A stretch of 64,000 nucleotides of DNA from the NCBI GenBank assembly GCA_000999095.1, contig LCFP01000005.1, forward strand, positions 36,945 to 100,944, read 5' to 3'. Below the pieces are notes generated by a model. It was not told where the DNA came from, did no database searches, and worked only from the letters and a program-made list of their open reading frames with translations. Below, in pieces: positions 1 to 64,000 of this stretch. Source of the stretch: Candidatus Gottesmanbacteria bacterium GW2011_GWA2_43_14 (GTDB lineage Bacteria; Patescibacteriota; Microgenomatia; 2-02-FULL-39-11). How positions within the stretch are numbered: the stretch's first letter is position 1; every line of letters begins with the position of its first letter. The position numbers were made by a program, and so were the translations under genes.

Positions 1-17
1 CGCTTCAAAGGCAATCT

Positions 18-262
18 TTGATTGAGACCAAAGATAAGAATCCTTCCGGAAAAACTCCCGGGATTCAACCAGGTTCGCCGCGCAATTGCGGTTTCACCGG
101 CATGAAGCCAGGGGAGACGAACCGAAGGCTTTCGGCGGTCCGTCTCTCCGGACTTCGGGTGTTTTCACCTGGGAGGAGCCCCTTCGGGTCACCATCCCAG
201 GAGAAAACGGGAGTTTTAATAAAGGGATATATGACGAGTAGGGGAGAATTATGGGCGCAAAT
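18..262. ncRNA. GC-rich, heavily stem-looped non-coding segment; candidate structured RNA of unknown class, possibly continuing past the window start
   Basis: About 60% GC in an otherwise ~40% GC locus. Nested hairpins with UUCG/GNRA-like loops (ccccttcggg, ccgaaggctttcgg, cctggga...tcccagg). The only ORFs called here (18..284 + and 94..279 -) overlap each other on opposite strands and were not given any coding call. Strand not determinable. Confidence 0.25.
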
Positions 263-267
263 TGCCC

Positions 268-295
268 AAAAAAAACCACTCTGAGAGTGGTGTGG
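268..295 (-). terminator. Rho-independent terminator on the minus strand: hairpin ccactctc/gagagtgg followed by T9 on the minus strand
   Basis: Plus strand reads aaaaaaaaa-ccactctgagagtgg. On the minus strand the hairpin is followed by a 9-nt U run. It lies downstream of the minus-strand Fic gene across a ~370 nt untranslated stretch. Confidence 0.5.
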
Positions 296-661
296 AAATG
301 TTAATAAATTCGCTCATCCCCTCAAATGAGCTTCCAAAAGCTTTCCCTCAAAAGCTTTTATTTATCAGGCAGTTTTGAAAGTGCAAAACCTAATTTATGT
401 GCTCTATATAGGAGAAAGGCTCCCGCCTGGGCGGGACAAGCTGTTTAAAGGCCTATAGATAGCCTTTACGAGCCTTTCTAGAGTGAAGAGAACATAAATA
501 AGAATTATTACTTTCTTAGATATGAAATATGTAAAAGTTCTTTCACTTTCGGACTTTGCTCATATATTCCTATAGGATAGTCAGAAAGGACGGGTATGGT
601 AACATGGTAAAAAGAGTTTGTCAAGGGGGTTTCAGAGCGTCCGGATAATCTGAAGGTGCGA

Positions 662-1669
662 TTAAGGCAGCAGAGGCGTATTTAACTTGTGTTTGATTTC
701 ATTTAAGGTAAGCCGCGATTCGTTCTGCCATTGACGTATTTGCCTCACTCTTTCAACCATTGATGGATCATAGAGTTGATAGCCTCCTGGCGAGTAGTCT
801 TTTACTTCGAGTAATCCTTCCCGGGTCCAAAAGCGGAGGGTGGGCACGGTTTCCGCCGTCAGTTTGGCCAGCTGGCCGATTTTCAGGAGTTTGCCGGCCA
901 GTTTTGACTTTGCCGGGGAGGGGAGAGATCCTTGGGCAGCTTCCAGGTAGATATCAAGAGAGCGGTCGGCCGCTTCATAAATTAGCTCCAAATAGTCATC
1001 TATACTACCGTCCAACTGGGCTTTTTCGATGAAACTTATGTACTTCTGACGGTCTTCTTTCCGGATAATGGCCATGGGATAGCCGGATTGCCGCAAAAGC
1101 AGGTTCATCAGGAGGCGGGCTGTCCGGCCATTGCCGTCCGTAAAGGGGTGGATGGTAACCAGTTTATAGTGTGCCCGGGCGGCCAGAGTGACCGGATGGT
1201 CGCTGTTATCCGAGCGCAACCAGTCGATAAACTCTTTCATTAAATCAGGGACTTTTAACGGATTTGACATAATTACGGTAGAACCGGCGATCCGTACGGA
1301 GACACGGCGGTATCTTCCTGCATTGTTATCGTCGATTCTGGTCAGGATAAGCTTATGGATATCCAAAATATCGGCTTCGGTGATATTCTGTCTCTTTTTT
1401 GAAGAGAGGGTTTTTACCAGATCAAGGGCAAGGGCGTGATTAATGGCCTCCATATGTTCCCGTACGGTTTTGCCTTCGACGGTCAGGCCTTTTTCGATCA
1501 CCAGGGCTGTTTCCTGCCGGGAGAGAGTATTGCCTTCGATGGCATTGGAAGTATAAGTAAGTTCTACCTTCAGCCACTCGTCCAGATTGCTTATCAGTTC
1601 GGCCGGGTGCGGCAGGAAGGAGTCCAGCTGGTTCTTTTTTTCAGTGAGAGCGGTTAGTTTGTTTTTCAT
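662..1669 (-). CDS. Fic/Doc family protein (AMPylase-type Fido domain)
   Basis: Canonical Fic motif HPFTDGNGRTARLL in the 335-aa ORF. Confidence 0.9.
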   Translation of the reverse strand: MKNKLTALTEKKNQLDSFLPHPAELISNLDEWLKVELTYTSNAIEGNTLSRQETALVIEKGLTVEGKTVREHMEAINHALALDLVKTLSSKKRQNITEADILDIHKLILTRIDDNNAGRYRRVSVRIAGSTVIMSNPLKVPDLMKEFIDWLRSDNSDHPVTLAARAHYKLVTIHPFTDGNGRTARLLMNLLLRQSGYPMAIIRKEDRQKYISFIEKAQLDGSIDDYLELIYEAADRSLDIYLEAAQGSLPSPAKSKLAGKLLKIGQLAKLTAETVPTLRFWTREGLLEVKDYSPGGYQLYDPSMVERVRQIRQWQNESRLTLNEIKHKLNTPLLP

Positions 1670-1712
1670 AAGTATATAGTATAAAGTAATGCTTTATACT
1701 TTGTCAAGTCAT

Positions 1713-1741
1713 TTGAGGGATAAAATAGGCCATGTTATAAT
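1713..1741 (+). promoter_or_regulatory. Candidate sigma70-like promoter for tRNA-Ala (TTGAGG-17-TATAAT), about 15 nt upstream of the tRNA 5' end
   Basis: -35 ttgagg at 1713-1718 and -10 tataat at 1736-1741 with 17-nt spacing. The tRNA starts at 1757. The same region also carries a divergent TTGACA-17/18-TATACT element on the minus strand pointing into fic. Confidence 0.35.
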
Positions 1742-1756
1742 GGGCGAATTCAAAAA

Positions 1757-1832
1757 GGGCCCGTGGCGTAACGGCTATCGCGCTTCCATGGCATGGAAGA
1801 GATTAGGGGTTCAAATCCCCTCGGGTCCACCA
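1757..1832 (+). tRNA. tRNA-Ala(GGC): tRNA-Ala (anticodon GGC) with encoded CCA
   Basis: Cloverleaf folded by hand. Acceptor stem GGGCCCG/CGGGUCC with the G3:U70 alanine identity pair. Anticodon stem CUUCC/GGAAG with loop AUGGCAU (GGC). T-arm AGGGGUUCAAAUCCCCU. Discriminator A, then CCA. Confidence 0.9.
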
Positions 1833-1924
1833 AGAAGCGTATCAAAAACGGCACTAAATACCCTTCCTGATGTTTCCATTTTTTTACCTGTATCTTACAA
1901 TCCTCAGTCAAAATATAAGACTTA

Positions 1925-2326
1925 ATGGACGAGAGAATAGCGGAAGAAATTCAAGCCTTCAAACCTGTTTTTGAAGCTATTAATGTTGCTACCGTAAAAT
2001 ACGGTACGGAATTGAGGTTATCCAACGGCGGAGATGTCATTTTCAGGAACGGAACAGATACAAATAAGGAAGTTAATATAGACACCAGGGTTGTCAAAGC
2101 TGTCAAAGCAGGCGAGAGATTAATGAATTTGGCATTTGAGGCCGGCATAACTTCTTCTGAATCGTTATACAGCCATCTTCATCTCGAAGTATCGGAATTG
2201 GAAGACTCTCTTTTTAAAATTGCCGATGAAAATGATGAAAGCGGGGGCGCCGAAGAAGCCATGCAAGAATTGGAAATGGTTAAGGATATGAGAGCAATTA
2301 TTGACCGCTTGCCTCAGGCTATTTAG
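1925..2326 (+). CDS. Hypothetical small acidic protein
   Basis: 133-aa ORF with no recognisable motif. Converges on and overlaps the carbamoyltransferase stop by 8 nt. Confidence 0.4.
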   Translation: MDERIAEEIQAFKPVFEAINVATVKYGTELRLSNGGDVIFRNGTDTNKEVNIDTRVVKAVKAGERLMNLAFEAGITSSESLYSHLHLEVSELEDSLFKIADENDESGGAEEAMQELEMVKDMRAIIDRLPQAI

Positions 2327-4112
2327 CCTTCTCGCAGACGAAATTACTCATAACCAGGATATCTATGCCTGAACGCTTAAAAGTGGAGTAAGCGTCGGCA
2401 GGGGAGGCTACAATAGGCTCACCTTTAAGGTTAAAGGAAGTATTAAGAAGAAGCGGCACGCCTGTTTTCTTATAGAAAGCGGAAATGAGGCTATGGAAGT
2501 CAGGATTGGTGTTTTTATAAACCAGTTGCGGCCGGGCAGTGTTATCGGCATGGGTGATAGCCGGCACTTTCTTTCTCCAGTCAGGTTTTACAGGCACGAC
2601 GTAGAGCATAAAGCGGAGAGGGAAATGCTTCGCCACCTGCGAGGAGTCATTCGGCCATTGGCCGATGCCACCTCCCAGGAGTCTCAGGTCAAAGACATTT
2701 CCAGCTTGGTCGGATAGCACGGATGGGGCAAAGGGGCGGAAAGCTTCCCGGAATTTGACTTTTGAATTGATGATATCCTTCATTTTCGGATTTCGGGGAT
2801 CGGCCAGGATAGAACGGTTACCCAGAGCCCTGGGGCCCCATTCGAAGCGCCCCCGGAACCAGCCGATGACTTTGCCTTTCATGATTTGTTCGGCGCAATA
2901 ATCAATAAGCTTATTATTGGATAGTTTTATAACCTTTACCTCGCGGGAGTCATGGCTTCCGCTTCGCTTCAGCCCGCCACCCGCAATGTGTAAAAATTGC
3001 TCGATTTCGCGATTGGAATAAGCTTGCCCTAAGTAGGCATGATTCATGCCTGTACGGGCAGGTTTATTTAAAACATGATGGTAAAGATACAAAGCAGCTC
3101 CCAGGGCACCGCCTGAGTCGCCGGCTGCCGGCTGGACAAAGATGTTTTTGAAGCCTGATTCCTTTAAAAGGCGGTAGTTGGCCACGGAATTCAGGGCAAC
3201 TCCACCGGCCAGGCAGAGATTGTCGGATTTGGTGATTTTCTTCAGGTTTTTGGCCATATTGAGAAGCAGTTCTTCGGTGACAGCCTGGATGGAAGCGGCG
3301 ATGTCGGCGGAGCGGGCAGTGATCAGATGCGCTTCCTGCGGATTGACAGGCTTTCCCAGAAGTTCCACCAGCTTTTGGGAGAAGGAGAAGCGGTCGGACC
3401 AGTGGAAGGAGAAATAGTCGAAATTAAGGCTGAAACTGCCGTCCCCGTTCATTTTGACCGTTTTCCGTATTTCCTTTTGATACTTGGGTTTGCCGTAGGG
3501 AGCCAGTCCCATGACTTTCCATTCGCCTTCATTGACCTCAAATCCCAAAAAAGCAGTAAAGGCGGAATAGAGAAGACCCAAGGATTGCGGAAAATGGATC
3601 TCTTTGAGTAATTTAATTTTATTGCCGGAGCCAAAGCCGGTTGAGGCGGTTGTCCATTCACCGACGCCGTCGACGGTCAAAATGGCCGATTTTTCAAAGG
3701 GAGAGGGGTAAAAAGCAGAGGCGGCGTGGGACAGATGGTGTTCGGAAAAGAGGATTTTATTCCCGGGCAGTTTTAAATATGAAGCTATTTCACTTTTGAT
3801 CCAGAGCTTTTGGGTCATCCAGAGCCGGATGGCTTCGCGGAATGAGGCATAAGAGCGGGGAAAGGTGGATAAAGTTGAAATGAGGATACGGTGGAATTTG
3901 CGGAAAGGCTTTTCGTAAAAAACAACGTAATCAAGGTCAGAGGCATTCAGGCCGGTCTCAGCCAAACAGAAATCGATAGCATTACCGGGAAAGCCGGAAT
4001 CATGCTTTTTGCGGCTGAAGCGTTCCTCCTCGGCTCCCGCGGTAATCCGGCCGTCCTCCAAAAGAACGGCAGCCGCATCATGGTAATAGCAGGATATGCC
4101 CAAGATTTTCAT
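2319..4112 (-). CDS. Carbamoyltransferase (NodU/CmcH/HypF-like Carbam_trans N+C domains)
   Basis: N-terminus MKILGISCYYHDAAAVLLEDG and GVALNSVANYRLL-type signatures over 597 aa, typical of NodU-family O-carbamoyltransferases. Confidence 0.85.
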   Translation of the reverse strand: MKILGISCYYHDAAAVLLEDGRITAGAEEERFSRKKHDSGFPGNAIDFCLAETGLNASDLDYVVFYEKPFRKFHRILISTLSTFPRSYASFREAIRLWMTQKLWIKSEIASYLKLPGNKILFSEHHLSHAASAFYPSPFEKSAILTVDGVGEWTTASTGFGSGNKIKLLKEIHFPQSLGLLYSAFTAFLGFEVNEGEWKVMGLAPYGKPKYQKEIRKTVKMNGDGSFSLNFDYFSFHWSDRFSFSQKLVELLGKPVNPQEAHLITARSADIAASIQAVTEELLLNMAKNLKKITKSDNLCLAGGVALNSVANYRLLKESGFKNIFVQPAAGDSGGALGAALYLYHHVLNKPARTGMNHAYLGQAYSNREIEQFLHIAGGGLKRSGSHDSREVKVIKLSNNKLIDYCAEQIMKGKVIGWFRGRFEWGPRALGNRSILADPRNPKMKDIINSKVKFREAFRPFAPSVLSDQAGNVFDLRLLGGGIGQWPNDSSQVAKHFPLRFMLYVVPVKPDWRKKVPAITHADNTARPQLVYKNTNPDFHSLISAFYKKTGVPLLLNTSFNLKGEPIVASPADAYSTFKRSGIDILVMSNFVCEKAK

Positions 4113-4118
4113 CGTTTT

Positions 4119-4397
4119 TCAAGCCTGTTGAGTGAGTTCGGCGATTGATTCCGTTTGGCTTTTTTTAAGAAGCCAGGATGATTGACTTTGCTTTTTTATT
4201 TTCAATTCGTCTTTAAAAAGGGAATAAAGAAGGCCGAAAGGGGAGAGGATCAGAAAATAGAAAACAGTCAGGATGACTTTGGATTGGAAAACACCGAGAC
4301 GGTGGGCCAGTTTTTTCCAGGCAGACCAGAGAGTGCGCAGGAAACCCATTTCAAAAAAGAGTATAGATAAAGGGAGCGGCCGGAGAGCTTTGGGCAA
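4119..4397 (-). CDS. Small membrane protein, SxtJ-like (carbamoyltransferase-associated); start uncertain (TTG at 4397 or internal ATG)
   Basis: Hydrophobic ORF with ...SKVILTVFYFLILSPFGLLYSLF... directly upstream of the carbamoyltransferase on the same strand. Resemblance to SxtJ-family proteins is from memory. Confidence 0.45.
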   Translation of the reverse strand: MPKALRPLPLSILFFEMGFLRTLWSAWKKLAHRLGVFQSKVILTVFYFLILSPFGLLYSLFKDELKIKKQSQSSWLLKKSQTESIAELTQQA

Positions 4398-4524
4398 AAA
4401 CCATCAGGACACCCAGCAGAATCAGCACGGTTATCATGGGAATCATCCACCACAGCCGCTCTTTCCAAAGGTACTGCAGCAGTTCTTTGATGATGCCGGA
4501 TTTGAGGAAAATCTTTTTCAACAT
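4351..4524 (-). CDS. DUF5989-like 57-aa membrane protein (not in supplied ORF track because it is under 60 aa)
   Basis: Hand translation gives MLKKIFLKSGIIKELLQYLWKERLWWMIPMITVLILLGVLMVFAQSSPAAPFIYTLF. The WW...IP...LLG...APFIYTLF C-terminus matches the DUF5989 family as I recall it, and that family co-occurs with carbamoyltransferase and SxtJ genes. Confidence 0.55.
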   Translation of the reverse strand: MLKKIFLKSGIIKELLQYLWKERLWWMIPMITVLILLGVLMVFAQSSPAAPFIYTLF

Positions 4525-4594
4525 GCGTTCTTTTAATTATTATACTCTTTTTAAGTCAAAAATTAACTCCCAAGAGTGTATAATTGGGTAAAAT

Positions 4595-5200
4595 ATGGCA
4601 GGCTCAATCCGTGTCAAAGTTGTCATTTTTTCGGTCATAAATCAGAAACTGCAGCTTTATCTGCCGGCAGGCAGGCTGCCGCAGGCACAGATTTCCACGA
4701 CTTCTTCCTTAAACTCAATCGCCATCAAAATTGTCCAGGAGGTTACCGGAGAGAAGATAGATGAGGGATATCTTGAGCAGCTTTACACCTTTTCCCATCC
4801 GGTCGAGCACGATACAAGGGTTGATATTATTTATTTCTACCTTTTATCTGACCATGATATCAGGGAAAGCCATAGGGAATCCTTTATTGCCAATGAACAT
4901 CTTTCAAAAAGCGTTTCGGAATTTTCAGCCATCAGTTATGCGGTGCAGCGGCTGAGATGGAAAATCGAATACACCAATGTCGTTTACAGTCTCCTGCCTC
5001 GGGAATTTACCCTCTCGGAACTGCAGAAAATCTATGAAGCGATCCTGGGCAAGGACCTGGATAAAAGGAATTTCCGCCGCAAAATCCTTTCCCTGGGACT
5101 GCTCCGCTCAAGCGGCAGGCAAAAAACCGGTTTGAAAGCCAGGCCGGCCAAAATGTATTCCTTCCGCCACCGCAACCCCATGATGATCAAGGTCTTCTAA
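4595..5200 (+). CDS. nrtR: NrtR-like regulator: Nudix-like N-terminal domain plus C-terminal winged-helix domain
   Basis: C-terminal FTLSELQKIYEAILGKDLDKRNFRRKILSLGLL...RPAKMYSF matches the NrtR wHTH signature. The gene is immediately upstream of pncB, niaP-like and pncA-like genes. Confidence 0.65.
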   Translation: MAGSIRVKVVIFSVINQKLQLYLPAGRLPQAQISTTSSLNSIAIKIVQEVTGEKIDEGYLEQLYTFSHPVEHDTRVDIIYFYLLSDHDIRESHRESFIANEHLSKSVSEFSAISYAVQRLRWKIEYTNVVYSLLPREFTLSELQKIYEAILGKDLDKRNFRRKILSLGLLRSSGRQKTGLKARPAKMYSFRHRNPMMIKVF

Positions 5201-5262
5201 TCGTGTTCTTATCTTTTCCACTTGAAGTAATCATCCTGTATGGTGTATATTGGATGGATACT

Positions 5263-5281
5263 TAGTGTAAAGGATACACTA
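5263..5281 (+). promoter_or_regulatory. Perfect inverted repeat TAGTGTA-AAGGA-TACACTA overlapping the pncB RBS; candidate NrtR operator
   Basis: 7-bp arms are exact reverse complements with a 5-bp spacer. The site ends 2 nt before the pncB ATG and its centre is the AGGA Shine-Dalgarno. Confidence 0.45.
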
Positions 5282-5282
5282 T

Positions 5283-6332
5283 ATGAAATATTTTGATTCA
5301 GAAACAATAACAAAAATAAGACAGGGCTATTATACGGCGGTCTATTTTAACCGCACCAAGGAAATTCTCCTGAAAGTAAATAATTTAAAAAGGGTGACGA
5401 TGCAGATTTTTCAGAAAAAGAAGGGCAGTATTCTAAGCGGGGTAGAGGAAGTCAGGGAACTGATGGAGTCGGCAACCGGGTTTTTTAAAGGCAGCAGTTG
5501 GATCGATAAAAGCCCGGAGCTTAAGGTTTCCACCTTGAACGATGGAGATGATATTTCAGCCTGGGAAACCGTCATGCATTTGATGGGCCCTTATGTCTAT
5601 TTTGCCCATCTGGAGTCAATTTACCTGGGGATTTTAGCCAGAAGGACACTGGTTGCCACCAATACCCGCCGGGCAGTTGAGGCTGCCGGGGGTAAACCGG
5701 TCATATTCTTTGCCGACCGCTTTGATCACTTTCTCAATCAGGAAGGTGATGGCGCGGCTGCCAAAATTGGCGGAGCTTCGGCTATTTGTACCGATGCCAT
5801 GACGAAATGGGCGGGCGGCGAACCTGCCGGCACCATTCCCCATGCTCTGATTGCAGTTTTGGGGGGTTCAACGGTTAAATCAGCCGAACTTTTTAACAAA
5901 TATTATCCGGGGGAAAAATTAATCGCCCTGGTTGATTTTAATAATGATTGCGTCACTGACAGTCTGGCTGTTTCGGGCAGGCTGGGTGATAAACTTTGGG
6001 CGGTCAGGCTGGATACACCTGCCGATATCGCCGATAAGTCATTGGAGCAGAAAAAGGATAATTTCGGCGTAAATCCATCTTTGGTTAGGGCAGTACGGGA
6101 AGCTTTGGATAAGGCCGGTTTTGCCAAGGTTAAAATCATCGTTTCCGGAGGTTTTTATCCGGAGAAGATTGCCAAATTTACTGCAGAAAAAGTTCCGGTG
6201 GACGGATACGGCGTAGGCTCAGCCCTTATCCACGGGGAAAATGATTTTACAGCTGATATTGTCGAAGTCGAAGGCCAAAAAAAAGCTAAAATCGGCCGTG
6301 AGTATAAGGATATTAGAAAAATTTTCCGATAA
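5283..6332 (+). CDS. pncB: Nicotinate phosphoribosyltransferase (short archaeal-type NAPRTase)
   Basis: 349 aa with PRTase type II-like C-terminal motifs (VSGGF...VDGYGVGS). Context with NrtR, the transporter and nicotinamidase supports the assignment. Confidence 0.6.
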   Translation: MKYFDSETITKIRQGYYTAVYFNRTKEILLKVNNLKRVTMQIFQKKKGSILSGVEEVRELMESATGFFKGSSWIDKSPELKVSTLNDGDDISAWETVMHLMGPYVYFAHLESIYLGILARRTLVATNTRRAVEAAGGKPVIFFADRFDHFLNQEGDGAAAKIGGASAICTDAMTKWAGGEPAGTIPHALIAVLGGSTVKSAELFNKYYPGEKLIALVDFNNDCVTDSLAVSGRLGDKLWAVRLDTPADIADKSLEQKKDNFGVNPSLVRAVREALDKAGFAKVKIIVSGGFYPEKIAKFTAEKVPVDGYGVGSALIHGENDFTADIVEVEGQKKAKIGREYKDIRKIFR

Positions 6333-6366
6333 AGTCGGGATCAGCCTTTGGCTGAAGAAAGAAAAT

Positions 6367-7698
6367 ATGGCTCAAAAAAAGATAATACCTGCCTCTGTTG
6401 AAGATATTTTAGCCCGGGGAGGGATGACCGGCTTCCATAAAAAAGTTGTCCTGGTGACAGGCCTGGCCTGGACATTCGTTTCCATGGAGATTTTGCTGAT
6501 AGCTTTCACCCTGCCTTTGTTTGCCTCGATCTGGAAGCTGTCCGGTCTCTGGTTGGGACTTATCGGTTCCGCCTCTTTGATCGGTTCATTTATAGGCTCC
6601 ATGATTTTAGGCAGGTGGTCGGACAGGTTCGGACGGCGCAGTGTTTTTATGGGCAGCGTCCTCTGGTACAGCATCTTTACGGCAGCCACCGCTTTTGCCA
6701 CAGGCCCGGAAACTCTTTTTGTCTTCCGCGTCCTGGCCGGAATAGGCTTGGGAGCGATGCTGGTGATTGACCCGTCGGTCCTGGCCGAATACCTGCCGCC
6801 GCAAAACCGCGGCCGGTATATGGTCTTTCTGGATTTTTTCTGGCCGATCGGCAATCTTCTTGCTCTGGGTTTGTCGTATTTCTTTTTGGAAAGGATGAAC
6901 GGAGACTGGCGCGGACTGTTCCTGACCGCCGCCTTCCCGGCTTTTTTAACCTTTATCATCCGTTTCCTTATTCCGGAGACACCGTTTTACCTTGCCAGGA
7001 TCGGCAAACTGGCGGAAGCAGCCAAAGTGCTGACTCTGGCTACCGGGCAAAAAATCACGGCAGCCATGATCAAAAAAGAAGAGGTATTCAAAAGCGCTCC
7101 GATAAAAGACCTTTTCCGGGGGAAGCTTTTGAAGGCCACCATAGTCACTTTGATTTCCTGGGTTGTTCTTAATTTCAGCTATTACGGTCTCTTTATCTGG
7201 CTGCCGCAGGTTTTGCCGGTGATCCAGAATTTCCGGATAGGCAATATCTATACTTTGCTATTGCTTTCTGTTTTGGCCCAGTTTCCGGGATATCTGGCGG
7301 CCATGTGGCTGGTTGAAGCGTGGGGGAGAAAAAAAACCCTGACAGCCTTTTTAATCCTGGGAGGATTGTCCGGCCTGGTTTTTGCCACGACCAATTCCTA
7401 TGTCTCATTTTTGACCGCTTTGTTTCTGGTCAGTTTCTTTAATCTGGGAGCCTGGGGAGCCATCTATCCTTATACGGTGGAGCTTTTCCCGACCCTATTG
7501 CGGGGCACGGCATTCGGTTTTGCCGCCGAAGGCATGGGCAAACTGACGGCAATATTCGGACCGCTGGTTTTCGGTTACCTTTTGGACAAAACCGGCGGGG
7601 TAGGCATCTCACTGGTGATGGTGGCTGCCGTCATGACAGTGGGAGGAGTGGCCGTCGGCTATCTGGGGCCGGAAACCAAAGGCAGGAAACTGGAATAA
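6367..7698 (+). CDS. MFS transporter, possible niacin/nicotinamide importer (NiaP-like)
   Basis: About 12 TM segments and MFS motif A GRWSDRFGRRS. ATG at 6367 chosen over the longer track ORF that overlaps pncB. Substrate is inferred from operon context only. Confidence 0.75.
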   Translation: MAQKKIIPASVEDILARGGMTGFHKKVVLVTGLAWTFVSMEILLIAFTLPLFASIWKLSGLWLGLIGSASLIGSFIGSMILGRWSDRFGRRSVFMGSVLWYSIFTAATAFATGPETLFVFRVLAGIGLGAMLVIDPSVLAEYLPPQNRGRYMVFLDFFWPIGNLLALGLSYFFLERMNGDWRGLFLTAAFPAFLTFIIRFLIPETPFYLARIGKLAEAAKVLTLATGQKITAAMIKKEEVFKSAPIKDLFRGKLLKATIVTLISWVVLNFSYYGLFIWLPQVLPVIQNFRIGNIYTLLLLSVLAQFPGYLAAMWLVEAWGRKKTLTAFLILGGLSGLVFATTNSYVSFLTALFLVSFFNLGAWGAIYPYTVELFPTLLRGTAFGFAAEGMGKLTAIFGPLVFGYLLDKTGGVGISLVMVAAVMTVGGVAVGYLGPETKGRKLE

Positions 7699-7701
7699 TT
7701 T

Positions 7702-8502
7702 ATGAGAAGTGATTTTTCAGACTGGCTGGAAGCCTGGTTTAGAAAGTTAAAACCGTCATCTTTCCGGGATTTAAAAATAGATCCCGGCAAAACTGCATTG
7801 GTCTCGGTTGACATGGTCAAAGGTTTTTGTTCGGTCGGGCCTTTGGCCAGTCCCCATATTGCCGCCATTATCCCGGAAGTTACGGCGGTGTTTCGGAAAT
7901 GCCATAAAAGCGGGATTAAACACTTCCTGCTTTTCCAGGACACCCATCATCCTGAGACGCCGGAATTTTCCTCATACCCTCCGCATTGCCTTCGGGGGAG
8001 CAGAGAGTCGGAGACGGTCGATGAACTGAAAAGCCTGCCTTTTTCAGGCCAATTTACCATTTTTGAAAAAAATTCCATCAGCCCGCAATACAACACCGGA
8101 TTTGACGGCTGGCTGGAAAAGCATCCGGAGATTGATACCTTTATCATTGTGGGGAACTGCACTGATTTGTGTGTTTATTTCCATGCCATGCATCTGAGGC
8201 TTTCCGCCAACGCGGCAAATTTAAAGAGGAGGATTATTGTGCCGGAGGCAGCGGTCCAGACTTATGATATGCTCGTTGCCACGGCCCAAAAAATCGGCGC
8301 CCTGCCGCATGACAGGATTCTTCTCCACAAAATTTTCCTCTATCATCTTTCCCTGAACGGGATAGAAGTCGTGGCTTCGCTTGATCTAAAAAAATCCAAG
8401 CGCCGGGGAAAATCAGTATACGGATTATTCAATGCTGTGAATGCAACTGAAAAGCACATTGAAGAAGTCTTTCTTTCATTGAAAAGCCTTGATAAGATTT
8501 GA
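7702..8502 (+). CDS. pncA: Isochorismatase-family cysteine hydrolase, probable nicotinamidase
   Basis: VSVDMVKGF and GNCTDLCV motifs (catalytic Asp and Cys of isochorismatase-like hydrolases). Start is 4 nt after the MFS stop. Confidence 0.65.
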   Translation: MRSDFSDWLEAWFRKLKPSSFRDLKIDPGKTALVSVDMVKGFCSVGPLASPHIAAIIPEVTAVFRKCHKSGIKHFLLFQDTHHPETPEFSSYPPHCLRGSRESETVDELKSLPFSGQFTIFEKNSISPQYNTGFDGWLEKHPEIDTFIIVGNCTDLCVYFHAMHLRLSANAANLKRRIIVPEAAVQTYDMLVATAQKIGALPHDRILLHKIFLYHLSLNGIEVVASLDLKKSKRRGKSVYGLFNAVNATEKHIEEVFLSLKSLDKI

Positions 8503-8538
8503 TAAAATTATTCAGTCTCATTAAATTACATTTAATAT

Positions 8539-8973
8539 ATGAATCCGGAAGCCCCGCAACCGACAAACAATAAATTTCTTTTAACAGAAGCTGTATTCAA
8601 CATCGGTGAACATTTTTTGGCTGAGATGCCTGTAGATCAAGAAGGACAAATAGCAGGGAAGCCTGACTTATTAGATATGGTGACTTTAATGTTTTATAGG
8701 GCAGGAAGAGACGCACAAGGATTATTGGGTCAACCTGAATATACTGACAATATTCCCGATTTTAAACGGATAATAGAGGAATCAGTAAGGGTATTAGATG
8801 AAAGGTTATTGGACAGTTATATTAAAAAACATAATCCGGGTCTGAATCGACCTTCCATTCTTGATTTATTGAAAAACCCCAAAAATTTTCATGAGAGAAT
8901 CGGTGAATTAGAGCGGCAAGATGAACTGATTATGGGAATGATTAAATTTGTCAGGGAACACAAACAGAAATAA
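8539..8973 (+). CDS. Hypothetical protein
   Basis: 144-aa ORF with no recognisable motifs; lower GC than its neighbours. Confidence 0.4.
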   Translation: MNPEAPQPTNNKFLLTEAVFNIGEHFLAEMPVDQEGQIAGKPDLLDMVTLMFYRAGRDAQGLLGQPEYTDNIPDFKRIIEESVRVLDERLLDSYIKKHNPGLNRPSILDLLKNPKNFHERIGELERQDELIMGMIKFVREHKQK

Positions 8974-9283
8974 GCATATGGTAAAATTCAACGGTCAACA
9001 ACATGTTGTACGATATATTACAATAGTTATTAAGTCAAAAACTAATTTATATATTCCTGAACATTTGAATTAGAATATTAAGTTAACCACTAGAATTCTC
9101 ATTAAAAACAAGGATTTATATTGGCGTCGGAATTATAGATTTTATAGGGCAAGTTGCGTTTATTGACAGCGTACGATATACTTCCGGCTTAGTAGGTCTT
9201 AGTAATCCACGGTAACCTCGGTAATTTAATACTAGGAATCCTGGAAACAAGAGACCCTTTATTAAAAGGAGGTGAATTCCAGG

Positions 9284-9577
9284 ATGTCAGATGCAGCTCT
9301 TCAAGATCAAACACTAGTCTGCCGTGATTGCGGCAACCAGTTTGTGTGGACAGCCGGAGAACAGGAGTTTTATAAGCAAAAAGGCTTCGAAAACCCGCCG
9401 GCCCGTTGTCCTGACTGCAGGACCAAAAAAAAGTCAGAGAAAATGGCCAACAGACAGATGACCAAAATCACCTGTTCCAATTGCGGCAAGGAAGACGAAG
9501 TCCCGTTCGTTCCCAGAAAGGGAACAGGCGTGCTTTGTCGGGAATGTTTTTCAAAACAACGAGACGCACAAGTTTAA
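9284..9577 (+). CDS. Duplicated CxxC...CxxC zinc-ribbon protein
   Basis: Two repeats of C-x2-C...C-x2-C (CRDCGNQFVWTAGEQEFYKQKGFENPPARCPDCR and CSNCGKEDEVPFVPRKGTGVLCRECF). RBS AAAGGAGG lies 11 nt upstream of the ATG at 9284; the track's GTG start at 9272 is less likely. Confidence 0.6.
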   Translation: MSDAALQDQTLVCRDCGNQFVWTAGEQEFYKQKGFENPPARCPDCRTKKKSEKMANRQMTKITCSNCGKEDEVPFVPRKGTGVLCRECFSKQRDAQV

Positions 9578-9603
9578 ATAGAATCGGATATTAAAAAATT
9601 AAA

Positions 9604-9629
9604 CCCCGCTTTTACCGGCGGGGTTTTAG
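9604..9629. terminator. Bidirectional rho-independent terminator shared by convergent genes
   Basis: Hairpin CCCCGC-n8-GCGGGG flanked by A-run/T-run on both sides. It overlaps the last three codons (PRR*) of the minus-strand gene. Confidence 0.6.
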
Positions 9630-11876
9630 TTTATAGATAACAAGAGATAAAGCAGCCGTGATTTCCAGAATAAGCAAAAAAACCTTTAAAGGCATAGGCC
9701 GGTGGACAACTTCGATGCGGTGGCGGCCGGGCGGAGCTTTGACGGCCACATAGTAGGGGAAGACGGCGAATTTCTCGGTTTCCGCTCCGTCCAGATATGT
9801 CCGCCAGTTAGGATGGTAGCTTGATTTGAACATGATAAAACAGCTTCGGCAGCCGGCCGGCACTTCGACGTCGGCGGAATAAGTCTGTTTGTCGACTTTT
9901 TCGGAGATGAGGCGTCCTGAGGGAGTTGATTCGGGAAAAACGAAGGGAAAGTCGGAGAAAATATTTTTTTCAGCCCCGTTTTCCTCGTAGGTCACCTCAT
10001 TGACCATTTTAATTCGGCGCTCCATTCCTTCCGGAATATAAGGATTTTTATCAACACTGATAAGGGGATGCATTTTCCAGGTGCGGGGATAGCCGCGGTG
10101 CCAGAGATGGACGATATTGATGAAATCTGTTTTGCCGGTCTCCACAAACATGGGGGAAGTAACCACTTCAAACCAGCCTCCGGTTGGCACTTCAAAAACT
10201 TTGAAAGGTCCGAATTCCTTTGTCAGTTTTGCTTCAGGCGGGAAGTTTTTGTTTTCGGGCGCCACAATATATCGGGAATTCAGAAGGCCATAATCAGCCG
10301 CCACCCTTTCGTCAAAGTTCTGGTCGTTCTCGCTCATCATCGACCATGTCTCCGGCAGGAATTGGGTAATGTCCATGCCGAATACACTCAGAAGCATATA
10401 AATCTGACTGGAACCGAGACGGAAATCATGTCCCCAATTGCCGGGACGGCCGGCATAAATCCTGGTTGCCGGCAGGTTTTTGAGATATGACAACATGTTT
10501 TGGAAATTCTTTTCGTCATAGCGGTAAGCGGAATTGGCCTCACCGATCCAGCGGCTGTTCAGGGAGTTATATTTAAAGGTTTGTCCGGCTGTTAAATAAA
10601 AAATAACGGCTGAAACGGTTAGAAATAAAACCTGCGGCAGGAAGCGGACTTGCGGAAACTCGGGTTCCAGACGGGGATATCTTTTTTTAAGCCCGTCCGC
10701 AATTTGATTAAAAAGGTGTAAAAAACCGTTAACGGTCCCGGCAATCAAAAACAGGGAGCCGATATGGACACCGACGATAAAGCGGTGCAAGTGGAAATCG
10801 CTTAAGCCCGGTACCAGGTCGATAAGTCCCCCCCAGGTTGTACGGCCGAAATATAAAAGCATCATAACTGAAAAAGCCAGGGCAAAGACAAACATATTAG
10901 TATCGAGAAGGATTAAAAAAAAGCCGAAAAGGGTCAGATAAGTGATTACAGGAGCCCTCTGCCAGTCAAAAGTTTGTCCGGCCAGGAATTGTTTGGCGGT
11001 TTCATACCAGCCGTATGAATCAAATTTCCAAAGCGGATCCCAGAAGGAAATTATATGGTAATTGTTGTAAAGGAGAATGGGGATTATCCAGTAGGACAGA
11101 ATAAATATTAAGGCAAAAAAGATGAACATCAATTTTTTCAGCCTGGCCAAAAGCTGCCGTTTGTTTAAATCTAAAAAGATGAAAGGGGAAATAAAGATAA
11201 GAGAAATGATGCCCATGCCCAGATGACCGGCAGTTGTCAAAACCAGGAAAAGCACGGCCAAAAGGGTATTTTTATTGACAAGACCCGCAGTTTTAAACGA
11301 TTTAAAACTGTAGGCCAATGCCAGGGGCATGAAAGTCATGGCGTAAAGCTGGGAAGTCAGCCCATAACCTCGCCAGAGAAAACTGGGCGGATCGATGCCG
11401 TAGAGGCCGTCGGTTGAATAGTGGGAGGCAAGTATTGCCACAACTGCAGAAACAATCGGAGTAAAACCAGCAATTCTTAAAGCGAGAAAAACCGGCAGGG
11501 GAAAGAGGGCCAGCAGCAAATATTTAGTCCAATTGTAATATTCAAAAAGGCTAACAGCCTGACCTATAAGCGAAGTCAAAGGATAAATAAGCAGTTTATG
11601 GGAGGCGACGATGACGATTTGAGGCAGATGGGAATAATAAAATGGCAGGGCATACCCCTCCGCCCAGTAGGTGACGTTGTGGTCGACCAGATTGGGCAAA
11701 CAGGCAAGGCTTATCGGACAGCCGTAGTTTTCCCAGACCCAATTGGTCCTGTTTACAAGTGAATACTGGAATATATTATCGTTGGGATCCCCGAGGATTT
11801 GCGTTTCCGGGAAATAAAGGTAGAGGTTTAGAATGACGGCCAGGGCTACAATTGCAAAACTTAAGATTTTTTTCAT
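9612..11876 (-). CDS. Large polytopic membrane protein with ~300-aa C-terminal extracytoplasmic domain; possible glycosyltransferase (YfhO/GT-C-like)
   Basis: 754 aa from MKKILSF at 11876, the ATG 1 nt after the upstream gene's stop. More than 10 predicted TM helices followed by a soluble domain. Family assignment is uncertain. Confidence 0.55.
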   Translation of the reverse strand: MKKILSFAIVALAVILNLYLYFPETQILGDPNDNIFQYSLVNRTNWVWENYGCPISLACLPNLVDHNVTYWAEGYALPFYYSHLPQIVIVASHKLLIYPLTSLIGQAVSLFEYYNWTKYLLLALFPLPVFLALRIAGFTPIVSAVVAILASHYSTDGLYGIDPPSFLWRGYGLTSQLYAMTFMPLALAYSFKSFKTAGLVNKNTLLAVLFLVLTTAGHLGMGIISLIFISPFIFLDLNKRQLLARLKKLMFIFFALIFILSYWIIPILLYNNYHIISFWDPLWKFDSYGWYETAKQFLAGQTFDWQRAPVITYLTLFGFFLILLDTNMFVFALAFSVMMLLYFGRTTWGGLIDLVPGLSDFHLHRFIVGVHIGSLFLIAGTVNGFLHLFNQIADGLKKRYPRLEPEFPQVRFLPQVLFLTVSAVIFYLTAGQTFKYNSLNSRWIGEANSAYRYDEKNFQNMLSYLKNLPATRIYAGRPGNWGHDFRLGSSQIYMLLSVFGMDITQFLPETWSMMSENDQNFDERVAADYGLLNSRYIVAPENKNFPPEAKLTKEFGPFKVFEVPTGGWFEVVTSPMFVETGKTDFINIVHLWHRGYPRTWKMHPLISVDKNPYIPEGMERRIKMVNEVTYEENGAEKNIFSDFPFVFPESTPSGRLISEKVDKQTYSADVEVPAGCRSCFIMFKSSYHPNWRTYLDGAETEKFAVFPYYVAVKAPPGRHRIEVVHRPMPLKVFLLILEITAALSLVIYKLKPRR

Positions 11877-11877
11877 G

Positions 11878-13656
11878 TTATTTATATAAAACAGGATTAA
11901 ACCAGTCGGCATGGTCGCCGTTGATGCCGTCACCGGCGTCTGTCACTTTCAAGCCTATATACCTGATGCCGCTGATTGAAACTTCAATATGCTGCGGAAA
12001 GTCAAAACGGCCCATTTTGTTACTTTCGAACAATAATTTTCCATCCCCGTAAATTTGAAATACGGCTGTAGCCTGGGTAGGCGCTTCAGTATCGATGCCG
12101 TAATCTGTCGATAATTTGCTGAATTTGCGGTTGAGATCAAAAACCAGATTGGAATTGGCATGGGTGCCGAACCCTTTGCGGTAATAGAAATAACTGCTTG
12201 AGAGCCTGCTCCATTTTTTCCAGCCTTCAAAAGAATTAACCGAACGGTTGACCTGGAGGGAGCCGTAATCCTGCTGGATCATGATGGGTTTAAAGGAAGT
12301 CAGGGACATTTTTCCTCCGGCAATGTATGACAGGTGGCTGGCGATAATCAAAAGAAGAAAGGCAGCTGCCGCAGCCAGAATATACAGGTAGCTCAATTGG
12401 CTGATAACAAGTGGCAGCATCATCAGGTATAGAATCAGCGACAGGTATGAATTTAATATGGTCGTGGTTTGATTGGTGACGGCAGTCAGAAAGCCGAGGC
12501 CGTTTTGGGGATAGTTGATGACCAGTCCCGCATGAATATTGAAGAATATGTTGAGGCAAAAAAGGGAATAAAGTATCCAGAAATACTTTTTGAATTTTTT
12601 TTCCAGGAAGGGATAGAGAAAAAGCAAAAGCACCGCAACAGGGTAACTGTATCTTTCATGGCTTTGGGTGGACAGGAGGAAAAAAGAGAAAATGGCAAAA
12701 GTCAAAGACATGATGAAATTGCGGGCAGTCGGACGCAGAAATGTCAAAAGACAGGCGATCAGGTAACCGGCGGAAAAAAGATACAGCCCGACTTTTTTGG
12801 CATTCATAATTCCCAAGACCGTGACTTTATCGGTTGTGGTCATACCTGCCCCTTTTGAGACAATCCACCAGAGATTATGGGCATTCAGGGACATCCAGGG
12901 GAAATAATCGCTGTTGACGGTCAAAAGGTTCAGGACTTGGTCTGTTTTTCCCTGGATGACAAACGGTAGGATGATTAAAAGAAAGACGGTCAGGAATATT
13001 GCCAGAGATTTAATAACGGTTTTCAGGTTGTAGTAGCGGAAAACAAAGATAAAAAAAATCGGGATAAAGATGATGTTCTGCAGTTTGACCTGCGGGCCGA
13101 TGGCAAAAATCAGTGTGGCCAAAAGAGGACGCTTATAAAAAAGAAGCAGCATCGCCGTCAGGGTAAAAAGCAGCCCCAGCGATTCGACCTGACCCCAAAC
13201 TGCGGAATCGATAATAACAACGGGATTGAGGAAAAAAACCGTGGCTATGATAAGCGGCAAATTCCGGGTCAAAAGATGTTGGTCAACGCCCAGGCTGACA
13301 AGTTTATCCTTTTGTTTGAGAAACCAGTAAAGCATGGCGGCGATAACACAATCGGCAGTTATCGCAATTGATTTGGAGGCCAGAAGGAAAGAAAAATTAT
13401 TTACGCGCCAGAAAGTCCAGTAGTCGTGGGGATCCCCCAGAAGCGAATAAAGTTTACCCATTAGGTAGAGGACATAGATAAAACCGGGCGGATAATTGAT
13501 GTTGGTATTAAAGGCTGTCCAGACGATGCCGTGGTCAATGGCGGCCAGACTCCATGATTTCCAGAAGGAAATATCAGCCTCAAATCCGGGATTGCCGACT
13601 AAAATCAAACGGATGACAAGTCCGGTAAATAAAACGAAGATAAAGGCAGTCTTCAT
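11878..13656 (-). CDS. GT-C fold membrane glycosyltransferase (PMT/ArnT-like) fused to a C-terminal NPCBM-like carbohydrate-binding domain
   Basis: N-terminal RLILVGNPGFEADISFWKSW loop and multiple TM helices. C-terminus KGFGTHANSNLVFDL...IYGDGKLLFES...GIRYIGLKVTDAGDGINGDHADWFNPVL matches NPCBM (GH98-associated CBM) signatures. Confidence 0.65.
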   Translation of the reverse strand: MKTAFIFVLFTGLVIRLILVGNPGFEADISFWKSWSLAAIDHGIVWTAFNTNINYPPGFIYVLYLMGKLYSLLGDPHDYWTFWRVNNFSFLLASKSIAITADCVIAAMLYWFLKQKDKLVSLGVDQHLLTRNLPLIIATVFFLNPVVIIDSAVWGQVESLGLLFTLTAMLLLFYKRPLLATLIFAIGPQVKLQNIIFIPIFFIFVFRYYNLKTVIKSLAIFLTVFLLIILPFVIQGKTDQVLNLLTVNSDYFPWMSLNAHNLWWIVSKGAGMTTTDKVTVLGIMNAKKVGLYLFSAGYLIACLLTFLRPTARNFIMSLTFAIFSFFLLSTQSHERYSYPVAVLLLFLYPFLEKKFKKYFWILYSLFCLNIFFNIHAGLVINYPQNGLGFLTAVTNQTTTILNSYLSLILYLMMLPLVISQLSYLYILAAAAAFLLLIIASHLSYIAGGKMSLTSFKPIMIQQDYGSLQVNRSVNSFEGWKKWSRLSSSYFYYRKGFGTHANSNLVFDLNRKFSKLSTDYGIDTEAPTQATAVFQIYGDGKLLFESNKMGRFDFPQHIEVSISGIRYIGLKVTDAGDGINGDHADWFNPVLYK

Positions 13657-13699
13657 AAAATCAAGTAGGGTAGAAATATTCTAACAGAATCTTTCCAAT

Positions 13700-14371
13700 T
13701 TAGGGTGTAGGGGTTGCGGCGGTCCATTTCAAACTGTCGACGATACGGTCGAAGATGGCGGCATCGAGAATGCCGTTGGCCATATGGATCATCAGGTCAT
13801 TTCTTCCCGGCACTTCAAAAAACACGTCCACATTAGGAGCAGTGTTGGCATAATTGACGTAACTGGCCTTGTAGCCTTTCAGACCAAAGATGTTGGTAAA
13901 CGGGACAACGGAAGCAACGTTTTTCAGACCGGAGAAATATTTCCACCAGTTCTCTACATACTCCTGTTTAGGCTTGTTAACCATAGTTTTTTCGCGGATC
14001 TCAATCAGTTCCATGTTGAGGAGGATGTTTTGCTGTGGAGGAATATTGCCCCAGGCGATGGCTACGCTGTCGGTCGGGTCGTTGGTAAAAACAACCAGGG
14101 GCAGAGTCTCCGGAAAAGAAAATGAAAAAGGATAGATGGCGCCAGAATGCTCTTTATAGGGAACGGTGGCATCGGCGGTAAAGCGGAGGGGGGGAGTCGA
14201 TGGCTGGACTCGGCCTGTGGGTGTTGCGCCCAAATAGGTTGTGCCTCCGGGAAGGACGATGTCGCCCTGTTTGGCCAGCGAGTAACGGTAGGCGGCGTAA
14301 AGCGATCCTCCCAGAATGACGGCAGCGCCCGCCGTCATAACAGCAATTTTAACTATATCTTTATTCTCCAT
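13700..14371 (-). CDS. Hypothetical protein with N-terminal membrane anchor
   Basis: 223-aa ORF with a single N-terminal TM segment and no recognisable motifs. Confidence 0.45.
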   Translation of the reverse strand: MENKDIVKIAVMTAGAAVILGGSLYAAYRYSLAKQGDIVLPGGTTYLGATPTGRVQPSTPPLRFTADATVPYKEHSGAIYPFSFSFPETLPLVVFTNDPTDSVAIAWGNIPPQQNILLNMELIEIREKTMVNKPKQEYVENWWKYFSGLKNVASVVPFTNIFGLKGYKASYVNYANTAPNVDVFFEVPGRNDLMIHMANGILDAAIFDRIVDSLKWTAATPTP

Positions 14372-14399
14372 TTTTTATGATAAAATTTTAGCATTTCCA

Positions 14400-16043
14400 A
14401 TGGATAAGTCCAAGCAGATTAATCTCATACTTTTTATATCAGCAGTTGCTTTTACCCTGTTTTCCATGTTTCCGTCGTTTTTTGAATTAGCCACAAGGGA
14501 AAAGCTTCCGCCTCACCGTTATTTCACTTTGGAACACAATTATTTATTTGACTACAATTTCTATTTGTCCAGAATCAGGCAGGGGATGGAGGGAAAATGG
14601 CTCGTTACAGAGAAATATTTTAACCGGACGCACCAGGAAAGCCTTTTTCAGATAGTTTATTTGTATTTTGGCAAACTGGGAGGATTATTCCGACTTGAGC
14701 CTGCGGCTGTTTATCATTTGTCCCGGGCAGTTTTCGGTTTGGCTTTGCTTTTGACAACCGTCAAATTCGGCAGGCGGTATTTGAGCGGCAAATATCTTCT
14801 CCTGTTTTTTCTTTTCGCCACAACCAGCGGAAGCTGGCCGATTTTAGTAACCAGCGGTGGCTTTTACCGCTTCGCCACCTATATGGGCTGGTGGTCGGTC
14901 ATCGACAGTCTTCAGCGCATAACCATTATGCCCCATATTTTGATCGGGCAGCTGTTTTTGATCCTCTTTATTCTCAAATTTTCGGAGCCGCATAAAACCG
15001 GACTCAAACAGATTTTCCTCTGGGGTTTGTTGGGAAATGCGGCCGGGATCATTTTCCCCCCTACTTTAATCATCTGTTTTGCCTTTTTTGCCGTTCAGTC
15101 GTTAATGGAGCTTTTGGGCAGCCATAAAATTCTTTTGAAACCGTTCATCCAAAAAAATCTGCTGCCGCGGTTTGTTTTTGCTTTGACAATCCTGCCTTCA
15201 CTGGTATACCTGCAGCTGATGTTTAAAGTTATGCCCTGGTCGGCCCTGGCTCTTTTCGACATCGAGCACCGCATGTCCATCCCTTACAGGGAATATGCTT
15301 TAGCCTTAGGCCCGATCCTCCCTCTGGGGCTTGCAGGACTGGCTCTCGTTTTTATCCGCGGGGAGAAAAAATATTTTCCGGCCGTATCCTGGATACTGGC
15401 TGTTGCTTTGCTGTTTATAGTCTTTGAAAATGTACCCCAGCAGTCGCCCCTGAGATTTACGGAAGGACTAATCCATGTGCCATTGGCTTTGCTGTCCGTT
15501 TATTTTTTCCTCAGACTGAAGGGAAAAGTCAGGCCTTTCCTGCTGAAAATTGCTTCAGGTGCAATCGTCCTGACGGGTTTACTGGTGATGGTTTCCATGG
15601 TTTTATGGCTGACTGACCAGGGCAGGGCCAAAAGATACGGTACCTGGAAAGTGCCGATTGGGGCAGAACTGGTATATCCCCTTGATGATTTCATGAAGGC
15701 TTTATTTTATCTGAGGGAAAATACCGGGCGGGATCAGGTTGTATTATCATTTGTGACCGCCGGCAATTATATTCCGGCCTACGCCGGCAATTACGTCTAT
15801 ATAGGCCATGCCAATACCCCCCGCGAAGACCGGAAGGAAATAGAGGTGGCGCGTTTTTTCAAAGGGGAATTCGGGAAAGATGAAGCGGAAGGGTTTATAA
15901 GGAGGGAAGAGATCAGCCTTGTTTTTTACGGGCCGCAGGAAAAAGCTTTCGGAAGTTTTCCGGACTTGGCTGCCGTTTATCCCTTCCTGCAAAAAGTGTA
16001 TTCCAATCCGGAGGTAATCCTTTACCGTGTACCTGAGAAATAA
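14400..16043 (+). CDS. Paralog A of a ~540-aa polytopic membrane protein family (putative GT-C-like glycosyltransferase)
   Basis: N-terminal YFTLEHNYLFDYNFYLSRIRQG motif, about 11 TM helices, and conserved C-terminal block TAGNYIPAYAGNYVYIGHANT...ISLVFYGPQEK shared with five other ORFs in the window. Confidence 0.6.
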   Translation: MDKSKQINLILFISAVAFTLFSMFPSFFELATREKLPPHRYFTLEHNYLFDYNFYLSRIRQGMEGKWLVTEKYFNRTHQESLFQIVYLYFGKLGGLFRLEPAAVYHLSRAVFGLALLLTTVKFGRRYLSGKYLLLFFLFATTSGSWPILVTSGGFYRFATYMGWWSVIDSLQRITIMPHILIGQLFLILFILKFSEPHKTGLKQIFLWGLLGNAAGIIFPPTLIICFAFFAVQSLMELLGSHKILLKPFIQKNLLPRFVFALTILPSLVYLQLMFKVMPWSALALFDIEHRMSIPYREYALALGPILPLGLAGLALVFIRGEKKYFPAVSWILAVALLFIVFENVPQQSPLRFTEGLIHVPLALLSVYFFLRLKGKVRPFLLKIASGAIVLTGLLVMVSMVLWLTDQGRAKRYGTWKVPIGAELVYPLDDFMKALFYLRENTGRDQVVLSFVTAGNYIPAYAGNYVYIGHANTPREDRKEIEVARFFKGEFGKDEAEGFIRREEISLVFYGPQEKAFGSFPDLAAVYPFLQKVYSNPEVILYRVPEK

Positions 16044-16123
16044 TTGCATGATTCAGTAAGGAGTAACGCAATTTTACCTTGTATTTGACATATATACCTT
16101 ACATATATATAATTATCATTGTT

Positions 16124-16381
16124 ATGTCATACATTGCTTCAATTACCGAAAAGGGTCAAATTACATTACCCGCCGAAATAAGAAGATTATTGCGGGTAAA
16201 ACCGGGTGATCAGGTATCTTTTAACAAAAAAGGACAGCAGGTTGTAATTGAGCCTGCAAAAAGTTTTCTTAACCATAAAGGATCAGTTAAAACAACAAAA
16301 ATCTATACGGATAAAGGTGCAGATCAGGCTGTATCAGGACATATTAAAAAAACATATGCCCAAAAAAATTCCCGTTCTTGA
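16124..16381 (+). CDS. vapB: AbrB/SpoVT-type antitoxin (VapB-like)
   Basis: SITEKGQITLPAEIRRLLRVKPGDQV swapped-hairpin motif. Overlaps the downstream PIN gene by 26 nt. Confidence 0.6.
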   Translation: MSYIASITEKGQITLPAEIRRLLRVKPGDQVSFNKKGQQVVIEPAKSFLNHKGSVKTTKIYTDKGADQAVSGHIKKTYAQKNSRS

Positions 16382-16760
16382 TACGAATGTCATCATTCGT
16401 TTTTTAACCTCAGACAGTCCGCTCCAAGCCGAAAAAGTTGAAGATCTGTTAAAAAAATCAGAAGTGGGGAGTTTGGTAATACCTGATCTGATTGTGGCTG
16501 AAATCGTTTACGTACTTTTATCTTTTTATGATTTACCAAAGGAAGAGGTTGTCGTTAAATTAGGTGCGCTTTTGGATTATGCGAAATTCAAAACAAACAA
16601 GAAATTGCTGAAAAAAACAATTGAGGTATTTTCTGAAAATAATATATCTTTTTCTGATGCTTACCTCTGTGCCTTAAATCTGATTGGAAAACATCCTTAT
16701 ATATATACTTTCGATAAAAAACTTGAGAAAATTGAAAAGGTAATAGTCAGAACGCCATGA
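16356..16760 (+). CDS. vapC: PIN-domain toxin (VapC-like)
   Basis: VLDTNVIIRFL N-terminus and PIN acidic residues. ATG at 16356 chosen. Confidence 0.7.
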   Translation: MPKKIPVLDTNVIIRFLTSDSPLQAEKVEDLLKKSEVGSLVIPDLIVAEIVYVLLSFYDLPKEEVVVKLGALLDYAKFKTNKKLLKKTIEVFSENNISFSDAYLCALNLIGKHPYIYTFDKKLEKIEKVIVRTP

Positions 16761-16789
16761 TTTTTAATAATGTCCGGAAGCTGTGATAT

Positions 16790-18424
16790 TTATTTCACCT
16801 CGTAAACGTTGGCCACGTCTTCCCGGTAAACAGGCTTCAGAATTTCCGGGTAAAGAAGACCTTTAAACAGCGGCTTTTCTTCAGGTCCCTGGAAAACCAG
16901 CCTGATTTTATTGTCCCGCAGGAATTTTTCCGCTTCTCCCTGTGTCATTTTGTTCTCAAAAAAGCGCATGACGGCCTTTTCTTTCATGGATATATTGGCG
17001 GTATAGCTGGTATGTCCGATAAAACTTAAGGTGTGGGTGTAAACCGGCAGGTAATTGCCGGTGTAAAAGGTAGCCAAGACGATGATTTTGGCCGGGTATC
17101 GGTCTTTGATAAAGGAAAAAACATATTGAAGTCGGTTGTCTAGATAGGTGTTGCCGAAAATCGGCGTATATTCCCTGATCTGGTCTTTGACGCTCCAGGC
17201 GATTGTAGGGTAGACAGACAGGCTGAAAAGCACGATCAGGATAGCATATACAAACCGGTTTACGGGAAATATTAACTTCTGTTTTTTAGACAGAGGCTGA
17301 TTTATAAATACCGAGATCAATTTCAAGACAAGGCGGATTATTACTTCAGTTCCCAATACAGCCAGCATACCAAGGGTCAGAAAGGGTATGCCCTGGATCA
17401 ATCTGATATTGGAGATATTCAGCATCGGGGCAAAGGGAAGCAGTAACAGAGGAACCGCAAACCAGCAGGCGACAAGGATCCGGGAGAATCTGCCGGAGGC
17501 AAAAGCGGCCAGTGTCCCCAGTATAGCCAAAGGCAAAAGCAGGCCGAAACTGCCGGCCAACTCTTCCATCACGGGATATTGCAGGGTTTTTTCCCATTCC
17601 AGATACTGGCTCCAGGGAAAACCGCGGTTGGACTGGGAGACCATCAGGGCCAGAGAGACAAAACCGATAATCCAGAAAGCAGCCAGCCCGAAAAGACCTG
17701 ATATCGACAAGTTCTTTTTTACGGCAAGATAAATTAAAACCGCCGGAGGCAGGATGATGAGCAGAATAAAAAGTGAGGGCGTATGCAGGTAAGCCATTAA
17801 AATTGCCGTCAGGGACAAAAAAACTAAATGGACTTTCTTTGTCGATTTGATGAAGGCATTGACCAGAATGACGGAGACAATCAGCAGAAAGCCTCCGAAC
17901 ATATGGTGCGGCAGGTAGGCAGCCCGTCTGACGGCATCCATGCCTGTCCACCAGTACATAAAGGGTATTTCAGTTATGGCACCGCTGATATTTTTGCTTG
18001 TTAAAAAAGGAGAGGCAAAGAGAAAGAAGAAATAAGCGATATTGGAGTGGGGAATTTTCAATTTTCTGATAGCGGTTGCGGCTGCCAGGAAGAAAAGTAA
18101 GCTGCCGGTAATCCTGGCCGCGTGGTAAGTCAAAGCATAAGGCAAGTTAAAGATGCGGCTGATCTTTCCCAAAACCGTAAAAAAAGAAAAAATTATGGAG
18201 CTGCGGTGTGCTTCCGTCGTATAAGGGTCATAAATCAGCCAGGAACCGGTAGCTCCTTCATTCATCAAAGACTGGTATAGGTAAAAATCCTGGACATTAT
18301 TGTGTATCAGGGCATAAGTCCGTCCGGAAGGCGCCCGGCGTGCCAGTTTGACCAGAGGGTAGAGGTTTAAAAATAAAATAACGGCAGTTGACAGACAAAA
18401 GAAGGCGATATCCGTTTTTTTCAT
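16790..18424 (-). CDS. Paralog B of the ~540-aa membrane protein family
   Basis: YALIHNNVQDFYLYQSLMNEG near the N-terminus and C-terminal YTGNYLPVYTHTLSFIGHTSYT...IRLVFQGPEEK block. Confidence 0.6.
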   Translation of the reverse strand: MKKTDIAFFCLSTAVILFLNLYPLVKLARRAPSGRTYALIHNNVQDFYLYQSLMNEGATGSWLIYDPYTTEAHRSSIIFSFFTVLGKISRIFNLPYALTYHAARITGSLLFFLAAATAIRKLKIPHSNIAYFFFLFASPFLTSKNISGAITEIPFMYWWTGMDAVRRAAYLPHHMFGGFLLIVSVILVNAFIKSTKKVHLVFLSLTAILMAYLHTPSLFILLIILPPAVLIYLAVKKNLSISGLFGLAAFWIIGFVSLALMVSQSNRGFPWSQYLEWEKTLQYPVMEELAGSFGLLLPLAILGTLAAFASGRFSRILVACWFAVPLLLLPFAPMLNISNIRLIQGIPFLTLGMLAVLGTEVIIRLVLKLISVFINQPLSKKQKLIFPVNRFVYAILIVLFSLSVYPTIAWSVKDQIREYTPIFGNTYLDNRLQYVFSFIKDRYPAKIIVLATFYTGNYLPVYTHTLSFIGHTSYTANISMKEKAVMRFFENKMTQGEAEKFLRDNKIRLVFQGPEEKPLFKGLLYPEILKPVYREDVANVYEVK

Positions 18425-18508
18425 TGTTTATTGCCTAAATCTGATTATAAGTGGTAGGATTGGCTGGTAAATAATCGCGCCAATCAGTATAAAGTATAAA
18501 AAATATTT

Positions 18509-19243
18509 ATGAAACATACACCTCCTTCAATCAGCGTCATGTTTCCCTTTCTAAATGACTGGGGAACAGTCGGCAGCCTGGTGGCGTTGGCAATAGAGAC
18601 GGTAAAAAAATATACGGATGATTGGGAAGTGGTTATCGTCAACGACGGCAGTTTAATGTCAAACCGGGAAGCTTTGGAAATGATAGTTAAATTATTGAAC
18701 GAAAACGGGCGCAGGATAAAAATCGTCACCCATGAGATAAACAGAGGCTACGGCGGCGCACTCAGAAGCGGTTTTGCGAAAGCTACCAAAGATCTGGTTT
18801 TTTATACCGATTGCGATGCCCAGTATGACCCGCGGGAGCTGTCATTGCTGTTAAAGAAAATGACTCCGCAAACAGGCCTGGTCAATGGTTTCAAGATAAA
18901 AAGAAACGATCCTCCGCACAGAGTCATTGCCGGACGTCTTTATCATTATCTGGTGAAAGCAGTCTTCGGTTTGCCGGTGAGGGATACGGATTGCGATTTC
19001 AGGCTGATCCGCCGTTCGGTTTTTAAGAAAGTCGCGCTCTACGAAAATACCGGTACCATTTGCGTCGAACTGGTAGACAAAATAAACCGTTTTGGCTATA
19101 AAATCTCCGAGGTGCCGGTACACCACTTCTGGCGCACCTCGGGCAAAAGCCAGTTTTTCAACTTCCGCCGCTTGTCAGCAACCGCTGACAATCTTTTCAG
19201 ACTCTGGTGGAAACTCCGGGTGAAAAAAGATTATCTGCATTAA
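18509..19243 (+). CDS. GT2 glycosyltransferase, DPM1/GtrB-like polyprenyl-phosphate sugar synthase
   Basis: VVIVNDGS and YTDCDAQYDP (DxD) motifs; about 240 aa, the size of DPM1-like enzymes. Confidence 0.7.
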   Translation: MKHTPPSISVMFPFLNDWGTVGSLVALAIETVKKYTDDWEVVIVNDGSLMSNREALEMIVKLLNENGRRIKIVTHEINRGYGGALRSGFAKATKDLVFYTDCDAQYDPRELSLLLKKMTPQTGLVNGFKIKRNDPPHRVIAGRLYHYLVKAVFGLPVRDTDCDFRLIRRSVFKKVALYENTGTICVELVDKINRFGYKISEVPVHHFWRTSGKSQFFNFRRLSATADNLFRLWWKLRVKKDYLH

Positions 19244-20883
19244 TCAACCTGATATAAGACCGCCGGTCCTTCTTGGAAGATGGTTTTGAGGAACGGATAA
19301 TCGACTTTTGCTTCGAAATATTCATCAGGACCTGAAAAAACATAACGGATATTATTTTTTTTTAAAAACGCCAGAGCCTCCCGGTCGGAAAATCTTTTGG
19401 AATAAAAACTCCGGACATTGGTTTGTTTTTCTTCAAAATTCATTGTCTGGTTAATATGGCCGAAATAGACTTTGACAGGGGCATAGGCTGCCAGGATATT
19501 GCCTGTTGAATCATTACTTAAAATAATTGAATTCCTGGGTATGTTCTTTTGGATATAGTCAATTGTTTGCCAAATATAGTTGAAAATATAGATGTTGCTG
19601 TAGAAAGGTATATTCCGGGAAGATGTGATTTCCCGGAAAAAAGACGGCATACCCACCGGAAGTGATGTCAGAATTATAAAAAGTGCAAGAACTGTATTTC
19701 TGACTGATGATGATTTGCTTTTCAGGATTAAATTAAGGCTATAGATTGACAATAAAGACAGGGGAAGAAACGGAACGCTGCCGATCAGTCTGAGCTTGCC
19801 TATGCGCAAAAAGTTTACAAAAGGCAATAAAATAAATGGCATATATGCCCATAAGCTGATAAAAATCCAATGCCGGTTATTTTTTTTTACTGTTTCAACA
19901 ACAGCCGGAACAGAGATTAAAAGAAGGATGCCGAAGGAAAAAAGAAGCGCCCGGTTGAAATTTGGTTCCAGTAAATTCCACTTGTTGATTTCCCAGGCAA
20001 TCCAGACGGTCCAGGGATGTCCCTGTTTGGTCTGCAGGTAGCTGATAAGAAGCGGGATAAGTGAAGAAAAGGTAAAAATTCCCGACCCCAAATTTTCCCG
20101 GTCAGTAAAGATTTGGTTAAGGTCAAACTTCTTTTTTCTGATTATATCCAAAATTATGGATATTAAAACGGCAGCCGGCAGCATAAAAGTGATTGGCAGC
20201 ATAGCCGGCGGATAGAAAAAGCCGGTTATGACAATTAAGATTGAACCGATGACTACCAGCCGGAAATTATTATTTTTAATGAATTTAAAGATGCAGAACA
20301 TGGAAAAAAGAAACATCGCCTGTCCGAAAAGATGATGGGGAAGACCGTCAAGCCGGCGCAGTGCTTCTAGCTGGTTCCACCATGGCGTATATGACACATA
20401 TGCCCCTTTTTCGCCGAAAAAGGCAGGCGGAGAAATAGTTGCAGTCAAAGCCAGAATACTTGACCAGAAACCGAGATGGCGTCCCCCGATTTCCCGGCAA
20501 ACAAGGAAAACGGCAGTTAAAAAAAGACCGACAGCCAAAATTCTAGCCAGATGATAAGCCGCAGGTTGCCAGAGGGAAGCAAGTTTTGCCATTTTGCCAA
20601 CCAGAATATAGTAAAAATAAAATATTCCCGGTTTGGTTTTTTCAGAGGTAAAGGCGTCCCGGTTGAGCCAGTAGCCGTTTTTTCCCAGAGTGATAACAGA
20701 CAGATAAACATTATAGTCATAAGGGGCGCCACCGTGATAATAGGGGAAGATTCTATCCGGAGGGGTTTTTTTGACATTGATGGCCATGGGCAGGTTGGAA
20801 AGTAAAAACAGGCCGAGGCTTAAAAATATAAAAAATAAAACCTGTTTCCCCGGTCTTTTACGTATAATATCTTGAAGGATCAT
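19240..20883 (-). CDS. Paralog C of the ~540-aa membrane protein family
   Basis: YYHGGAPYDYNVYLSVITLGKNGYW and C-terminal STGNILAAYAPVKVYFGHINQT...IRYVFSGPDE block. Start uncertain; it is divergent from 20891 with only a 7-nt gap if both track starts are used. Confidence 0.55.
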   Translation of the reverse strand: MILQDIIRKRPGKQVLFFIFLSLGLFLLSNLPMAINVKKTPPDRIFPYYHGGAPYDYNVYLSVITLGKNGYWLNRDAFTSEKTKPGIFYFYYILVGKMAKLASLWQPAAYHLARILAVGLFLTAVFLVCREIGGRHLGFWSSILALTATISPPAFFGEKGAYVSYTPWWNQLEALRRLDGLPHHLFGQAMFLFSMFCIFKFIKNNNFRLVVIGSILIVITGFFYPPAMLPITFMLPAAVLISIILDIIRKKKFDLNQIFTDRENLGSGIFTFSSLIPLLISYLQTKQGHPWTVWIAWEINKWNLLEPNFNRALLFSFGILLLISVPAVVETVKKNNRHWIFISLWAYMPFILLPFVNFLRIGKLRLIGSVPFLPLSLLSIYSLNLILKSKSSSVRNTVLALFIILTSLPVGMPSFFREITSSRNIPFYSNIYIFNYIWQTIDYIQKNIPRNSIILSNDSTGNILAAYAPVKVYFGHINQTMNFEEKQTNVRSFYSKRFSDREALAFLKKNNIRYVFSGPDEYFEAKVDYPFLKTIFQEGPAVLYQVD

Positions 20884-20890
20884 AAGAGGT

Positions 20891-22552
20891 ATGTTATCTA
20901 TTGATCAGCCTAAAATGACGAAACGCTTTAAAACCCTTCTTTTTCTCTTGATAATCTGGCTAACTGCCACATCTTTTAATATAACAAAGGCAGTATACAT
21001 TGACGATATCTCCACCATCAATATCGGCAGGTATTTATTGCAGGATTTGAAGAAACCCAATCAGGCAATATTAAAAAATGACCGGGAAACAGGCATTGCA
21101 TCAGAAAACAGCCTCACTCATCCACCGCTTGTTCCTTATCTGGGGAGTGCTGTCATTTTTTTCTTCGGGGAGAATGAGTTAATTTTCCATATCGTCTGGT
21201 CCCTTTTTACCCTCATGGCAATTACTTTCTTTTATCTCTTAGCCCGTCACCTGACAAAGCAGGCATTGTTACTGACCTTTTTATTCATTATTAATCCGGC
21301 TTTTGTTCCGTCCCAAAACCTGATGCTGGATTTGCCCCTGGTGGTTTTTACAGTAATGTTTTTTTATTTCCTTTTAAGGCCCCGCGATAATATCTCAAAT
21401 TACCTTATTGCCGGGATATCTGCCGGTCTGGCTTTATTGGTCAAATACACCGGGCTGGTTCTTGTCCCGATTTTGACAGGATTCCTTTTCCTGGGGGGGA
21501 AAAAGAGGCTGCTGTGGATTGTATTGATCCCTGTCGGGATTCTTTTGCTTTGGTCGGCTCAGAATTATTTAGAATTCCGCGGGCTTCATCTCATAAGCAA
21601 TAGCTCAACCGGTTTCGGCAGTCATGTTTTGGAGAAGAGCTTGCTTTGGATTATTGTGATCGGATCGGTATCGCCCTTCAGCATTTTTCTGATTCCTTCC
21701 CTATTGCGTAAAAAATCAGGCATATTGCTGTTTTTATCAATACTCTTGTCAGCCGTTTTTTTGGTTTTACGATTTCTTACCGGCCAGAATGAAGAAATGG
21801 TTAAATGGATCTTGCGGACCCTCTTTTTAACTAACGGACTAGTGGTTTTGATCATCACTTTAAATTCAATTTCCGAAATTTTTCTGCGATATTTAAATGA
21901 GAAAAAACTTTATGATTTGAAATTAGCCTCAATCGCATTTTGGTTTATTTTAATGACAATTGTACTGATTTTTTCCGTTCCATTTATGGCTGTCAGGCAC
22001 GTGTTGACGGTTATACCGGCTTTGCTGTTATTAATCGGGGCAACCGGAAAAATTCATTTTGACCTGAAATACGGAATAATTGGAATTTTTGTCATAATCA
22101 TCCATACTCTATTATTGGCCATCGGGGATAACAGTCAGGCAGACAGTTATAGGAAGGGAGCGGCCGCAATTACCCGCCAAATCGAACATAAATATGGATT
22201 TATTAAGAATAAATACAGGGTTTGGTCCGGAGGCTTTTACGGCTGGCGCTGGTATACGGTGCAAGAGGGGTTGATGGCGTATAATCCGCAGAAAGATGAT
22301 TTAAGAAGCGGTGATTTATTGGTTTTAACAAGCCTCTATCCGGTACAAATCAACCCACTGCATCAAAACAATTTAATTCTTGATTTTGAAATGACTGTTC
22401 CCAGGGATAAGTTTTCGGTAGTTAGCACCATGACCAATTGGCCGCATAATGCTGTTGGTTATTATTATTTGCCTACTATACGGGATTTGCCGTATGAGAT
22501 TCTGCCGCAACACCCACTGGAAAAAATTTCGGTCTACAGGTTTGAGAGGTAA
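20891..22552 (+). CDS. GT-C fold membrane glycosyltransferase (PMT_2/ArnT-like)
   Basis: Polytopic protein with LLVKYTGLVLVPIL-type PMT/ArnT helix. True start may be the internal ATG at 20915 (MTKRF). Confidence 0.6.
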   Translation: MLSIDQPKMTKRFKTLLFLLIIWLTATSFNITKAVYIDDISTINIGRYLLQDLKKPNQAILKNDRETGIASENSLTHPPLVPYLGSAVIFFFGENELIFHIVWSLFTLMAITFFYLLARHLTKQALLLTFLFIINPAFVPSQNLMLDLPLVVFTVMFFYFLLRPRDNISNYLIAGISAGLALLVKYTGLVLVPILTGFLFLGGKKRLLWIVLIPVGILLLWSAQNYLEFRGLHLISNSSTGFGSHVLEKSLLWIIVIGSVSPFSIFLIPSLLRKKSGILLFLSILLSAVFLVLRFLTGQNEEMVKWILRTLFLTNGLVVLIITLNSISEIFLRYLNEKKLYDLKLASIAFWFILMTIVLIFSVPFMAVRHVLTVIPALLLLIGATGKIHFDLKYGIIGIFVIIIHTLLLAIGDNSQADSYRKGAAAITRQIEHKYGFIKNKYRVWSGGFYGWRWYTVQEGLMAYNPQKDDLRSGDLLVLTSLYPVQINPLHQNNLILDFEMTVPRDKFSVVSTMTNWPHNAVGYYYLPTIRDLPYEILPQHPLEKISVYRFER

Positions 22553-22561
22553 AAGAACTAT

Positions 22562-23266
22562 ATGTGGCAAAAGAAAAAAATTTCAGTCATCCTGCCTACT
22601 TTCAACGAAAAAAACTCCATTAAAAAGTCCATCCGGGAATTGGAAAAATTAAAAATTATCGATGAAATAATTGTAATTAATAATAATGCTGTTGAGGGTA
22701 CAAGTAGGGAAATAAAAGCTACCAGTGCAAAAGAAATTCACGAACCGCATCAGGGCTATGGATCAGCCATAAGAAGAGGGTTGTCAGAAGCCAGGGGTGA
22801 TTATTTGATTATTTCAGAACCTGACGGTACTTTTGTCGCCCGCGATATATATAAATTATTAAGTTATGCTGAAGATTTTGATTTTGTAATTGGTACCCGA
22901 ACCACCAATTCTTTGATCTGGGAGGGGGCGAATATGGGATTTTTCCTGAAATGGGGAAATTATCTGGTAGCGAAAATGGCGGAATTCCTGTTTAATACCA
23001 CCCAATTAACTGATGCCGGCTGTACCTATCGCCTTATAAAAAAACAGACTTACCGGAAAATTAAGAATAGTTTCCGCGGATCAGGCAGTGATTTCGGTTT
23101 GGAAATGCTGCTGCTGATAATTCAAAAGGGCATTCCCTTTATCCAGATTCCAGTCAACTACAGGCAAAGAGTAGGGAAGAGTTCAGTAACGGGTAATATA
23201 TTTAAAGCAGCAATTTTGGGATTGGATATGATTTATTTAATTTTCAAAAAACGATATTTCGAATGA
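22562..23266 (+). CDS. GT2 glycosyltransferase, DPM1/GtrB-like
   Basis: ISVILPTFNEKNSI, IIVINNN and YLIISEPDGTF motifs. Confidence 0.8.
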   Translation: MWQKKKISVILPTFNEKNSIKKSIRELEKLKIIDEIIVINNNAVEGTSREIKATSAKEIHEPHQGYGSAIRRGLSEARGDYLIISEPDGTFVARDIYKLLSYAEDFDFVIGTRTTNSLIWEGANMGFFLKWGNYLVAKMAEFLFNTTQLTDAGCTYRLIKKQTYRKIKNSFRGSGSDFGLEMLLLIIQKGIPFIQIPVNYRQRVGKSSVTGNIFKAAILGLDMIYLIFKKRYFE

Positions 23267-25131
23267 AGAAATACCTTCCGTCCGTTCTTCTGCCGGCAAT
23301 ATTGATTTTTATTTTGACATTTCCGGACATCGGTTATCCTGTCAAAGCAACTTTGGACGGAGGTTATCAATATGCTTTAAATATAATTTTTACGAATAGG
23401 TTGAAAGTTGGGATTGATTATATCTTTTCTTTTGGGCCTTTGGGTTTTCTTCATTATCCCCAACCAATTGGTGCAAATTTAGCTATTGGCATCATTTTTT
23501 GGGCAGTAATTAAATTTTTGTTTATTGCAGGTTTGTTGTTAATTGTATTCTTTCAAAACCACAGGAAGGATTTGCTTATCAAAATTTTGCTTGTGTTTTT
23601 ATTTGCCAATATTATAGATATTTGGTCATTACCGACTTTTTTACTTGTTGAATTACTACTATTACACAAAATCAAAGGTAAACCTTTTTTTCTATTTGCA
23701 GCCGTATTCCTTACCTCTCTGACATTTCTTATTAAGCTTAATTATTTACTGGTAAATACATCAATTCTTGCAGTTTATTCCATTTTTCTCTTTGCCAGGA
23801 AACCAAAGGGAAACTGGAGAATACTGATGTTAATTATCCTTTTGACAATACTTTGTTTTGTTGTTTTTTGGCTATTATCAGAATCTTCATTCGTATATCT
23901 ACCAACATATCTTAGAGGAATGCTTGAGATTTCTAGAGGTAATTCTTCTGCTATGGCCGTGAGTCCGCCAAACAACTGGTCTCTTTTAGGGGCCTTTTTA
24001 TTATTATTTGTTGCTCAACCGTTTTTTATTGGGAACAAGGAAGGATTTTTTCTGTTTCTGCTGTTATTTACCCCCTTTTTAGCTACATGGAAATATACCT
24101 TTATGAGGGAGGATACGCCCCATTTGTATTATTTAGTAGATTACGTCATTTATTACTATTTAATGCTTTTGGTCTTTGCTAAAAAAATTCATCCAATGGG
24201 AAGGCTAATAATGATGTTATCGATAATACTGCTTTTGGTACATATGACACTATTGCCTAAATTCGGGGACCCTAATTTAATTAAGAACGAATTGGAAAGG
24301 ATGATTAAAGTTTCCGGCCATAACAATTTCAGAAATCAAGTAATAAATTACCCGTCATATAGAGTCGGTTTATTGAATGAGTCCAGTAATAATATGAAAA
24401 GTTTTCAGCTCGAGGAAGATATTAAACAAATTATCGGTAAAGGAACAATTGATGTCTATCCCTGGGATCTCGCTTACATTTATGCCAATGTTTTGACTTT
24501 CCGGCCTAAACCTATTCTTCAAACCTATGTTGCTTTCACTCCGTGGCTTGATGCACAGGATGCAAATTTTTACCGATCTCCCCGAGCACCTGATTATCTT
24601 CTTTGGACTAGAGTGCATTGGGGAGGTGAAACCGGTTCGATAGACGGACGGTATCTGTTAAATGATGAACCGCAGGCGCTGATGGAGATAATGCAAAATT
24701 ATAAACCAATAAAAAGAGGCGGAAATACTGTTTTATGGCAGCGAGATGGAATAGGACTTTTAAGTAAAGGCTCCTCAATATTTACTAGTTTTGGGCGTTG
24801 GGGTGAGTGGGTTAATGTACCAGACGATAAAGGAGGCATTATCAGGGCAAATATTAAATTGCATCGGACACGAGCAGGCAGCTTGATTAGGGTTTTGTGG
24901 AAAGAGGATGAATCATATATTGAATACAAAACATCCCTAAAAATCTATTCTTACAGACTTGTACCCGACAATGCCATCAGTGGATTATGGATGTCTCCAT
25001 ATTTGGCTCAGTTAGATATAGATTTAAAAGGGGAGAAAGTTCAAGCTGTCCGTTTAATCCATAAATCGAGGGGTTACTATAAGCAGAATATTGAATTTGA
25101 ATGGATTTTCTATCCCTTAAAAGCAAGTTGA
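23263..25131 (+). CDS. Large polytopic membrane protein (uncharacterised; possible GT-C-like)
   Basis: 622 aa with more than 10 TM helices in the first ~330 aa and then a soluble domain. ATGA-coupled to the upstream GT2. Confidence 0.5.
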   Translation: MKKYLPSVLLPAILIFILTFPDIGYPVKATLDGGYQYALNIIFTNRLKVGIDYIFSFGPLGFLHYPQPIGANLAIGIIFWAVIKFLFIAGLLLIVFFQNHRKDLLIKILLVFLFANIIDIWSLPTFLLVELLLLHKIKGKPFFLFAAVFLTSLTFLIKLNYLLVNTSILAVYSIFLFARKPKGNWRILMLIILLTILCFVVFWLLSESSFVYLPTYLRGMLEISRGNSSAMAVSPPNNWSLLGAFLLLFVAQPFFIGNKEGFFLFLLLFTPFLATWKYTFMREDTPHLYYLVDYVIYYYLMLLVFAKKIHPMGRLIMMLSIILLLVHMTLLPKFGDPNLIKNELERMIKVSGHNNFRNQVINYPSYRVGLLNESSNNMKSFQLEEDIKQIIGKGTIDVYPWDLAYIYANVLTFRPKPILQTYVAFTPWLDAQDANFYRSPRAPDYLLWTRVHWGGETGSIDGRYLLNDEPQALMEIMQNYKPIKRGGNTVLWQRDGIGLLSKGSSIFTSFGRWGEWVNVPDDKGGIIRANIKLHRTRAGSLIRVLWKEDESYIEYKTSLKIYSYRLVPDNAISGLWMSPYLAQLDIDLKGEKVQAVRLIHKSRGYYKQNIEFEWIFYPLKAS

Positions 25132-25190
25132 TTTGAATTTAAAAATTGCACTAGTGAGAGTAATAAACTATATTAGTTGAATCTTTAATA

Positions 25191-25856
25191 ATGAATAAAC
25201 GACTAAGTCAAAAAGAGAAGTACAAAAAAAAAGCATATAAGTACGATACTACTGTATCTCTCGGGCCTTGGACCTCTACTGATCTCATTGAGAATCCTAT
25301 TCATCTTACATTCGTACTAGCCCGATATAAATTTGTAGCTAGACATTTTAGTGGTAAAAAGAGTGTGCTAGAAATCGGATGCGGTGATGCATTCGGTACA
25401 CCGATTGTTGCCCAATTTGTCAGGGAATTGACGGCAATTGACATTGACTCCTCAATAATAATTTCAAATAAAAACAGATTGTCAACGATAAAAAATATCA
25501 AATTTCAGGAAATGGATATTAGAAAAGCAGTACCTGCAGGTAAATATGATGGTATATTTGCTCTTGATGTAATTGAGCATATTGAATCTGAATACAATGA
25601 TCTTTTTTTTAGACAAATACTTAAATGTATTAAAGAAAAGGGAATATTAATCCTTGGCACACCAAATCAAACAGCTGAACGGTATGCGTCAAAACGAAGT
25701 AGGGAATACCATGTAAACTTACAGTCGTATGAATCCTTGAAAACAATGATGAATAAGTATTTCCGGCAAGTATTTATGTTTACTATGAACGATGAAGTTG
25801 TTCAGACAGGTTATGGCCCGATGGGCCATTATCTATTTTCCATCGGTGTGAGCTAA
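25191..25856 (+). CDS. Class I SAM-dependent methyltransferase
   Basis: VLEIGCGDAFGT (motif I) and DGIFALDVIEH (motif II/III). Confidence 0.7.
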   Translation: MNKRLSQKEKYKKKAYKYDTTVSLGPWTSTDLIENPIHLTFVLARYKFVARHFSGKKSVLEIGCGDAFGTPIVAQFVRELTAIDIDSSIIISNKNRLSTIKNIKFQEMDIRKAVPAGKYDGIFALDVIEHIESEYNDLFFRQILKCIKEKGILILGTPNQTAERYASKRSREYHVNLQSYESLKTMMNKYFRQVFMFTMNDEVVQTGYGPMGHYLFSIGVS

Positions 25857-25862
25857 GCAATA

Positions 25863-26570
25863 ATGAAGAAAATGTCAGTCTCCATTATTATTCCGGCTTA
25901 CAACGAAGAAAAAAATCTCAACTCTGCTGTAAAAGGAGCTTTATGGGCGGTTAAGGATACAGTTTCTGATTATGAGTTGATTATAGTGGACGATGGTTCA
26001 GTTGACAGAACCCATTGGGTGGCTAATAAGTTTGCCCGTAAAAACCGTAAAATTAAAGTTATCCATCACATTAAAAATATAGGTTTTGGTAGTACGTTTA
26101 AAGACGGGATTAGAAACGCATGCAAGGATTATCTAGTCGGTTTTCCCGGCGATTATGATACTTCTGAAAAATCCTTAAGGGATTTGATTAAGAAAGCAAG
26201 TTCTGCTGATTTAATAATGACATATAATCCTGACATGAGCACAAGAACCTGGGCGAGGAGACTCTTCTCTAAAAGTTTCATAATGATGATGAATCAACTA
26301 TTTGGTTTAAGACTTAAATACTACAATGGTTCTTTTATCTGTAAAACTAAATTGCTGAAAAATTTAAAACTTGTCTCAGGAGGGTTTGCCATTTATGCTG
26401 AGGCAAAAGTCAGGCTTTTACATAATGGTCTAAGTTATGAAGAAATACCTTTTAAATATCTTGGCCGAAAATTCGGAAAATCAAAGGCCGTTTCAATCAA
26501 TAGTGTTCTTCAGACTTTAGAAACAATGTTTATCCTAATCAATGATATTAAATTAAAAAAAGATAAATGA
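25863..26570 (+). CDS. GT2 glycosyltransferase, DPM1/GtrB-like
   Basis: MSVSIIIPAYNEEKNL, LIIVDDGSVDRT and GFPGDYD motifs. Confidence 0.8.
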   Translation: MKKMSVSIIIPAYNEEKNLNSAVKGALWAVKDTVSDYELIIVDDGSVDRTHWVANKFARKNRKIKVIHHIKNIGFGSTFKDGIRNACKDYLVGFPGDYDTSEKSLRDLIKKASSADLIMTYNPDMSTRTWARRLFSKSFIMMMNQLFGLRLKYYNGSFICKTKLLKNLKLVSGGFAIYAEAKVRLLHNGLSYEEIPFKYLGRKFGKSKAVSINSVLQTLETMFILINDIKLKKDK

Positions 26571-27052
26571 TTGAAATTCTATTAGTGATAATCATTTATC
26601 TTTGTGCCTCATTTATTCATATCATCAAATACCGCCGTCAGAAAGCGATCAAGATTGGGATTATTAATACTTATGACATATTCCTTCTGTTTCTTCCGGT
26701 ACTAGTGATCACATTTCAGTTTATACCCGTCAGGTGGCCTTTAAGTTCTGTATTTTTATATCTGTTGTTGTCTGGTGTGCATTTTATTTTTTTTACCTCC
26801 CCTTATTTGGGAGATGAGGGACCATCGGCAAAAATTTATTTTTTAATAAAAAAGCAGGGAGAGATGAATTTCAAATCATTGATAGCTAATTTTTCCGACG
26901 AAGAACTGATTATAAAAAGAATAAGGAATCTTGAGAATTCCAAGCTAATCTTGAAGAAAAAAACACTTTTTAAAACAACTGCCAAAGGCCAGCTGTTATC
27001 GGGATTATTTAATTCATACAGGCAATTATTAAGCTGGGACACAGGAGGTTGA
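26567..27052 (+). CDS. Small membrane protein (2-3 TM plus basic C-terminal tail); tandem paralog 1
   Basis: 161-aa hydrophobic N-terminus. ATGA-coupled to the GT2 upstream and to 27049 downstream. Confidence 0.4.
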   Translation: MIEILLVIIIYLCASFIHIIKYRRQKAIKIGIINTYDIFLLFLPVLVITFQFIPVRWPLSSVFLYLLLSGVHFIFFTSPYLGDEGPSAKIYFLIKKQGEMNFKSLIANFSDEELIIKRIRNLENSKLILKKKTLFKTTAKGQLLSGLFNSYRQLLSWDTGG

Positions 27053-27576
27053 TGGTTAGCGATATAACAATTTTTCTTATTGCTGTTATTAGCACTCTCT
27101 CCTTCGTCTTTTTCCACTTGTTTTTTTTCCGGTTTATCGATAAAAGGAAAATTCTAAAATGGCTAGTAAGACTCTTTTTCCTGGGTATTGCGGTTTCAAT
27201 ATCTATTTTTAATTTTATAGTTTCCGGTCCGGTTACATATTCAAAAATTGAAGCTCAATTGATAATTCTGATGATGTATTCGCTGATGTCGCTGGCCTAT
27301 TCTTTGGCTGTTTTCGGCATTACGGCAACATCCTTAAGGATAAGAATATTAACATTTATCAATAACAATTCCCAAGGGGTAAATCTCAAGCAGATTTTGA
27401 AAAAATACAACCGTCGGGTAATTTTGAGAAACAGGCTGGAAAGATTCTCCTCGTCGGGAGAGCTAGTTAAGGTAAATGGCAAGTATCGGATTAGAAAAAA
27501 ATTTTCCTTATTTCTCCTGCCGGCTTCATTTTTCCGGCTGATTTTTATTCTGTACGGGAGGAAACCTTCTTATTGA
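27049..27576 (+). CDS. Small membrane protein (3-4 TM plus basic C-terminal tail); tandem paralog 2
   Basis: 175 aa with the same architecture as 26567..27052, including a similar C-terminal ...RLE..S.G.L.K.NGKY... segment. Confidence 0.4.
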   Translation: MMVSDITIFLIAVISTLSFVFFHLFFFRFIDKRKILKWLVRLFFLGIAVSISIFNFIVSGPVTYSKIEAQLIILMMYSLMSLAYSLAVFGITATSLRIRILTFINNNSQGVNLKQILKKYNRRVILRNRLERFSSSGELVKVNGKYRIRKKFSLFLLPASFFRLIFILYGRKPSY

Positions 27577-28181
27577 ATATGGTTATCGGTATTGATCTGG
27601 ACAATACAATTATCAGTTACGACCGGGTATTCATAAACGCTGCACAAACCCTTAAAATGCCTGTTGGCGGGGAGAACAAGATAAAGCTTAGAGATAATCT
27701 CAGGCAAATGGAAAAAGGAGAGCAGCTTTGGCAGAAGCTGCAAAAAGTAGTTTACGGCTTCCGGTACCTGGAAGCTGAGATAATGCCCGGTTTTGAGGAA
27801 TTTATGTCAGCTGTCAAGGCAGGCGGCCATCAAATCTATGTGGTCAGCCATAAAACAAAATATCTGTTCGGAGACCGGAAAATCAACTTGCAGCAGAATA
27901 TGGAAGATTATTTAAACAAAAAGGGTTTATTGGACAAGCCTTATAATCTGGACGGGGAAAATATTTTTTTTGAGGAATCGCGAAATCTGAAACTTGAAAG
28001 GATCAAAAAGTTAAAATGTGATTATTTTATAGATGACCTGCCGGAAGTATTGACCGCTGAAAATTTTCCGGGAAAAACAGAAAGGATTCTATTAAGTGAT
28101 GAATCTTTGCCCGGTTTGCCGGAGAATGTGGCCGTTTTAAAAGATTGGTATGCAGTCAAAAATTACTTTTTCCGTAAATAA
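27573..28181 (+). CDS. HAD-superfamily hydrolase/phosphatase
   Basis: IGIDLDNTII (DxDxT motif I) in a 202-aa ORF. Confidence 0.6.
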   Translation: MNMVIGIDLDNTIISYDRVFINAAQTLKMPVGGENKIKLRDNLRQMEKGEQLWQKLQKVVYGFRYLEAEIMPGFEEFMSAVKAGGHQIYVVSHKTKYLFGDRKINLQQNMEDYLNKKGLLDKPYNLDGENIFFEESRNLKLERIKKLKCDYFIDDLPEVLTAENFPGKTERILLSDESLPGLPENVAVLKDWYAVKNYFFRK

Positions 28182-29130
28182 GCTATTCTTCTCGGCCGGA
28201 CTTGATCAGGTTTTGAAATCGGATGAGGTAAAGGGCGGGGCCAACAGCCGTACATTGAAAGTTACTACGGATTCATCCGTCTATTTTTTGAAAATCTACC
28301 CTCAGAGCTTGGACGGTAGAAAGAGGTTAAAAAGGGAATACCAAGCTGTAAAATTTTTTAATAGTGCCGGTATAGACAGGGTGCCGGCGGCAGTTTATGC
28401 CGATTATGCGATACCCGCCGGAATTTACAGTTTTATTCCTGGTGACAGGGTAAATAATAATAATACGGAAATTGATGTAAAGGAGGCAATTGAGTTTATT
28501 TCAGGATTAAAGAAAGCATCCGGACTCAAATCGGCAGTTGATCTGCCTGATGCGTCCGAAGCCTGTTTTTCGGTCAGGGATGTCCTCGGTAATATAAAAA
28601 TAAGAAGGAACAGATTAGGGAAAATAAATCACCCGCACCTTAAGAAATTCCTGACGGAAAGATTCGACTTGGCTTTTGTGGAAATAACAGACAAGATTGT
28701 TGATTCGGAGTGTGCCGAAAAAATTTTAAGCCCTTCTGACTTCGGCTTCCATAATGCGATCAGGGGAGAGGATGGCCGGCTATATTTCATTGACATGGAG
28801 CATTTCGGTTGGGATGATCCGGTAAAATTGCTGTCTGATTTTTTATTGCATCCGGAAATGAAGCTTTCCGGCAAACTGAAAGAAAGCTTTCTGAGGCAAG
28901 CAAAACCTAGTTTTAAAACGGAAACTTTTGAGAGGCTGAAGATTGTTTATCCGTTGTTTGCCCTTAAATGGTCGCTTATAATGCTCAATGAGTTTACCCG
29001 TGAAGGCAGGCTTCGCCGTACACTGGCTCAAAAGTCTCCTGATGAAAGAGGCCAGTTAAAAAAGGCAGGGAAGATGCTGGAAAAAGCCTTGTCTGCCGGA
29101 CGGCGTTTTCCTTTCGCCTCAATATTATGA
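28150..29130 (+). CDS. Aminoglycoside-phosphotransferase/choline-kinase-fold small-molecule kinase
   Basis: Brenner-type HNAIRGEDGRLYFIDMEH catalytic loop and DFGF... motif. Confidence 0.6.
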   Translation: MQSKITFSVNKLFFSAGLDQVLKSDEVKGGANSRTLKVTTDSSVYFLKIYPQSLDGRKRLKREYQAVKFFNSAGIDRVPAAVYADYAIPAGIYSFIPGDRVNNNNTEIDVKEAIEFISGLKKASGLKSAVDLPDASEACFSVRDVLGNIKIRRNRLGKINHPHLKKFLTERFDLAFVEITDKIVDSECAEKILSPSDFGFHNAIRGEDGRLYFIDMEHFGWDDPVKLLSDFLLHPEMKLSGKLKESFLRQAKPSFKTETFERLKIVYPLFALKWSLIMLNEFTREGRLRRTLAQKSPDERGQLKKAGKMLEKALSAGRRFPFASIL

Positions 29131-29930
29131 ATAAAAGATCGAAAGACGTAAGAAGAACTGTTCTTGATATGCTTGCCTCGTCCAAACGCGGGCATCTCGG
29201 TTCGGCCTTTTCCATCACGGAAATTCTGCTGGTTTTGTATGACAGGATATTAAAATACAGACCCGACGAGCCGGAATGGCCCAATCGAGACCGTTTTATA
29301 CTCAGTAAAGGTCAGGGATGCCTTTCTTATTATGCTATTTTGGCTGAAAAAGGCTTTTTTCCTGAAAAAAAGCTAGTGACTTTTTGCCGTCTGGATACCT
29401 ATTTGGGCGGACATCCGGAAAAAAATATCCCCGGGGTGGAAATATCAACCGGCAGCCTGGGCCACGGTTTAGCGGTTGCCGTCGGCATGGCTTTAGCAGC
29501 CAAATTGGACAGGAAGAAGCACAGGGTTTTTGTGCTTATCGGCGACGGCGAATCAAACGAAGGGTCAGTTTGGGAAGCCGCTCTTTATGCTGCGAAACAC
29601 CGTCTCGACAACCTGACGGTTCTGGTTGATTACAACAAAATGCAGTCCTGGGGGCCGACCAGGGAAATCCTGGATCTGGAGCCCCTTGCGGATAAATGGC
29701 GGGCATTCGGTTTTGCCGTCAGGGAAGCTGACGGACACGATACCAACGGGATATACCGTTCTTTGCATAAATTGCCTTTTAAAAAAAATAAGCCGAATCT
29801 TTTGATTTGCCATACGGTTAAAGGAAAGGGCATTAAAAGTTGCGAGAATAATCCCGAATGGCATCACCGCCGGGGATTAGAAGGGAAGATAATGAATGAT
29901 TTATACCGGGGATTGGAGGAATACAGATGA
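29127..29930 (+). CDS. Transketolase, N-terminal (TPP-binding) subunit
   Basis: GHLGSAFSITEILLVLYD and GDGESNEGSVWEA motifs; 267 aa, the split-transketolase form. Confidence 0.85.
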   Translation: MNKRSKDVRRTVLDMLASSKRGHLGSAFSITEILLVLYDRILKYRPDEPEWPNRDRFILSKGQGCLSYYAILAEKGFFPEKKLVTFCRLDTYLGGHPEKNIPGVEISTGSLGHGLAVAVGMALAAKLDRKKHRVFVLIGDGESNEGSVWEAALYAAKHRLDNLTVLVDYNKMQSWGPTREILDLEPLADKWRAFGFAVREADGHDTNGIYRSLHKLPFKKNKPNLLICHTVKGKGIKSCENNPEWHHRRGLEGKIMNDLYRGLEEYR

Positions 29931-30844
29931 GGAAAATGAGTCTGGAGATGGTTTACCGGCTTGCAAAAAAGGACAGGCGCGTCTTTTTTATCGGTTCCGA
30001 TCTTGGTTTTGGCACCCTTTTGCAATTTGAGAAAGAGCTGCCAGGGCAGTTTTTAAAAGAAGGCGTCAGCGAAGCTTATATTATCGGTCTTGCCGCAGGT
30101 TTGGCCCTTGAAGGCAAAATCGTTTATATCAATACCATTGCCACTTTTCTCACACGGCGCTGTTTCGAGCAGATTGTGGTTGATCTGGCCCTTCATAGAG
30201 CTAAAGTCAGATTAATCGGCAGCGGCGGCGGTTTGGTTTATGCGCCTTTGGGACCGACGCATCTGGCCATCGAAGATATCGCCATCATGCGGGCCATTCC
30301 CAACATGACGGTTATCGCCTGCGCCGACAGCCGGGAAATGGAAAAAATGATGTTAAAAACGGTTGACTGGCCCGGCCCGATTTACATCAGGCTGGCAAAA
30401 GGCAGTGATCCTCTTGTTACCCGCGGCGGTTTCACAATCGGCAGGGCATACGTTTATGCCCGGGGCAAAGATGTGCTTTTGGTGACAACCGGTATTACTT
30501 TGCAGCTGGCCCTCGAGGCTAAGGAAATATTGGGCAAGAAAAATGTCAAAGCAGGCATCCTGCATGTGCCCACCTTGAAACCCCTGGACAAAAAAACCAT
30601 AATAAAGACCGTCAGGGCCTATCCGGCAGTAATTTCCGTCGAGGAGCATTCATTAATCGGAGGACTGGGATCGGGTATTGCCGAAATTATCAGTGAAGCT
30701 GATTTTATCGGCAGAAAACTATTCAGAAGAATTGCATTACCTGATGAATTTCCGGAAGGCTACGGTTCACAAAAAGAGCAGCTTCTGGATAAGAGGATTA
30801 CAGTTGCAGAAATCGTTAAGACTGCGGAAAAGTTGCTGAAATGA
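29927..30844 (+). CDS. Transketolase, C-terminal (pyrimidine-binding/C-terminal domain) subunit
   Basis: 305 aa, ATGA-coupled to the N-terminal subunit; pyrimidine-binding-domain-like sequence. Confidence 0.85.
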   Translation: MRKMSLEMVYRLAKKDRRVFFIGSDLGFGTLLQFEKELPGQFLKEGVSEAYIIGLAAGLALEGKIVYINTIATFLTRRCFEQIVVDLALHRAKVRLIGSGGGLVYAPLGPTHLAIEDIAIMRAIPNMTVIACADSREMEKMMLKTVDWPGPIYIRLAKGSDPLVTRGGFTIGRAYVYARGKDVLLVTTGITLQLALEAKEILGKKNVKAGILHVPTLKPLDKKTIIKTVRAYPAVISVEEHSLIGGLGSGIAEIISEADFIGRKLFRRIALPDEFPEGYGSQKEQLLDKRITVAEIVKTAEKLLK

Positions 30845-31716
30845 CCAAAAAAATACTGATTCTGGGAGGCTCGAGCTTTATCGGCGGGCATTTTCTCAAT
30901 CGCTTGGGAAATCAGGCAACCGGCACCTACAATTCCAGAAAAATTCCCGGAGGCATAAAATTTGATGCAGTCAGACAAAATTTGTCCCAGGTAATCAAGA
31001 ATCCTCAGGAGTTTACCGCTGCCGTAATACTTTTGGGAGATACCCATCCTGATTCCTGCGCCAAAGATAAAAAACGATCCGAATTGCTCAATGTTAAAAG
31101 TATCAAAGAAATAGTCAGAACACTGAATCAATGGCAGTTGCCGCTGATTTTTACTTCAACGGAGTTTGTCTACGACGGCAAAAAAGGAAACTATACGGAA
31201 AAGGAGGTGCCCCGCCCGATCTTAACTTACGGTAAGCAGAAAGTGGCAGTGGAAAAATTTATCCAAAAAATTTGCCCTCAACATATAATTGTCAGGTTTG
31301 GTAAAGTCTACGGATCGGAAAGGGATGACGGCACTCTCTTTACTGATTGGATAAATCAGCTCAAGACGGAAAAAAGCATCAGGGTGGCGGCTGACCAGAT
31401 TTTCAGTCCGGTTTATGTCGAGGATGTTGTCCGGGCAATATTAAAATTGTTGGAAAAAAAAGCCTGGGGCTTATACAATTTGGGAAATGAAAGTGGTTTT
31501 AGCCGTTTACAGCTTTTGAAAATGCTGATAAGCAAAATGAATGACAAACAGGCCGACGGTGTTAAAATTACCGCCTGCAGCATTGATGATTTCCCATTGC
31601 TTGAGAAAAGACCGAAGAATGTTTCTTTAAACACAAATAAAATCAGGAGAATCACAGGAATAAATATCCGTCCTGTCGGTCAGGTGTGTGAATTAATTGT
31701 AAATAAGTTGCGTTAA
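30841..31716 (+). CDS. NAD(P)-dependent sugar-nucleotide reductase/epimerase (RmlD-like SDR)
   Basis: ILILGGSSFIGGHF Rossmann motif and YGKQK catalytic YxxxK; 291 aa. Confidence 0.6.
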   Translation: MTKKILILGGSSFIGGHFLNRLGNQATGTYNSRKIPGGIKFDAVRQNLSQVIKNPQEFTAAVILLGDTHPDSCAKDKKRSELLNVKSIKEIVRTLNQWQLPLIFTSTEFVYDGKKGNYTEKEVPRPILTYGKQKVAVEKFIQKICPQHIIVRFGKVYGSERDDGTLFTDWINQLKTEKSIRVAADQIFSPVYVEDVVRAILKLLEKKAWGLYNLGNESGFSRLQLLKMLISKMNDKQADGVKITACSIDDFPLLEKRPKNVSLNTNKIRRITGINIRPVGQVCELIVNKLR

Positions 31717-31717
31717 G

Positions 31718-32263
31718 ATGATTCCGTTTAAAAGCATAAAAGTAAATCATGACAAGCTGGGCAGAAGCCTGACGTATATAGCTGTAGCAAAAAATCCGCT
31801 GCTGTCCGGGGTAACTATTCAGGAGATGCTCAAGCTCTCACAGAGAAAAAACAATTGCGATCTCAGAATTTGCCTTCATCGCAATACCGATGAGCATCTT
31901 CACCAGATGATTATTTTGCACCACAAGGGGATATACAGAAGGCCGCAGAAGCATATTTATCGCGATGAAGCGTACCAGATAATTGCGGGCAGGATGGTTT
32001 TATTCCTCTTTGACGCAAAAGGAAACGTAAACAATGCGGAAATCTTAGCTAAAAATGGTAATTTTATTTGCCGTATTGGCAGAGGTTTTTGGCATCTGAC
32101 CATTCCCTTGACAGCTTATGTTATATTTCAGGAGATAAAATCAGGTAAATTCAACCGCAGTCTGGATGCGGTTTATCCGTCCTGGGCTCCGGCAGGTGAT
32201 AATCAAGCTGAAAACAAAGTTTATTACCAAAAATTATTAAAGAGAGTAATAAAAACAGGATGA
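31718..32263 (+). CDS. Cupin-like protein (WbuC-like, polysaccharide-cluster associated); function unknown
   Basis: 181-aa ORF with His-rich beta-strand motifs (HRNTDEHLHQMIILHHKG). Assignment is tentative. Confidence 0.35.
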   Translation: MIPFKSIKVNHDKLGRSLTYIAVAKNPLLSGVTIQEMLKLSQRKNNCDLRICLHRNTDEHLHQMIILHHKGIYRRPQKHIYRDEAYQIIAGRMVLFLFDAKGNVNNAEILAKNGNFICRIGRGFWHLTIPLTAYVIFQEIKSGKFNRSLDAVYPSWAPAGDNQAENKVYYQKLLKRVIKTG

Positions 32264-32913
32264 TCATAAGCATAATTACGCCGCTGCATAAAAGGACCAA
32301 ACGGGACTATCTGGGCAGAATGCAGGATGACAAAGTCCATTGCATGAAGGTTGCCAAAAAATACGGCCGGGATTACTGGGACGGGGACAGAAGGTACGGC
32401 TACGGCGGATATAAATATGACGGCCGCTGGTCGGTGGTGGCAGACAAACTTATCAAAAAGTATAAACTGACGAATAAATCAAAAATTCTGGACGTCGGCT
32501 GCGGCAAAGGTTTTCTTCTTTATGAAATTAAAAAACTGTTGCCCGGGGCAAGTGTTGCCGGATTCGATATATCACGTTACGGATTGAAAAACAGCAAAAA
32601 AGAAATCAGGCAGTATTTACATTACGGCCGGGCTGAAGGCAAATATCCGTATAAAAACAGGGAATTTGACCTGGTAATTTCCATAACTGCGCTGCATAAT
32701 CTGACTTTACCTAAACTGTCACGGGCTTTGGCGGAAATTGAGAGGGTGGGAAGACAGAAATACCTGGCTGTCGAAAGTTACCGCAATGAAAAAGAGCTCT
32801 TCAATCTGGAGTGCTGGGCTCTGACCTGCGAAGCATTTTTCGATAAGGAAAGCTGGATATGGGTACTTAAGCATTTCGGTTATACAGGGGACTTTGAATT
32901 TATCTATTTTTGA
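32260..32913 (+). CDS. Class I SAM-dependent methyltransferase
   Basis: ILDVGCGKGFLLYE (motif I) and DLVISITALHNL. Confidence 0.65.
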   Translation: MIISIITPLHKRTKRDYLGRMQDDKVHCMKVAKKYGRDYWDGDRRYGYGGYKYDGRWSVVADKLIKKYKLTNKSKILDVGCGKGFLLYEIKKLLPGASVAGFDISRYGLKNSKKEIRQYLHYGRAEGKYPYKNREFDLVISITALHNLTLPKLSRALAEIERVGRQKYLAVESYRNEKELFNLECWALTCEAFFDKESWIWVLKHFGYTGDFEFIYF

Positions 32914-33944
32914 ATGATATGAAAGCGGCCATTTTAGTCAAGCAAAAAGCGCCTCTGGAAATCGGGGAAATAGAGCTTCCCGGGTTTCTTGAATACGGCC
33001 AGGTGCTTGTCAGGGTTATCTTCAGCTCCATCTGCGGTGCCCAGATCAATGAAATTGACGGCACAAAAGGAGAAGATAAATTCCTGCCGCATCTTCTGGG
33101 TCATGAAGGCAGCGGAGTGGTCGAAGATACCGGAAGCGGGGTCACCAGGGTAAAAAAAGGCGACCGGGTGATCATGCATTGGCGCCAAGGATCCGGTATC
33201 CAGTCGCCAACACCCAGTTACCTGTGGGGAGGAAAGAAAGTAAATGCCGGCTGGGTGACCACTTTCAATGAATATGCCGTTGTCTCCGAAAACCGTCTGA
33301 CACCTGTTGCGGAAGATACTGATTTAAAAACAGCTGTTCTTTACGGCTGCGCTCTGACGACGGGCTTTGGTGTGGTTCATCATGATTCAAAATTAAAAAG
33401 CGGCGAATCGGCGGTAATTTTCGGGGCCGGGGGCGCCGGGTGCGGCATTATTATGATGGCCAAACTGGTAAATGCCAATCCGATTGTGGCTGTTGATATC
33501 AATAAATTCAAGCTGGGAAAAGCTTCCGCATACGGAGCTACCCATACCTTTATAAACTCTTCCCGGATCAGGCAGGATCTGGAAAAAATCATAGGCAGGC
33601 AGGGAGCTGACGTAACCATTGACACGACCGGCATAAACTCCATCCGCGAGCTGGCCTATGAATCTGCATCTTCCGCCGGCCGCACAATTCTGGTGGGTGT
33701 ACCCAAAAAAGGGGAGAAGATGGCAATTGATTCATTTCCTTTGCATTTCGATAAAGTCCTGACGGGCTCATTCGGCGGCGATGTCAATCCGGGACTGGTG
33801 ATACCCAAACTTATGAATCTGCAAAAACTGGGTATTTATAACCCCCAGGGCATGATTACCAAGACCTATCCTTTGGCTAAAGTCAATGAAGCCATTTCCG
33901 AAGTAAGGAACGGCGATGTCATCCGCGTGGCCATAAGACTATGA
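32910..33944 (+). CDS. Zinc-dependent alcohol/sugar dehydrogenase (MDR family)
   Basis: GHEGSGVVEDTG zinc-ligand motif and IFGAGGAGCG NAD-binding motif. Confidence 0.8.
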   Translation: MNDMKAAILVKQKAPLEIGEIELPGFLEYGQVLVRVIFSSICGAQINEIDGTKGEDKFLPHLLGHEGSGVVEDTGSGVTRVKKGDRVIMHWRQGSGIQSPTPSYLWGGKKVNAGWVTTFNEYAVVSENRLTPVAEDTDLKTAVLYGCALTTGFGVVHHDSKLKSGESAVIFGAGGAGCGIIMMAKLVNANPIVAVDINKFKLGKASAYGATHTFINSSRIRQDLEKIIGRQGADVTIDTTGINSIRELAYESASSAGRTILVGVPKKGEKMAIDSFPLHFDKVLTGSFGGDVNPGLVIPKLMNLQKLGIYNPQGMITKTYPLAKVNEAISEVRNGDVIRVAIRL

Positions 33945-33957
33945 GCCTTTTTATATT

Positions 33958-34944
33958 ATGAAATGCATAGTGACCGGCGGGACCGGTTTTATCGGCAGCC
34001 ATTTAGTCAAAAGACTGCTGGTAGACGGGCATACCGTCAGGCTTTTGGACAGCCATAATCCAGGAGAAGATGATTCCGTTCTTTTTAAAAAATACGGCAG
34101 GAAATACCTATTTAAAAAATGTGATATCTCAGATAAAAAGCAGCTTAAACAGTCTTATTTCAGCGGTATCGATTGGGTATTCCACCTGGCCGGCATGTCC
34201 AATATCGTTCCGTCAATTGAACAGCCGGAACTCTACCACAGGATTAATGTTTCCGGTACAGTTTATATCCTTGAAGCATCGCGAAGAGCAGGCATAAAAA
34301 AATTCCTCTATGCCGCTTCGTCTTCCTGTTACGGCATTCCCGATAAATATCCGACTCCGGAATCAGCACCGATCCGACCCCAATACCCGTATGCCCTGAC
34401 CAAGTATCTGGGAGAAGTTTATGCATTGCACTATGCAGCTGTGTATAAACTTCCGGTTGTTTCTTTGCGTCTCTTTAATGTCTACGGGCCGAAAGTGCGC
34501 ACCTACGGCACTTATGGTCCGGTCATCTCCATTTTTCTGGCGCAGAAAATGAACGGTAAACCGATGACGGTTGTGGGGAACGGCAGGCAAACCAGAGATT
34601 TTACCTATGTTTCGGATGTGACGGAAGCATTTTTGAAAGCAGCCCAATCAAAAATAACTGCCGGTTTTTTCAATGTCGGCAGCGGCGGGAGTTATTCCAT
34701 AAATCAGATGGTGAAAATAATCGGCGGGGAAGTCGTTTATATTCCCAAAAGGCCGGGGGAACCGGACAGTACTTATGCCGATATCACTAAAATCAAAAAT
34801 GCGCTCAATTGGCAGCCGAAAGTCACCTTTTCTCAAGGTATGAAGTTGGTTTTGGAAAACAGCGCTTACTGGAAGTCTGCCCCCGTCTGGACGCCCAAGT
34901 CCATCGAAAAAGCCACCCGCGGCTGGTTTAAATACCTCTCGTAA
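33958..34944 (+). CDS. NAD-dependent epimerase/dehydratase (extended SDR; UDP-sugar 4-epimerase/decarboxylase-like)
   Basis: IVTGGTGFIGSHLV and YALTKYLGE (YxxxK) motifs. Confidence 0.8.
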   Translation: MKCIVTGGTGFIGSHLVKRLLVDGHTVRLLDSHNPGEDDSVLFKKYGRKYLFKKCDISDKKQLKQSYFSGIDWVFHLAGMSNIVPSIEQPELYHRINVSGTVYILEASRRAGIKKFLYAASSSCYGIPDKYPTPESAPIRPQYPYALTKYLGEVYALHYAAVYKLPVVSLRLFNVYGPKVRTYGTYGPVISIFLAQKMNGKPMTVVGNGRQTRDFTYVSDVTEAFLKAAQSKITAGFFNVGSGGSYSINQMVKIIGGEVVYIPKRPGEPDSTYADITKIKNALNWQPKVTFSQGMKLVLENSAYWKSAPVWTPKSIEKATRGWFKYLS

Positions 34945-34991
34945 CACCTACGAGGAGTCAAAGTCGTTGCTTTGCCACCTCCTAGGAGTTA

Positions 34992-36071
34992 CTAATTAGA
35001 TGTCGTAAAGTCTTCTTCGGCCAGGTAACCCAGGGGAATATATGTAGCCAGGATTGTCGCGTCATTTGATTTAAGCGACATCGTGTCCTCAACAAGTTTC
35101 ACTCCCTGTTGCCTTACTTCCAGCAAGTATTTGCTGTCCTTATCTATCAGTTTTCCCTGTTCGTCATGAAGACGGGCATGCTGGTGGGGATAGATGACCT
35201 CGTCAGGCCGGAAAACAGCCATCAACCTGCCGAAATTATCGATGACTGTTTTCCGTTCATAGGTTAGAGGTGAGATCCGGCTGTCCAGATGATGGATGCG
35301 CCAATTGGCTTCGGCATGGCCAACCATGACTACGGTTTTGCTTGCCTTTTTAGCTTCAGAAACAGCATTTAAGCTGTCACGGATGAATTGTTCATTGATT
35401 TCTTCAGAACGCAGAAGAGTAATGTAAGGAAAAAGAAGATGCACCGAGGATTTTGATTGGAGAAGAGAAGGCCTGTTGATAAAAGGGTATCCCCGGGATT
35501 TAAAAAAAGCCTGAGTATCAAAAACATCAGGAATGTCATTACCGGCAACAGCCCTGACTCCGCTTATTTCCGGATTGTCCCAATTGCCTTCCAGTATACA
35601 GATTTTGGTTTGGGGATTTTTGATTTTTTTTATGATTTTCAGCAGGCGTTCCGCATGGGGTTTCAGAGTTGACAGCAGTTCCCAGCGCTTGGCTTGAGGG
35701 AGAGTAGCCGCCCAATCGCCGAAATACGCATATTTCCGATAGACGCTGTCTTTGTTTGACTCTTTATCATCGTAGAAGTGCTTCTTCAGCTTTTCGATTT
35801 CCGGTGAGCCGCTGATGTCGCCTGTGAAAATCAGATAATCAGGCGGATTTTCGGCGACCTGCTCCAACCGGTTATAAATTGTCTCATTCCCGCCATGAAG
35901 ACAGCCGACATAAATAAACCGTTCCGGAAAAACTTCTGTCTCCGGTGAAGGTTTGGTGACCACATGCGCTTTATGCCGGAAGCCAACCAGAGGGCCTATG
36001 AACGATGAGTGCCTGTCGGGCTTGTCCGGAGTTAACCAGCCTGAAAATTTCTTAGGGTTGTTTGTCCCCAT
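34992..36071 (-). CDS. Calcineurin-like metallophosphoesterase
   Basis: VGCLHG, FTGDISG and ILEGNWD (GNH[DE]-like) motifs. Confidence 0.7.
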   Translation of the reverse strand: MGTNNPKKFSGWLTPDKPDRHSSFIGPLVGFRHKAHVVTKPSPETEVFPERFIYVGCLHGGNETIYNRLEQVAENPPDYLIFTGDISGSPEIEKLKKHFYDDKESNKDSVYRKYAYFGDWAATLPQAKRWELLSTLKPHAERLLKIIKKIKNPQTKICILEGNWDNPEISGVRAVAGNDIPDVFDTQAFFKSRGYPFINRPSLLQSKSSVHLLFPYITLLRSEEINEQFIRDSLNAVSEAKKASKTVVMVGHAEANWRIHHLDSRISPLTYERKTVIDNFGRLMAVFRPDEVIYPHQHARLHDEQGKLIDKDSKYLLEVRQQGVKLVEDTMSLKSNDATILATYIPLGYLAEEDFTTSN

Positions 36072-36080
36072 TTAAAAAAT

Positions 36081-36473
36081 CTACCACACTCTTTTAAGAC
36101 CTGACAATCGGTAGATGTCGAAGCCTTTGTCTTTTGACAGGAGAGTAAAGTTGCCGGAAATTGCCTGCCAAGCGAGCATCAAATCAAAGGGATCTTTATT
36201 TTTTATCCTTGGGAGTTTATAAAAAGTTGCGGCCGTTTCTGAGTCTAAATCCAAAACTGTAAAACCGGTTTTTATTGACGATTCGCGAATCTCATCCGGT
36301 TTCACATTTTGAAGATTCAACTTACCGATCGTATATTTTAAAGAAATTTCCCAAAAAGATACCACGCTTATCCACGATGTATTATCCAGAATTATTTTTT
36401 TTACCTTTAGGGAGAGTTTTTCAGGCGATACCAGAGCCCAGATGAGGGTATGAGTATCCAGCAGATAATTCAT
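36081..36473 (-). CDS. vapC: PIN-domain toxin (VapC)
   Basis: MNYLLDTHTLIWAL N-terminus; 4-nt overlap with the upstream antitoxin. Confidence 0.8.
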   Translation of the reverse strand: MNYLLDTHTLIWALVSPEKLSLKVKKIILDNTSWISVVSFWEISLKYTIGKLNLQNVKPDEIRESSIKTGFTVLDLDSETAATFYKLPRIKNKDPFDLMLAWQAISGNFTLLSKDKGFDIYRLSGLKRVW

Positions 36474-36709
36474 AACTTGAGAAATTCATCAACAGTCATT
36501 TTGAAGTCTTTGGCGAATTCGACTGAGACTTTTCCTTTCAAAATTCCCAGTTGTACCTTTTTCTTTTTCTGGTAATCCTTATAAGGAATCATGACTCCTA
36601 TCTTTTCTTTTTTTTTGCCGTAAGAAACTACTGTTTCTTTTCCCTGAAGCAGAGACTCAACAACTTCGGAAAATTTGGCTTTGAATTCGCCGACAGATAA
36701 AACTTTCAT
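36470..36709 (-). CDS. vapB: Antitoxin (Phd/YefM- or VapB-type) paired with the PIN toxin
   Basis: 79-aa ORF immediately upstream of and overlapping the PIN gene. Confidence 0.55.
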   Translation of the reverse strand: MKVLSVGEFKAKFSEVVESLLQGKETVVSYGKKKEKIGVMIPYKDYQKKKKVQLGILKGKVSVEFAKDFKMTVDEFLKL

Positions 36710-36729
36710 GCAATTATTCTAATATTATC

Positions 36730-38328
36730 TTGTCAAGTTGTCAAGATAGAAAGGACTTGAATGGAAAGAAAGAAGTAGTTATATTACAGGTCATGAGCAG
36801 GGCAGGCAAGATAAAACGGATCAATGAATTGGCTAAGATTGCCCTTAACCTCAGGAAAACCGGAAAGAAAATAGTCCATTGCCACGGAGTCTTTGATCTT
36901 CTCCATCCGGGTCATATCAGACATCTGGAAAGCGCTAAAAAAAACGGGGATGTTTTGGTGGTGACTGTTACGGCTGATGCTTACGTGACCAAGGGTCCGG
37001 GCAGGCCGATTTTTAACCATAATTTACGGGCAGAAGTATTGTCAGCCCTGGAACAGATCGATTATGTATCAATTGTCGAGTCTGATTCTGCCGTCCCAGC
37101 CATCAGAAAGATAAAACCCGACTTTTATGTCAAAGGACCGGATTACCGGAAACGCCGGAATATAAAAGATTTGCCGCAAAAACTGGCGGATGAGGAAAAA
37201 GCGGTAAAAGCGGCCGGGGGCAAGCTTATTTTTTCCCATGATGATATCATTTACAGCTCATCCAAATTGATCAACCAGTACCTGGATGTCTTTCCTCCCA
37301 AAACCAGGCATTATTTGGAAACAATCGGCCGGAAATATACCTCTGATGATATTGCTGGAAAACTCTTAAAGCTGAAACCGCTGAAAGTTTTGATCATCGG
37401 GGATGCCATCATCGACCAGTATGTTTACTGTCTTCCCCTGGGAAAATCGTCCAAAGAACCGATTATGGTCCACCGTCATATTACTGAAGAATCCTATTTG
37501 GGCGGCTCTTTGGCAGCTGCCAATCATATGAGCTCTTTAAGCGGCAACGTGGAAATATTGAGCGTATTAGGCTCCAAAAATTCCTTTGAAAATTTCATCG
37601 GCAAAAATTTAAATCACACCGTTAAAAGACAGTTCTATTTTTGGGAAGACAGGGAAACCATAGTCAAGCGGCGTTTCCTGGACGCCTTTACCAAGCAGAA
37701 ACTTTTCCAGATTTCCTATCTGGGGGAGGATGATATTCCGAAAGTTGTCGAGGATAAAATTATGAATTATCTCAGGAAAAACCTGAATAGTTTCGACCTG
37801 GTGGTTGTTTATGATTTCGGTCACGGACTGTTTACCCCTAAAATCGTTAAATATCTATGCTCCAAAGCACCCTTCCTTGCTCTAAACGTTCAGGCCAACA
37901 GCGCCAATTACGGATTCAATATTATTACCAAATACTCCCGGGCCGATTATATCTGCATCGACGAGCAGGAAATCAGACTGGCCACCCATAAAAAGCACGA
38001 TGATTTAAGGCAACTGATAAGAAAGATTTATAAGAAAATGAAGTGCAGAAATATGATCATTACCCGCGGTCCATACGGCAGCGACGGTTATTTCCGCGGT
38101 AAAGGATTTTTGAACAGCCCGGCTTTGACCGATAAAATTGTCGACAGGGTCGGGGCTGGAGATGCTTTGTTCGCCGTTACCGCTCCCTGCATGGCGAAAG
38201 GATTGGAAAACGACCTGACCGCTTTTATCGGCAATGTGGCAGGCGCTTTGCAGATTCAGACAGTCGGGAATAAGAAACCGGTAGAATTTGCCGAGATGAT
38301 AAAATTCGTCAATAGGTTGCTGAAATGA
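36730..38328 (+). CDS. Bifunctional sugar-phosphate nucleotidyltransferase (HxGH cytidylyltransferase fold, N-terminal) plus PfkB-family sugar kinase (C-terminal); HldE-like with reversed domain order
   Basis: N-terminal HCHGVFDLLHPGHIRHLESAKKNGDVLVVTVTADAYV matches the RfaE-II/HldE adenylyltransferase domain. C-terminal DRVGAGDALFAV matches the PfkB anion-hole motif. Confidence 0.75.
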   Translation: MSSCQDRKDLNGKKEVVILQVMSRAGKIKRINELAKIALNLRKTGKKIVHCHGVFDLLHPGHIRHLESAKKNGDVLVVTVTADAYVTKGPGRPIFNHNLRAEVLSALEQIDYVSIVESDSAVPAIRKIKPDFYVKGPDYRKRRNIKDLPQKLADEEKAVKAAGGKLIFSHDDIIYSSSKLINQYLDVFPPKTRHYLETIGRKYTSDDIAGKLLKLKPLKVLIIGDAIIDQYVYCLPLGKSSKEPIMVHRHITEESYLGGSLAAANHMSSLSGNVEILSVLGSKNSFENFIGKNLNHTVKRQFYFWEDRETIVKRRFLDAFTKQKLFQISYLGEDDIPKVVEDKIMNYLRKNLNSFDLVVVYDFGHGLFTPKIVKYLCSKAPFLALNVQANSANYGFNIITKYSRADYICIDEQEIRLATHKKHDDLRQLIRKIYKKMKCRNMIITRGPYGSDGYFRGKGFLNSPALTDKIVDRVGAGDALFAVTAPCMAKGLENDLTAFIGNVAGALQIQTVGNKKPVEFAEMIKFVNRLLK

Positions 38329-39323
38329 TGAACCAAAGCATAAAAAATGTCCTGGTGACCGGGGGTGCGGGTTACGTAGGGGCAGTGCTTGTGCCTAAAT
38401 TATTAAAGGAAAGTTATAAAGTAAAAGTCCTGGATTTGTTTATCTACGGCAGAAATGTTTTGCCAAAACATAAAAATCTGATTGAGATAGTAGGGGATAT
38501 CAGGGACAGAAAGTTATTACAAAAAGAGCTTAAGGGAGTGGACGGTCTCATCCATTTGGCCGCCATCTCCAACGACCCGAGTTTTGACCTCGACCCCCGC
38601 TTGGGTAAATCAGTTAACTATAAGGCCAATAAACTGCTTACTGACCTTGCGGAAAAGGCCGGAGTAAAAAGATTCGTCTTCGTTTCAACTTCCTCCGTTT
38701 ACGGTATCAAAAAGGAAAAAAACGTGACAGAGGATTTGCCGCTTGAGCCTTTGACCGATTATTCCAAATACAAAGCCCTGTCGGAAAAATATGTGCTCAA
38801 AAAAAACAGCGGTGATTTTACCGTCCTGGCGATCCGGCCGGCGACCGTCTGCGGCTTCTCGCCCAGATTAAGGCTTGATTTGAGCGTCAATATGCTTACC
38901 GTTCAGGCTTTGGTCAATAAAAAAATTACGGTTTTCGGGGGCAGGCAGCTCCGTCCCAATATCCATATAGAAGACATAACCGATTTATACGTTGAATGCC
39001 TGAAATATCCCAAGACTCTTGTCGGAGGCCAGGTGTTCAATGCCGGATATGAGAATCTGTCCGTATCTTCAATTGCCCGTCTGGTCAAAAAAGTCCTGGC
39101 TGATCCGGACATTAAGATTACCGTAACAAAGTCCGCTGACAACCGTTCCTACCATATCAGTTCCGAAAAGATAGCCCGTATCCTCGGTTTCAGGCCGAAA
39201 CATACCGTTGAAGAAGCGATTTCGGATCTGGTTAATGCATTCCGGTCGGGACTGATGGAAAATCCGTTGGACAATGAAATGTATTACAATCTTAAATTGA
39301 TGAAAAAAATTAAATTAAACTGA
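38325..39323 (+). CDS. NAD-dependent epimerase/dehydratase (extended SDR)
   Basis: VLVTGGAGYVGAVLV and YSKYK motifs. Confidence 0.75.
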   Translation: MMNQSIKNVLVTGGAGYVGAVLVPKLLKESYKVKVLDLFIYGRNVLPKHKNLIEIVGDIRDRKLLQKELKGVDGLIHLAAISNDPSFDLDPRLGKSVNYKANKLLTDLAEKAGVKRFVFVSTSSVYGIKKEKNVTEDLPLEPLTDYSKYKALSEKYVLKKNSGDFTVLAIRPATVCGFSPRLRLDLSVNMLTVQALVNKKITVFGGRQLRPNIHIEDITDLYVECLKYPKTLVGGQVFNAGYENLSVSSIARLVKKVLADPDIKITVTKSADNRSYHISSEKIARILGFRPKHTVEEAISDLVNAFRSGLMENPLDNEMYYNLKLMKKIKLN

Positions 39324-39940
39324 TGGCTGATTCTGTCAAAAAAACCGTAGACCGGATCATCGGGAATTATATTTCGGAGTTGAAGCAGGCTTTGGACAGC
39401 CTTGACAGGGCTAGGATTCATAAGGCAGTCGGGATGATCCTGTCGGCTTATATAAACAACCGTAAAGTTTTTATCATGGGCAACGGCGGCAGCGCCGCCA
39501 ATGCCTCCCACTTTGCCTGCGATTTGTCCAAGAACACTTTGGAAAGAGTCGATGATAATAAGGAGAAGCGCTTTAAAGTTTATTCGCTGACCGATAATAC
39601 AGCCCTTTTGACGGCATTTGCCAATGATTTTTCCTTCGAAGACGTTTTCCTGCAGCAACTGAGGAACTTAATCGGGGCCAACGATGTCCTGATTGTTCTA
39701 TCAGGCAGCGGGCAGAGCAAAAATCTGATCAAAGCCGTAACATACGCCAAAAAACGCAGAGCCAAAATCATCGGCATACTCGGCTTTGTAACGGGCGGAA
39801 CCCTGGGCAAACTGGCAGATTGCCCCATCCTCATTCAGAGTAAAGCGTATGGCCCCTGTGAGGATATCCAACTGGTTTTAGACCATATAATAACCACATC
39901 CCTGTCAGTCATGAAAAAAAACCATGCAAAGAAAAAATAA
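39323..39940 (+). CDS. gmhA: Phosphoheptose (sedoheptulose-7-phosphate) isomerase, SIS domain
   Basis: GNGGSAANASHFACDL is a near-exact GmhA signature. Confidence 0.85.
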   Translation: MADSVKKTVDRIIGNYISELKQALDSLDRARIHKAVGMILSAYINNRKVFIMGNGGSAANASHFACDLSKNTLERVDDNKEKRFKVYSLTDNTALLTAFANDFSFEDVFLQQLRNLIGANDVLIVLSGSGQSKNLIKAVTYAKKRRAKIIGILGFVTGGTLGKLADCPILIQSKAYGPCEDIQLVLDHIITTSLSVMKKNHAKKK

Positions 39941-40922
39941 ACCATCATTTTATCACGGCAAAAATATCCTGATTACCGGCGGAGCAGGTTTTATCGGTTC
40001 CAGTCTGGCAATCAGATTGGCTGATGAAGGAGCCGAGCAGGTTTTAGTAGATGCCCTGATCCCCGGTTATGGAGGCAATCTTTTCAACTTAAATCCGGTA
40101 AAGGACCTGGTAAAAATCGTCAAAACAGACATCCGCAACCGGGAGAAAATGAACGGACTGGTCAAAGGCAGGGACATTATTTTTAACCTGGCAGGCACTC
40201 TTTCCCATGTCGACAGTATGACTGACCCGATGACTGATTTGGAAATTAACTGCCGGGCACAGCTGTCTTTCCTGGAATCAGTCAGGCATTTCAACCCGAC
40301 AACCAGAATCATCTATGCAGGGACCAGAAACCAGTACGGTAAAGCGCGGTATTTGCCTGTAGACGAAGACCATCCCCAGGAGCCGACCGATATCAACGGC
40401 ATAAACTCAATCGCCGCGGAAAAATACCACCTCATGTATACCCGGGTATACGGTATCAAGAGCGTATCCTTACGCATGAGCAATATTTACGGTCCGAGAC
40501 ACCAGATGAAGCATCCCCGCCAGGGCGTTTTAAATTATTTCCTCAGGCAAATCATGGACGGAAAGACAGTCCTGCTTTACGGTTCAGGCCAACAGGTGCG
40601 TGACGTAAATTACATTGACGATGTGGTTGAGGCTTTATATCTCGTTGGTCTCAGCAAAAACGGCTGGGGGCAGGCATATAATTTGGGCGGTATACCGCTT
40701 TCGCTTAAGGACTTCGTCAAGTACGCCATTGAAATTTACGGCAGGGGCAAAATGAAAGTCGTACCCTATCCGGCTGACAGGAAAAAGATAGAGATAGGGG
40801 ATTATCAGGCAAGTTGGGAGAAAATGCGCAAGACTTACGGCTGGCAGCCTGTTGTTTCTTTAAAGGAGGGGATTGCCAAAACTTTCGCTTACTACTCCAA
40901 ATACAAAAAATATTACTGGTAA
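39924..40922 (+). CDS. NAD-dependent epimerase/dehydratase (extended SDR)
   Basis: ILITGGAGFIGSSLA Rossmann motif; 332 aa. Confidence 0.7.
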   Translation: MQRKNKPSFYHGKNILITGGAGFIGSSLAIRLADEGAEQVLVDALIPGYGGNLFNLNPVKDLVKIVKTDIRNREKMNGLVKGRDIIFNLAGTLSHVDSMTDPMTDLEINCRAQLSFLESVRHFNPTTRIIYAGTRNQYGKARYLPVDEDHPQEPTDINGINSIAAEKYHLMYTRVYGIKSVSLRMSNIYGPRHQMKHPRQGVLNYFLRQIMDGKTVLLYGSGQQVRDVNYIDDVVEALYLVGLSKNGWGQAYNLGGIPLSLKDFVKYAIEIYGRGKMKVVPYPADRKKIEIGDYQASWEKMRKTYGWQPVVSLKEGIAKTFAYYSKYKKYYW

Positions 40923-42226
40923 GCCGGCCGCAGGAGGTATAAAACCGTCAGATAAGAAAAGACCTGTGAGATGCTTAAGACCCTGCCGAATTCACCGTAA
41001 TCAATAAAGACCGTCAGCAGTATATGATACAGTGCTAGCAGGGAAACAGCCAGCCATTTTGAACTGGCGGCGTTTTTTTTCCTGAAGAAACTCCGTACTT
41101 GCCAGAGAGCAATCGGGATAATAGCCAAGAGTGAATACTGTAAATATCTGTAAGTTTCATACAAAAAAATGATGCTCCGGTTTTCCCGGGTTCCGTGGGT
41201 ACTTAAAATAACTTCGTTATTGGCTTCAGTTATGCCGTATGGGATCTCCCTCAATGTTTTAGTTATATAGTCGGGAAAATTATGCAAAATCACCGATCTG
41301 ACCAGTGGCACCAGCTGGTTCATTTTTTCCTTTTTATCCCAATAGAAAGGCAGGGCAAAGTCCATAAACCTGAAAGGATGGGTTTCCCGGTTTTCAGCCA
41401 GGTATTGTTTTAGAAAGGGATAATAATAATTGTTGTTTGCCGGGCTTATATCCAATTTATAAATAATGATTTTACCTAGAAGTCCGATTTCTCCTGCCCG
41501 GGAAAGTCCGGTATAACCATAATTGAGAAAGTTCAGATATATATAACCGGCTGTCATCAAAGCGGCTGATAATAACCAGAGGAAACCGTGAAAAAGGAAT
41601 TTTTTGCCGTATCGCAGGAGAAGCAGCATTACAACCGGTAAAGGCAGGAGAAAGTAAACCGGTTTGGTCAGAAATAAAAGTGCAGCAACAAGCCCCATTA
41701 AAAAAAGCTTGGATGGCCGGTAAGAATTTAAAATCGACAGCAGAAGATTAGCAAACATCAAAACAATAAATCCGCATAAAGTTTCCGTCAGAAGCAGCCT
41801 TTCCATGGAAAAGACCATGATGTTTAGACCCATAAATAAGGCAAAGAAATAAGAGGCAGCCGGTGAAAATCCCAGCTTTTTGGCCAGACGAAAGGTTAAG
41901 AGGAGGGAAAGCAATCCGAGAAGGGATTGAGCCAGGATAACCACAGTCATATCCCGGTAGAAGGACGGAGAATAAATGGCTGTTTCAGGCCGGTTGTTTA
42001 GAAGTGCGGGCAGCATAAGGAAAAGCGGATAGAGGGGAGACCTTAAATCGTCTATCAATATCTGCCCCCCGATAATTTTTTGTCCCACCCGGTAGTAGCT
42101 GTCGGTGTCGGCATTGACAAAAATGTGGGGATAAGTTCTCCAGTAAATTAAACGGATTCCCGAAACCAAAAAAACAAAGAGCAGAAGAAAGGCAAATTTT
42201 TTTCTTCTTACTATTTTCCGAATCAT
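40913..42226 (-). CDS. Polytopic membrane protein, GT-C-like (DUF2029/GT87-like architecture)
   Basis: 437 aa with about 11 TM helices and an N-terminal loop carrying acidic residues (NADTDSYY). Confidence 0.45.
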   Translation of the reverse strand: MIRKIVRRKKFAFLLLFVFLVSGIRLIYWRTYPHIFVNADTDSYYRVGQKIIGGQILIDDLRSPLYPLFLMLPALLNNRPETAIYSPSFYRDMTVVILAQSLLGLLSLLLTFRLAKKLGFSPAASYFFALFMGLNIMVFSMERLLLTETLCGFIVLMFANLLLSILNSYRPSKLFLMGLVAALLFLTKPVYFLLPLPVVMLLLLRYGKKFLFHGFLWLLSAALMTAGYIYLNFLNYGYTGLSRAGEIGLLGKIIIYKLDISPANNNYYYPFLKQYLAENRETHPFRFMDFALPFYWDKKEKMNQLVPLVRSVILHNFPDYITKTLREIPYGITEANNEVILSTHGTRENRSIIFLYETYRYLQYSLLAIIPIALWQVRSFFRKKNAASSKWLAVSLLALYHILLTVFIDYGEFGRVLSISQVFSYLTVLYLLRPAYQ

Positions 42227-42304
42227 GATTGGTTGTAATATAGCAAAATTACCTGAAGAAAAATATATTTTACTTTGCCCGGGTATCTAGCTAGAATAGC
42301 AATA

Positions 42305-43399
42305 ATGATTCCGGTTTATGACGCCAAAAGGCAGTTAAAACAGTACCGCCGGGAATTCAACAGTGCCATTGAAAAGGTACTCGCTTCCGGGAATTTTATT
42401 TTAGGACCTTATGTTTCCAGATTCGAAAAGGAATTTGCGCAGTACCTGAATGTAAAATATGCGGTTGGCGTAGCATCAGGCACCGATGCCCTGCTGTTGA
42501 GTTTACTGTCTTTGGATATAAAACACGGGGACGAGGTCATTATGCCGGCCAACAGTTACCCGACTGCTTTTGCAGTGGCAGCCGCCGGCGCCCGGCCAAA
42601 GCTGGTTGATATCGACTCTTATTTCAATCTTGACGCGGATAAACTCGAAAAAGCCGTCACTTCCAAAACCCGGGCGGTTATTCCCGTCCATATGTACGGC
42701 AGGACGGCTGATATGGAAAAAATAATCAGTATTGCGGAAAAACACAAGTTGCCGGTAATTGAGGATTGTGCCCAGGCTCATGGTGGGCAATACAGGGGAA
42801 AAAAAGTAGGCACAATTGGAAATATCGGCTGTTTTTCCTTTTATCCGACAAAAAACCTGGGCGCATTCGGTGATGGCGGTATGGTCACAACCGACAACAG
42901 GGAGCTTTACCGGAAAATCCGCAGGCTGCGTTTATACGGAGAAGAGGAAAGATACAAAAGTATGCTTTTAGGGCGGATCAGCCGTTTGGACGAACTGCAG
43001 GCAGCTGTTCTCAACGTCAAGCTGAAATACCTGGACCAATGGAATGAAAGAAGGAGGCGGATAGCTGAAATTTACGAAACTTCCCTCAAGGACTGTCCGT
43101 GCCGCTTGCCCCGCCCGGGCACGCTGGATCATATTTACCATCTTTATGTCATCAGAACAGCCCAAAGAAACAGGCTGAAGAATTATTTAGCCGGGAAAGG
43201 TATTGCCACTGCCATACATTACCCCTTGCCGGTCCACCTGGTTTTCTCATTTAAATATCTGGGGTACAGAAAGGGGGATTTCCCCGAAAGCGAAAAAGCA
43301 GCCGCTGAGATTTTGACGCTGCCGATGTTTCCCGAGCTTAAGGATCAGGAGGTAAAACAAGTAGCTTTAAGTATCAGAAATTTCTTTCTTAAAAAATGA
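42305..43399 (+). CDS. DegT/DnrJ/EryC1/StrS-family PLP-dependent sugar aminotransferase (ArnB-like)
   Basis: GPYVSRFEKEFAQYLNVKYAVGVASGTDALLLSL and FSFYPTKNLGAFGDGG motifs. Confidence 0.85.
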   Translation: MIPVYDAKRQLKQYRREFNSAIEKVLASGNFILGPYVSRFEKEFAQYLNVKYAVGVASGTDALLLSLLSLDIKHGDEVIMPANSYPTAFAVAAAGARPKLVDIDSYFNLDADKLEKAVTSKTRAVIPVHMYGRTADMEKIISIAEKHKLPVIEDCAQAHGGQYRGKKVGTIGNIGCFSFYPTKNLGAFGDGGMVTTDNRELYRKIRRLRLYGEEERYKSMLLGRISRLDELQAAVLNVKLKYLDQWNERRRRIAEIYETSLKDCPCRLPRPGTLDHIYHLYVIRTAQRNRLKNYLAGKGIATAIHYPLPVHLVFSFKYLGYRKGDFPESEKAAAEILTLPMFPELKDQEVKQVALSIRNFFLKK

Positions 43400-44763
43400 T
43401 CAGAAAAATGCGGGCTGAGGACGCAGCACGGGTGGCGCAGATCCATTTTCAGGAAATAACCGGCTTCCTGCCCTCACTGGGAGCGGATTTTTTACGGAAG
43501 TTCTATCTCAACTCTTTAAAAGTACCGGGATTCATAGCCTTTGTGGCGATAGATGAGGGGAGGGTATTTGCTTTTATTACAGCCTGCCGGGTATCGAAAA
43601 ATTTCAGCCGATTGGCAGTCAGTCAGGATCCGTCCGGCTTTTTTTTCAGCCTGATTACCGTTCTTTTAAAAAATCCGCTTAAAATAATAAATTTGGTAAG
43701 GCTTCTGTCCTATAGAGGCTTTGCCCGCAAAGGCGCTGAACTTATATCCCTGGCAGTTGATAAAAAGTACCGGCGCCGGGGCACAGGCAGAAGCTTGTTC
43801 AAAAGGTTGGTAAAGGAGCTTAGGCAATCAAATATCAACAGTTTCCATATAAGCGTTTACGACGGCATGAAAGCAAACAGTTTTTACAGGAAAATGAACT
43901 GCCGGCTGTCGGACAGCTTTAATTTTTTAGGCAAAAAGATGAATGACTATCGGTATGGGCTGGCAGCCGGACGGAAACTGCGGGTAGTGCTTCTCAATTA
44001 TGACAGTTTATACGCCAACCCTGTTTTCCTGCCCCTCTTGGATATGGAAAAAATCGAAATCGTTGCGGTTTTCGATTCCGGCTGCATTCTATACGGAAAA
44101 AGCAATGCAAAAAGCCTTCTTTTTTTATGGAAAAGGCAGGGATACAAATATTTTCTTTTTAAAGCCTGCGACCAGATTGCCTACAGCCTGACGGGTTTAT
44201 GGCCTGCCCGGGGTGTCAGATTTATGAGGGAGATAAAAAAAAGAGATATTCCCATAATAAAAGTACGGGATGTCAATTCGGCTGAGTCGGTAGCAATGCT
44301 GTGCCGCCTTAAACCTGATCTGTTAATATCCTATTTCAACCAGATACTGAAAAAAGAGGTTTTGTCCGTGCCGAAGATAGCCTCTATCAATATCCATCCC
44401 GGATATCTGCCCGAGTTCCGGGGAGTGGCTTCCTCGTTTTGGGCAATGAAGAACAAATCGGCTTACGGCGGGGTCACTTTGCACCATATGAAGTTAAAAC
44501 TTGATGAAGGGGATATTATCTCAAAAGCAAAAGTCCCCATAAGTAATGAATCGCTTCACCGCCACAATTACCTCTGCTGCCGTATGGGAGGTTTGCTTAT
44601 GAGGGAGCTTTTGGGAAAAATTGAATCGGGCAGGAGCATTCCCGGGCAAATTCAGAAGGGCGGCAGTTACTATTCCTGGCCGCGGCCCCGGGATATCGAC
44701 GGTTTTCTGAAACAGGGTTTCTCTTTATTCAAACTCCGTGATCTTAAACTCTATTTTCAGTGA
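43396..44763 (+). CDS. Fusion of N-terminal GNAT acetyltransferase domain and C-terminal formyltransferase (Fmt/ArnA-N-like) domain
   Basis: GNAT motif A LAVDKKYRRRGTGRSL and formyltransferase SLLP motif INIHPGYLPEFRG. Confidence 0.7.
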   Translation: MIRKMRAEDAARVAQIHFQEITGFLPSLGADFLRKFYLNSLKVPGFIAFVAIDEGRVFAFITACRVSKNFSRLAVSQDPSGFFFSLITVLLKNPLKIINLVRLLSYRGFARKGAELISLAVDKKYRRRGTGRSLFKRLVKELRQSNINSFHISVYDGMKANSFYRKMNCRLSDSFNFLGKKMNDYRYGLAAGRKLRVVLLNYDSLYANPVFLPLLDMEKIEIVAVFDSGCILYGKSNAKSLLFLWKRQGYKYFLFKACDQIAYSLTGLWPARGVRFMREIKKRDIPIIKVRDVNSAESVAMLCRLKPDLLISYFNQILKKEVLSVPKIASINIHPGYLPEFRGVASSFWAMKNKSAYGGVTLHHMKLKLDEGDIISKAKVPISNESLHRHNYLCCRMGGLLMRELLGKIESGRSIPGQIQKGGSYYSWPRPRDIDGFLKQGFSLFKLRDLKLYFQ

Positions 44764-44778
44764 TAAACTCTATATAGA

Positions 44779-46272
44779 ATGCCAAAAATAAGTCCGGCCA
44801 AATCCATACAGTGGCTGATAATACTTGGTGCACTGGCGCTTTTTCTGTATTGGAAGTTTGATGTGGGCATCCGCCGTTATTTTGACGTCGATGAATTTGC
44901 CCATCTCCACTGGGGATATAATGTCCATCTGGGCAACAAGCCTTATCAGGACTTTTTTTACAATTTCCCGCCGTTTTTTCTTTACCCGATGGCCGCTATT
45001 TTTTCCGTGTTCGGCCGTACTGCCGCTTCATTGGTCGCGGCCAGAATACTGATGTTTATCGTATTTCTGATCGGCGCTTTTTTCCTGTTTCTCCTTTCAG
45101 CGCTTCTGAGAGGCTATTTTTTTGCCGCAGTCGCCACAACCGTCTTTATTTTTCTGCCTTTGCCTTACGATAAACTGGTTGAGGTCAGGCCTGATTTGCC
45201 TTCTTTGACTGCCGCATTAGCCGGTTTGTATTTTTTCATCCGGGGCAGGGAGGGAAAAAGCCGGAACAAGTTCTTTCTTTCAGGGTTGTTTTTTTCCTTA
45301 AGTTTGGCTCTGGTGCCGAAATCATTGTTTATGCTTTTGCCCCCTTTAATAATTTTCGGAATTGACTTGTTGCGGACGAAGGGAAAAGAGAGGATGTTCA
45401 TTCTGAAAAGTTTCCTGCCGTTTGCTTTGGGCATGCTGATTCCCGGAGTTTTTCTGGTTGTGCTTATTTTAAATACGGACAAACCGTTATTGGCGGTTTA
45501 CTCCATGAGCAGGTTGTCTGTCAATATCGCCAATTCCCTCTCAAGGCAATTTTATATGGCCCCCAACCTTTTTTTCTATCCCAATGACGCCTATTACAGT
45601 TTCGCGGGCTATAATCCTGTTTATTTTTCCAATCTGGCAATCTGGATAGGGGCGGCCATATACGGCATCTGGCAATTTCTGGTTTCATTCACCCTTGATG
45701 ATGAAAAGAAATCCCAGCGGCTGTTTTTATTGACCGGTGTTTTTTTGGCCAACCTGATAGGATTTATCCGTTTTTTTCCGTTGAAGCACGCCCAATACCT
45801 GATGCCTACCGCGCCGTTTGCCGCCTTGTTTTTTACCATGCTCTGGTTTGATTTTTGGCAGAAAACCATCCCGAAAAGATTTGTTCCCATAGCCACCGTC
45901 ACAGGAGTGGTGTTAATTTGCATCCTGGGTTTCAGGATGTACCGTGTCAAGAGGAACTGGACCAATGCCGGAACCCTGGCTAAATTAGAGAGAATACTCA
46001 ATAAATATCCTGCCGACAGCCCGATTTTCGACCTGACCGGCGAGACTGTTTTTTTCCCCGACGGCTATTATTTCTGCTGTCTGCCGTACGGGCAATATCA
46101 GCAGACTCTGCTTTTTGACTATCCGGCACTCGAGTACGACATGGATAAAAAAAATACCCTATATGTCCATGCAGGAATACCAGAACGGCTTAATGTAATT
46201 CCAGATATGCACCGTAAATATTTGGAGGATAATTTCCAATGGTCCGACGACGGCATGATGGAAAGAAAATAG
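44779..46272 (+). CDS. GT-C fold membrane glycosyltransferase, PMT/ArnT family
   Basis: First extracytoplasmic loop YFDVDEFAHLHWG (DE motif) and about 12 TM helices. Confidence 0.65.
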   Translation: MPKISPAKSIQWLIILGALALFLYWKFDVGIRRYFDVDEFAHLHWGYNVHLGNKPYQDFFYNFPPFFLYPMAAIFSVFGRTAASLVAARILMFIVFLIGAFFLFLLSALLRGYFFAAVATTVFIFLPLPYDKLVEVRPDLPSLTAALAGLYFFIRGREGKSRNKFFLSGLFFSLSLALVPKSLFMLLPPLIIFGIDLLRTKGKERMFILKSFLPFALGMLIPGVFLVVLILNTDKPLLAVYSMSRLSVNIANSLSRQFYMAPNLFFYPNDAYYSFAGYNPVYFSNLAIWIGAAIYGIWQFLVSFTLDDEKKSQRLFLLTGVFLANLIGFIRFFPLKHAQYLMPTAPFAALFFTMLWFDFWQKTIPKRFVPIATVTGVVLICILGFRMYRVKRNWTNAGTLAKLERILNKYPADSPIFDLTGETVFFPDGYYFCCLPYGQYQQTLLFDYPALEYDMDKKNTLYVHAGIPERLNVIPDMHRKYLEDNFQWSDDGMMERK

Positions 46273-46278
46273 TAAATT

Positions 46279-47460
46279 ATGAAGCGGATCCTGTTTTTCC
46301 TGCCACTGATAATATTTATATCGGTTTTGGCTGTCTATTTTTTTACCAATCAGGACACGGCAAATTTATTCCGCCATTTTGTTTTCATGGCCGATGCCTT
46401 TCTGCACGGCCGTTTCGACATTGCCAACCCTACTTATGACTTGGGCGACAGGGTAATTGTCAACAACAGGATTTACTTCCAGTTCGGACCGGCTCCTGCT
46501 ATTATCCTTCTCCCCCTGGTTTATATCTGGAAGACAAATGTAAGCCAGACGTATGTATCCATGCTATTCGGCGCTTTAAATTCAGTTCTGGTATATATTT
46601 TGTTGGGCCGGCTTAAAATTCCGGGCCTGGCAAAAAAACTGTTATTGACGGTATTTTTTGCCTTCGGAACAGTGCATTTTTCCTCAGCCGTCACAGGCAC
46701 CACCTGGTTTTTCGCTCACATCATTGCCGTCTTTTTTCTTCTTCTGGCACTTATTGAAAATTTCGGCAAAAAAAGGCCGTTTCTGATGGGATTGTTTTTC
46801 AGCATGGCCGTCTTCAGCCGGCAACCGACTTTTTTATGCCTGCCCTTTTTCCTGCTTTTTCTGAAGAAGGAAGCTCCATACCGGCTGTTTTTCAGGAAGT
46901 TTCTGTTGTTCTTTTTGGGTGCCCTGCCTCTTTTTCTTTTTGCCGCTTTCTATAATTTTGACCGCTTCGGCAATATTTTTGAAGACGGCCGGAATTATGT
47001 ATACAGGGAATATGTCAGCTCGTCCGCTCCTTACACTTTTATGCGCCAAGACAACCCGAACTTTGTTACGGGCATGGTGGACTGGCGTAATATTCCTCTT
47101 AACCTCTATACCTTGTTTTTAATGCCGCCTGTGACAACGCCCAGATTCCCCTATATTGCTCCTTCACCATACGGATTAAGCGTTATTCTGACCAGCCCGT
47201 TTTTCGTATATGCCCTTTGGGCGAAAAGAAACTTTCTGACAAAAGTCTCCTGGCTGGCGGTTGTGCTGATTGCCTTTTTTGATTTTCTTTGGTTTGGGCA
47301 GGGGTGGGTCCAGTTCGGCTACCGATATGTATTGGATTTTATTCCTTTTCTTATGATTCCTCTGGCATTCGGATTCAGAGATATATCCAAATTGAAGATT
47401 TTCCTGCTGTTTTGGTCTGTCATCATCAATACCTGGGGCGCTTATTATCTTAGAGTATAG
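46279..47460 (+). CDS. Polytopic membrane protein, GT-C-like (uncharacterised)
   Basis: 393 aa with more than 9 TM helices. Confidence 0.45.
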   Translation: MKRILFFLPLIIFISVLAVYFFTNQDTANLFRHFVFMADAFLHGRFDIANPTYDLGDRVIVNNRIYFQFGPAPAIILLPLVYIWKTNVSQTYVSMLFGALNSVLVYILLGRLKIPGLAKKLLLTVFFAFGTVHFSSAVTGTTWFFAHIIAVFFLLLALIENFGKKRPFLMGLFFSMAVFSRQPTFLCLPFFLLFLKKEAPYRLFFRKFLLFFLGALPLFLFAAFYNFDRFGNIFEDGRNYVYREYVSSSAPYTFMRQDNPNFVTGMVDWRNIPLNLYTLFLMPPVTTPRFPYIAPSPYGLSVILTSPFFVYALWAKRNFLTKVSWLAVVLIAFFDFLWFGQGWVQFGYRYVLDFIPFLMIPLAFGFRDISKLKIFLLFWSVIINTWGAYYLRV

Positions 47461-47477
47461 GGCAGGGGACATCATAT

Positions 47478-49037
47478 ATGGAAAAACTGGCAGCGGTTTT
47501 GCTGATTGTAGCGGCAGTTGTGGGCATAGAACTTCAATATCTGGTAAATAAATTCCTTACTCCCGAGGGTATGTTTTATCTGGGGACTGTCCATTGGCCT
47601 TCCGATTACTTTTACTACCTGTCCCAATTTGTCCAGGGAAAAGAACATTGGCTTTTTTCAACCATGCTTTTTACACCCGAAAAGCTCAGGCCGGTTCTGG
47701 TCGGCTGGCAAAATGTCCTTACCGGGAGACTACTCATGCTGACAGGCTTGGATGTAATTTCGGCCTATCAGGCAGCCGTGGGAATTTATCTAGCCCTTTT
47801 CTTATACTCAGCCTATTTGTTCATCAGGGAAGTATTCCCCGAAAGCGGGACAAGGAGGATTTTAAGTTTTTTCTTTTTCCTGACTTCAAGTTCGTTTTTT
47901 CATATAAAAGCGGCGGCAGGAAAAATTGAATGGTCATATTTCAACCACTGGTATAACCAGGGCATACCTTTGGCCCGCTTCGGTCCCCGTCCGCACCATT
48001 TACTGGCATATACACTTGGAGTAACAGGCTGGTTATTTTTTGTCCGGAAAAAATATTTTCTGATGGCTTTGGCGGGTTTATTATTGGCCTCGATCAGTCC
48101 GGTAGCCTGGGGATTGGATCTTTTGGCCTTCTTTATAACCTCACTGGTTGGAGAAATCAAAAATAAAACAAAATCCGGCAGCAGATGGAAGTTTCTTCTG
48201 CCATCCGCCATTTATTTTGCCGCAGGAGTGATACCCGCTCTTTATGTCAAAGCCGTCTTCTCGGTCAGTCCCTATAATCTGTCCTCCGTCTGGGAATCTT
48301 ATCAGCACCTGAAACTGAGCCCTTATCATTTATTCCTGGGCACAGGCCTGATTTTCATCCCGGCTGTAATCGGTATCAACAGCTACAGACTCAGGGCAAA
48401 AACCGCCGGAGTTTTCAGTCTGGTATTTTTGGCTTTAGCCGTATTTTTTTACCTGACCGATATCTCGCAGAAATTCAATGTCTCCAATGTCCGCTTCTGG
48501 CCTTCTCAGGTCTATTTGGTTTTCGCTCTTTTGGCAGCAGAAGGCGTTATAAAGACGGCAAAAATATTCGCCAAATTTAAAAAGCAGGCATTGGCTGTCC
48601 TTCTGGTTATCTATCTGTCTTCAATTGCGCCGACGCTTTACCTGTCATACCGTGAGATTCTCAGCCCGAAATACCGGAACGGATATTATTTTATCCCGGA
48701 AGATGTTTTAGATGCGTTTAATAATGCTGAAGTCATGTCAACTCCCGAGGATGTTTTTCTGGTACTCTGGCCTTATAACGAATCTTTTCCTGCTCTTACC
48801 GGCAGAAAAACGTTCTTCGGTTATGAACTTTTTACCATCAACCACCAGGAAAAAATGACCAAAGCATTTGAAATTATTGACGGTAAAATGGGGGAGGCAG
48901 AACTCGGGAAAACCCTGGCATACTATCAGATCAAATATCTTGTGATGTATTCGGGCAATAATTATTTTAAAAAGTTTCCCTTTCTGAAAGCCGTATATAG
49001 CAATCCGATGACGATTATATACAAGGTCGACTTATGA
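47478..49037 (+). CDS. Paralog D of the ~540-aa membrane protein family
   Basis: YLGTVHWPSDYFYYLSQFVQGKEHW and C-terminal block ...IKYLVMYSGNNYF. Confidence 0.55.
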   Translation: MEKLAAVLLIVAAVVGIELQYLVNKFLTPEGMFYLGTVHWPSDYFYYLSQFVQGKEHWLFSTMLFTPEKLRPVLVGWQNVLTGRLLMLTGLDVISAYQAAVGIYLALFLYSAYLFIREVFPESGTRRILSFFFFLTSSSFFHIKAAAGKIEWSYFNHWYNQGIPLARFGPRPHHLLAYTLGVTGWLFFVRKKYFLMALAGLLLASISPVAWGLDLLAFFITSLVGEIKNKTKSGSRWKFLLPSAIYFAAGVIPALYVKAVFSVSPYNLSSVWESYQHLKLSPYHLFLGTGLIFIPAVIGINSYRLRAKTAGVFSLVFLALAVFFYLTDISQKFNVSNVRFWPSQVYLVFALLAAEGVIKTAKIFAKFKKQALAVLLVIYLSSIAPTLYLSYREILSPKYRNGYYFIPEDVLDAFNNAEVMSTPEDVFLVLWPYNESFPALTGRKTFFGYELFTINHQEKMTKAFEIIDGKMGEAELGKTLAYYQIKYLVMYSGNNYFKKFPFLKAVYSNPMTIIYKVDL

Positions 49038-50659
49038 AGTGGAGGATTTTACCGCTGGTTATTTTTTGGCTGGTGATATTGGTAATTGTTGCCCTTCCTG
49101 ATCTGAGGCGGGTTTCTTATACACCCGGTAATTCCTTTTACCCTCTGATCCATAAAGAGCACGAAGACTACTATTCATATTTGTCCTATATCAAACAGGG
49201 CCGGAGCCGGAATACCCTGGTGGATCAGTATACTACCCGGCAGTTGTCTCCTTCGCTTCTCCATAATTACTATTTGATTTTGGGGAAAATCGGGAAAATT
49301 ACGGATTTGTCGGATATTTTCATGTACCGGATCGGTTTATATGCCCCGCTCATCTTTTACGTTTTTATGAGTTTCCGGCTGGTTACCCTTTATCTGCCTC
49401 CCAAATACCATTGGCTGGCTTTGTCCATGATTTTTTTTGCCAGCCCGTATCCTTCGGAAAAGTTCAGTCTTTTAGGCAGAAGTTTTTCATTGGGAGCCGA
49501 ATGGTGGACGGGACTGGATATTTACAGCAGGCTGATGATGAAGCCGCACCATTTTATCTCCACAGCACTCATGATGGCGGCTGTCTACGCTTTCCTGAAA
49601 TTTCTTAGGTTGAGAAAGCTGCACGATTTGGTGTTTACCGGAATATTAATGGATTTGGCCATGGTTTTTTTCGCTCCGCCTGCCTTGATTCTGTTATCCT
49701 CCTTATCATTTCTGTTGTTTGTTTATCTGCTGAGCCTTCTTTACGGGATTATAAAAAAGAATCCTTTGAAAAAGCCAAAATTAAGGGAAGTTGCGGCAGT
49801 AATACTTATCCTGATCTGCTCTCTGTTTATAATTAAATTTGTTCAAAACGAAGCGGCAAAGAAAAACCTGGTGAATTGGGAAAGCGCCAGATTAAACGCT
49901 CCATTGGAATCCCTGCCCCTATTAACTTACAGGTTTTTCCTGCCCCTGGGAATTTTGCCGTTATTTTTCATACCCGCATTTTTTTATATCAGGCGGAAAA
50001 AACAGCTTATTTTTGCCTTTCCCATGCTGATTATTTTCATTTCATACTTGCTGTTTATCTTTTCGGCCAAAGGTATTGTGCCTATACCAATGATCAGGAT
50101 GATTTATTATGCTCCCTATGTTTTCGGCGGTCTGACGGCTGCCTTTGGCGCTGTATACCTGATTGAGCGTACGTCAAAAACCTGCAAAAGGGCAGTATGG
50201 ATCTGTTTAAGTTTGCTGTTTTTTTTAAATGCCCTTTGGGGTTTGAAATCGTATTGGTGGCCTGAGGTGGTAAAAAAAGAGATTTTTCTAAATACCTATA
50301 TTCCTGTTCCTTATCTTGAAGCCATGGATTTTCTAAATTTCGGTACAGACCGCTATTCCAATGTCATGAGCACTTTTTATACCGGTATGTTTATACCCGC
50401 ATTTACTTATAACAAGGTTTATATCGGGCATGAAGCCATTGAGGAGTTTCCCGTAATTTGGTGGACAGCCGGACATTTTATGGCGGGTAAATTTTCAGCC
50501 GGTGACGCCGCGAAGTTTTTGACGGAAAACCGGATCGACTATGTTTTCTGGGATCAGGGAGATTTACCGCAGGCGTATTCGGGTCTGATGGATCAGGTCT
50601 ATAAAAATGAATACGTAACAATATATAAGATAGTGGAAACGCAAGATAAGCCGGGCTAA
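49034..50659 (+). CDS. Paralog E of the ~540-aa membrane protein family
   Basis: YPLIHKEHEDYYSYLSYIKQGRS and C-terminal YTGMFIPAFTYNKVYIGHEA...IDYVFWDQGD. ATGA-coupled to paralog D. Confidence 0.55.
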   Translation: MKWRILPLVIFWLVILVIVALPDLRRVSYTPGNSFYPLIHKEHEDYYSYLSYIKQGRSRNTLVDQYTTRQLSPSLLHNYYLILGKIGKITDLSDIFMYRIGLYAPLIFYVFMSFRLVTLYLPPKYHWLALSMIFFASPYPSEKFSLLGRSFSLGAEWWTGLDIYSRLMMKPHHFISTALMMAAVYAFLKFLRLRKLHDLVFTGILMDLAMVFFAPPALILLSSLSFLLFVYLLSLLYGIIKKNPLKKPKLREVAAVILILICSLFIIKFVQNEAAKKNLVNWESARLNAPLESLPLLTYRFFLPLGILPLFFIPAFFYIRRKKQLIFAFPMLIIFISYLLFIFSAKGIVPIPMIRMIYYAPYVFGGLTAAFGAVYLIERTSKTCKRAVWICLSLLFFLNALWGLKSYWWPEVVKKEIFLNTYIPVPYLEAMDFLNFGTDRYSNVMSTFYTGMFIPAFTYNKVYIGHEAIEEFPVIWWTAGHFMAGKFSAGDAAKFLTENRIDYVFWDQGDLPQAYSGLMDQVYKNEYVTIYKIVETQDKPG

Positions 50660-51894
50660 TTCTTTTTGAGAAATCCCATGAGATATTCTTCCAAGTGTTT
50701 TGCCAAGAGCTTGTTTCCCTTGGCATTAAAATGTCCGTCGTAAGGAAAAAAACAATCGTCGGCACATTTTTCCCGGAAATATGAAAGATTGTCAAAAACC
50801 GTCATGCCTGAAGGTGAAGCAGCCTGTTTAAGAAAGTCGACAGGCTCACCGGACATCCAGGGTTGTCCGGAATACATAAAACCCATTTTTACCATAGTGT
50901 CAGCGCGGACTTTTGAGATAAACAGGCCGTAGGGAATATCGACGATAAAAGGGACCGCACCGTGGTTTTCGGCAACAGTACTTATTTCATTAAAAACAAC
51001 ACCTAGTTTTTCCGCCGCCTGTTTGACTATTTCATCATTCTCCATAAAGGCAGAAAAAAAATCGGGTTTGGCAATAGCCAGGGATAACAGATTGGGATTG
51101 AGGTCCCCTTTAAGATACATATCCAGCACCTCCGGGTCAATTGTGTTTTCAATGGAGGTTAGCTGTTCGTCGGCCACCCGGCTGATAAGAGTGACAAGGT
51201 TGGACATATTTGCCGGGCGGATATCGACTTTTTTATAGGGGGATAGGAGAGCGGAAAAATAAGGAAACAGGTTTGTGATATACCGGCCGATATTTACCGT
51301 TTTATCGGAAAAGGACTGTCCGGCGGCAATTCTTGCCAGCAGTCTGTTTCTTACCGTATCTCCTGATTGTGCCGGTATAAACTGCTTTTCAGGCGGGGGG
51401 GCGATCTGTCCGATATCTTCCCCCTCGACAATACCGATAAGCAGAATATCGGGGTTGAAAAGCGGAACAAATTTTTTAATATTGTCCAGATAGTTATATG
51501 GGCTTGTACCCGGCTGGCCAAGATTGAAAATTTCGATTTTCCTGTCCTTCAGGCGGCGGCCTAAATTTTTTTCAAGCACAGTTATCCAAATATCATTCTC
51601 ATCCGCACCGTTGCCGAAGGTAAAAGAATCGCCGAAAGCCAATATTCTTACGGTGTTAACCGCTTTCGGCTTTTGATATTCCCGCCCGCGGAAGCCCAGG
51701 GAGTTGGTTTTGGCCAGATAGCTGAATTCCGGGCCCTGATAGACAACGGCAGTATTTGGGGGTAAAAAAAAGACATCCCGCAAGTCAGGTTTTACCGGAA
51801 TTCCGAAAATCTTTAACAAAACTTTGTCAGCCGAAAAAAGCAGGGTCAAGGTAGCCAAGGGCAGTAATAAAATGATTACGGTTTTTTTATTCAC
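50656..51894 (-). CDS. SGNH/GDSL hydrolase with N-terminal signal/anchor (possible carbohydrate esterase or O-acyltransferase accessory protein)
   Basis: ILAFGDSFTFG block I motif in a 412-aa ORF. Confidence 0.6.
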   Translation of the reverse strand: MNKKTVIILLLPLATLTLLFSADKVLLKIFGIPVKPDLRDVFFLPPNTAVVYQGPEFSYLAKTNSLGFRGREYQKPKAVNTVRILAFGDSFTFGNGADENDIWITVLEKNLGRRLKDRKIEIFNLGQPGTSPYNYLDNIKKFVPLFNPDILLIGIVEGEDIGQIAPPPEKQFIPAQSGDTVRNRLLARIAAGQSFSDKTVNIGRYITNLFPYFSALLSPYKKVDIRPANMSNLVTLISRVADEQLTSIENTIDPEVLDMYLKGDLNPNLLSLAIAKPDFFSAFMENDEIVKQAAEKLGVVFNEISTVAENHGAVPFIVDIPYGLFISKVRADTMVKMGFMYSGQPWMSGEPVDFLKQAASPSGMTVFDNLSYFREKCADDCFFPYDGHFNAKGNKLLAKHLEEYLMGFLKKN

Positions 51895-51930
51895 AGGAAA
51901 TTGTATAAACTTGTTATAGCACAGAAAGCA

Positions 51931-52614
51931 ATGAACCTGAAAGATAAATTATCGGAATTTTACGGCAGCTTGTCAGTTGTTGCCCAAAAGTGCGGCAGAA
52001 GCGAAGACAGCCTCACTGTCCTTTTTGCCACCAAGTATTTAAATTCAGAACAGTTGGCGGCTTTTATTGACATATATTGGCTTTTGAAGGGGGAAAAAGC
52101 CGTGATAGGCGAGAACCGGGTGCAGGATGCCGGGGAGAAACTTTCATATCTTAATGAATTTCATCCGGATTTGAAAAATAAATTCTATCCCGTCCTGATC
52201 GGCAACCTGCAGAAGAATAAGATCAATAAAGCTTTAAACCTGTTTGAAGAATTCCACGCAGTCGACAGTTTAGAGCTGGCGTCAGACATAAATTTTAGAG
52301 CCGCTAACCGGAATGTACCTGTTTTTTTGGAAGTGAATATTTCCGGAGAAAAATCAAAGCATGGAATAAGTTCTGATACCGCACCCGAAGTGATAGAAAG
52401 AGTAAATATTATGCCCAATTTAAAATTAGAAGGACTTATGACCATGGCTCCGGAAATAGCCGACAAAACAGTCATCCGCAAAGTTTTCCGTAAATTGAAA
52501 AAATTGGCGGCTAAATATGAGTTAAAAACATCCATGGGCATGAGCCATGACTGGCAGACAGCTGTTGAGGAAGGCAGCGACATCCTGCGCATCGGGTCAA
52601 AGTTATTCAAATAA
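51931..52614 (+). CDS. YggS/PLPBP family PLP-binding protein
   Basis: AVIGENRVQD motif and alanine-racemase N-terminal fold. ATG at 51931 preferred over the TTG at 51901. Confidence 0.7.
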   Translation: MNLKDKLSEFYGSLSVVAQKCGRSEDSLTVLFATKYLNSEQLAAFIDIYWLLKGEKAVIGENRVQDAGEKLSYLNEFHPDLKNKFYPVLIGNLQKNKINKALNLFEEFHAVDSLELASDINFRAANRNVPVFLEVNISGEKSKHGISSDTAPEVIERVNIMPNLKLEGLMTMAPEIADKTVIRKVFRKLKKLAAKYELKTSMGMSHDWQTAVEEGSDILRIGSKLFK

Positions 52615-52656
52615 ATTTGCATCCGATGCATTTCCATTGTATATTTCCGATTTAAT

Positions 52657-53514
52657 ATGTCAGTTTTATCCCGATTAGAAGCTGAAAGGCATTATATTAT
52701 CAGAGCAGATGAAATTGCGACTAGACTCACAAGAATTGAGTCAAATTTACCTTTGATTACAGATGAACGCGTAAATAAGCAGGACAATATTGCAAAACAC
52801 GTAATTGTCAGGTCGATTATAGCAGGAGATTTTTCCGGTACAAATATAAGTGAGTCTGTGATTGTTGACTCTCAACTGACTGGTAATTTCAACGGTGCAG
52901 ATTTGACTGAAACAGATTTTATTGACACAGGTTTTAAAGGTGATTTTATTGGTTGTCCGAATAGCGGCTCATACTATAGAAGATGTGATATTTCCGGAGC
53001 AAAATTTAATCAAAGAGTGCCTAGAAGTGTTGCAATTGATGATCTTAAAATAAAAAGACTTACAGGTATTGTCATTTTTTGTGCGAGGGTAGAAGAAAGT
53101 ATGTTTGAATCTGATGATTTTGCTGTTTTCATGCCTGTAAATTTTAAATTAAAGGAGTTAGAAATTCCATTTTTGGCAAGATTGTATTTTGACGGAATTA
53201 GGAAAAAATTAGGATTGATTTCAACCCAAGATTTATTAGTTGGAAATTCCGATTTTTCAGAAGATAGAATATGGTCCGGTTTTATATATACAATGCCTAG
53301 AGAACAAGTGGAAATTAGACAACTAATAATTGAGAGAATGGTTCAAGCACATGGCCAAAGTTCAGAATTTAAAATTGCCGACCCGTTAGAAATTAGAGTC
53401 CAAGATCAAGGATTAACATTACGTCCAGCAAGACCGTTAGATATAGTAAAAATAGAACATAACCTGGCAGGTATTCATGGACAGATTAGGGAGAGTATAG
53501 CTCCGATCATATGA
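52657..53514 (+). CDS. Hypothetical protein with a pentapeptide-repeat-like segment; AT-rich
   Basis: Residues ~60-110 (GDFSGTNISESVIVDSQLTGNFNGADLTETDFIDTGFKGDF) resemble pentapeptide repeats. GC is clearly lower than the flanking genes. Confidence 0.4.
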   Translation: MSVLSRLEAERHYIIRADEIATRLTRIESNLPLITDERVNKQDNIAKHVIVRSIIAGDFSGTNISESVIVDSQLTGNFNGADLTETDFIDTGFKGDFIGCPNSGSYYRRCDISGAKFNQRVPRSVAIDDLKIKRLTGIVIFCARVEESMFESDDFAVFMPVNFKLKELEIPFLARLYFDGIRKKLGLISTQDLLVGNSDFSEDRIWSGFIYTMPREQVEIRQLIIERMVQAHGQSSEFKIADPLEIRVQDQGLTLRPARPLDIVKIEHNLAGIHGQIRESIAPII

Positions 53515-55135
53515 TATACAAATATACTTGGGAATTATCATATATTTGTTGAACAAAAGGGTAAATAAAATTCAATTTTCTATCGCCCAGCATGTCTTTT
53601 TCTTCAGGGCCTACAAAGACGTATTTGATCCGTCCGTTGCGGAGGAAGATTTGGGCCTGGCCGGCGGACATTTCGCCTTTGAAGAATTTTTCGACCTCGA
53701 GCTGTTTTAAGTTATAGTCGACCGTATTGGACTGGCCGAAGTAAACGAAATTTCCCGCGTAAGCCGGAATGAAGTTGCCGGCGGTGAAGCCGGCCAGAAC
53801 AACCTCATTTTTGCCGGTATTGTTTTTCAGCCAATTGATAGCCTCCATCCAGGCAGTCAAAGGATACATGGTTTGCGGAGGGTTAGGCACTTCGGGATAA
53901 TCAGCGCCTATCCGCTGGCTGATAAATGAAGTCTGCCATTTCAGGCTGTTATACATGATATAAAGATTGGCCAGAAGATAGAGAGTAATTGCGGCCACAA
54001 GAATTGCGCGCCCGGTTGATGTGGTAAAGAAAAGCCACATCCGCCGCAGGAAATAGGCTGAGAGAAGACCCAGGGGGATAAACAAACCGGTTTGGGTAAA
54101 TCTTAAAGGGCTCTGTTCACGGATTATTGAAAACAGCGAGGCAAAAAGAAATGTGGATACGACCCAGAGTATCAGCGGATAATATTTTTTTTCACGCCTG
54201 ATAACTGCCGCAAGTGAGCCAAAGAACCCCAAAAAGATAATAGGACCGGTGCCTAAGACATACTGGTCAAAGGGAATCATCATCGGATGGGTGCGGTGGA
54301 ATTCGATCAGCGCCGACCAGGGCGCGATTTTGGTAATCACAAAAAGATATAAAAGAGAAAGAGACGACAGGATTACGAAGATGAGCCGGTCCGTTCTTAA
54401 GGTTTTCCGCTTGTGGATATCGAGGCCTATAAGCAGTAAAATGACGCCGTTGAGAGTCATAAGGCTCGGGGGGAAAACCAAACCCGCCAAGATGCCCAAA
54501 AAGGCCAGGAATACGATTTTTTTAAGGGATAGTGGTTTTTTCAGGTTGAAAATTTGATACAGCAGGTAGAAAGAAATTACCTGTCCGAAGAGAATATGCG
54601 GAATAAAGGTCAGGCGTTGCAGGCTGTCGGTATTCGACCACCATTCCATATACCTTTCGATTTTTAATCCCTGGCCGGTTGCTACAAATTTGGGAAAACT
54701 TCCGGAAACAACTGTCGTCAGGAAAGCCAGAAGTGACCAATGGTAATTTTTAAATAATTTCCGGGAAAAGAAGGCAACTATTACCAATAAGAGCGGAGAA
54801 AGAATAAATCTGCCAAGCTGGTAGGCGTTGTTGGGAGAAATTGAGAGGAGGTTGCCCAGCCGTCCCAGATACAGATAGAATATCTGGATTAAAGAGCCGC
54901 GGTGTGGTTCCGAAGTATATTTTTCTACAGCCGTCCACCTGCCTTCATAACCCTGTCTGATTTTGGACAGATAAAGGTTGAAATCAGGCCAGTAATAATT
55001 GTGTTCCAGTATAAAAACCCGGTTTTTGGCAGCCAGTTTGCCTTTCTGCGACAGCTCAAAAAGTGTCGGATAGTAGGAAAAGGAAAGGAAAAAGACTATC
55101 AGGATGGCAAAAACAACGGTTTTATACTTGACCAT
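53507..55135 (-). CDS. Paralog F of the ~540-aa membrane protein family
   Basis: VFILEHNYYWPDFNLYLSKIRQGYEG and C-terminal TAGNFIPAYAGNFVYFGQSNT...IKYVFVGPEEK; closest to paralog A. Confidence 0.6.
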   Translation of the reverse strand: MVKYKTVVFAILIVFFLSFSYYPTLFELSQKGKLAAKNRVFILEHNYYWPDFNLYLSKIRQGYEGRWTAVEKYTSEPHRGSLIQIFYLYLGRLGNLLSISPNNAYQLGRFILSPLLLVIVAFFSRKLFKNYHWSLLAFLTTVVSGSFPKFVATGQGLKIERYMEWWSNTDSLQRLTFIPHILFGQVISFYLLYQIFNLKKPLSLKKIVFLAFLGILAGLVFPPSLMTLNGVILLLIGLDIHKRKTLRTDRLIFVILSSLSLLYLFVITKIAPWSALIEFHRTHPMMIPFDQYVLGTGPIIFLGFFGSLAAVIRREKKYYPLILWVVSTFLFASLFSIIREQSPLRFTQTGLFIPLGLLSAYFLRRMWLFFTTSTGRAILVAAITLYLLANLYIMYNSLKWQTSFISQRIGADYPEVPNPPQTMYPLTAWMEAINWLKNNTGKNEVVLAGFTAGNFIPAYAGNFVYFGQSNTVDYNLKQLEVEKFFKGEMSAGQAQIFLRNGRIKYVFVGPEEKDMLGDRKLNFIYPFVQQIYDNSQVYLYII

Positions 55136-55174
55136 GGGATTGATAATTTATTATAACGTAAGAATACTTCTTAC

Positions 55175-56200
55175 ATGATTTTACTTTCAATCGTCATTCC
55201 TGCCTACAACAGCCAGGGGACGATCGCGCGCCTTCTTGATTCCATTTACCGCTCTAAAAGAACAGATTTCTCAAAAATCGAAGTCATTGTCATTGATGAC
55301 CACTCCCGTGACGGGACAGTTGGGGAAACTGCCCTGTTTTTGGAAAAACATAAAAGAGACCATTTTCAGTTCAGAATCATCGAGCTTCATAAAAATGCCG
55401 GTCCGGCCGCTGCCCGCAATACCGGGGCAAAATACGCCCGGGGCAAAATCCTGCTGTTTTTGGATGCTGATGTCGAACTTTATCCCGGTTCACTGGCAGA
55501 AGTAGTCAGGAATTTTGCCGAAGATGAGGATATATTTGCCCTGACCGGCGTCTGGTCTAAAAGCCAGAGAAGCCGTAACTTTTTCCCGAAATTCAAGGCT
55601 TTGCGCGACTGGAGCTATTGGATCAATGAGCGGGATCCGAAAAATTATTACTATTTGTTTTCCACGAGGGTCGCCGCCATCAATAGAGATTTATTTCTGC
55701 GATTGGGCGGTTTCGATACAACCTACAAATCGGCATTGGTTGAGGATATAGAACTGACTTACCGCATAGCGCGAAGATACGCCATTGTATTTAATCCCAA
55801 GGTGATGGTCAGGCATGAATTTGAAGATTTCCTCCCGATTGCCAAAAAATACTTCTGGCGCTCATATTTCTGGAGCCGGATCTACCGCAATCGGAAGAAA
55901 TTTGACCCGGTAGCCACAACTATGAAGGAGGCGCTGACGACTGTTTCGGCTGCGGCAATTGTATTTTCTCTGATTCTCGCTCTTATCCTTTCCGCCTTAT
56001 CATTGCCGGTAGCTTTAACTTATGTGGTTTTGGCTGTCTTATGTCTGGTATTTCTGGTGCATCTTTGGGGGGTAAGGAAATTTTTAACCTTTGCCCGGCG
56101 CGAAGAGGGAATGGTTTTCGCCGTCAAAGCTTTCTTTACGGGTCTGATACTTTACCTGGTTATCCTTTCCGGAGCCTGCTATTCTTTAGTGAAAAAGTAA
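55175..56200 (+). CDS. GT2 glycosyltransferase with C-terminal TM helices (ArnC/polyprenyl-phosphate glycosyltransferase-like)
   Basis: LSIVIPAYNSQGTI, VIVIDDHSRDGT and LFLDADVEL (DxD) motifs, with two C-terminal TM segments. Confidence 0.8.
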   Translation: MILLSIVIPAYNSQGTIARLLDSIYRSKRTDFSKIEVIVIDDHSRDGTVGETALFLEKHKRDHFQFRIIELHKNAGPAAARNTGAKYARGKILLFLDADVELYPGSLAEVVRNFAEDEDIFALTGVWSKSQRSRNFFPKFKALRDWSYWINERDPKNYYYLFSTRVAAINRDLFLRLGGFDTTYKSALVEDIELTYRIARRYAIVFNPKVMVRHEFEDFLPIAKKYFWRSYFWSRIYRNRKKFDPVATTMKEALTTVSAAAIVFSLILALILSALSLPVALTYVVLAVLCLVFLVHLWGVRKFLTFARREEGMVFAVKAFFTGLILYLVILSGACYSLVKK

Positions 56201-56252
56201 TTTAAAACCCCAGCAATTCCTGTCTTATTTTAGACTGGTCAGGGGAGTTGAT

Positions 56253-56280
56253 TTGACAGTAAATTGAATCTCAATATACT
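56253..56280 (+). promoter_or_regulatory. Near-consensus sigma70 promoter (TTGACA-16-TATACT) driving the DUF3800 gene; predicts a leaderless or very short-leader mRNA
   Basis: TTGACA at 56253-56258 and TATACT at 56275-56280. The ATG at 56289 is about 9 nt after the -10 element. Confidence 0.4.
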
Positions 56281-56288
56281 TGAAGCAA

Positions 56289-56915
56289 ATGCTTGTATTT
56301 ATTGATGATTCAGGGGATCCCGGATTTAAGTTGGGGCATGGTTCTACACCGGTTTTTGTAGTTAATTGCGTGATATTTGATGATGAATTGGAAGCGGAGA
56401 GAACAGCTGTGTCCATAAAAGAACTGCGTCGGAAACTTAAGAAGTCGGATAATTTTGAATTCAAATTTAATAAAGCCAATCGTGAGTTACGTTTGAAGTT
56501 CTTAAATCATGTAGCTAGTTTCAAATTTCGTGTCAGAGCCATTGTGTTTGATAAGAAGAAAATAAGGAGTATTGAGCTAAAATCATCAAATCAATCTTTT
56601 TATAACTATGCCATAAAAATGGTTTTGAAGCATAATTTCGGTACGATTAAAAATGCTAAGTTAAGGTTGGACGGTCATGGTGACAGATTATATAAAAGGG
56701 AAGTAGTCAGGTATTTGAGGAATGAGTTGAATGATAAAGAAGTTAAAGTATTCCAAAAATTACAATTTGTCGATTCACGAACAAACGTACTTATCCAACT
56801 TACTGATATGATCGCCGGATCAATTCATAGATGTTATCAGAAAGATAAAAATGATGCGAAAATTTATATTGCCACTATTAAGAAAAGAATTGAAGATTGC
56901 TGGAATTTTTGTTGA
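56289..56915 (+). CDS. DUF3800-family protein
   Basis: N-terminal MLVFIDDSGDPGF and C-terminal QLTDMIAGSI match the DUF3800 signature (YIDESG...QxADxxAG). The gene is AT-rich. Confidence 0.6.
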   Translation: MLVFIDDSGDPGFKLGHGSTPVFVVNCVIFDDELEAERTAVSIKELRRKLKKSDNFEFKFNKANRELRLKFLNHVASFKFRVRAIVFDKKKIRSIELKSSNQSFYNYAIKMVLKHNFGTIKNAKLRLDGHGDRLYKREVVRYLRNELNDKEVKVFQKLQFVDSRTNVLIQLTDMIAGSIHRCYQKDKNDAKIYIATIKKRIEDCWNFC

Positions 56916-57072
56916 AAAATGGTCGATCCGCTTTCTAGACTGGTTGTCCCAGCCACGCCACCATACGGCGACAGTTCGAAAAGCGGATCTTTGTATGTAT
57001 ATTATACATCCCAACAGCAAACAACATAGAGTTTGGTAGGCAGGATAAGTAAAATATTATCTTGACAGCTTT

Positions 57073-58830
57073 TCAGAGTTCTCGCAAATTCTCCAATTCC
57101 TGTCTGACTTTGGGCTGGTCGGGAGAATTGGGGGGAAGTAACTTCAGGGTTTCCTCAAACTCTCTCTTAGCTTCATCATTTTTACCCTGGTTCTTTAAAA
57201 CTAAACCTAAGTTGTAACGGGCAGAGGGCAAGTCCTTTTTAAGGCTAACCGCACGGCGGAATGCATCTTCGGCTTCAGGGTTTAGATCCCGTGAGTAATA
57301 TAAAGCACCTAAAGTGAGATAACTGTTCGGATTGGCAGGATCAAGCTTTATTTTCTGCTGAGCCGCTTCGATAGCCCAGTCTTCAGAGCCTATAGCAAAA
57401 TTCTTTAATGACCCATAGATTTTACTTAAGTTATCCCAGGAGACGGCATTTTGCCTGTTTAAACTTACGGCTGTCCGCGCTTCTTCGATGGCCTGCTGGG
57501 CCAGTTTGGTCACCTTCTGTTTGTTATCGGCGCTTTGAGTAGCGATTTGACCGAAAGAATCGGCCAGGGCCAGGGAAGTCCGGGATAAAGCCAGGTGATA
57601 TTTGTCCGTAAACGGATTTAAGATGACGGCGTTTCTTTGCCGGTTATATATAAAAGCTCCATTCTTTTCAGTCAGTAAGTCATAAGATGATTTGAAATAA
57701 TACTCAGCCAAATAATTGCGGACGGAAAGATAGCCGTTTAAAAGAAGCATGGTCAGAAAAAGAACAGGCAACAAGTAAACCGTAAAAATGGGGAGGTTCC
57801 AGGTATTTTGATTTGATGAATCAGAAGTATTCAGGGTGAAAGCCATTAAGACAAAAGCCAAATACAGGAGTGTCATATTGGCCGGGAAAAATGCCAGCAA
57901 AAATAGCAGAGTGAGGAGGCTTAAGGCAACGGGTGGATTTTGCCGCAGGTTTCTGATTGCCAGAGCCACGAGAAGGAGATAAAAAATACCTGTCAGTATG
58001 CCGCCTTCGGTAAGAAGGTTAAGTAAAAATGAGGAAGAACTGGTAAAAGTAACATTCCAGTTGGGCGTATAGTTTATCTCAGCAGGTTTATAGCGGGTAA
58101 AGGCCGTCAGATATTGGCCGGGTCCAACTCCAAAAAGAAATTCTTTGGGATCGGCCGTCATCTTTCCCAAAATCGAGACGGCTGTTTGATGTGGCAAAAG
58201 TAGAGCTTTCTGGTCAGTTGTCAAATGAAAAGCCAAAAAGAGGCCTGCTGATGCCATAAGTATAAGTGCGATTAAATAAAGAATAATATGTTTCATTTCT
58301 TTATAGTTTGAAGCAATAAGCGTCAACAAATAGACAGAAAGAACAGATATGTAAATTGCGCTTGCCAATAGACTGCCGGATGGCAGAATAACGGTCCTGG
58401 GTAAAATCCCGAGATAAATAAAGATTACCTCCAGGCTGACAAGAACAGCGCCTAGAAGAGTCAGTTCCAGATATTTTTGCCGGAATGTAAGATTGTTGGT
58501 GCCGGCTAAAACCAGAAAAAGCAGAAAAAAGAGCCAGAGGCTGCCAACTGAAGCCGGTGTCGTTACAGCCGAAATAAAATCCGCTGACGAAAACAGTCCC
58601 GAGACAGTAAAAAGACTGATCATAAAAAGGAGAGTGAGAATGAAAGGATTGGCGGGTTTTTTAATTTTCCTTTTTTTAAAAATGGAGATTGAGGCTAGAA
58701 AAAGTAACAGTGGAACAAAGACTGCCAAAAGGGTCAGTTTGGACACTTCTGTCGGATCATAAGTCAGGTAGAGGTAAGTCAAGGGAAATATAAAGCTTAA
58801 AATAAGAAGGACATTTGTTATCATAAGCAT
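57073..58830 (-). CDS. Polytopic membrane protein with C-terminal TPR repeats (O-antigen ligase/polymerase-like)
   Basis: About 10-12 TM helices followed by three or more TPR-like repeats (LGALYYSRDLNPEAEDAFRRAVSLKKDLPSARYNLGLVLKNQGKNDEAKREFEETLKL). Confidence 0.45.
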   Translation of the reverse strand: MLMITNVLLILSFIFPLTYLYLTYDPTEVSKLTLLAVFVPLLLFLASISIFKKRKIKKPANPFILTLLFMISLFTVSGLFSSADFISAVTTPASVGSLWLFFLLFLVLAGTNNLTFRQKYLELTLLGAVLVSLEVIFIYLGILPRTVILPSGSLLASAIYISVLSVYLLTLIASNYKEMKHIILYLIALILMASAGLFLAFHLTTDQKALLLPHQTAVSILGKMTADPKEFLFGVGPGQYLTAFTRYKPAEINYTPNWNVTFTSSSSFLLNLLTEGGILTGIFYLLLVALAIRNLRQNPPVALSLLTLLFLLAFFPANMTLLYLAFVLMAFTLNTSDSSNQNTWNLPIFTVYLLPVLFLTMLLLNGYLSVRNYLAEYYFKSSYDLLTEKNGAFIYNRQRNAVILNPFTDKYHLALSRTSLALADSFGQIATQSADNKQKVTKLAQQAIEEARTAVSLNRQNAVSWDNLSKIYGSLKNFAIGSEDWAIEAAQQKIKLDPANPNSYLTLGALYYSRDLNPEAEDAFRRAVSLKKDLPSARYNLGLVLKNQGKNDEAKREFEETLKLLPPNSPDQPKVRQELENLREL

Positions 58831-59144
58831 GACATATCAAAACGGCATTCAAGGCTTTGACTGACTTCAACACAGCGGGACAGATAACCGCAGGACATGC
58901 CGAGGCTACCTGATCCGCATAAGCGGCAAAAACCGCATTGGTTTTTCCGGCAAACAGGGTTCCGGTTAAGCGTTTCATAAGAAGCGCCTAATATGTTTAC
59001 AGAATAGTCGGTTTGGGATTGCCTCTGCCAGCGGGATTTTTGTCCGATCTGTGAAAAAATGACCGCCGCCGTAATAGCTAAAATGACCACAACCACAAGC
59101 AGGATTTCAAAACGGGATGAATGCAAATTTTCCGTACTGTTCAT
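58821..59144 (-). CDS. Small membrane-anchored cysteine-rich protein (hypothetical)
   Basis: 107 aa with a single N-terminal TM helix (FEILLVVVVILAITAAVIF) and more than 8 Cys in the C-terminal half. Not a canonical prepilin: there is no G-F/M-x-x-x-E motif. Confidence 0.35.
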   Translation of the reverse strand: MNSTENLHSSRFEILLVVVVILAITAAVIFSQIGQKSRWQRQSQTDYSVNILGASYETLNRNPVCRKNQCGFCRLCGSGSLGMSCGYLSRCVEVSQSLECRFDMSCL

Positions 59145-59163
59145 AACTGATTATTATAATCCT

Positions 59164-62100
59164 TTAATTTACCAGCCACCAATTGAAATATAAGTCACTG
59201 TTGATAGCTTCGTTTAAGGCTACTTTAAAATATTTTTTGCAGGCGGGATTATTTAACCCCGGTTTAGCTGATGGGCAGGTTTCCTTGCCGGCCAGATAAA
59301 GGCTTTTGCCCTCCGTATCTGAAGCCGGAGTCAGGTAAATGAGTGTTTTATCCGTAAGATTGTCATTGAAAACCGTAATTTCAATATTGTTGGCAGGCAA
59401 ATAATCCGCGCCGATCGATCCCTTGCTATATACTCCCGGAGTATTGATTCCGTTCTGCAGGAAGTTGTCGACCGCCGTAAGCAAAGTTTTACCAGATGTG
59501 CCTTCTTCGACGGATAAGTCCAATTTAGCGGTTGAAAGCGTGCCGGCAACGGAAGCATTGCCTTCGACAATCAATGTGCCGGCACCGCCGATACGTCCTG
59601 CTTCAGAGGAAGAAGGTGTCTGGTCCAGTTTGATAGTAAGGTTATCATTTTGTGCGTAAATTTCCTTTGTCACGATGCCTTTTTCAGCCAAAATCTGTCC
59701 CCGGACAGTTAAGTTGCCTTCCCGGTCGACGACCACCTGTCCACCCATCAGGTCAATCGCTTTTTGGGAAGTCAAATACAAAAAATCAGACAGTGAAGCC
59801 AATTGACTGCTTTCCATTACCAGTTGGCCGTCTACCATGAGTTGGCCGGCAACTGTCGTATCCGCCAGTGAAGATGTGCCTGTCACTTTCAGGCTGTTTA
59901 GCGCCCGTTCCGACAAGGTTATATCTTCTTCAACTCCGATCAGATTATCCGAGGGCAGGGTGACGGCCGCAATTTGCGCGGATGAACTGGCAATATAGGC
60001 GGATACCCTTTCATAAAGAGAAAGAAGGGAAGCTGTATTTTGATGAGTGTCACTTATAATTTGAGCGTGTTGGTCGGCGATTGCATCAGTAGGAGTTATT
60101 TTTTCAGCCGGAAGTGCCGGTGTTACCGATATGTCCCAGCCAGGAGCGGAGATACTGGGGGGAGCGGGAGTTGTTGAAGCGCTGGCGCTGGATTCAAACT
60201 GGGAAAGCCGCTCATTCAGTTGGCCGAAAGAGTTGTTTAAATTATCCAGCTTGGATGATTTAATGTCATCGGCAAAGAGCGTACCGCTGACGGTAGCCGA
60301 GCCTGATAGACTGCTGTTTTTAGCTGTTAAATCACCGGACAAATCCAAATCTCCTTGCGTATTTAACGTCAGCAGTTCTTCGTTGGGCCCCTTTATTTTC
60401 AATTGTCCTGAACCTGAGGCTAAATCAATGACAAGGTCCTGTTCGGGGAATGGTTCAATCGTGCCTGCGGTCAGATTGGAAGTGGTAATATTTTCAGCCT
60501 CAATCACAGGTGAGTTGATGGTTTGGGCTTTAAGGTTTCCGACAATGAGGTATTCCAGATTGCTCCGTGCGAAACTTAACGCCTGCGAAAACTGTGAAAA
60601 AGCTTCGTCAATAGCTCCTGATAATATATCAAAAGATATGAAATTATCCCTATCGTTGTCAGGTGTTGGTGACCCTGGATCGAACCAGGAATACTGGACA
60701 AAAACCAGGATGATTCCGGTCTGATTGGTAAAATCTTCAAGCGCCCTGCCGATTACCGGACCTTTATTTAAAGCTTTCACCGCGTGACCGGGAACAACCG
60801 AAGAAGTCAGTGGGTCGCCTATTTGAATGGGTCCGTTGAGTGCGGATACTTTGGCAGGCACCCTCCCCACCAATCCGACAGTTTTTAAGGATATGTCTTC
60901 ATTGTTCTCCTGTTTGCCTCCGATAAAACCGGCTCTATCCGTAACAAAACCTATCATTTTCTGACTCTGATTTGTTTGTGTCCGGCGGACTTTAGGGAGA
61001 TTGGCGGCAAGATCCGAGCCTTCGGCGATTTCCACCAGATCACCGATTTCCAGGTTGTCGGAAGAATCAAAGACCTCGGCAAAGTCCGTGCCTCCGGAAG
61101 AGAATGATGAAGCATTGGTCAAAATTGAACCGGTGCCTGTTGTGTCGGCTACAATGAAATATGATTCCTGGTCCTCATGGTTTGACGTAGTTGAGGGATA
61201 AAAACGGCCGGAATCGATGAAAAGATCTCCGCTGACCATCAAATCACCCGAGTTGCCGGTGGCTATCCAGTTTGATCCGTTCCAGAAATAAAGCTGGTTG
61301 TCGCTGGTGTTGAAATATAAAGCACCGTTACCCGCGTTTGAGGGAGCAGAGGAATAGCTGCCTGTTCTTAACTGGCCGCCTGACAAGATATGGTCACCAG
61401 CTTCGATTTTGCCTCCGGCTTTGGCATCGCCTGAAGTCAGAATAATGTTGGAATTTGGCGATATGCGCAAATTGTTGATTGCCGCAAGTCCTGAGGTAAA
61501 ACGCATCCAGCCATTTGAGATCTTGGGTATATCAGTCTGAATATTGGTATTCACCCTGGCAGAATTGTTGTCAAGGTCAAAGCGGATAGTGTCTGAAATG
61601 AAACGGATATAGCCGTGGTGCCAGCTGTTATTGGTCCAGGTCAGGGAGGAAGAAGCAAGATCGGTGCAGGTGCCTGTGCATTTCTCAATTTTCATGCTGC
61701 CGTCAGTGTCCCAGTTGAACCGGTAAAACTTTGAGCCTTCGCTGTTTATATTGGCATCGATAATAATTTTTCCGGTTCCGCTCTTAAAATCGAATTCGAC
61801 AGTCGTGTCTTTGGTAAAGTCAAAAGATACCGGTAGGGCATTACCCTTGGAAGAGAAAAAACCCAGGCCTCCGTCATTGATAAGACCGCTGATAGTCAAA
61901 GGCGAATTGATTAAAATTCCCGAGGCGCTGGCTTCAAAAATATTGGAAATTTTCAGGTCTCCGGCAATATTGGTATTTCCGGTAGCGTCAACGGAAAATT
62001 TCACGGTTGAAGGGTCACCGGAGAGCAGTTCCAGCAGATTGTAACCGGCAGTTAAGGATGAGCCTGCTGCTGAAATCAGGCTGTTTGATATCAGGTTGGG

Positions 62101-63507
62101 CGCTTTGAGGTTTAAAAGCCCTGATCCTGATGCCGGGATAAAACCCGAGAAGTCAAGATTTACTGTACCATTTTGATCCGGTTTTAAGCTGATTGACCCG
62201 TTTGATCCGGTAACCGTAGACAGGAGCAGGTTCACACCTTCGATGCTAAATTGGCCTGCAGTTGATTTAATCAATGGAGAGGAAGCGGATATTATCAGCC
62301 TGCCGTTTTCGTCAATGAAAGGAATGGTACTTATTCCGGCAGGGGATTCCGGCCCAAGCCCCTGCAATTTTTCACTGTTCAGAGCATATCCTACCGAGGC
62401 TATCTGTTGTCTGGGCGACATCTCTTGGTCGGTGCCGGCAGTAATACCAAGAAAGGCAGATGTATTTTCCGAAAAAACGTCTGATGAAATCTCTGTCCCG
62501 CAATTTGAGCCTATCAGAGTATAGAAAATACCATTTTGATCCGGTGATAAGGGACAATAACCTGAGTCATACAGGTTATTGCCGCCGGTAGCCTGGTCCC
62601 AGATCCGGAAGCGGAGTTGAGTCTTATTTACTATAGGGCTACCCGAATTATCAGTTAACCTTCCCTGAAAATTTAGTATTCTCGACGGCCGGGCAGTTTG
62701 ATTGGCTATAGCCATTGGCTGGGACGGCTGAATAAAAAGCTGTTGATATAATCCGATACCTATGGATAGTGATAATAAAGAGGTGATAAAGATCGTGAAA
62801 ATCCACTTTATACTGCTTGTGAAGTTAAAGAATTCTGTTATTGAATTTTTAGACGCGGATTGTTGTAAATGGCTTAAGGTAGAATCTGGGCTTTCCGGTT
62901 TAGGTTTTATTTCGGATATATTGACTATATTTTTGGAAGGGATGATTTTTTTCATGATCCATTTTCTGAAGGAGTTAATAGATGATAATTTTCTATTGAG
63001 GGAACTGGGCATGACTCCGACGGAGTTTTCCTGAAACTCCATAAACCGGTCGATAATATCCTTTGATATATTAAAGTCTTTTAATTCTGTTTCGGCGAAA
63101 GTAAGAAATTGTTGAATATCAGATTTATAATTTCTAATTGTGGAGGATGAGAATTTCTTTTTCCCTAAATAATCAAGGTATGACTTAAGTAATTTATGAT
63201 AGTCTTTGATGTTATCTTTACCATTCACATTAGTAGAATTCACTTCAGAGTGGGCGATAAAGGATGAGAGATATGTGGCAAATTCGTCATAGTTTTTATC
63301 ATGCGGAAACATATTTTTAAAGGTATTTTTAAATCGTTTGAGCCTGTGAAAACTATATATTTGTTTTTGATCTGATTTGATAGGCTCACCGGACAGCTTA
63401 AGGAACGTGTGAAAATCACTGAATAACCGCAAATTCAGCTTTCTTGCCTTGCGGGAAATCCTAAGGGAATTAAGGTATTTTTTAAATTTAGCTTCAATAT
63501 TAGACAT
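59164..63507 (-). CDS. Giant (1447-aa) single-pass membrane/surface protein: cytoplasmic N-terminal domain resembling a tyrosine-recombinase core-binding SAM-like fold, one TM helix, then a Ser/Thr/Gly/Asn-rich repetitive extracellular region (beta-helix/fibre-like)
   Basis: Residues ~100-190 (HKLLKSYLDYLGKKKFSSSTIRNYKSDIQQFLTFAE...MPSSLNRKLSSINSFRKWIMKK) match the integrase N-terminal core-binding pattern. The TM helix is IFTIFITSLLSLSIGIGLY. The remaining ~1200 aa is low-complexity and repeat-rich. Confidence 0.65.
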   Translation of the reverse strand: MSNIEAKFKKYLNSLRISRKARKLNLRLFSDFHTFLKLSGEPIKSDQKQIYSFHRLKRFKNTFKNMFPHDKNYDEFATYLSSFIAHSEVNSTNVNGKDNIKDYHKLLKSYLDYLGKKKFSSSTIRNYKSDIQQFLTFAETELKDFNISKDIIDRFMEFQENSVGVMPSSLNRKLSSINSFRKWIMKKIIPSKNIVNISEIKPKPESPDSTLSHLQQSASKNSITEFFNFTSSIKWIFTIFITSLLSLSIGIGLYQQLFIQPSQPMAIANQTARPSRILNFQGRLTDNSGSPIVNKTQLRFRIWDQATGGNNLYDSGYCPLSPDQNGIFYTLIGSNCGTEISSDVFSENTSAFLGITAGTDQEMSPRQQIASVGYALNSEKLQGLGPESPAGISTIPFIDENGRLIISASSPLIKSTAGQFSIEGVNLLLSTVTGSNGSISLKPDQNGTVNLDFSGFIPASGSGLLNLKAPNLISNSLISAAGSSLTAGYNLLELLSGDPSTVKFSVDATGNTNIAGDLKISNIFEASASGILINSPLTISGLINDGGLGFFSSKGNALPVSFDFTKDTTVEFDFKSGTGKIIIDANINSEGSKFYRFNWDTDGSMKIEKCTGTCTDLASSSLTWTNNSWHHGYIRFISDTIRFDLDNNSARVNTNIQTDIPKISNGWMRFTSGLAAINNLRISPNSNIILTSGDAKAGGKIEAGDHILSGGQLRTGSYSSAPSNAGNGALYFNTSDNQLYFWNGSNWIATGNSGDLMVSGDLFIDSGRFYPSTTSNHEDQESYFIVADTTGTGSILTNASSFSSGGTDFAEVFDSSDNLEIGDLVEIAEGSDLAANLPKVRRTQTNQSQKMIGFVTDRAGFIGGKQENNEDISLKTVGLVGRVPAKVSALNGPIQIGDPLTSSVVPGHAVKALNKGPVIGRALEDFTNQTGIILVFVQYSWFDPGSPTPDNDRDNFISFDILSGAIDEAFSQFSQALSFARSNLEYLIVGNLKAQTINSPVIEAENITTSNLTAGTIEPFPEQDLVIDLASGSGQLKIKGPNEELLTLNTQGDLDLSGDLTAKNSSLSGSATVSGTLFADDIKSSKLDNLNNSFGQLNERLSQFESSASASTTPAPPSISAPGWDISVTPALPAEKITPTDAIADQHAQIISDTHQNTASLLSLYERVSAYIASSSAQIAAVTLPSDNLIGVEEDITLSERALNSLKVTGTSSLADTTVAGQLMVDGQLVMESSQLASLSDFLYLTSQKAIDLMGGQVVVDREGNLTVRGQILAEKGIVTKEIYAQNDNLTIKLDQTPSSSEAGRIGGAGTLIVEGNASVAGTLSTAKLDLSVEEGTSGKTLLTAVDNFLQNGINTPGVYSKGSIGADYLPANNIEITVFNDNLTDKTLIYLTPASDTEGKSLYLAGKETCPSAKPGLNNPACKKYFKVALNEAINSDLYFNWWLVN

Positions 63508-64000
63508 TTTTTACATCCGCTCCCCTATAGTTTTAGTATTTACAATAATAATAAGATTGTCAATAGCCTGGTGATGCAGTTAGGAGATATTCAGTGTGCC
63601 TGAAATTTAGAATTGACAAATAAATAACACGATATATTTCACGATTTCCCGCAATATGTTTTCGCTTGAATTAATACATCTTAATATATCAATTAACTAC
63701 GGGGTAGAGATTAAGCGGGTTGATATCTTTTGATGCTTTAAAACCCTAAAAAAGAGATTGAACCAATTAAGTTTTTTATAAATCGAAGTTGTCAGTGGTC
63801 AAAATCAGCTTAAAAGAGATTTATTATAATTACTATAGGGGAATTAATATGTAAGATAAGATGATCTTGATGTAAAGCCTGATTTTTTACCACTAAAGAA
63901 GATACTATAAGCTATTTAAGAATTTTTACGGTTTATTATCTGATTATTACCTCCAAAGAGCGTAAATCTTAAAGAAAGCATAAATTCAATTGTTAGCAGA

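Follow-up and report, generated by a model that had tools for sequence, protein, structure and literature searches.

The closest described relative of the locus examined here is the sxtI-sxtJ-sxtK block of the saxitoxin gene cluster, whose three genes are described together in the saxitoxin literature (PMC2885083; PMC2679770). In this literature the three products are treated as acting jointly, and SxtJ and SxtK are uncharacterised; both have been listed as unknown proteins adjacent to carbamoyltransferases ever since the cluster was described. The sxtK gene has 165 bp, which gives a protein of roughly 54 aa (PMC2679770), and the GDSL/SGNH gene sxtL comes next in the block (ABI75099-75102). 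Within the group only SxtI/J/K/L have names, and these are part of a toxin pathway (PMC2679770; PMC2684587).

The carbamoyltransferase of the present locus is from the same family as SxtI, and is also homologous to TobZ, NovN and GdmN. TobZ uses carbamoyl phosphate and ATP to form carbamoyl-AMP, from which the carbamoyl group is transferred to a hydroxyl as an O-carbamate. TobZ, NovN and GdmN are soluble enzymes with antibiotic substrates, and to our knowledge no partnership with a membrane microprotein has been reported for them. The same YrdC-like/Kae1-like superfamily contains HypF, which passes carbamoyl from carbamoyl-AMP to the C-terminal cysteine of HypE, as well as NodU and the LPS-core carbamoyltransferases, whose acceptors are sugars of Nod factors or of the LPS core.

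A further comparison comes from the Dlt system. The sequence of DltX ends in FIYNEF (PMC5541007). This corresponds to the FXYXXF acyl-shuttle motif, described with the DltX and PatA/PatB mechanism; all pathways in which it is known so far depend on an MBOAT (PMC12148441). According to the literature, Dlt is the only system with a known DltX-like microprotein.

The gene trio and its products

The locus lies in a 64-kb window (the whole stretch of DNA analysed) from a CPR bacterium, Candidatus Gottesmanbacteria GW2011_GWA2. Three genes follow one another on the minus strand, all with ATG starts: a DUF5989 (SxtK-type) membrane microprotein of 57 aa (4351..4524), a mini-SxtJ of 76 aa (4119..4349), and an O-carbamoyltransferase of the TobZ/NovN/GdmN (NodU/CmcH) superfamily of 597 aa (2319..4112). 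An ORF check confirmed all of these coordinates. The ATG of mini-SxtJ (4349) is 1 nt past the TGA of the 57-aa ORF, and the ATG of the carbamoyltransferase is 6 nt past the mini-SxtJ stop. With these short gaps the three genes are translationally coupled, and the same stop-to-start coupling is seen in a relative (locus L001).

The combination of a carbamoyltransferase, an SxtJ-like gene and a third gene of about 50 aa, adjacent and on one strand, identifies the trio by its gene content as a module of the sxtI-J-K type, known since 2008. The enzyme and SxtJ families are the same as in the sxt block, and the roughly 54-aa sxtK occupies the place of DUF5989; going only by this size and position, SxtK may itself be a DUF5989 protein. 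The window differs from the sxt block in that no SGNH gene is adjacent, there is no toxin pathway, the host is a CPR bacterium, and SxtJ is half-length.

The initial annotation had called the 57-aa ORF DUF5989-like, and this is borne out: the ORF matches Pfam DUF5989 (PF19451) with 71.9 bits (E 4.4e-20, cut-off 27), residues 10-57 covering profile positions 2-49 of 49. It is a genuine full-length DUF5989 protein. The ORF had not been overlooked, as was first thought, since it is identical to the NCBI hypothetical protein UV73_C0005G0043, and both small ORFs are publicly annotated as hypothetical proteins. Its absence from the ORF list used initially is probably due to its being below the 60-aa default. 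The frame is conserved in relatives, with dN/dS of 0.03-0.18 against three of them (dS about 1 or more). In the two closest comparisons the ratio is 0.03-0.04, versus 0.10-0.12 for the enzyme. The small size of the two ORFs, and the fact that no ribosome-binding site for them could be recognised by eye, might suggest chance frames or decaying remnants without function. Against this stand the Pfam E-value, the small-ORF dN/dS of 0.03-0.28, conservation from CPR bacteria to Proteobacteria, and the coupled start and stop codons; the conservation data already refute such a reading, and we regard its probability as negligible. Both ORFs encode genuine membrane microproteins under strong constraint. 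The DUF5989 family comprises at least 8000 clusters at 90% identity, and none of the papers found in our literature search mentions it.

The 57-aa protein is predicted to begin with an amphipathic helix, which is followed by a single transmembrane helix; its C-terminal tail closes with APFIYTLF-COOH. The AlphaFold2 model has helices at 2-22, 24-46 and 49-56 (mean pLDDT 78), of which the transmembrane helix 24-46 is straight and the terminal helix 49-56 is short. The flank on the N-terminal side carries a charge of +2.1 and the tail a charge of 0. The length, the single straight helix and the charge bias all fit a predicted N-in/C-out topology.

The middle ORF had been described as 92 aa long, overlapping the 57-aa ORF. 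This frame does exist, from an upstream in-frame TTG at 4397 (4119..4397), but it is probably too long and not used. The public annotation (UV73_C0005G0042) has 76 aa, ten close homologues all have 74-77 aa, and the ATG at 4349 is only 1 nt past the preceding stop; we therefore prefer ATG 4349 as the probable start, in which case there is no overlap with the 57-aa ORF. The protein had also been called SxtJ-like. In Pfam it scores 20.0 bits against SxtJ (PF19588), below the gathering threshold of 24.4, over about profile positions 51-92 of 99, and no precomputed Pfam domain is assigned to it or to its ten close homologues. The relationship was nevertheless recovered by profile comparison. Jackhmmer searches seeded by the 76-aa protein and by a Pfam-positive SxtJ reached the same 78 ORFs, and an hhalign comparison of its family with long SxtJ proteins gave 97.4% probability (E 1.6e-11), aligning residues 4-75 to columns 64-139. 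By these alignments its homology is with the C-terminal half of SxtJ. It consists of an amphipathic helix, a hydrophobic helix with a conserved proline and a basic tail, and so represents only the C-terminal unit of the three-helix SxtJ, lacking its two N-terminal transmembrane helices. Among the loci sampled, 35 of the 78 SxtJ-like ORFs have this short form.

The 597-aa enzyme has both domains of the NodU/CmcH-type carbamoyltransferases, as originally proposed: Carbam_trans_N (283.6 bits) and Carbam_trans_C (226.4 bits) are both above threshold, and the protein has an N-terminal Kae1-like and a C-terminal YrdC-like domain. Its full-length matches in the PDB are NovN (9s2t, E 1.8e-82), GdmN (7vyj) and TobZ (3ven). 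The motifs HHLSH (125-129), DGVGEW (148-153), GPRALGNRS (426-434) and NTSFN (557-561) are invariant in 15 module-linked enzymes, so that on sequence grounds the enzyme retains all the catalytic motifs of the TobZ-type, with its YrdC-like and Kae1-like parts. Module-linked enzymes are 49-69% identical across phyla, which makes them a much tighter group than TobZ, NovN and GdmN. A NodU orthologue was considered and rejected, because the score against the NCBIfam equivalog NF041651 is 155.1 bits, far below the cut-off of 1000; matches to HypF domains are weak. The enzyme has no signal peptide and is ATP-dependent, and hence cytoplasmic.

Distribution, neighbours and the SGNH protein

The suggestion that the three genes form a conserved triad held up in a neighbourhood comparison with independent genome and metagenome samples, in agreement with the sxtI/J/K literature. 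Genome loci seeded with DUF5989 contain a carbamoyltransferase in 76 of 88 cases and SxtJ in 77 of 88. Every gene order is represented, nearly always on one strand; the order DUF5989>SxtJ>carbamoyltransferase is found in 10 sampled genome loci and in close relatives, and other orders are about as common. The metagenome sample consisted of 39 carbamoyltransferase-seeded loci with at least 1.5 kb on each flank. SxtJ is present in 37 of these, DUF5989 in 34, both in 32, and an SGNH gene in 21. At least 457 species genomes, drawn from many phyla, contain the trio, which travels together with freely permuted gene order and often with an added SGNH protein. We take the trio to be a single module of the sxtI-sxtJ-sxtK type, self-contained and horizontally mobile.

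Elsewhere, the neighbours of the module are enriched in GT4 and GT2 glycosyltransferases, Wzy (Wzy_C), PMT_2, sugar-nucleotide enzymes and Wzz, and also include Bac_transf. A glycan or lipid-linked sugar as acceptor, proposed in the initial annotation, is therefore plausible by association with these loci. The window itself gives it no such support: here the trio is directly flanked by NAD-salvage genes and a tRNA, and the distance to the closest glycan genes is 7 kb or more. Genes for carbamoyl-phosphate supply adjoin the module in two other loci (carAB in L003 and a carbamate-kinase-like gene in L012), and no carbamoyl-phosphate source was found within the 64-kb window. An MBOAT was not detected in the scanned parts of the window. 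In 168 related loci there are only two MBOATs, each of which forms a pair with an SGNH gene adjoining the module, and no other conserved polytopic partner.

The SGNH proteins linked to the module have an N-terminal membrane anchor in 42 of 43 cases, the exception being a sequence that begins inside the SGNH domain. Their Ser and His are conserved and they are similar to AlgJ/AlgX, and the best PDB matches of the family by sequence are ordinary esterases. They are only 13-22% identical to one another, and the combination of a conserved enzyme with a divergent SGNH protein fits a first acceptor that is invariant and final acceptors that vary. About half of the loci, that in the window included, have no SGNH gene next to the module. 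In a relative whose DUF5989 is 88% identical (L170), 16 bp separate the start of DUF5989 from an AlgX-like SGNH gene. An HMM built from the module-linked SGNH proteins found a sole match in the window (E 2.2e-17), to a membrane-anchored GDSL/AlgX-like protein of 412 aa (50656..51894, minus strand; Pfam Lipase_GDSL/GDSL_2). It has an N-terminal signal anchor and GDSF and DGHF motifs, and is 22% identical over its full length to the AlgX-like protein of L170 (E 8e-14). Although 46 kb from the trio, it is a candidate fourth component of the module. Neither an SGNH component nor an acyl-shuttle motif featured in the first reading of this sequence.

The C-terminal tail and the role of the microproteins

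The 57-aa protein ends in FIYTLF (4354-4371, minus strand), directly followed by the stop codon, with Tyr54 encoded at 4363-4365 on the same strand. A tail of the form F-x-Y-x-x-F is found in 149 of 158 DUF5989 family ORFs, compared with 5 of 13,829 other ORFs, and two of these five are genuine MBOATs ending in FIYFQF and FIYFEF. Among the 67 tails from loci picked irrespective of the motif, Tyr is present at -4 in 65, F at -6 in 60, and F at -1 in 62. The ends FIYTLF (57-aa protein), FIYNEF (DltX) and FIYANF (PatA of N. gonorrhoeae) share an invariant Tyr. The almost invariant F-x-Y-x-x-F-COOH end of DUF5989 is the acyl-shuttle motif of DltX and PatA, which is a new observation.

The likeness to DltX goes beyond the motif. 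Both are free-standing proteins of about 50 aa that start with basic residues, have a single transmembrane helix (predicted for DUF5989) and finish in a tail of 12-15 residues. DUF5989, like DltX, often has as its partner an extracytoplasmic SGNH protein with an N-terminal anchor. Unlike Dlt, the module has no MBOAT, it would use a carbamoyl-adenylate rather than a thioester, and its SxtJ has no Dlt counterpart. There is no Pfam cross-hit between DUF5989 and DltX (PF12459) at E up to 5, and the hhalign alignment was confined to the final 10 columns (probability 0.5%, E 0.12), so homology between the two is not demonstrable.

The reading that we favour, tentatively and at a little less than an even chance, is that the trio is a membrane module that carbamoylates an envelope acceptor, with the two microproteins as obligate components and relay of a tyrosine carbamate by Tyr54 as their likeliest specific role. 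By analogy with TobZ, the cytoplasmic enzyme would convert carbamoyl phosphate and ATP to carbamoyl-AMP and then transfer the carbamoyl group to a hydroxyl. Anatomy and gene neighbourhoods suggest that mini-SxtJ and DUF5989 may be the partners that keep the enzyme at the membrane, and that help to deliver carbamoyl to the acceptor, most likely a surface glycan or a polyprenol-linked sugar. Tyr54 could carry the group as a tyrosine carbamate and pass it, outside the membrane, to a putative SGNH transferase or straight to the acceptor. A shuttle role is proposed for Tyr54 because DUF5989 has the DltX architecture and the same C-terminal F-x-Y-x-x-F. There is a partial precedent in HypF and HypE, where carbamoyl is likewise transferred to the very last residue of a protein partner; HypE differs in being soluble, in using a Cys thiol as acceptor, and in serving cyanide ligand synthesis. 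The enzyme is cytoplasmic, whereas Tyr54 is predicted to be on the far side of the membrane, and this counts against a relay. Given that the loci contain neither a conserved MBOAT nor another polytopic partner, the relay would have no known conduit, and because homology to DltX is also not demonstrable we put it forward as a hypothesis. In saxitoxin producers, moreover, the acceptor is a small molecule rather than an envelope component. The esterase matches of the SGNH family, and the many loci with no SGNH gene beside the module, also weigh against our reading.

A simpler topology, which needs no membrane crossing, would have the microproteins only tether and orient the enzyme on the cytoplasmic face, where a polyprenol-phosphate-linked sugar or glycan is carbamoylated before flipping; the tail would then be a structural or interaction motif, and the SGNH protein an esterase trimming carbamoyl or acetyl. 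The hydrophobic helix of SxtJ, with basic flanks and a conserved central Pro, is compatible with a monotopic hairpin, esterases are the best PDB matches of the SGNH profile, about half of the loci manage without an SGNH gene, and neighbours such as Bac_transf, WecG, GT2 and GT4 act on lipid-linked sugars. What it leaves unexplained is that nothing else in the module is as conserved as an octapeptide whose predicted place is across the membrane from the enzyme, that this octapeptide coincides with the acyl-shuttle motif, and that the enzymes are so similar across phyla despite different glycans. We consider it somewhat unlikely.

Tailoring of a soluble metabolite, as in the saxitoxin cluster, with the microproteins coupling the reaction to export or self-protection, would suit the toxin origin of the named Sxt members and the antibiotic substrates of the closest solved enzymes. 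It is nevertheless improbable, because there is no PKS, NRPS or amidinotransferase near the module in the window, no biosynthetic genes are among the most frequent families in 143 sampled neighbours, the host is a reduced-genome CPR bacterium, and the module is so widespread; the conservation of the enzyme across phyla also speaks against diverse small-molecule acceptors. DUF5989 might alternatively carry acetyl or another acyl group from an MBOAT or AT3 encoded elsewhere, its linkage to the carbamoyltransferase reflecting co-regulation of two envelope modifications. This is in keeping with the MBOAT-dependent pathways from which the motif is known, and with the two loci where an MBOAT and SGNH pair lies beside the module. 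DUF5989 is, however, linked tightly and on the same strand to the carbamoyltransferase (34 of 39) and not to MBOATs (2 of 168), and as both of these MBOATs bear their own fused motif they do not need a free shuttle, which makes such an independent role very improbable.

A broader proposal can be made, which we regard as speculative and unlikely as it stands: DUF5989, and by inference SxtK, would form a second and far wider family of free-standing acyl shuttles, whose invariant C-terminal tyrosine the partner TobZ/HypF-type enzyme would O-carbamoylate, serving an MBOAT-independent carbamoyl relay across the envelope via AlgX-like SGNH proteins onto surface polymers in many phyla including CPR, and the last step of saxitoxin synthesis (SxtI-J-K-L) would be reassigned to such a relay. 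In the classical view SxtL is a decarbamoylase. The tail motif and the frequent SGNH partner turn a puzzling gene association into a testable mechanism. Were the relay real, O-carbamoylation of bacterial surfaces would be a widespread modification that has escaped notice until now, and the acyl-tyrosine mechanism would no longer be confined to MBOAT and AT3 systems. The steps that add and remove carbamoyl in the synthesis of paralytic shellfish toxins would also have to be understood differently. Otherwise, the locus is one more example of a gene trio that is known but uncharacterised.

The region upstream of the trio

A consensus scan found a promoter-like site (TTGACA, 16 nt spacer, TATTTT; 10/12 matches) at 4590..4617 on the minus strand, which is a pattern match only. 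It is upstream of the 57-aa ORF and falls within the first part of nrtR, which runs divergently. The two genes are 70 bp apart, and in this interval there is an inverted repeat, ATTATACTCTTTT / AAGAGTGTATAAT (4539..4584). Elsewhere in the window its half-site shows no enrichment (5 matches versus 6.9 expected), and the repeat is a candidate operator common to the nrtR and trio units.

Genes of the module

The window matches a CPR (Microgenomates) bacterium on sequence grounds, and the module consists of three genes on its minus strand. The first, an ORF of 57 aa (4351..4524, ATG start), matches the Pfam DUF5989 model over its full length with 71.9 bits (cut-off 27, E 4.4e-20), and the profile search thus bears out the family assignment made in the initial annotation. 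The second ORF was described there as a protein of 92 aa that overlaps the first. This length is obtained from a TTG start at 4397; the form in the public record starts from an ATG at 4349 and has 76 aa, and its close homologues all have 74–77 aa, so the overlap probably does not exist. The ATG at 4349 is 1 base past the TGA of the 57-aa ORF, and the ATG of the third gene, a carbamoyltransferase of 597 aa (2319..4112), is 6 bases past the stop of the second, so that the three ORFs are translationally coupled. Both small genes are already annotated publicly, without names: Candidatus Gottesmanbacteria GW2011_GWA2 has proteins identical to that of 57 aa (UV73_C0005G0043, a hypothetical protein) and to that of 76 aa (UV73_C0005G0042).

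The 76-aa protein aligns with no more than the C-terminal portion of Pfam SxtJ and scores only 20 bits, short of the cut-off of 24.4. However, jackhmmer searches seeded with this protein and with a Pfam-positive SxtJ of 138 aa reached the same 78 ORFs, and residues 4–75 of the Gottesmanbacteria 76-aa profile align with columns 64–139 of a profile of long SxtJ proteins with 97.4% probability (E 1.6e-11). The proposed likeness to SxtJ therefore stands as homology, although it fails at the Pfam threshold. Judged by these alignments, the protein is a real SxtJ homologue, a "mini-SxtJ" lacking the two N-terminal transmembrane helices. The short form makes up 35 of the 78 SxtJ-like ORFs in the sampled loci, and it is this form that the Pfam threshold misses. 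AlphaFold2 predicted a single long helix for mini-SxtJ with low confidence (pLDDT 67), which does not separate a transmembrane from a re-entrant arrangement. Neither a conserved His nor any other obvious catalytic residue was seen in SxtJ. Many SxtJ C-termini, long and short, in sampled loci L005–L087 are conserved and basic-aromatic (ending in Y-E-R-Q-F, R-M-Y or Q-Q-Y); RQF is the commonest ending, while mini-SxtJ of the window ends in TQQA.

The 597-aa protein contains both carbamoyltransferase domains (283.6 and 226.4 bits in Pfam) and can be aligned over its whole length with NovN, GdmN and TobZ, O-carbamoyltransferases of solved structure. The metal- and nucleotide-binding motifs HHLSH, DGVGEW, GPRALGNRS and NTSFN are invariant in all 15 module-linked enzymes compared; the active-site residues H125 and H129 belong to HHLSH. 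The enzyme is not a NodU orthologue: the equivalog model requires 1000 bits and gives it 155. The gene set reported in the initial annotation is real and was correctly identified; it is another member of the known, uncharacterised sxtI/J/K-type module.

Conservation of the trio and its SGNH partner

Two independent samples of loci were analyzed. The first was of genomes seeded with the DUF5989 tail, a scan that gave matches in at least 457 species genomes from Omnitrophota, Chloroflexota, Acidobacteriota, Planctomycetota, Bacteroidota, Proteobacteria, Nitrospirota, Microgenomates and others. A candidate culturable carrier is the Pararhizobium chromosome CP051237 (locus L085), alongside Acidobacteriota or Bacteroidota. 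Among the 88 loci examined, a carbamoyltransferase was present in 76 and an SxtJ-like ORF in 77, and the loci lacking a partner are mostly truncated contigs. The genes are almost always on one strand, with freely permuted order (SxtJ, carbamoyltransferase, DUF5989 in 12 loci; DUF5989, SxtJ, carbamoyltransferase in 10; carbamoyltransferase, SxtJ, DUF5989 in 10; and others), a pattern that marks their linkage as functional rather than historical. The second sample, of metagenome contigs, was seeded with the enzyme and was blind to small ORFs. Its 78 enzyme loci contained SxtJ in 68, DUF5989 in 63 and a GDSL-type (SGNH) protein in 32. Where both flanks extended for at least 1.5 kb (39 loci), SxtJ was found in 37, DUF5989 in 34, both in 32 and SGNH in 21, and every one of the 39 had at least one of the small proteins.

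The trio is a conserved unit in both samples, as had been proposed. In the close relatives the local synteny is the same (nrtR, then divergent DUF5989, mini-SxtJ and enzyme); the 57-aa frame is conserved there, and the DUF5989 and SxtJ matches anticipated in the initial annotation were found. Compared with three relatives (dS about 1 or more), dN/dS is 0.03–0.18 for the 57-aa ORF, 0.25–0.28 for mini-SxtJ and 0.10–0.12 for the enzyme. Natural fusions joining either microprotein, DUF5989 or SxtJ, to the enzyme or to SGNH were considered as a sign of physical association and rejected: all of the long "fusion" ORFs are in-frame upstream extensions over real genes on high-GC contigs, for example at locus L009.

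The SGNH (GDSL) protein, of 320–490 aa, is a frequent fourth component, occurring in 36 of the 88 loci of the first sample (41%) and in 41–54% of the second. One or three N-terminal hydrophobic anchors follow basic residues in 42 of the 43 SGNH proteins examined, which places the SGNH domain outside the cytoplasm. Neither the nucleophile Ser nor the His varies. Some of the module-linked proteins reach the Pfam AlgX model, and the family profile matches AlgJ/AlgX at about 1e-7 to 1e-6, but ordinary esterases score higher, and the SGNH class is not discriminated by sequence. The neighbour of the SGNH gene is the carbamoyltransferase in 23 cases, DUF5989 in 22 and SxtJ in 13, giving no adjacency bias. 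The module with SGNH has the arrangement of the saxitoxin clusters, where the accessions of sxtI, sxtJ, sxtK and sxtL follow one another and sxtL encodes a GDSL lipase (PMC2679770, PMC2684587). The name SxtK was on no match in the DUF5989 searches; we infer that SxtK (ABI75101) is DUF5989.

No SGNH gene adjoins the trio in the window. In the Gottesmanbacteria relative L170, whose DUF5989 is 88% identical, a gene for a 422-aa AlgX-like SGNH protein (8716–9984 of that locus, minus strand; also in L171) lies between nrtR and DUF5989, with 16 bp separating it from the start of the latter. It is not at this position in the window or in relative L168, which shows recent gain or loss within the lineage. 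The sole match to the SGNH family HMM in the window (50656..51894, E 2.2e-17) carries a signal anchor as well as the motifs GDSF and DGHF. Lying 46 kb from the trio and sharing only 22% identity with the L170 gene, it is a candidate partner only.

The C-terminal motif of DUF5989

The 57-aa protein ends in …SSPAAPFIYTLF, which includes Tyr54, and APFIYTLF-COOH is the invariant extreme C-terminus of the DUF5989 alignment. In the enzyme-seeded sample, which was not selected for the motif, Phe occurs at −6 in 60 of 67 tails, Tyr at −4 in 65 and Phe at −1 in 62; the two tails without Tyr at −4 are shifted by one residue. The pattern F.Y..F stands at the very end of 149 of the 158 DUF5989 ORFs, compared to 5 of the 13,829 other ORFs of the same loci. 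Two of these five, ending in FIYFQF and FIYFEF, are true MBOATs (DltB homologues, E 7e-31 and 3e-24) and served as an internal control. Each is part of an MBOAT–SGNH pair beside the carbamoyltransferase module (locus L083, 12112–14583, and locus L129, 3563–7016), giving these clusters one fused and one free-standing motif each.

An extreme C-terminal F-X-Y-X-X-F is the "acyl shuttle" motif of DltX and of PatA/AlgI-type MBOATs, the PatA of N. gonorrhoeae ending in FIYANF; the motif Tyr takes up the acyl group at the membrane enzyme and delivers it to the catalytic Ser of an SGNH protein that is itself anchored (DltD, PatB), which sets it on the polymer (PMC12148441). DltX of B. thuringiensis is 48 aa long; its basic N-terminal end is followed by one transmembrane helix and, outside, by a tail of 15 residues that ends in FIYNEF (PMC5541007). 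We confirmed its sequence as Pfam DltX. The DUF5989 microprotein has the same C-terminal motif and, as predicted, the same overall plan. AlphaFold2, run on the family alignment, gives a helix at 2–22, a straight helix at 24–46 whose pLDDT rises to 95 and, at the end, a short one at 49–56. The mean net charge is +2.1 in the N-terminal flank and none in the tail, and DUF5989 is therefore predicted to be N-in/C-out.

The likeness to DltX lies in motif and architecture, and is not demonstrable homology: hhalign of the DUF5989 profile against B. thuringiensis DltX aligned the last 10 columns only (probability 0.5%, E 0.12), and there is no Pfam cross-hit between them. No DltX chain was found in the PDB by sequence. 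The searchable literature states that a DltX-like microprotein outside the Dlt pathway is not known, makes no mention of DUF5989 and never links the acyl shuttle to carbamoyltransferases. The acyl-shuttle motif at the DUF5989 C-terminus is new here. It provides a mechanistic lead: within the module, constraint is strongest on a tyrosine shuttle motif of the DltX type, which is borne by a microprotein and frequently accompanied by AlgX-like SGNH, and the long-open role of SxtJ and SxtK becomes directly testable.

Possible transfer role, acceptor and surroundings

In all known shuttle systems the Tyr is loaded by an MBOAT or AT3 domain, and the module differs from them in having no such partner. 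Transfer from acetyl-FIYANF has been assayed for PatB. The 20 polytopic neighbours considered as hidden partners are Wzy_C, PMT_2, DUF2142 or of unknown type; neither MBOAT nor AT3 is among the 25 most frequent Pfam families in a census of 143 adjacent genes, and iterative jackhmmer found only two MBOATs in 168 loci. The carbamoyltransferase is cytoplasmic and Tyr54 is predicted to be on the opposite side of the membrane; a relay in which the Tyr would carry the carbamoyl group to the SGNH transferase does not explain the crossing step. We regard the complete relay, independent of any MBOAT and extended to saxitoxin, as improbable.

A link between enzyme and tail is nevertheless supported by several observations. 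The tight partner of DUF5989 is the enzyme and not SGNH. Module-linked enzymes are 49–69% identical from CPR bacteria to Proteobacteria, compared to 13–22% for the SGNH partners, as would be expected if the enzyme acceptor is invariant and the last transferase lineage-specific. A precedent is HypF, a member of the same superfamily, which transfers carbamoyl to the Cys at the very C-terminus of HypE. Genes for carbamoyl-phosphate supply lie directly downstream of the module in two loci, namely carbamoyl-phosphate synthetase small and large subunits (carAB) on a Rokubacteria contig (L003, 9786–12180) and a carbamate-kinase-like AA_kinase with the motif ITHGNGPQVG on an Anaerolineae contig (L012, 1413–2387); the window has no carbamate kinase or CPSase homologue. 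The alternative that the small proteins are only passive anchors is rather unlikely, if less so than the full relay. Our tentative preference, held at somewhat under even chances, is for a layered explanation, in which the module would carry out membrane-bound carbamoylation and the DUF5989 Tyr would take part in the transfer.

An envelope glycan or polyprenol-linked sugar is a reasonable acceptor, by association only, given the glycan genes around the module elsewhere and further along the window. Recurrent neighbours in other loci are GT4, GT2, DegT aminotransferases, sugar-nucleotide epimerases and dehydratases, Wzy-type polymerases, PMT_2 GT-C, Wzz/tyrosine-kinase co-polymerases, Bac_transf, WecG, sulfotransferases and methyltransferases. 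In many loci, including the window, the module is in unrelated surroundings. Elsewhere in the window there are GT2 enzymes, several PMT_2-like GT-C, one GT-C with NPCBM, and a DegT and formyltransferase-GNAT (Arn-like) group. The Arn-like set occupies 40913–46272 and 55175–56200, and comprises a PMT_2 GT-C (40913–42226), a DegT aminotransferase (42275–43399), a GNAT–formyltransferase fusion (43396–44763), a second PMT_2 (44779–46272) and a GT2 (55175–56200); the set, which is close to the SGNH gene, suggests a pathway for polyprenol-phosphate amino-sugar modification. The GT-C with NPCBM is a minus-strand membrane protein (11878–13656), weakly ALG6/ALG8-like with a C-terminal glycan-binding NPCBM domain; it lies beside the NAD-salvage unit also in L168 and L170.

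This unit (4595–8502, plus strand) is transcribed divergently from the trio and consists of an NrtR-type regulator (4595–5200), a nicotinate phosphoribosyltransferase-like gene (NAPRT, 5283–6332), an MFS transporter (about 6364–7698) and an isochorismatase/nicotinamidase (7702–8502). The head-to-head layout of nrtR and DUF5989 is kept in relatives L001, L168 and L170. The 70-bp gap between them contains a 13-nt inverted repeat (4539–4551/4572–4584), and a sigma-70-like sequence pattern, TTGACA-16-TATTTT, lies at 4617..4590, upstream of the 57-aa ORF. An NrtR-type operator was considered and rejected: the half-site in this gap shows no enrichment across the window. On its other flank the module is followed by a 133-aa gene of unknown kind, a tRNA-Ala(GGC) just downstream of the carbamoyltransferase operon (1757–1832, plus strand) and a 335-aa fusion of a Fic/DOC domain with a C-terminal MerR-type HTH (662–1669, minus strand). 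A transposase follows the carbamoyltransferase in L168, and a 23S_rRNA_IVP gene lies between mini-SxtJ and carbamoyltransferase in L001. The tRNA, together with gene content that varies around the module among the relatives, hints at a spot prone to rearrangement.

A striking number of ORFs of 520–770 aa have no Pfam match (9612–11933, 14316–16043, 16790–18424, 19240–20883, 23263–25131, 47478–50659 and 53507–55135). About 10 hydrophobic helices are seen in the one of 773 aa, whose L170 counterpart weakly matches YfhO. These ORFs lie among GT2 and PMT_2 genes and are possibly envelope glycosyltransferases of a divergent GT-C type, as is typical of CPR genomes. The largest ORF in the window, of 1447 aa, is at 59164–63507 on the minus strand.

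Follow-up and report, generated by a model that had tools for sequence, protein, structure and literature searches.

The closest described systems come from heptose, octose and branched-sugar biosynthesis. The ADP-heptose pathway (GmhA, HldE or HldA plus HldC, and GmhB) includes an isomerase, a PfkB anomeric kinase and an HxGH nucleotidyltransferase that are homologous to proteins of the gene module described here. The lincomycin octose pathway (LmbR, LmbN, LmbP, LmbK, LmbO) likewise combines a C–C bond-forming enzyme with a GmhA-like isomerase, an anomeric kinase, a phosphatase and a nucleotidyltransferase, and leads to a sugar nucleotide of more than six carbon atoms. However, the pathway differs from the module in that LmbR is a transaldolase and works ahead of activation, the kinase LmbP is of the GHMP type, and LmbO is a GDP-type transferase. 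ThDP-dependent transfer of a two-carbon unit to an NDP-ketosugar, as we propose for the module, is known from the YerE-type and E1 alpha/beta (alpha-KADH2) enzymes of yersiniose, eurekanate and aldgarose biosynthesis, the enzyme classes that make acyl-branched sugars (PMC12247030). Their known substrates are CDP- or TDP-linked 3,6-dideoxy or 2,6-dideoxy 4-keto hexoses from 4,6-dehydratases, whereas the module has no recognisable 4,6-dehydratase and its scaffold appears to be a heptose. Split-gene transketolases have been proposed to move a hydroxyacetyl unit onto keto sugars in the pathways to miharamycin and amipurimycin (PMC12247030, section 2.3), while transketolase transfer to an NDP-sugar has never been demonstrated in vitro (PMC12247030). 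By their description, they resemble the enzyme of the module in having two subunits, in their location inside a sugar-modification cluster and in the predicted carbonyl acceptor on a sugar. In contrast to these Streptomyces secondary-metabolite enzymes, which are uncharacterised in vitro, the transketolase of the module is found across many phyla in envelope-glycan loci, where it is tied to HldE-like activation.

The window, a stretch of 64,000 nucleotides, stems from Candidatus Gottesmanbacteria GW2011_GWA2_43_14. All open reading frames named in an initial annotation of the interval from 27573 to 40922 were present. The genes are real and most domain calls were correct, but several details had to be changed, and the interpretation was supported only in part. 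Its core, an HldE/GmhA-related sugar-nucleotide module that serves nearby glycosyltransferases, was borne out. The WbuC cupin, the metallophosphoesterase and a PIN toxin–antitoxin pair had been missed (Table 1). We read the interval as one instance of an uncharacterised operon of wide distribution, the products of which would generate an NDP-activated heptose-type sugar and then add a two-carbon unit to it via a ThDP enzyme; the probability of this reading is about 50%. No published description of the operon was found.

Table 1. Features of the sugar-nucleotide module and its surroundings (positions in the window)
Feature	Coordinates	Strand	Basis and occurrence
Small GT2, ArnC/GtrB-like polyprenyl-phosphate glycosyltransferase type; outside the module, associated	25863..26570	+	Pfam Glycos_transf_2
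Two small hydrophobic proteins, 161 and 175 aa	26567..27576	+	no Pfam match
HAD-superfamily phosphatase, unmodelled subfamily, C1 cap	27579..28181	+	HAD motifs; weak HMM match
APH/choline-kinase-fold kinase	28150..29130	+	Pfam APH, 28.9 bits
Transketolase-like subunit N (TK_N), ThDP diphosphate-binding domain	29127..29930	+	Pfam Transketolase_N
Transketolase-like subunit C (TK_C), Transket_pyr + Transketolase_C, altered acceptor/phosphate pocket	29927..30844	+	Pfam
RmlD-like NDP-4-ketosugar reductase (SDR)	30841..31716	+	Pfam RmlD_sub_bind, 137 bits; motifs STEFVY, YGKQK
WbuC-family cupin	31718..32263	+	TIGR04366, 89 bits (cutoff 42 bits); 8/73 loci
Class I SAM methyltransferase	32260..32913	+	Pfam; 29/73 loci
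Zn-dependent medium-chain dehydrogenase (Zn-ADH)	32910..33944	+	Pfam ADH_N, ADH_zinc_N; 15/73 loci
GalE/WbpP-like extended SDR	33958..34944	+	180 bits to Thermotoga UDP-glucose 4-epimerase
Metallophosphoesterase	34992..36071	-	Pfam Metallophos
PIN toxin	36081..36473	-	Pfam PIN
Antitoxin, 79 aa	36470..36709	-	ORF
Reverse-order HldE homologue: HldC-like nucleotidyltransferase (residues ~21-160), then HldA-like PfkB kinase (~195-505)	36793..38328	+	Pfam, NCBIfam, HldE alignment
Second conserved extended SDR, motifs STSSVYG, YSKYK	38325..39323	+	Pfam Epimerase
GmhA-family sugar-phosphate isomerase, variant subfamily	39323..39940	+	SIS_2/GmhA-like; 42/73 loci
Degenerate extended SDR, Rossmann motif intact	39924..40922	+	catalytic Tyr, Lys absent
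DegT-family aminotransferase, outside the module	42275..43399	+	Pfam, NCBIfam; homologues in 23/73 loci
GNAT + formyltransferase protein, outside the module	43396..44763	+	Pfam, NCBIfam

The fusion protein has a CTP_transf_like domain at the N-terminus and a PfkB domain at the C-terminus (Pfam and NCBIfam). Alignment to E. coli HldE directly revealed the reversed domain order that had been claimed: residues 21-151 match HldE residues 336-460 (38% identity, E 6e-23), and residues 199-504 match residues 13-313 (22% identity, E 2e-16). The gene had been started at a TTG (36730), but the annotated start is the ATG at 36793, and the 511 aa protein is 100% identical to a public protein. Glycerol-3-phosphate cytidylyltransferase and ribokinase had been named as alternatives that would speak against HldE; both halves fit the HldE domain models far better, with 113 bits for rfaE_dom_II versus 41 for TagD and 137 bits for rfaE_dom_I versus 29 for ribokinase. 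HldA was the sole strong relative of the kinase half among solved structures. Nevertheless, every score of the HldE/GmhA-type proteins stayed below the NCBIfam equivalog cutoffs. A nucleotidyltransferase-then-kinase protein is not among the three HldE-type architectures in PMC11573728. The fusion family comprises 6778 matches at E <= 1e-5, and the order PF01467 before PF00294 was found in all of the best 120 of these; the reverse-order fusion is thus a large family and no oddity of the Gottesmanbacteria genome.

A family-profile search with the nucleotidyltransferase half gave 71.4 bits each for HldC and for human ethanolamine-phosphate cytidylyltransferase. In addition, the C-terminal motif of the fusion is IIYSSS instead of the (F/L)xxGRSTT or GCSTT of HldC (PMC11573728), and the module includes a Zn-dependent polyol-type dehydrogenase. 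These features would suit a TagD/ECT-type alcohol-phosphate cytidylyltransferase, the product of which would not be an anomeric NDP-heptose but a CDP-linked sugar or alditol phosphate with a non-anomeric phosphate joint, for phosphodiester decoration. We consider this improbable in view of the rfaE_dom_II and TagD scores, the similarity to the nucleotidyltransferase half of E. coli HldE, the fusion to an HldA-like anomeric kinase and the conserved GmhA-like partner.

The isomerase does belong to the GmhA-like family, but the description of its signature as near-exact was overstated. Its identity to E. coli GmhA is 29%, its 98-103 bits fall short of the equivalog cutoffs of 209-276, and Asp replaces the catalytic Glu65 and Glu replaces Gln172, so that the metal/catalytic set reads His, Asp, Glu, His instead of His, Glu, Gln, His. 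The substrate of this variant may be other than sedoheptulose-7-phosphate. The assignment of the HAD protein to the phosphatase family held in spite of a weak HMM match (E 0.005), as motifs I-IV (DxDxT, Ser, Lys, DD) are invariant across 17 orthologues. A profile match to phosphoserine phosphatase was also weak, and the C1 cap is alike. Of the 73 loci, 18 carry the gene, nearly always together with the APH kinase and the transketolase. The suggested GmhB-like role was not supported because of the C1 cap and because the gene accompanies the APH kinase and the transketolase, not the fusion in general. The module thus differs from the ADP-heptose pathway in the absence of a GmhB-type phosphatase as well as in its setting, an operon that also encodes SDRs and a ThDP enzyme instead of an LPS-core context.

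In all, 80 genome loci with the reverse fusion were gathered from Omnitrophota, Planctomycetota, Verrucomicrobiota, Nitrospirales, Dehalococcoidia, Elusimicrobia, Thermodesulfobacteriota, Proteobacteria, Actinobacteria and archaeal bins, and neighbours were counted over 73 loci. The 73 loci represent at least 15 lineages, and in them the fusion is part of a colinear operon that also encodes a GalE-like SDR, a second SDR and a GmhA-like isomerase. Genes for SDR, fusion, SDR, SIS, HAD, APH, TK_N, TK_C, methyltransferase, Zn-ADH and WbuC were colinear in at least 18 loci. Therefore, neither the swapped HldE nor a transketolase within a glycan cluster is atypical, as had been supposed; both recur in a widespread operon. 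A ThDP enzyme was present in 56 of 73 loci (77%; reverse-fusion loci only, without a matched set of canonical hldE loci as control), with a median of 2.5 kb between it and the fusion; in 54 of 57 cases the two share a strand. The enzyme class is interchangeable: counted per locus, split transketolase was found 36 times, E1 alpha/beta 23 times and a YerE-like enzyme twice, the latter two classes replacing the transketolase beside the fusion in 25 loci.

The N subunit of the window closely resembles the N chain of the Carboxydothermus split transketolase (246 bits, about 55% identity) and retains the GDG...N motif, the residues for ThDP and Mg, and those of the donor side, including its His residues. 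One deviation, a Gln at the position of human His77 (E. coli His66), is confined to the window, and this copy may therefore be impaired. The C subunit retains the cofactor Glu and His473. In contrast, E. coli His461, Asp469 and Arg520, the sugar-phosphate- and acceptor-binding residues of canonical transketolase, are replaced by Gly, Leu and Lys, and human Ser345 by Gly. Gly at the His461 position was found in 33 of 33 cluster-linked Pyr/C subunits as well as in the window copy; Asp469 is likewise lost from all of these, with Leu, Asn or Ala in nearly all, and nearly all of the 33 have Lys or Thr at Arg520. Judged from these residues, the cluster-linked enzyme is non-canonical, with an intact catalytic donor side and without the phosphate/acceptor residues.

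These losses make a supply of sedoheptulose-7-phosphate unlikely. The initial annotation had seen in the pair an ordinary split transketolase that could supply this compound locally for a standard GmhA, HldE and GmhB relay. The intact donor side and the resemblance to a genuine split transketolase agree with this view, as does the reduced central metabolism of members of the candidate phyla radiation. However, the same transketolase occurs in Planctomycetota, Proteobacteria and Verrucomicrobiota, which have a normal pentose-phosphate pathway, its presence across loci is unrelated to that of the GmhA-like gene (Fisher p = 0.81), and the E1 and YerE-like enzymes that take its place are incapable of making sedoheptulose-7-phosphate. 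We regard this model as very unlikely, and two-carbon transfer onto a carbonyl of an activated heptose is the better reading. The transketolase is instead linked to the methyltransferase (p = 3.7e-6) and to the APH kinase (p = 1.7e-7). The kinase is confined to split-transketolase loci (18/18), occurs in 18 of the 36 and was never found with E1 alpha/beta. In single loci, HAD and APH are fused (L054), or APH and TK_N share one open frame (L076).

The four genes called extended SDRs all encode SDRs according to Pfam and NCBIfam, but the last one lacks the catalytic residues, with Asn for Tyr and Ser for Lys in comparison with GalE and CDP-tyvelose 2-epimerase; no orthologue was found among the other surveyed loci. 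The GalE-like SDR (43/73 loci, mostly 49-60% identity) typically lies directly 5′ of the fusion, and the second SDR (39/73 loci, 46-62% identity) usually directly 3′. The RmlD-like SDR scored 130 bits against TIGR01214, below the cutoff of 224. None of the SDRs contains the acid pair of an RmlB-type or GMD-type 4,6-dehydratase, and therefore the suggested 6-deoxy-heptose is unsupported. Of the two methyltransferases mentioned, one lies within the interval, the other outside (25191-25856). Among the tailoring genes of the module, the former is the most conserved, with homologues mostly at 46-69% and a few at 35-43% identity. The Zn-ADH gene adjoins the transketolase or the methyltransferase gene in its loci.

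The SDR-to-fusion junction that is conserved in other loci is interrupted in the window by a minus-strand insertion (34992..36709), which is probably not part of the pathway. Upstream, a homologue of the small GT2 adjoins the pathway in 18 of 73 loci. In loci L003 and L004 the same order of GT2, two small proteins and sugar genes was observed, the unannotated proteins there being of like size to those of the window (161/175 aa); the two hydrophobic proteins are candidate flippase subunits. Downstream, the DegT aminotransferase and the GNAT/formyltransferase protein are probably involved in further tailoring. Together with several of the many GT-C (PMT_2) transferases in the window, these genes show a likeness, at the family level only, to L-Ara4N delivery by ArnB, the ArnA formyltransferase, ArnC, ArnE/F and ArnT.

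What we observe are the homologies, the swap of the two domains, the conserved linkage of the genes and the changes in the transketolase pocket, and for all substrates and the order of steps we infer the following pathway. The GmhA-like isomerase would turn a ketose phosphate, most simply sedoheptulose-7-phosphate, into an aldose phosphate, the PfkB half of the fusion would phosphorylate C1, a phosphatase would take off the distal phosphate, and the HldC-like half would form the NDP-sugar. An SDR or the Zn-dehydrogenase would then create a carbonyl, to which the split transketolase-like enzyme would move a hydroxyacetyl unit, yielding a C-branched sugar or a C9 chain-extended sugar. Reduction and methylation would follow, with phosphate handling of the new side chain where APH and HAD are present. 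The unit transferred by a transketolase would carry a free hydroxyl, that from E1 an acetyl, which would match the restriction of APH to transketolase loci. The product would be brought to the cell surface by way of the small GT2, the two small membrane proteins and the many GT-C transferases. It counts against this pathway that no enzyme releasing a stable keto or aldehyde sugar was identified.

Alternatively, the transketolase might act before activation, as a precursor supply for an unusual higher or modified sugar similar to the lincomycin octose. A phosphate-blind transketolase would form a non-phosphorylated ketose as the substrate of APH; the resulting phosphate would be isomerised by the variant GmhA, and activation of the aldose would fall to the PfkB kinase, the HAD phosphatase and the nucleotidyltransferase. 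This scheme gives every conserved enzyme a role, unphosphorylated substrates match the lost phosphate-binding residues, the variant isomerase active site could indicate a substrate other than sedoheptulose-7-phosphate, and the strict APH–transketolase co-occurrence and the gene fusions are in congruence with it. However, 18 of the 36 transketolase loci are devoid of APH/HAD, including the full-length loci L009, L011, L016 and L025, and transketolase shows no association with SIS. The pocket has also lost the Asp that binds the C2 hydroxyl of the acceptor, which is unexpected with an aldose acceptor. In 23 loci, E1 alpha/beta stands in place of the transketolase without any kinase, and the 1-deoxy-ketoses that it would form could not be isomerised to aldoses. 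Furthermore, the transketolase genes adjoin the tailoring genes for the methyltransferase and Zn-ADH. We therefore consider precursor supply possible but doubtful. Taken together, transfer of the two-carbon unit after activation is the preferred reading, and the product of this gene set is probably a surface sugar that bears an extra two-carbon unit.

The open reading frames named in the initial annotation are all present in the window, and their general label, a heptose-type sugar-nucleotide module, was supported, as was the presence of an APH-fold kinase. One of the two methyltransferases ascribed to the module lies inside it, but the second is encoded outside. The plus-strand gene series is broken by a minus-strand block at 34992-36709, which encodes a metallophosphoesterase, a PIN toxin, and an antitoxin. 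The block sits exactly at the junction between the gene of the GalE-like extended short-chain dehydrogenase (SDR) and that of the nucleotidyltransferase-kinase fusion, two genes that are direct neighbours in most other genomes. In L004, a fusion-bearing locus from Gottesmanbacteria, a distantly related metallophosphoesterase (30% identity) is encoded near the transketolase.

Features of the sugar-nucleotide module and of the remaining window
Feature	Position	Strand	Basis
Fic domain fused to MerR-type HTH domain, window 5′ end	662-1669	-	
NodU/CmcH-type carbamoyltransferase, window 5′ end	2319-4112	-	
Second methyltransferase	25191-25856		
HAD phosphatase, weak match	27579-28181	+	Pfam/NCBIfam
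APH-fold kinase	28150-29130	+	Pfam/NCBIfam
Transketolase_N (TK_N)	29127-29930	+	Pfam/NCBIfam
Transket_pyr and Transketolase_C (TK_C)	29927-30844	+	Pfam/NCBIfam
RmlD-like SDR	30841-31716	+	Pfam/NCBIfam
WbuC cupin	31718-32263	+	Pfam/NCBIfam
Class I methyltransferase	32260-32913	+	Pfam/NCBIfam
Zn-dependent dehydrogenase (Zn-ADH)	32910-33944	+	Pfam/NCBIfam
GalE-like SDR	33958-34944	+	Pfam/NCBIfam
Metallophosphoesterase	34992-36071	-	
PIN toxin	36081-36473	-	
Antitoxin, 79 aa	36470-36709	-	
Fusion: CTP_transf_like, then PfkB	36793-38328	+	Pfam/NCBIfam
SDR following the fusion	38325-39323	+	Pfam/NCBIfam
SIS_2 isomerase (SIS)	39323-39940	+	Pfam/NCBIfam
Last SDR of the series	39924-40922	+	Pfam/NCBIfam
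DUF3800 protein, near the 1447-aa protein	56280-56915		
1447-aa protein; sole recognisable domain N-terminal, phage-integrase SAM-like	59164-63507	-	

The module is surrounded by a large glycan locus with several PMT_2-type GT-C proteins, small GT2 proteins, a DegT aminotransferase, and a GNAT-formyltransferase protein. Two stretches (16790-25131 and 44779-55135) encode unusually many large membrane proteins, several of them with PMT_2 (GT-C) matches, and small GT2 genes are interspersed. Large membrane proteins of 544, 547, 622, 519, 541, and 542 aa had no family match. This density of membrane protein and GT2 genes suggests extensive extracytoplasmic glycosylation that depends on polyprenyl-phosphate-sugar. 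The G+C content goes down to 0.355-0.369 at 22000-28000, which contains GT2, GT-C, methyltransferase, and small membrane protein genes, and is 0.44-0.46 in the sugar-nucleotide genes downstream; this step may reflect separate origins or the composition of membrane proteins.

A protein search with the fusion yielded 6778 matches at E <= 1e-5, and the best 120 of these were all about 510 aa long, with PF01467 followed by PF00294. Scanning of species-representative genomes located 80 loci, the carriers of which belong to Omnitrophota, Planctomycetota, Verrucomicrobiota, Elusimicrobia, Nitrospirales, Dehalococcoidia, Thermodesulfobacteriota, and several proteobacterial classes, and also include one cultured Polynucleobacter and archaeal bins. 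Gene occurrence was determined by tblastn of the window proteins against these 80 loci and four directly looked-up loci, two of which (L001 and L002) are near-duplicates, and the analysis was restricted to the 73 loci with a length of 9 kb or more. The genes found most often beside the fusion were those for the GalE-like SDR (43/73, mostly 49-60% identity), SIS (42/73), a second SDR (39/73), the split transketolase (36/73), and the methyltransferase (29/73, mostly 46-69% identity). Less frequent were DegT (23/73), HAD and APH (18/73 each), Zn-ADH (15/73), the RmlD-like SDR (13/73), and WbuC (8/73). The gene order that was kept is SDR, fusion, SDR, SIS, HAD, APH, TK_N, TK_C, methyltransferase, Zn-ADH, and WbuC, and the window shows a circularly permuted version of it. 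The swapped HldE homologue and the transketolase within a glycan cluster had both been regarded as atypical, but the comparison of the fusion loci revealed them to be hallmarks of a widespread operon.

Queries for E1 alpha/beta and YerE-like proteins, taken from L001 and L003, were added for a count of thiamine diphosphate (ThDP) enzymes, which was confined to fusion loci. A ThDP enzyme gene was present within the sugar-nucleotide tailoring cluster, the context of sugar carboligases, in 56 of the 73 loci (77%), i.e., transketolase in 36, E1 in 23, and YerE-like in 2. The median distance of the nearest ThDP gene from the fusion was 2.5 kb, and 54 of 57 were on the same strand (the coverage threshold for this count being slightly more lenient). 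The addition of C2 units to NDP-ketosugars is established for two classes of enzymes, the E1 alpha/beta type and the YerE type; for split-gene transketolases, noted in sugar clusters of Streptomyces only, hydroxyacetyl transfer has been proposed in miharamycin and amipurimycin biosynthesis, without biochemical proof (PMC12247030, section 2.3). An operon that would couple HldE-like activation to ThDP-dependent C2 addition is widespread and undescribed. No description of the module was found in the literature on heptose and HldE, on transketolase gene clusters, or on heptose in the candidate phyla radiation, and the only branched-sugar studies found were hexose-based.

A public protein of Candidatus Gottesmanbacteria bacterium GW2011_GWA2_43_14 that is 100% identical to the fusion is annotated as a cytidyltransferase. 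Pairwise BLASTP aligned residues 21-151 of the fusion with residues 336-460 of E. coli K-12 HldE (38% identity, E 6e-23), and residues 199-504 with residues 13-313 (22% identity over 310 residues, E 2e-16). These two alignments bear out the swapped domain order: in the fusion the nucleotidyltransferase is N-terminal and the kinase C-terminal, whereas canonical HldE has the opposite order. The mono-, di- (kinase then transferase), and tri-domain architectures that have been listed for HldE-type proteins do not include a nucleotidyltransferase followed by a kinase (PMC11573728). The alternatives that had been named against an HldE-like identity scored clearly lower, with 41 bits for glycerol-3-P cytidylyltransferase (TagD) versus 113 bits for rfaE_dom_II (TIGR02199), and with 29 bits for ribokinase versus 137 bits for rfaE_dom_I (TIGR02198) in the NCBIfam search of the kinase half. 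Nevertheless, the fusion remained below every NCBIfam equivalog cutoff (181.5 bits for TIGR02199, 345 bits for TIGR02198, and 521 bits for NF008454, to which it scored 180 bits).

Among solved structures, HldA (4e84) was the top match of the kinase half (44.5 bits in the single-sequence search, 62.8 bits in the profile search) and its sole strong relative. For the nucleotidyltransferase half, HldC was closest in the single-sequence search, but with the family profile HldC and human ethanolamine-phosphate cytidylyltransferase were tied at 71.4 bits each. The tie leaves some room for an alcohol-phosphate cytidylyltransferase, a reading that we regard as improbable, and an HldC-like substrate class is probable, judging from these comparisons. 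The C-terminal motif of this half is IIYSSS and thus neither GCSTT, the E. coli form of the nucleotide-selectivity motif, nor GRSTT, as in the promiscuous form (F/L)xxGRSTT (PMC11573728).

The best solved-structure relatives of SIS were all GmhA (E 7e-21), and its identity to E. coli GmhA is 29%. The proposed sedoheptulose-7-P isomerase signature was only partly confirmed. The fold and the substrate motifs GNGGS, ND, and SxSGxSxN are kept, but the catalytic and metal-binding set is altered, and the scores of 98-103 bits lie under the equivalog cutoffs of 209-276. At the positions of E. coli GmhA His61, Glu65, Gln172, and His180 the window protein has His, Asp, Glu, and His. About 50 fusion-linked homologues all retain His61, and nearly all of them retain His180; Glu65 is replaced by Asp and Gln172 by Glu in nearly all. 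The canonical GmhA set was found in one neighbouring copy only, in locus L048. At the C-terminus, the BLAST alignment to E. coli GmhA is three residues off compared with the HMMER/MAFFT family alignments, and the latter were preferred because they preserve the spacing from Gln172 to His180. By its sequence, the group is a distinct GmhA subfamily.

The split transketolase had been proposed to be a local source of sedoheptulose-7-P. TK_N scored 246 bits against the N chain of the split transketolase of Carboxydothermus and keeps the GDG...N motif for ThDP/Mg and the donor-side His residues, with one exception in the window; TK_C retains the cofactor-activating Glu and His473 (E. coli numbering). 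The exception is Gln63, at the site of human His77 and E. coli His66, which is His in all 37 orthologues and in the human and Carboxydothermus enzymes. It results from a single-base difference in a metagenome-assembled genome, and it may mean a weaker TK_N in the window or an assembly variant. At other sites of TK_C the differences are systematic. The window protein has Gly, Gly, Leu, and Lys at E. coli Ser385, His461, Asp469, and Arg520, and Gly at human Ser345, while the Carboxydothermus and human transketolases have the canonical residues. In 33 orthologues the His461 site is always Gly, the Asp469 site is never Asp (Leu, Asn, or Ala in nearly all), and the Arg520 site is Lys or Thr in nearly all. 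Structural work on transketolases has established that the residues at these sites bind to the phosphate group of the substrate and, on the aldose acceptor, to the C2 hydroxyl.

Across the 73 loci, the presence of the transketolase was not associated with that of SIS (p = 0.81), but strongly with those of the methyltransferase (p = 3.7e-6) and the APH kinase (p = 1.7e-7). The lost phosphate and acceptor residues together with this linkage pattern argue against the supply of sedoheptulose-7-P, which we now regard as very improbable, and for carboligation as a tailoring step. We assign a probability of about 0.5 to this latter model, i.e., HldE-like activation combined with ThDP-dependent C2 addition. 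A lincomycin-like model of precursor supply appears unlikely, though less so than the supply of sedoheptulose-7-P by the transketolase. The cluster-linked TK_C proteins form three sequence subtypes, with the seven-site signatures GTEGLHK, RLEG(L/N)HK, and IVEGLHT. Three groups of loci represent them: one with L009, L011, L014, L016, and L025, one with L010, L033, L038, L047, L059, L064, and L084, and one with L012, L013, L017, and others. Each subtype has its own gene order, and the IVEGLHT subtype lacks the APH and HAD genes.

The APH kinase gene occurred only together with the transketolase (18/18 loci) and never with E1. HAD and APH are naturally fused in one 559-aa ORF (L054:5400-6986), and APH and TK_N share one open frame of 751 codons (L076:10242-12053). 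Both proteins are accessory, because one half of the loci with a transketolase, among them some with complete flanks, has neither gene. On one reading, the kinase would act on the primary hydroxyl that only the transketolase-derived hydroxyacetyl unit carries. Neither protein had a significant match in single-sequence searches of solved structures. The HAD motifs I-IV (D6, D8, T10, S90, K138, D152, and D153) show no variation among 17 orthologues, and an insert of about 75 residues, a cap, lies between motifs I and II. The profile of 17 sequences retrieved phosphoserine phosphatase (C1-capped) and MtnX only weakly (E 0.2-1), and no match was obtained to models of GmhB or of the capless, histidinol-phosphatase-like subfamily IIIA. 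Membership in the GmhB family, which had been considered, was therefore rejected; a functional replacement of GmhB is possible.

All four SDRs of the module are present. The GalE-like SDR scored 180 bits against Thermotoga GalE and belongs to the 4-epimerase type, the SDR following the fusion has the normal Ser and YxxxK set, and the RmlD-like SDR has RmlD motifs. The last SDR of the series has an intact Rossmann motif (GGAGFIGS), but lacks the catalytic Tyr and Lys, with N-G-I-N-S instead of the expected Y-G-x-x-K. It could represent a pseudo-enzyme or act as a non-redox partner, and no orthologue was found beside the fusion in the 73 other loci. Its best model match is dTDP-glucose dehydratase. 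None of the SDRs of the module in the window has the acid pair of 4,6-dehydratases (RmlB TDE-type or GMD-type), and the suggested 6-deoxy-heptose is therefore unsupported. An enzyme that forms the keto group for the acceptor carbonyl was also not recognised among these SDRs.

We hypothesize that the fusion marks an unrecognised pathway of many phyla, in which ThDP-dependent C2 carboligation uses an NDP-heptose as its dedicated acceptor and yields C2-branched heptoses or C9 'nonoses'. This wider proposal is tentative, its odds being somewhat short of even. The products would be displayed on the cell envelopes of bacteria and archaea, most of which are uncultured, and the split transketolases would constitute a new functional subfamily, in which the sugar-phosphate pocket has been exchanged for an NDP-sugar pocket. 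The hypothesis is open to direct test with recombinant proteins or with a cultured Polynucleobacter, strain AP-Melu-500A-A1 being a practical organism for experiments. Its module (L061:3800-17843) is of the E1 type, as confirmed with Pfam, and encodes SDR, SIS, the fusion, GT2, a 620-aa membrane protein, E1 alpha, and E1 beta. The flanks of L061 contain two radical-SAM genes, one with a SPASM domain, and genes for a CapE/FnlA-like dehydratase and a UDP-GlcNAc 2-epimerase.

The transketolase subunits (267 and 305 aa) are compact candidate biocatalysts for hydroxyacetyl transfer, and a large clade of HldE relatives outside the three described architectures is relevant for innate-immune work on NDP-heptoses. 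If the hypothesis is true, transketolase-type carboligation on sugars would have a physiological setting outside Streptomyces. It would also define a new surface-sugar family, of branched or higher-carbon type, together with their biosynthetic enzymes, in the candidate phyla radiation, Omnitrophota, Planctomycetota, Nitrospirales, and other lineages with a barely known envelope chemistry.

Follow-up and report, generated by a model that had tools for sequence, protein, structure and literature searches.

Sugar N-acetyl- and N-formyltransferases usually supply Leloir enzymes, and to our knowledge the characterised glycan-associated members of the formyltransferase fold (ArnA, WbkC, WlaRD and VioF) all use nucleotide-linked amino sugars. 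Extra domains of unclear function are frequent in sugar N-formyltransferases, the ankyrin repeats of QdtF (4xcz/4xd1) being one example. Three-component extracytoplasmic glycosylation combines a polyprenyl-phosphate GT2, a flippase and a GT-C transferase. The mechanism is known from monoderm hosts, and its examples include GT136 pentofuranose systems (PMC11127046) and LTA/WTA systems (PMC5836110). The Arn pathway of Gram-negative bacteria (ArnB, ArnA, ArnC, ArnD, ArnE/F and ArnT) places L-Ara4N on lipid A. Its ArnC is reported to use the formylated sugar (PMC12690121).

Here we describe a gene block from a CPR bacterium in which a DegT-family aminotransferase, a GNAT–formyltransferase fusion and a PMT_2-type membrane protein form a tightly packed operon (Table 1). 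The window, the whole stretch of 64,000 nucleotides that was analysed, contains all five ORFs that a sequence-only reading had assembled into an Ara4N-like module, each where that reading had placed it. The likeness to Arn lies in an N-acyl cap, with the ArnA-type formyltransferase fold and the same Asn/His/Asp triad, that comes after a DegT-family aminotransferase, in a membrane GT2 and a PMT_2-type GT-C and, at the related locus L021, in an ArnE/ArnF-like pair between the GT-C gene and the GT2 orthologue. The block differs from Arn in that a GNAT domain takes the place of the UDP-GlcA decarboxylase domain, the ArnD deformylase is missing, the aminotransferase is of the C-3 (QdtB/DesV) type and the precursor genes are heptose-type; moreover, it has been proposed that CPR bacteria have no outer membrane (bioRxiv 10.1101/2025.01.22.634366) and hence no lipid A. 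The Arn-like logic of the earlier proposal is supported, whereas its Ara4N, ArnB, ArnC and ArnT identities are not, every Arn equivalog model scoring far below its cut-off. As in the GtrA/B/C and CsbB/GtcA/YfhO systems, a GT2 with C-terminal TM helices and a GT-C share one locus; unlike in those systems, the sugar would be a dedicated, newly made N-acyl amino sugar, served by an aminotransferase and a dual capping enzyme of its own, and the window showed no recognisable flippase. We favour, with a probability of about 0.45, a reading of the fusion as a dual N-acyl capping enzyme in a polyprenyl-phosphate/GT-C glycosylation route.

Table 1. Features of the gene block in window coordinates
Position	Strand	Feature	Evidence
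36730..38328	+	HldE-like bifunctional protein	Pfam CTP_transf_like + PfkB
38325..39323	+	Extended SDR, canonical Ser/YxxxK site, epimerase/reductase type	Pfam Epimerase 2.9e-35
39323..39940	+	SIS-domain GmhA-like sugar-phosphate isomerase	SIS_2 2.1e-17
39924..40922	+	Atypical extended SDR	Epimerase 9.6e-43
40913..42226	-	PMT_2-type polytopic membrane protein, probable GT-C, divergent	PMT_2 28.6 bits (cut-off 26.1)
42275..43399	+	DegT/DnrJ/EryC1-family PLP sugar aminotransferase, QdtB/DesV type	PF01041 E 2.4e-113
43396..43959	+	GNAT domain of fusion, residues 1-188	Acetyltransf_1, motif A, AF2 model
43978..44763	+	Formyltransferase domain of fusion, residues 195-455	Formyl_trans_N, triad, Foldseek
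44779..46272	+	Polytopic membrane protein, probable PMT_2-type GT-C transferase	497 aa, PMT_2 E 4.2e-5
46279..47460	+	Polytopic membrane protein, function unassigned	393 aa, ~7 hydrophobic segments
47478..50659	+	Two operon genes (519 + 541 aa), polytopic membrane proteins	no Pfam match
55175..56200	+	GT2, two C-terminal TM helices	PF00535 E 2e-30

The GNAT–formyltransferase fusion

The fusion is encoded by a single frame of 455 aa (43396-44763) with zero internal stops, and its product is 100% identical to KKS97807.1 from a Candidatus Gottesmanbacteria MAG. Its ATG overlaps the stop codon of the QdtB-like DegT gene (ATGA), to which it is translationally coupled. A search of other genomes, as the sequence-only reading had proposed, found eight full-length homologues in independent assemblies, seven at 43–57% identity and one at 29%, with the same neighbours as in the window; the fusion is therefore real and not the artefact of a missed stop or frameshift against which that reading had cautioned. 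It is also rare, occurring in 2 of 1.84 billion cluster representatives.

The formyltransferase domain scores 60.3 bits against the Pfam Formyl_trans_N model (cut-off 26.1), and its N332, H334 and D370 align with N102, H104 and D140 of ArnA. This triad is invariant in 12 of 12 close sequences, and across 62 members of the subfamily the His and Asp are invariant and the Asn is kept in at least 90%; by these residues the domain does not look degenerate. Foldseek matches it to Fmt, ArnA and WbkC at E ~1e-15, with WbkC the closest in structure after length normalisation (TM 0.70) and ArnA among the best sequence matches. It resembles the sugar N-formyltransferases (WbkC, WlaRD, VioF, FdtF/QdtF, Rv3404c and PseJ) in its Formyl_trans_N fold and catalytic triad, its length of ~260 residues, the absence of an Fmt/ArnA-type C-terminal domain and its glycan-cluster context. 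It differs from them in falling within an uncharacterised subfamily apart from theirs (~425 representatives at E<=1e-30) with a 32-residue helical insert (residues 237-268), carried by 58 of the 62 members, and in being fused to a GNAT; the fusions of its relatives involve methyltransferase, PilZ and membrane domains.

The GNAT domain scores 33.8 bits against Pfam Acetyltransf_1 (cut-off 20.7). Its acetyl-CoA motif A (RRRGTGR) is intact, and G131 and Y164 are invariant. The AF2 model (pLDDT 92) has GNATs as its structural neighbours, the nearest being the generic members 1wk4, CBU0801, FeeM, Ard1 and RimI. The domain shares with the sugar N-acetyltransferases WecD and PseH the GNAT fold, the acetyl-CoA motif and a position directly after a DegT aminotransferase, but specifically resembles neither of them in sequence or structure and contains a three-helix insert (~residues 70-105) common only to its own subfamily. 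A gene of this subfamily adjoins the DegT gene, or lies one gene away, in every locus examined, with or without a formyltransferase; acetylation by the GNAT looks like the ancestral core activity, and the formyltransferase like an accreted module added onto it. Cofactor and catalytic motifs are kept in both domains, both of which look competent, and by motifs and context the product is best read as a genuine bifunctional N-acyltransferase.

Precursor genes and probable membrane transferases

Gene callers and the public annotation start the DegT gene at a TTG (374 aa), the ATG at 42305 being internal. Its closest solved relatives are QdtB (332 bits), DesV (310), WlaRG (304) and WbpE (255), as opposed to 159–167 bits for ArnB structures; it thus appears closest to the C-3 aminotransferases QdtB and DesV. 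By their family matches the adjoining sugar genes (GmhA-like, HldE-like and SDRs) are heptose-type. The HldE-like protein, 81% identical in L009, has a reversed domain order, with the nucleotidyltransferase N-terminal and the PfkB kinase C-terminal; it scores 180 bits with the NCBIfam HldE model, below the cut-off of 521, and probably activates heptose or a related sugar phosphate. The GmhA-like gene, kept in L009 and L021, reaches 98–104 bits with phosphoheptose isomerase models, again under the cut-off, and the canonical SDR is 62% identical to its L021 counterpart. Of the nucleotide-sugar enzymes, the atypical SDR (64–74% identical in L009, L001 and L021) accompanies the module most consistently; in an alignment with GalE it lacks the catalytic Tyr and Lys (Y->N, K->S), and so does not account for the keto-sugar step.

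The membrane protein encoded directly after the fusion has ~9 hydrophobic segments and had been assigned to the PMT/ArnT family. Its own PMT_2 match is sub-threshold (24.3 versus 26.1 bits) and it had no match among PDB sequences; its orthologues bear PF13231 in precomputed tables, and hhalign against a solid PMT_2 family gave a probability of 79% (E 1.7e-5). The first-loop motif YFDxDEFAHLHWGY is invariant, including D36, D38 and E39. These weak profile matches make it a probable PMT_2-type GT-C transferase, and the ArnT identity is not supported. The following protein had been described as GT-C-like; it is polytopic and the GT-C class is plausible, but its sole family match, to the LA_3751/LA_3752 putative glycosyltransferase model, is weak (25.8 bits versus a cut-off of 200). 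No other membrane protein of the block is so well conserved (78–79% identical in L009 and L002), and it may act as a GT-C-like transferase or in transport. The next two genes, also kept in L009 and L002, belong by BLAST to a six-member paralogous membrane-protein family with no family assignment, and the divergent protein upstream of DegT has at least six hydrophobic segments and is 47% identical in L009. The GT2 and its C-terminal hydrophobic helices (residues 277-295 and 313-331) are as previously described, the claimed resemblance to ArnC less so: it scores 39.5 bits with the ArnC model (cut-off 529), and among solved structures a crenarchaeal membrane GT2 (6yv7) matches it best, with GtrB and ArnC ranking behind. 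It is a candidate polyprenyl-phosphate amino-sugar transferase, an analogue and not an orthologue of ArnC.

The proposed route and its alternatives

The order DegT–fusion–PMT_2 is found in L001, L002 and L009, while L017 and L021/L022 have a stand-alone GNAT between DegT and PMT_2; the PMT_2-type gene comes after the GNAT(–formyltransferase) gene in L001, L002, L009, L017 and L021. L018 has the order DegT–GT2–GNAT, and L019/L020 dehydratase–FdtA–DegT–GT2–fusion with GT-C genes nearby. Two small proteins are encoded after the PMT_2 gene of L021, and NCBIfam matches them to ArnF (1e-12) and ArnE (5e-10) and to nothing else; next comes the gene of a GT2 60% identical to the one at 55175-56200 in the window. 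The L002 block includes a FolC-like gene, consistent with folate use. This conserved synteny supports a logic of aminotransferase, N-acyl cap, membrane GT2 and GT-C.

In the proposed route, DegT would aminate a nucleotide-activated keto-sugar, here probably heptose-derived and in a relative hexose-derived, and the fusion would cap the new amine in the cytoplasm, the GNAT adding acetyl or the accreted formyltransferase domain adding formyl instead. Acetyl and formyl together on one nitrogen are impossible; the earlier suggestion, that a single amino sugar is subject to both N-formyl and N-acetyl chemistry, is a reasonable reading of the two domains. As also noted earlier, no polysaccharide-deacetylase or ArnD-like protein was found among the scanned window ORFs of at least 150 aa, and the cap would therefore probably stay on. 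The membrane-anchored GT2 would then move the N-acyl amino sugar onto polyprenyl phosphate, the lipid-linked sugar would be flipped across the membrane, and the GT-C encoded after the fusion would hand the sugar to an extracytoplasmic acceptor, be it a protein of the cell surface, a lipoglycan or a polymer of the wall.

Two competing caps in one protein, in a block with one aminotransferase, are an unusual design, and the two domains might use different acceptors, the GNAT acetylating the DegT-derived NDP-amino sugar and the formyltransferase acting at the membrane face on another amine, for instance of a polyprenyl-phosphate-linked sugar, glycan or lipid, together with the downstream polytopic membrane protein. 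The formyltransferase may indeed do so, since its subfamily occurs, stand-alone or differently fused, in glycan clusters that lack a DegT gene for ~8 kb around it (L005, L024) and, in P0099, fused to a polytopic membrane protein with at least eight TM segments. Its other fusions, to SAM methyltransferases and PilZ domains, its subfamily-specific insert and its position directly before a polytopic membrane protein gene (L024 and the window) or directly after a small GT2 (L019, L024) point the same way. However, the insert has an unremarkable hydrophobic moment, the window shows no other source of an amine, and the best structural matches are among the glycan-associated enzymes that act on nucleotide-linked sugars; we regard separate acceptors as somewhat unlikely.

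The amino sugar could also be an ordinary nucleotide-sugar donor for cytoplasmic Leloir transferases building an S-layer or wall glycan, which is the normal role of such acyltransferases. With at least 12 polytopic GT-C-like proteins and five GT2s, the window is so rich in these genes that their adjacency to the module could arise by crowding. Such crowding would sit poorly with a DegT–GNAT(–formyltransferase)–PMT_2 order that five lineages share at protein identities of only 29–64%, and with the ArnE/F-like proteins and GT2 orthologue right after the PMT_2 gene in L021; nor did a Pfam family scan of ORFs reveal any GT4/GT1-type Leloir transferase at 36–57 kb of the window. We judge this account improbable.

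It is more doubtful still that one domain is catalytically silent and serves in binding, regulation or scaffolding, whether as a sensor of acetyl-CoA or folate or as a stand-in for the missing Fmt/ArnA C-terminal domain. The extra domains common in sugar N-formyltransferases offer a precedent, and the GNAT is the less conserved half (35–50% identity in GNAT-only alignments versus 43–57% for the whole protein), but the motifs of both domains are conserved family-wide and each half is also encoded in glycan clusters as a protein on its own. A true system for Ara4N-type modification of lipid A, for all its similar enzyme classes and order and the ArnA sequence match, is effectively refuted by the Arn model scores, the C-3-type DegT, the heptose-type genes, the lack of ArnD and of any UDP-GlcA dehydrogenase or decarboxylase at the locus, and the host.

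The reading that we prefer, a dual capping enzyme feeding a lipid-linked route, is best described as a three-component logic of the Arn kind in which sugar, cap and target all differ. The route is not one of aminoarabinose and, because an outer membrane is proposed to be absent from CPR bacteria such as the host, it is not aimed at lipid A; the gene cluster probably serves to decorate the cell surface, by way of a lipid carrier, with an N-acylated amino sugar.

The GNAT–formyltransferase fusion

The fusion is a soluble two-domain enzyme with intact active sites; its gene lies in a CPR operon that also encodes a PMT_2-like membrane protein and a QdtB-like aminotransferase. Every open reading frame (ORF) named in the sequence-only reading was found where that reading had placed it, and its central observation, that a GNAT and a formyltransferase domain are joined in one protein, is borne out by a single ORF without an internal stop and by full-length homologues in separate assemblies; a missed stop codon or frameshift can be discounted. 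The start codon overlaps the stop codon of the aminotransferase gene (ATGA). In Pfam, Formyl_trans_N matches residues 293–385 with 60.3 bits against a cut-off of 26.1, and several GNAT models match, including Acetyltransf_1 (33.8 bits against 20.7, residues 102–167). An AlphaFold2 model of the whole protein (pLDDT 86.9) places the domain boundaries at residues 1–188 for the GNAT domain and ~195–455 for the formyltransferase. The protein is identical to KKS97807.1 from a Candidatus Gottesmanbacteria MAG (100% identity across 455 residues), which is annotated solely as 'formyl transferase domain-containing protein'; public records label the fusion by a single domain or as hypothetical.

A search of 5.8 billion clusters yielded seven other full-length homologues at 43–57% identity, from ENA, Logan, JGI and NCBI assemblies, to which P0047, a database protein of 432 residues that is 29% identical to the fusion, can be added. 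When 1.84 billion 50%-identity representatives were searched exhaustively with an HMM, two only had the full architecture, those of the P0008 cluster and P0047. A contig scan of the genome collection with the fusion protein as single query gave no matches, and an alignment-based genome scan found one true relative, in the comparison locus L009, the remaining matches being Fmt-like genes of the ordinary kind from haloarchaea and other organisms. No description of the GNAT–formyltransferase combination was found in the searchable literature, and literature searches on Gottesmanbacteria glycosyltransferases and on GT-C glycosylation in CPR bacteria gave no relevant description. The fusion is a rare domain combination in an unusual host, for which a dual-cap function is plausible. 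In one Gottesmanbacteria MAG the gene, in the 90%-identity cluster of L009:10001–11368, occurs as separate pieces of 222 (the GNAT) and 92 residues (KKS47149.1 and KKS47150.1), a split that probably reflects a frameshift or faulty assembly and is not natural.

The formyltransferase triad is not degenerate: N332, H334 and D370 align with N102, H104 and D140 of ArnA. None of the three varies among the 12 closest sequences; in 62 diverse members of the subfamily the His and Asp never change, and the Asn is kept in at least 90%. The top Foldseek matches of the domain are Fmt, the ArnA formyltransferase domain and the GDP-perosamine N-formyltransferase WbkC (E ~1e-15), the last with a TM-score of 0.70 normalised to the target. 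By its profile score, its Fmt/PurN fold and its Asn-His-Asp triad the domain is assigned to the Formyl_trans_N family, as a member of an uncharacterised subfamily with formyl transfer to an NDP-amino sugar as its putative activity. The acetyl-CoA motif of the GNAT domain, R126-R-R-G-T-G131 (pyrophosphate-binding Q/R-x-x-G-x-G/A), is kept. Across all 24 sequences of one GNAT alignment (A7), G131, L134 and Y164 do not vary; F163 shows no variation in a second alignment (A2) and is found in at least 90% of the sequences in A7. A domain-only AF2 model (pLDDT 92) has the GNAT fold and matches GNAT structures. Profile score, fold and motif make the domain a member of the GNAT superfamily, in an uncharacterised subfamily. 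Foldseek with the isolated model returned generic GNAT neighbours only and is therefore uninformative on the substrate; homologue searches by word index, run with the GNAT domain alone or with its alignment, returned almost nothing.

Both domains also occur alone. Stand-alone GNATs of ~190 residues, 28–40% identical to the window's GNAT domain, match profile positions 1–189 including a three-helix insert, and P0114 carries the subfamily as a tandem GNAT–GNAT protein. Free-standing formyltransferases of ~265–280 residues match positions 194–450; the whole-protein profile finds ~425 representatives at E<=1e-30, which among the matches listed are mostly such free-standing enzymes. Of the 62 members, 58 carry a helical insert of 32 residues that defines the formyltransferase subfamily; a reading of this insert as an amphipathic membrane anchor is unsupported speculation, the hydrophobic moment of 0.3–0.38 lying near the protein average.

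The surrounding operon and related loci

The genes from 42275 to 50659 run in the same direction with gaps of at most 17 bases or overlaps of 4 bases and therefore form one operon. The aminotransferase may begin at a TTG at 42275, giving the 374-residue form of public gene calls, and not at 42305 as read earlier. Its DegT family membership holds but its proposed ArnB identity does not, at 213 bits against an equivalog cut-off of 631. Among solved relatives the C-3 type enzymes score highest (QdtB 332, DesV 310, WlaRG 304, WbpE 255 bits) and those of C-4 type lower (perosamine synthase 184, ArnB 159–167 bits). The protein encoded behind the fusion is a candidate GT-C transferase of the PMT_2 type: its PMT_2 match of 24.3 bits falls just under the Pfam threshold of 26.1, hhalign against the PMT_2 family gives 79%, and an acidic first-loop motif after TM1 (D36/D38/E39) is invariant; a profile of its family had no match among PDB sequences. 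The next gene does encode a membrane protein, for whose GT-C-like character the support is one weak match, to the LA_3751/LA_3752 putative glycosyltransferase family. The GT2 at 55175–56200 has the architecture expected of an ArnC-like protein, but scores 39.5 bits with the ArnC model against a cut-off of 529, and resembles GtrB, ArnC and DPMS only weakly in sequence (E 3e-8 to 2e-4).

Features of the module and of other parts of the window
Feature	Position	Strand	Remarks
DegT/DnrJ/EryC1 aminotransferase	42275–43399	+	PF01041, E 2.4e-113
GNAT–formyltransferase fusion	43396–44763	+	one unbroken ORF, 455 codons; Formyl_trans_N and GNAT models
PMT_2-like membrane protein	44779–46272	+	497 aa, ~9 hydrophobic segments
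Membrane protein	46279–47460	+	393 aa
GT2	55175–56200	+	GT-A domain, two C-terminal hydrophobic helices
HldE-like protein	36730–38328		reversed domain order: nucleotidyltransferase N-terminal, PfkB kinase C-terminal
Extended SDR	39924–40922		
Six-paralogue membrane protein family	14316–16043	+	
Same family	16790–18424	-	
Same family	19240–20883	-	
Same family	47478–49037	+	
Same family	49034–50659	+	
Same family	53507–55135	-	
Alg6/Alg8-like protein	11878–13656		NPCBM domain
Small soluble GT2s	18509, 22562, 25863		within 9612–27052
PMT_2 protein	20891–22552		solid match
NodS-like methyltransferase	25191–25856		
Sugar-nucleotide operon	28150–34944		APH-like kinase, split transketolase, RmlD-like reductase, WbuC-family cupin, methyltransferase, Zn-dependent dehydrogenase, SDR
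WbuC-family cupin	31718–32263		89 bits, cut-off 42
NodU/CmcH-type carbamoyltransferase	2319–4112		
1447-aa ORF	59164–63507	-	only recognisable domain N-terminal, phage-integrase SAM-like

Comparison across loci is the best guide to function. The order DegT, fusion, PMT_2 recurs in two loci from other assemblies, L001 and L009, the latter (from the MAG Candidatus Gottesmanbacteria bacterium RIFCSPLOWO2_01_FULL_42_22) being syntenic with 32910–56200 of the window at 57–81% amino-acid identity gene by gene. In L002 the fusion is followed by PMT_2, the contig beginning just upstream in a partial 123-aa gene that was not compared with DegT; a FolC-like gene inside its conserved block fits folate dependence. 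L019 and L020 have SDR, FdtA ketoisomerase, DegT, GT2 and fusion, then GT2 and GT-C genes. Other loci carry a GNAT in place of the fusion: DegT, GNAT and PMT_2 in L017 (GNAT 41% and PMT_2 49% identical to the window's), DegT, GT2, GNAT, a TPR protein and PMT_2 in L018, and in L021 and L022 SDR and SIS genes and, further on, an atypical SDR (64%), DegT (56%), GNAT, PMT_2 (35%), two small proteins and a GT2. The GNAT subfamily adjoins DegT or sits one gene away in every recovered locus (the upstream gene of L002 being partial), which shows that the GNAT is the fixed partner and that certain lineages have added the formyltransferase. The small L021 proteins (131 and 123 aa) have as sole NCBIfam matches ArnF (1e-12) and ArnE (5e-10), below cut-off, and the GT2 behind them is 60% identical to that at 55175–56200; this identity and the gene order tie the window's distant GT2 to the module. 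L021 supports an Arn-like flow from aminotransferase through N-acyl cap, polyprenyl-phosphate transfer and flipping to GT-C transfer.

The sugar and the proposed pathway

The earlier reading had likened the module to the Arn pathway. A similar flow of enzyme classes is upheld by synteny, but every Arn component lies under equivalog level. The fusion scores 76 bits against 777 for ArnA and misses the C-terminal subdomain; its formyltransferase domain belongs to the ArnA superfamily and is not an ArnA orthologue. The UDP-glucuronate C-4 decarboxylase is absent, the fusion partner being a GNAT and not an SDR, and neighbouring SDRs reach 30–33 bits against the ArnA cut-off of 777. As had been noticed, there is no ArnD-like deformylase: no polysaccharide-deacetylase-type match was found among the scanned window ORFs of at least 150 aa. 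The window contains no ArnE/ArnF pair, its small TM ORFs being without a match and without a BLAST match to the L021 pair, and no dedicated flippase was recognised in it. Because decarboxylase and deformylase are missing and the aminotransferase is nearer C-3 enzymes, the sugar is not Ara4N.

A block at 36730–40922 upstream of the aminotransferase encodes an HldE-like protein, a canonical SDR, a GmhA-like SIS protein and a second, extended SDR, all under equivalog cut-offs; no GmhB-type phosphatase was recognised near the HldE-like gene. In the extended SDR, Asn and Ser stand in for the Tyr and Lys of the catalytic Tyr-x-x-x-Lys, and the TDE motif is missing, which rules out a canonical 4,6-dehydratase; it is 64–74% identical in L009, L001 and L021, better conserved than the surrounding enzymes. 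The window's sugar is more likely an amino-deoxy heptose. In L001, a more distant locus, an NTP_transferase takes the place of the heptose genes, and a hexose is more likely.

We favour, tentatively and with a probability of about 0.45, a dual N-acyl capping enzyme that feeds a polyprenyl-phosphate/GT-C route. The DegT enzyme would aminate an NDP-keto sugar and the fusion would cap the amine, GNAT acetylation being the core reaction and formylation through the added domain the alternative; the GT2 would load the N-acyl sugar onto polyprenyl phosphate, a flippase would move the lipid-linked sugar across the membrane, a role that the 393-residue protein or another unassigned membrane protein could fill, and the PMT_2-like GT-C would put the sugar on a surface acceptor. 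The amide probably persists because no deformylase or deacetylase was found among the ORFs scanned. Such a module works similarly to the Arn pathway, in which ArnC uses the formylated sugar (PMC12690121), and differs in having neither the Arn decarboxylase nor the deformylase; it also resembles the three-component GtrB/flippase/GT-C systems (PMC11127046, PMC5836110). The enzyme classes and pathway logic are familiar, and the surprise would lie in the CPR host and in two predicted alternative N-acyl donors for one protein.

The main rival, in our view unlikely, gives the two domains different acceptors and has the formyltransferase act at the membrane. Its closest free-standing relatives (49–53% identical) stand beside methyltransferase and GT4 genes in L005 and L006; other members are fused to SAM methyltransferases (P0039, P0052, P0155), to PilZ domains (P0106, P0171; a PilZ-fusion contig of 1.3 kb gives no gene context) or, in P0099, to a membrane protein with at least eight TM segments and a large C-terminal domain; and in L024 a small GT2, a methyltransferase–formyltransferase fusion and a 10-TM protein stand in that order, with no DegT gene within range. 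The formyltransferase may therefore not depend on a DegT-derived amine in all cases and may act near the membrane. Less probable is a conventional Leloir pathway whose neighbours are coincidental; the GT2 and GT-C genes would then owe their place to chance, and L021 speaks for their connection. That one domain is silent seems quite improbable, both halves looking functional by the intact sites predicted in each. A true Ara4N modification of lipid A deserves next to no credence. The L009 relative and the exact match to KKS97807.1 together put the window in the Gottesmanbacteria, which belong to the Patescibacteria/Microgenomates, and the absence of an outer membrane has been proposed for CPR bacteria (bioRxiv 10.1101/2025.01.22.634366), which makes lipid A an improbable target.

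More speculatively, and at long odds, the data could be read in one of two ways. CPR bacteria, small in genome and without lipid A, would run an Arn-like pathway whose cap draws on a one-carbon and a two-carbon donor (N10-formyl-THF and acetyl-CoA), so that the surface N-acyl group is switched or mixed by metabolic state; or the formyltransferase half would belong to a new class whose substrates are lipid-linked sugars at the membrane and not nucleotide sugars.

Glycosylation genes across the window

Six paralogous polytopic membrane proteins of ~520–575 aa, without Pfam or NCBIfam match, occur in the 64-kb window, several adjoining small GT2 genes. D43, Y47, G54, R167, P172 and H173 are invariant in 12 members of the family, which may be an undescribed GT-C-like one; hhalign linked neither it nor the 393-residue protein to PMT_2. 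A second stretch dense in glycosylation genes, including other large membrane proteins, spans 9612–27052, and the window as a whole holds at least 12 polytopic GT-C-like proteins. Between 22001 and 28000 the GC content is 0.355–0.369 against ~0.44 elsewhere, and the segment could represent a cassette that varies or was acquired horizontally; it encodes two GT2s, a methyltransferase, a 622-aa membrane protein and small TM ORFs. The N- and C-terminal halves of the transketolase in the separate sugar-nucleotide operon are separate genes, and L018 and L021 likewise have split transketolase-like genes with the module. At 662–8502 lie a Fic/MerR-domain protein, the carbamoyltransferase and an NrtR-like regulator; the nicotinate phosphoribosyltransferase-like, MFS transporter and isochorismatase/nicotinamidase-like genes beside these are likely a NAD salvage unit.

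The surfaces of CPR bacteria are almost unknown biochemically, yet mediate an epibiotic lifestyle, and this Gottesmanbacteria genome gives tens of kilobases to surface glycosylation of the lipid-carrier and GT-C type, with one branch dedicated to an amino sugar. The cluster defines two uncharacterised subfamilies, the DegT-linked GNAT and the insert-bearing formyltransferase, and the fusion, one soluble protein of 455 residues, offers with its DegT partner a concrete and cheap biochemical target. If the two domains do provide alternative caps, they would give the glycans a simple, built-in route to heterogeneity; if they do not, the formyltransferase subfamily, widespread in metagenomes, may have an unrecognised acceptor.
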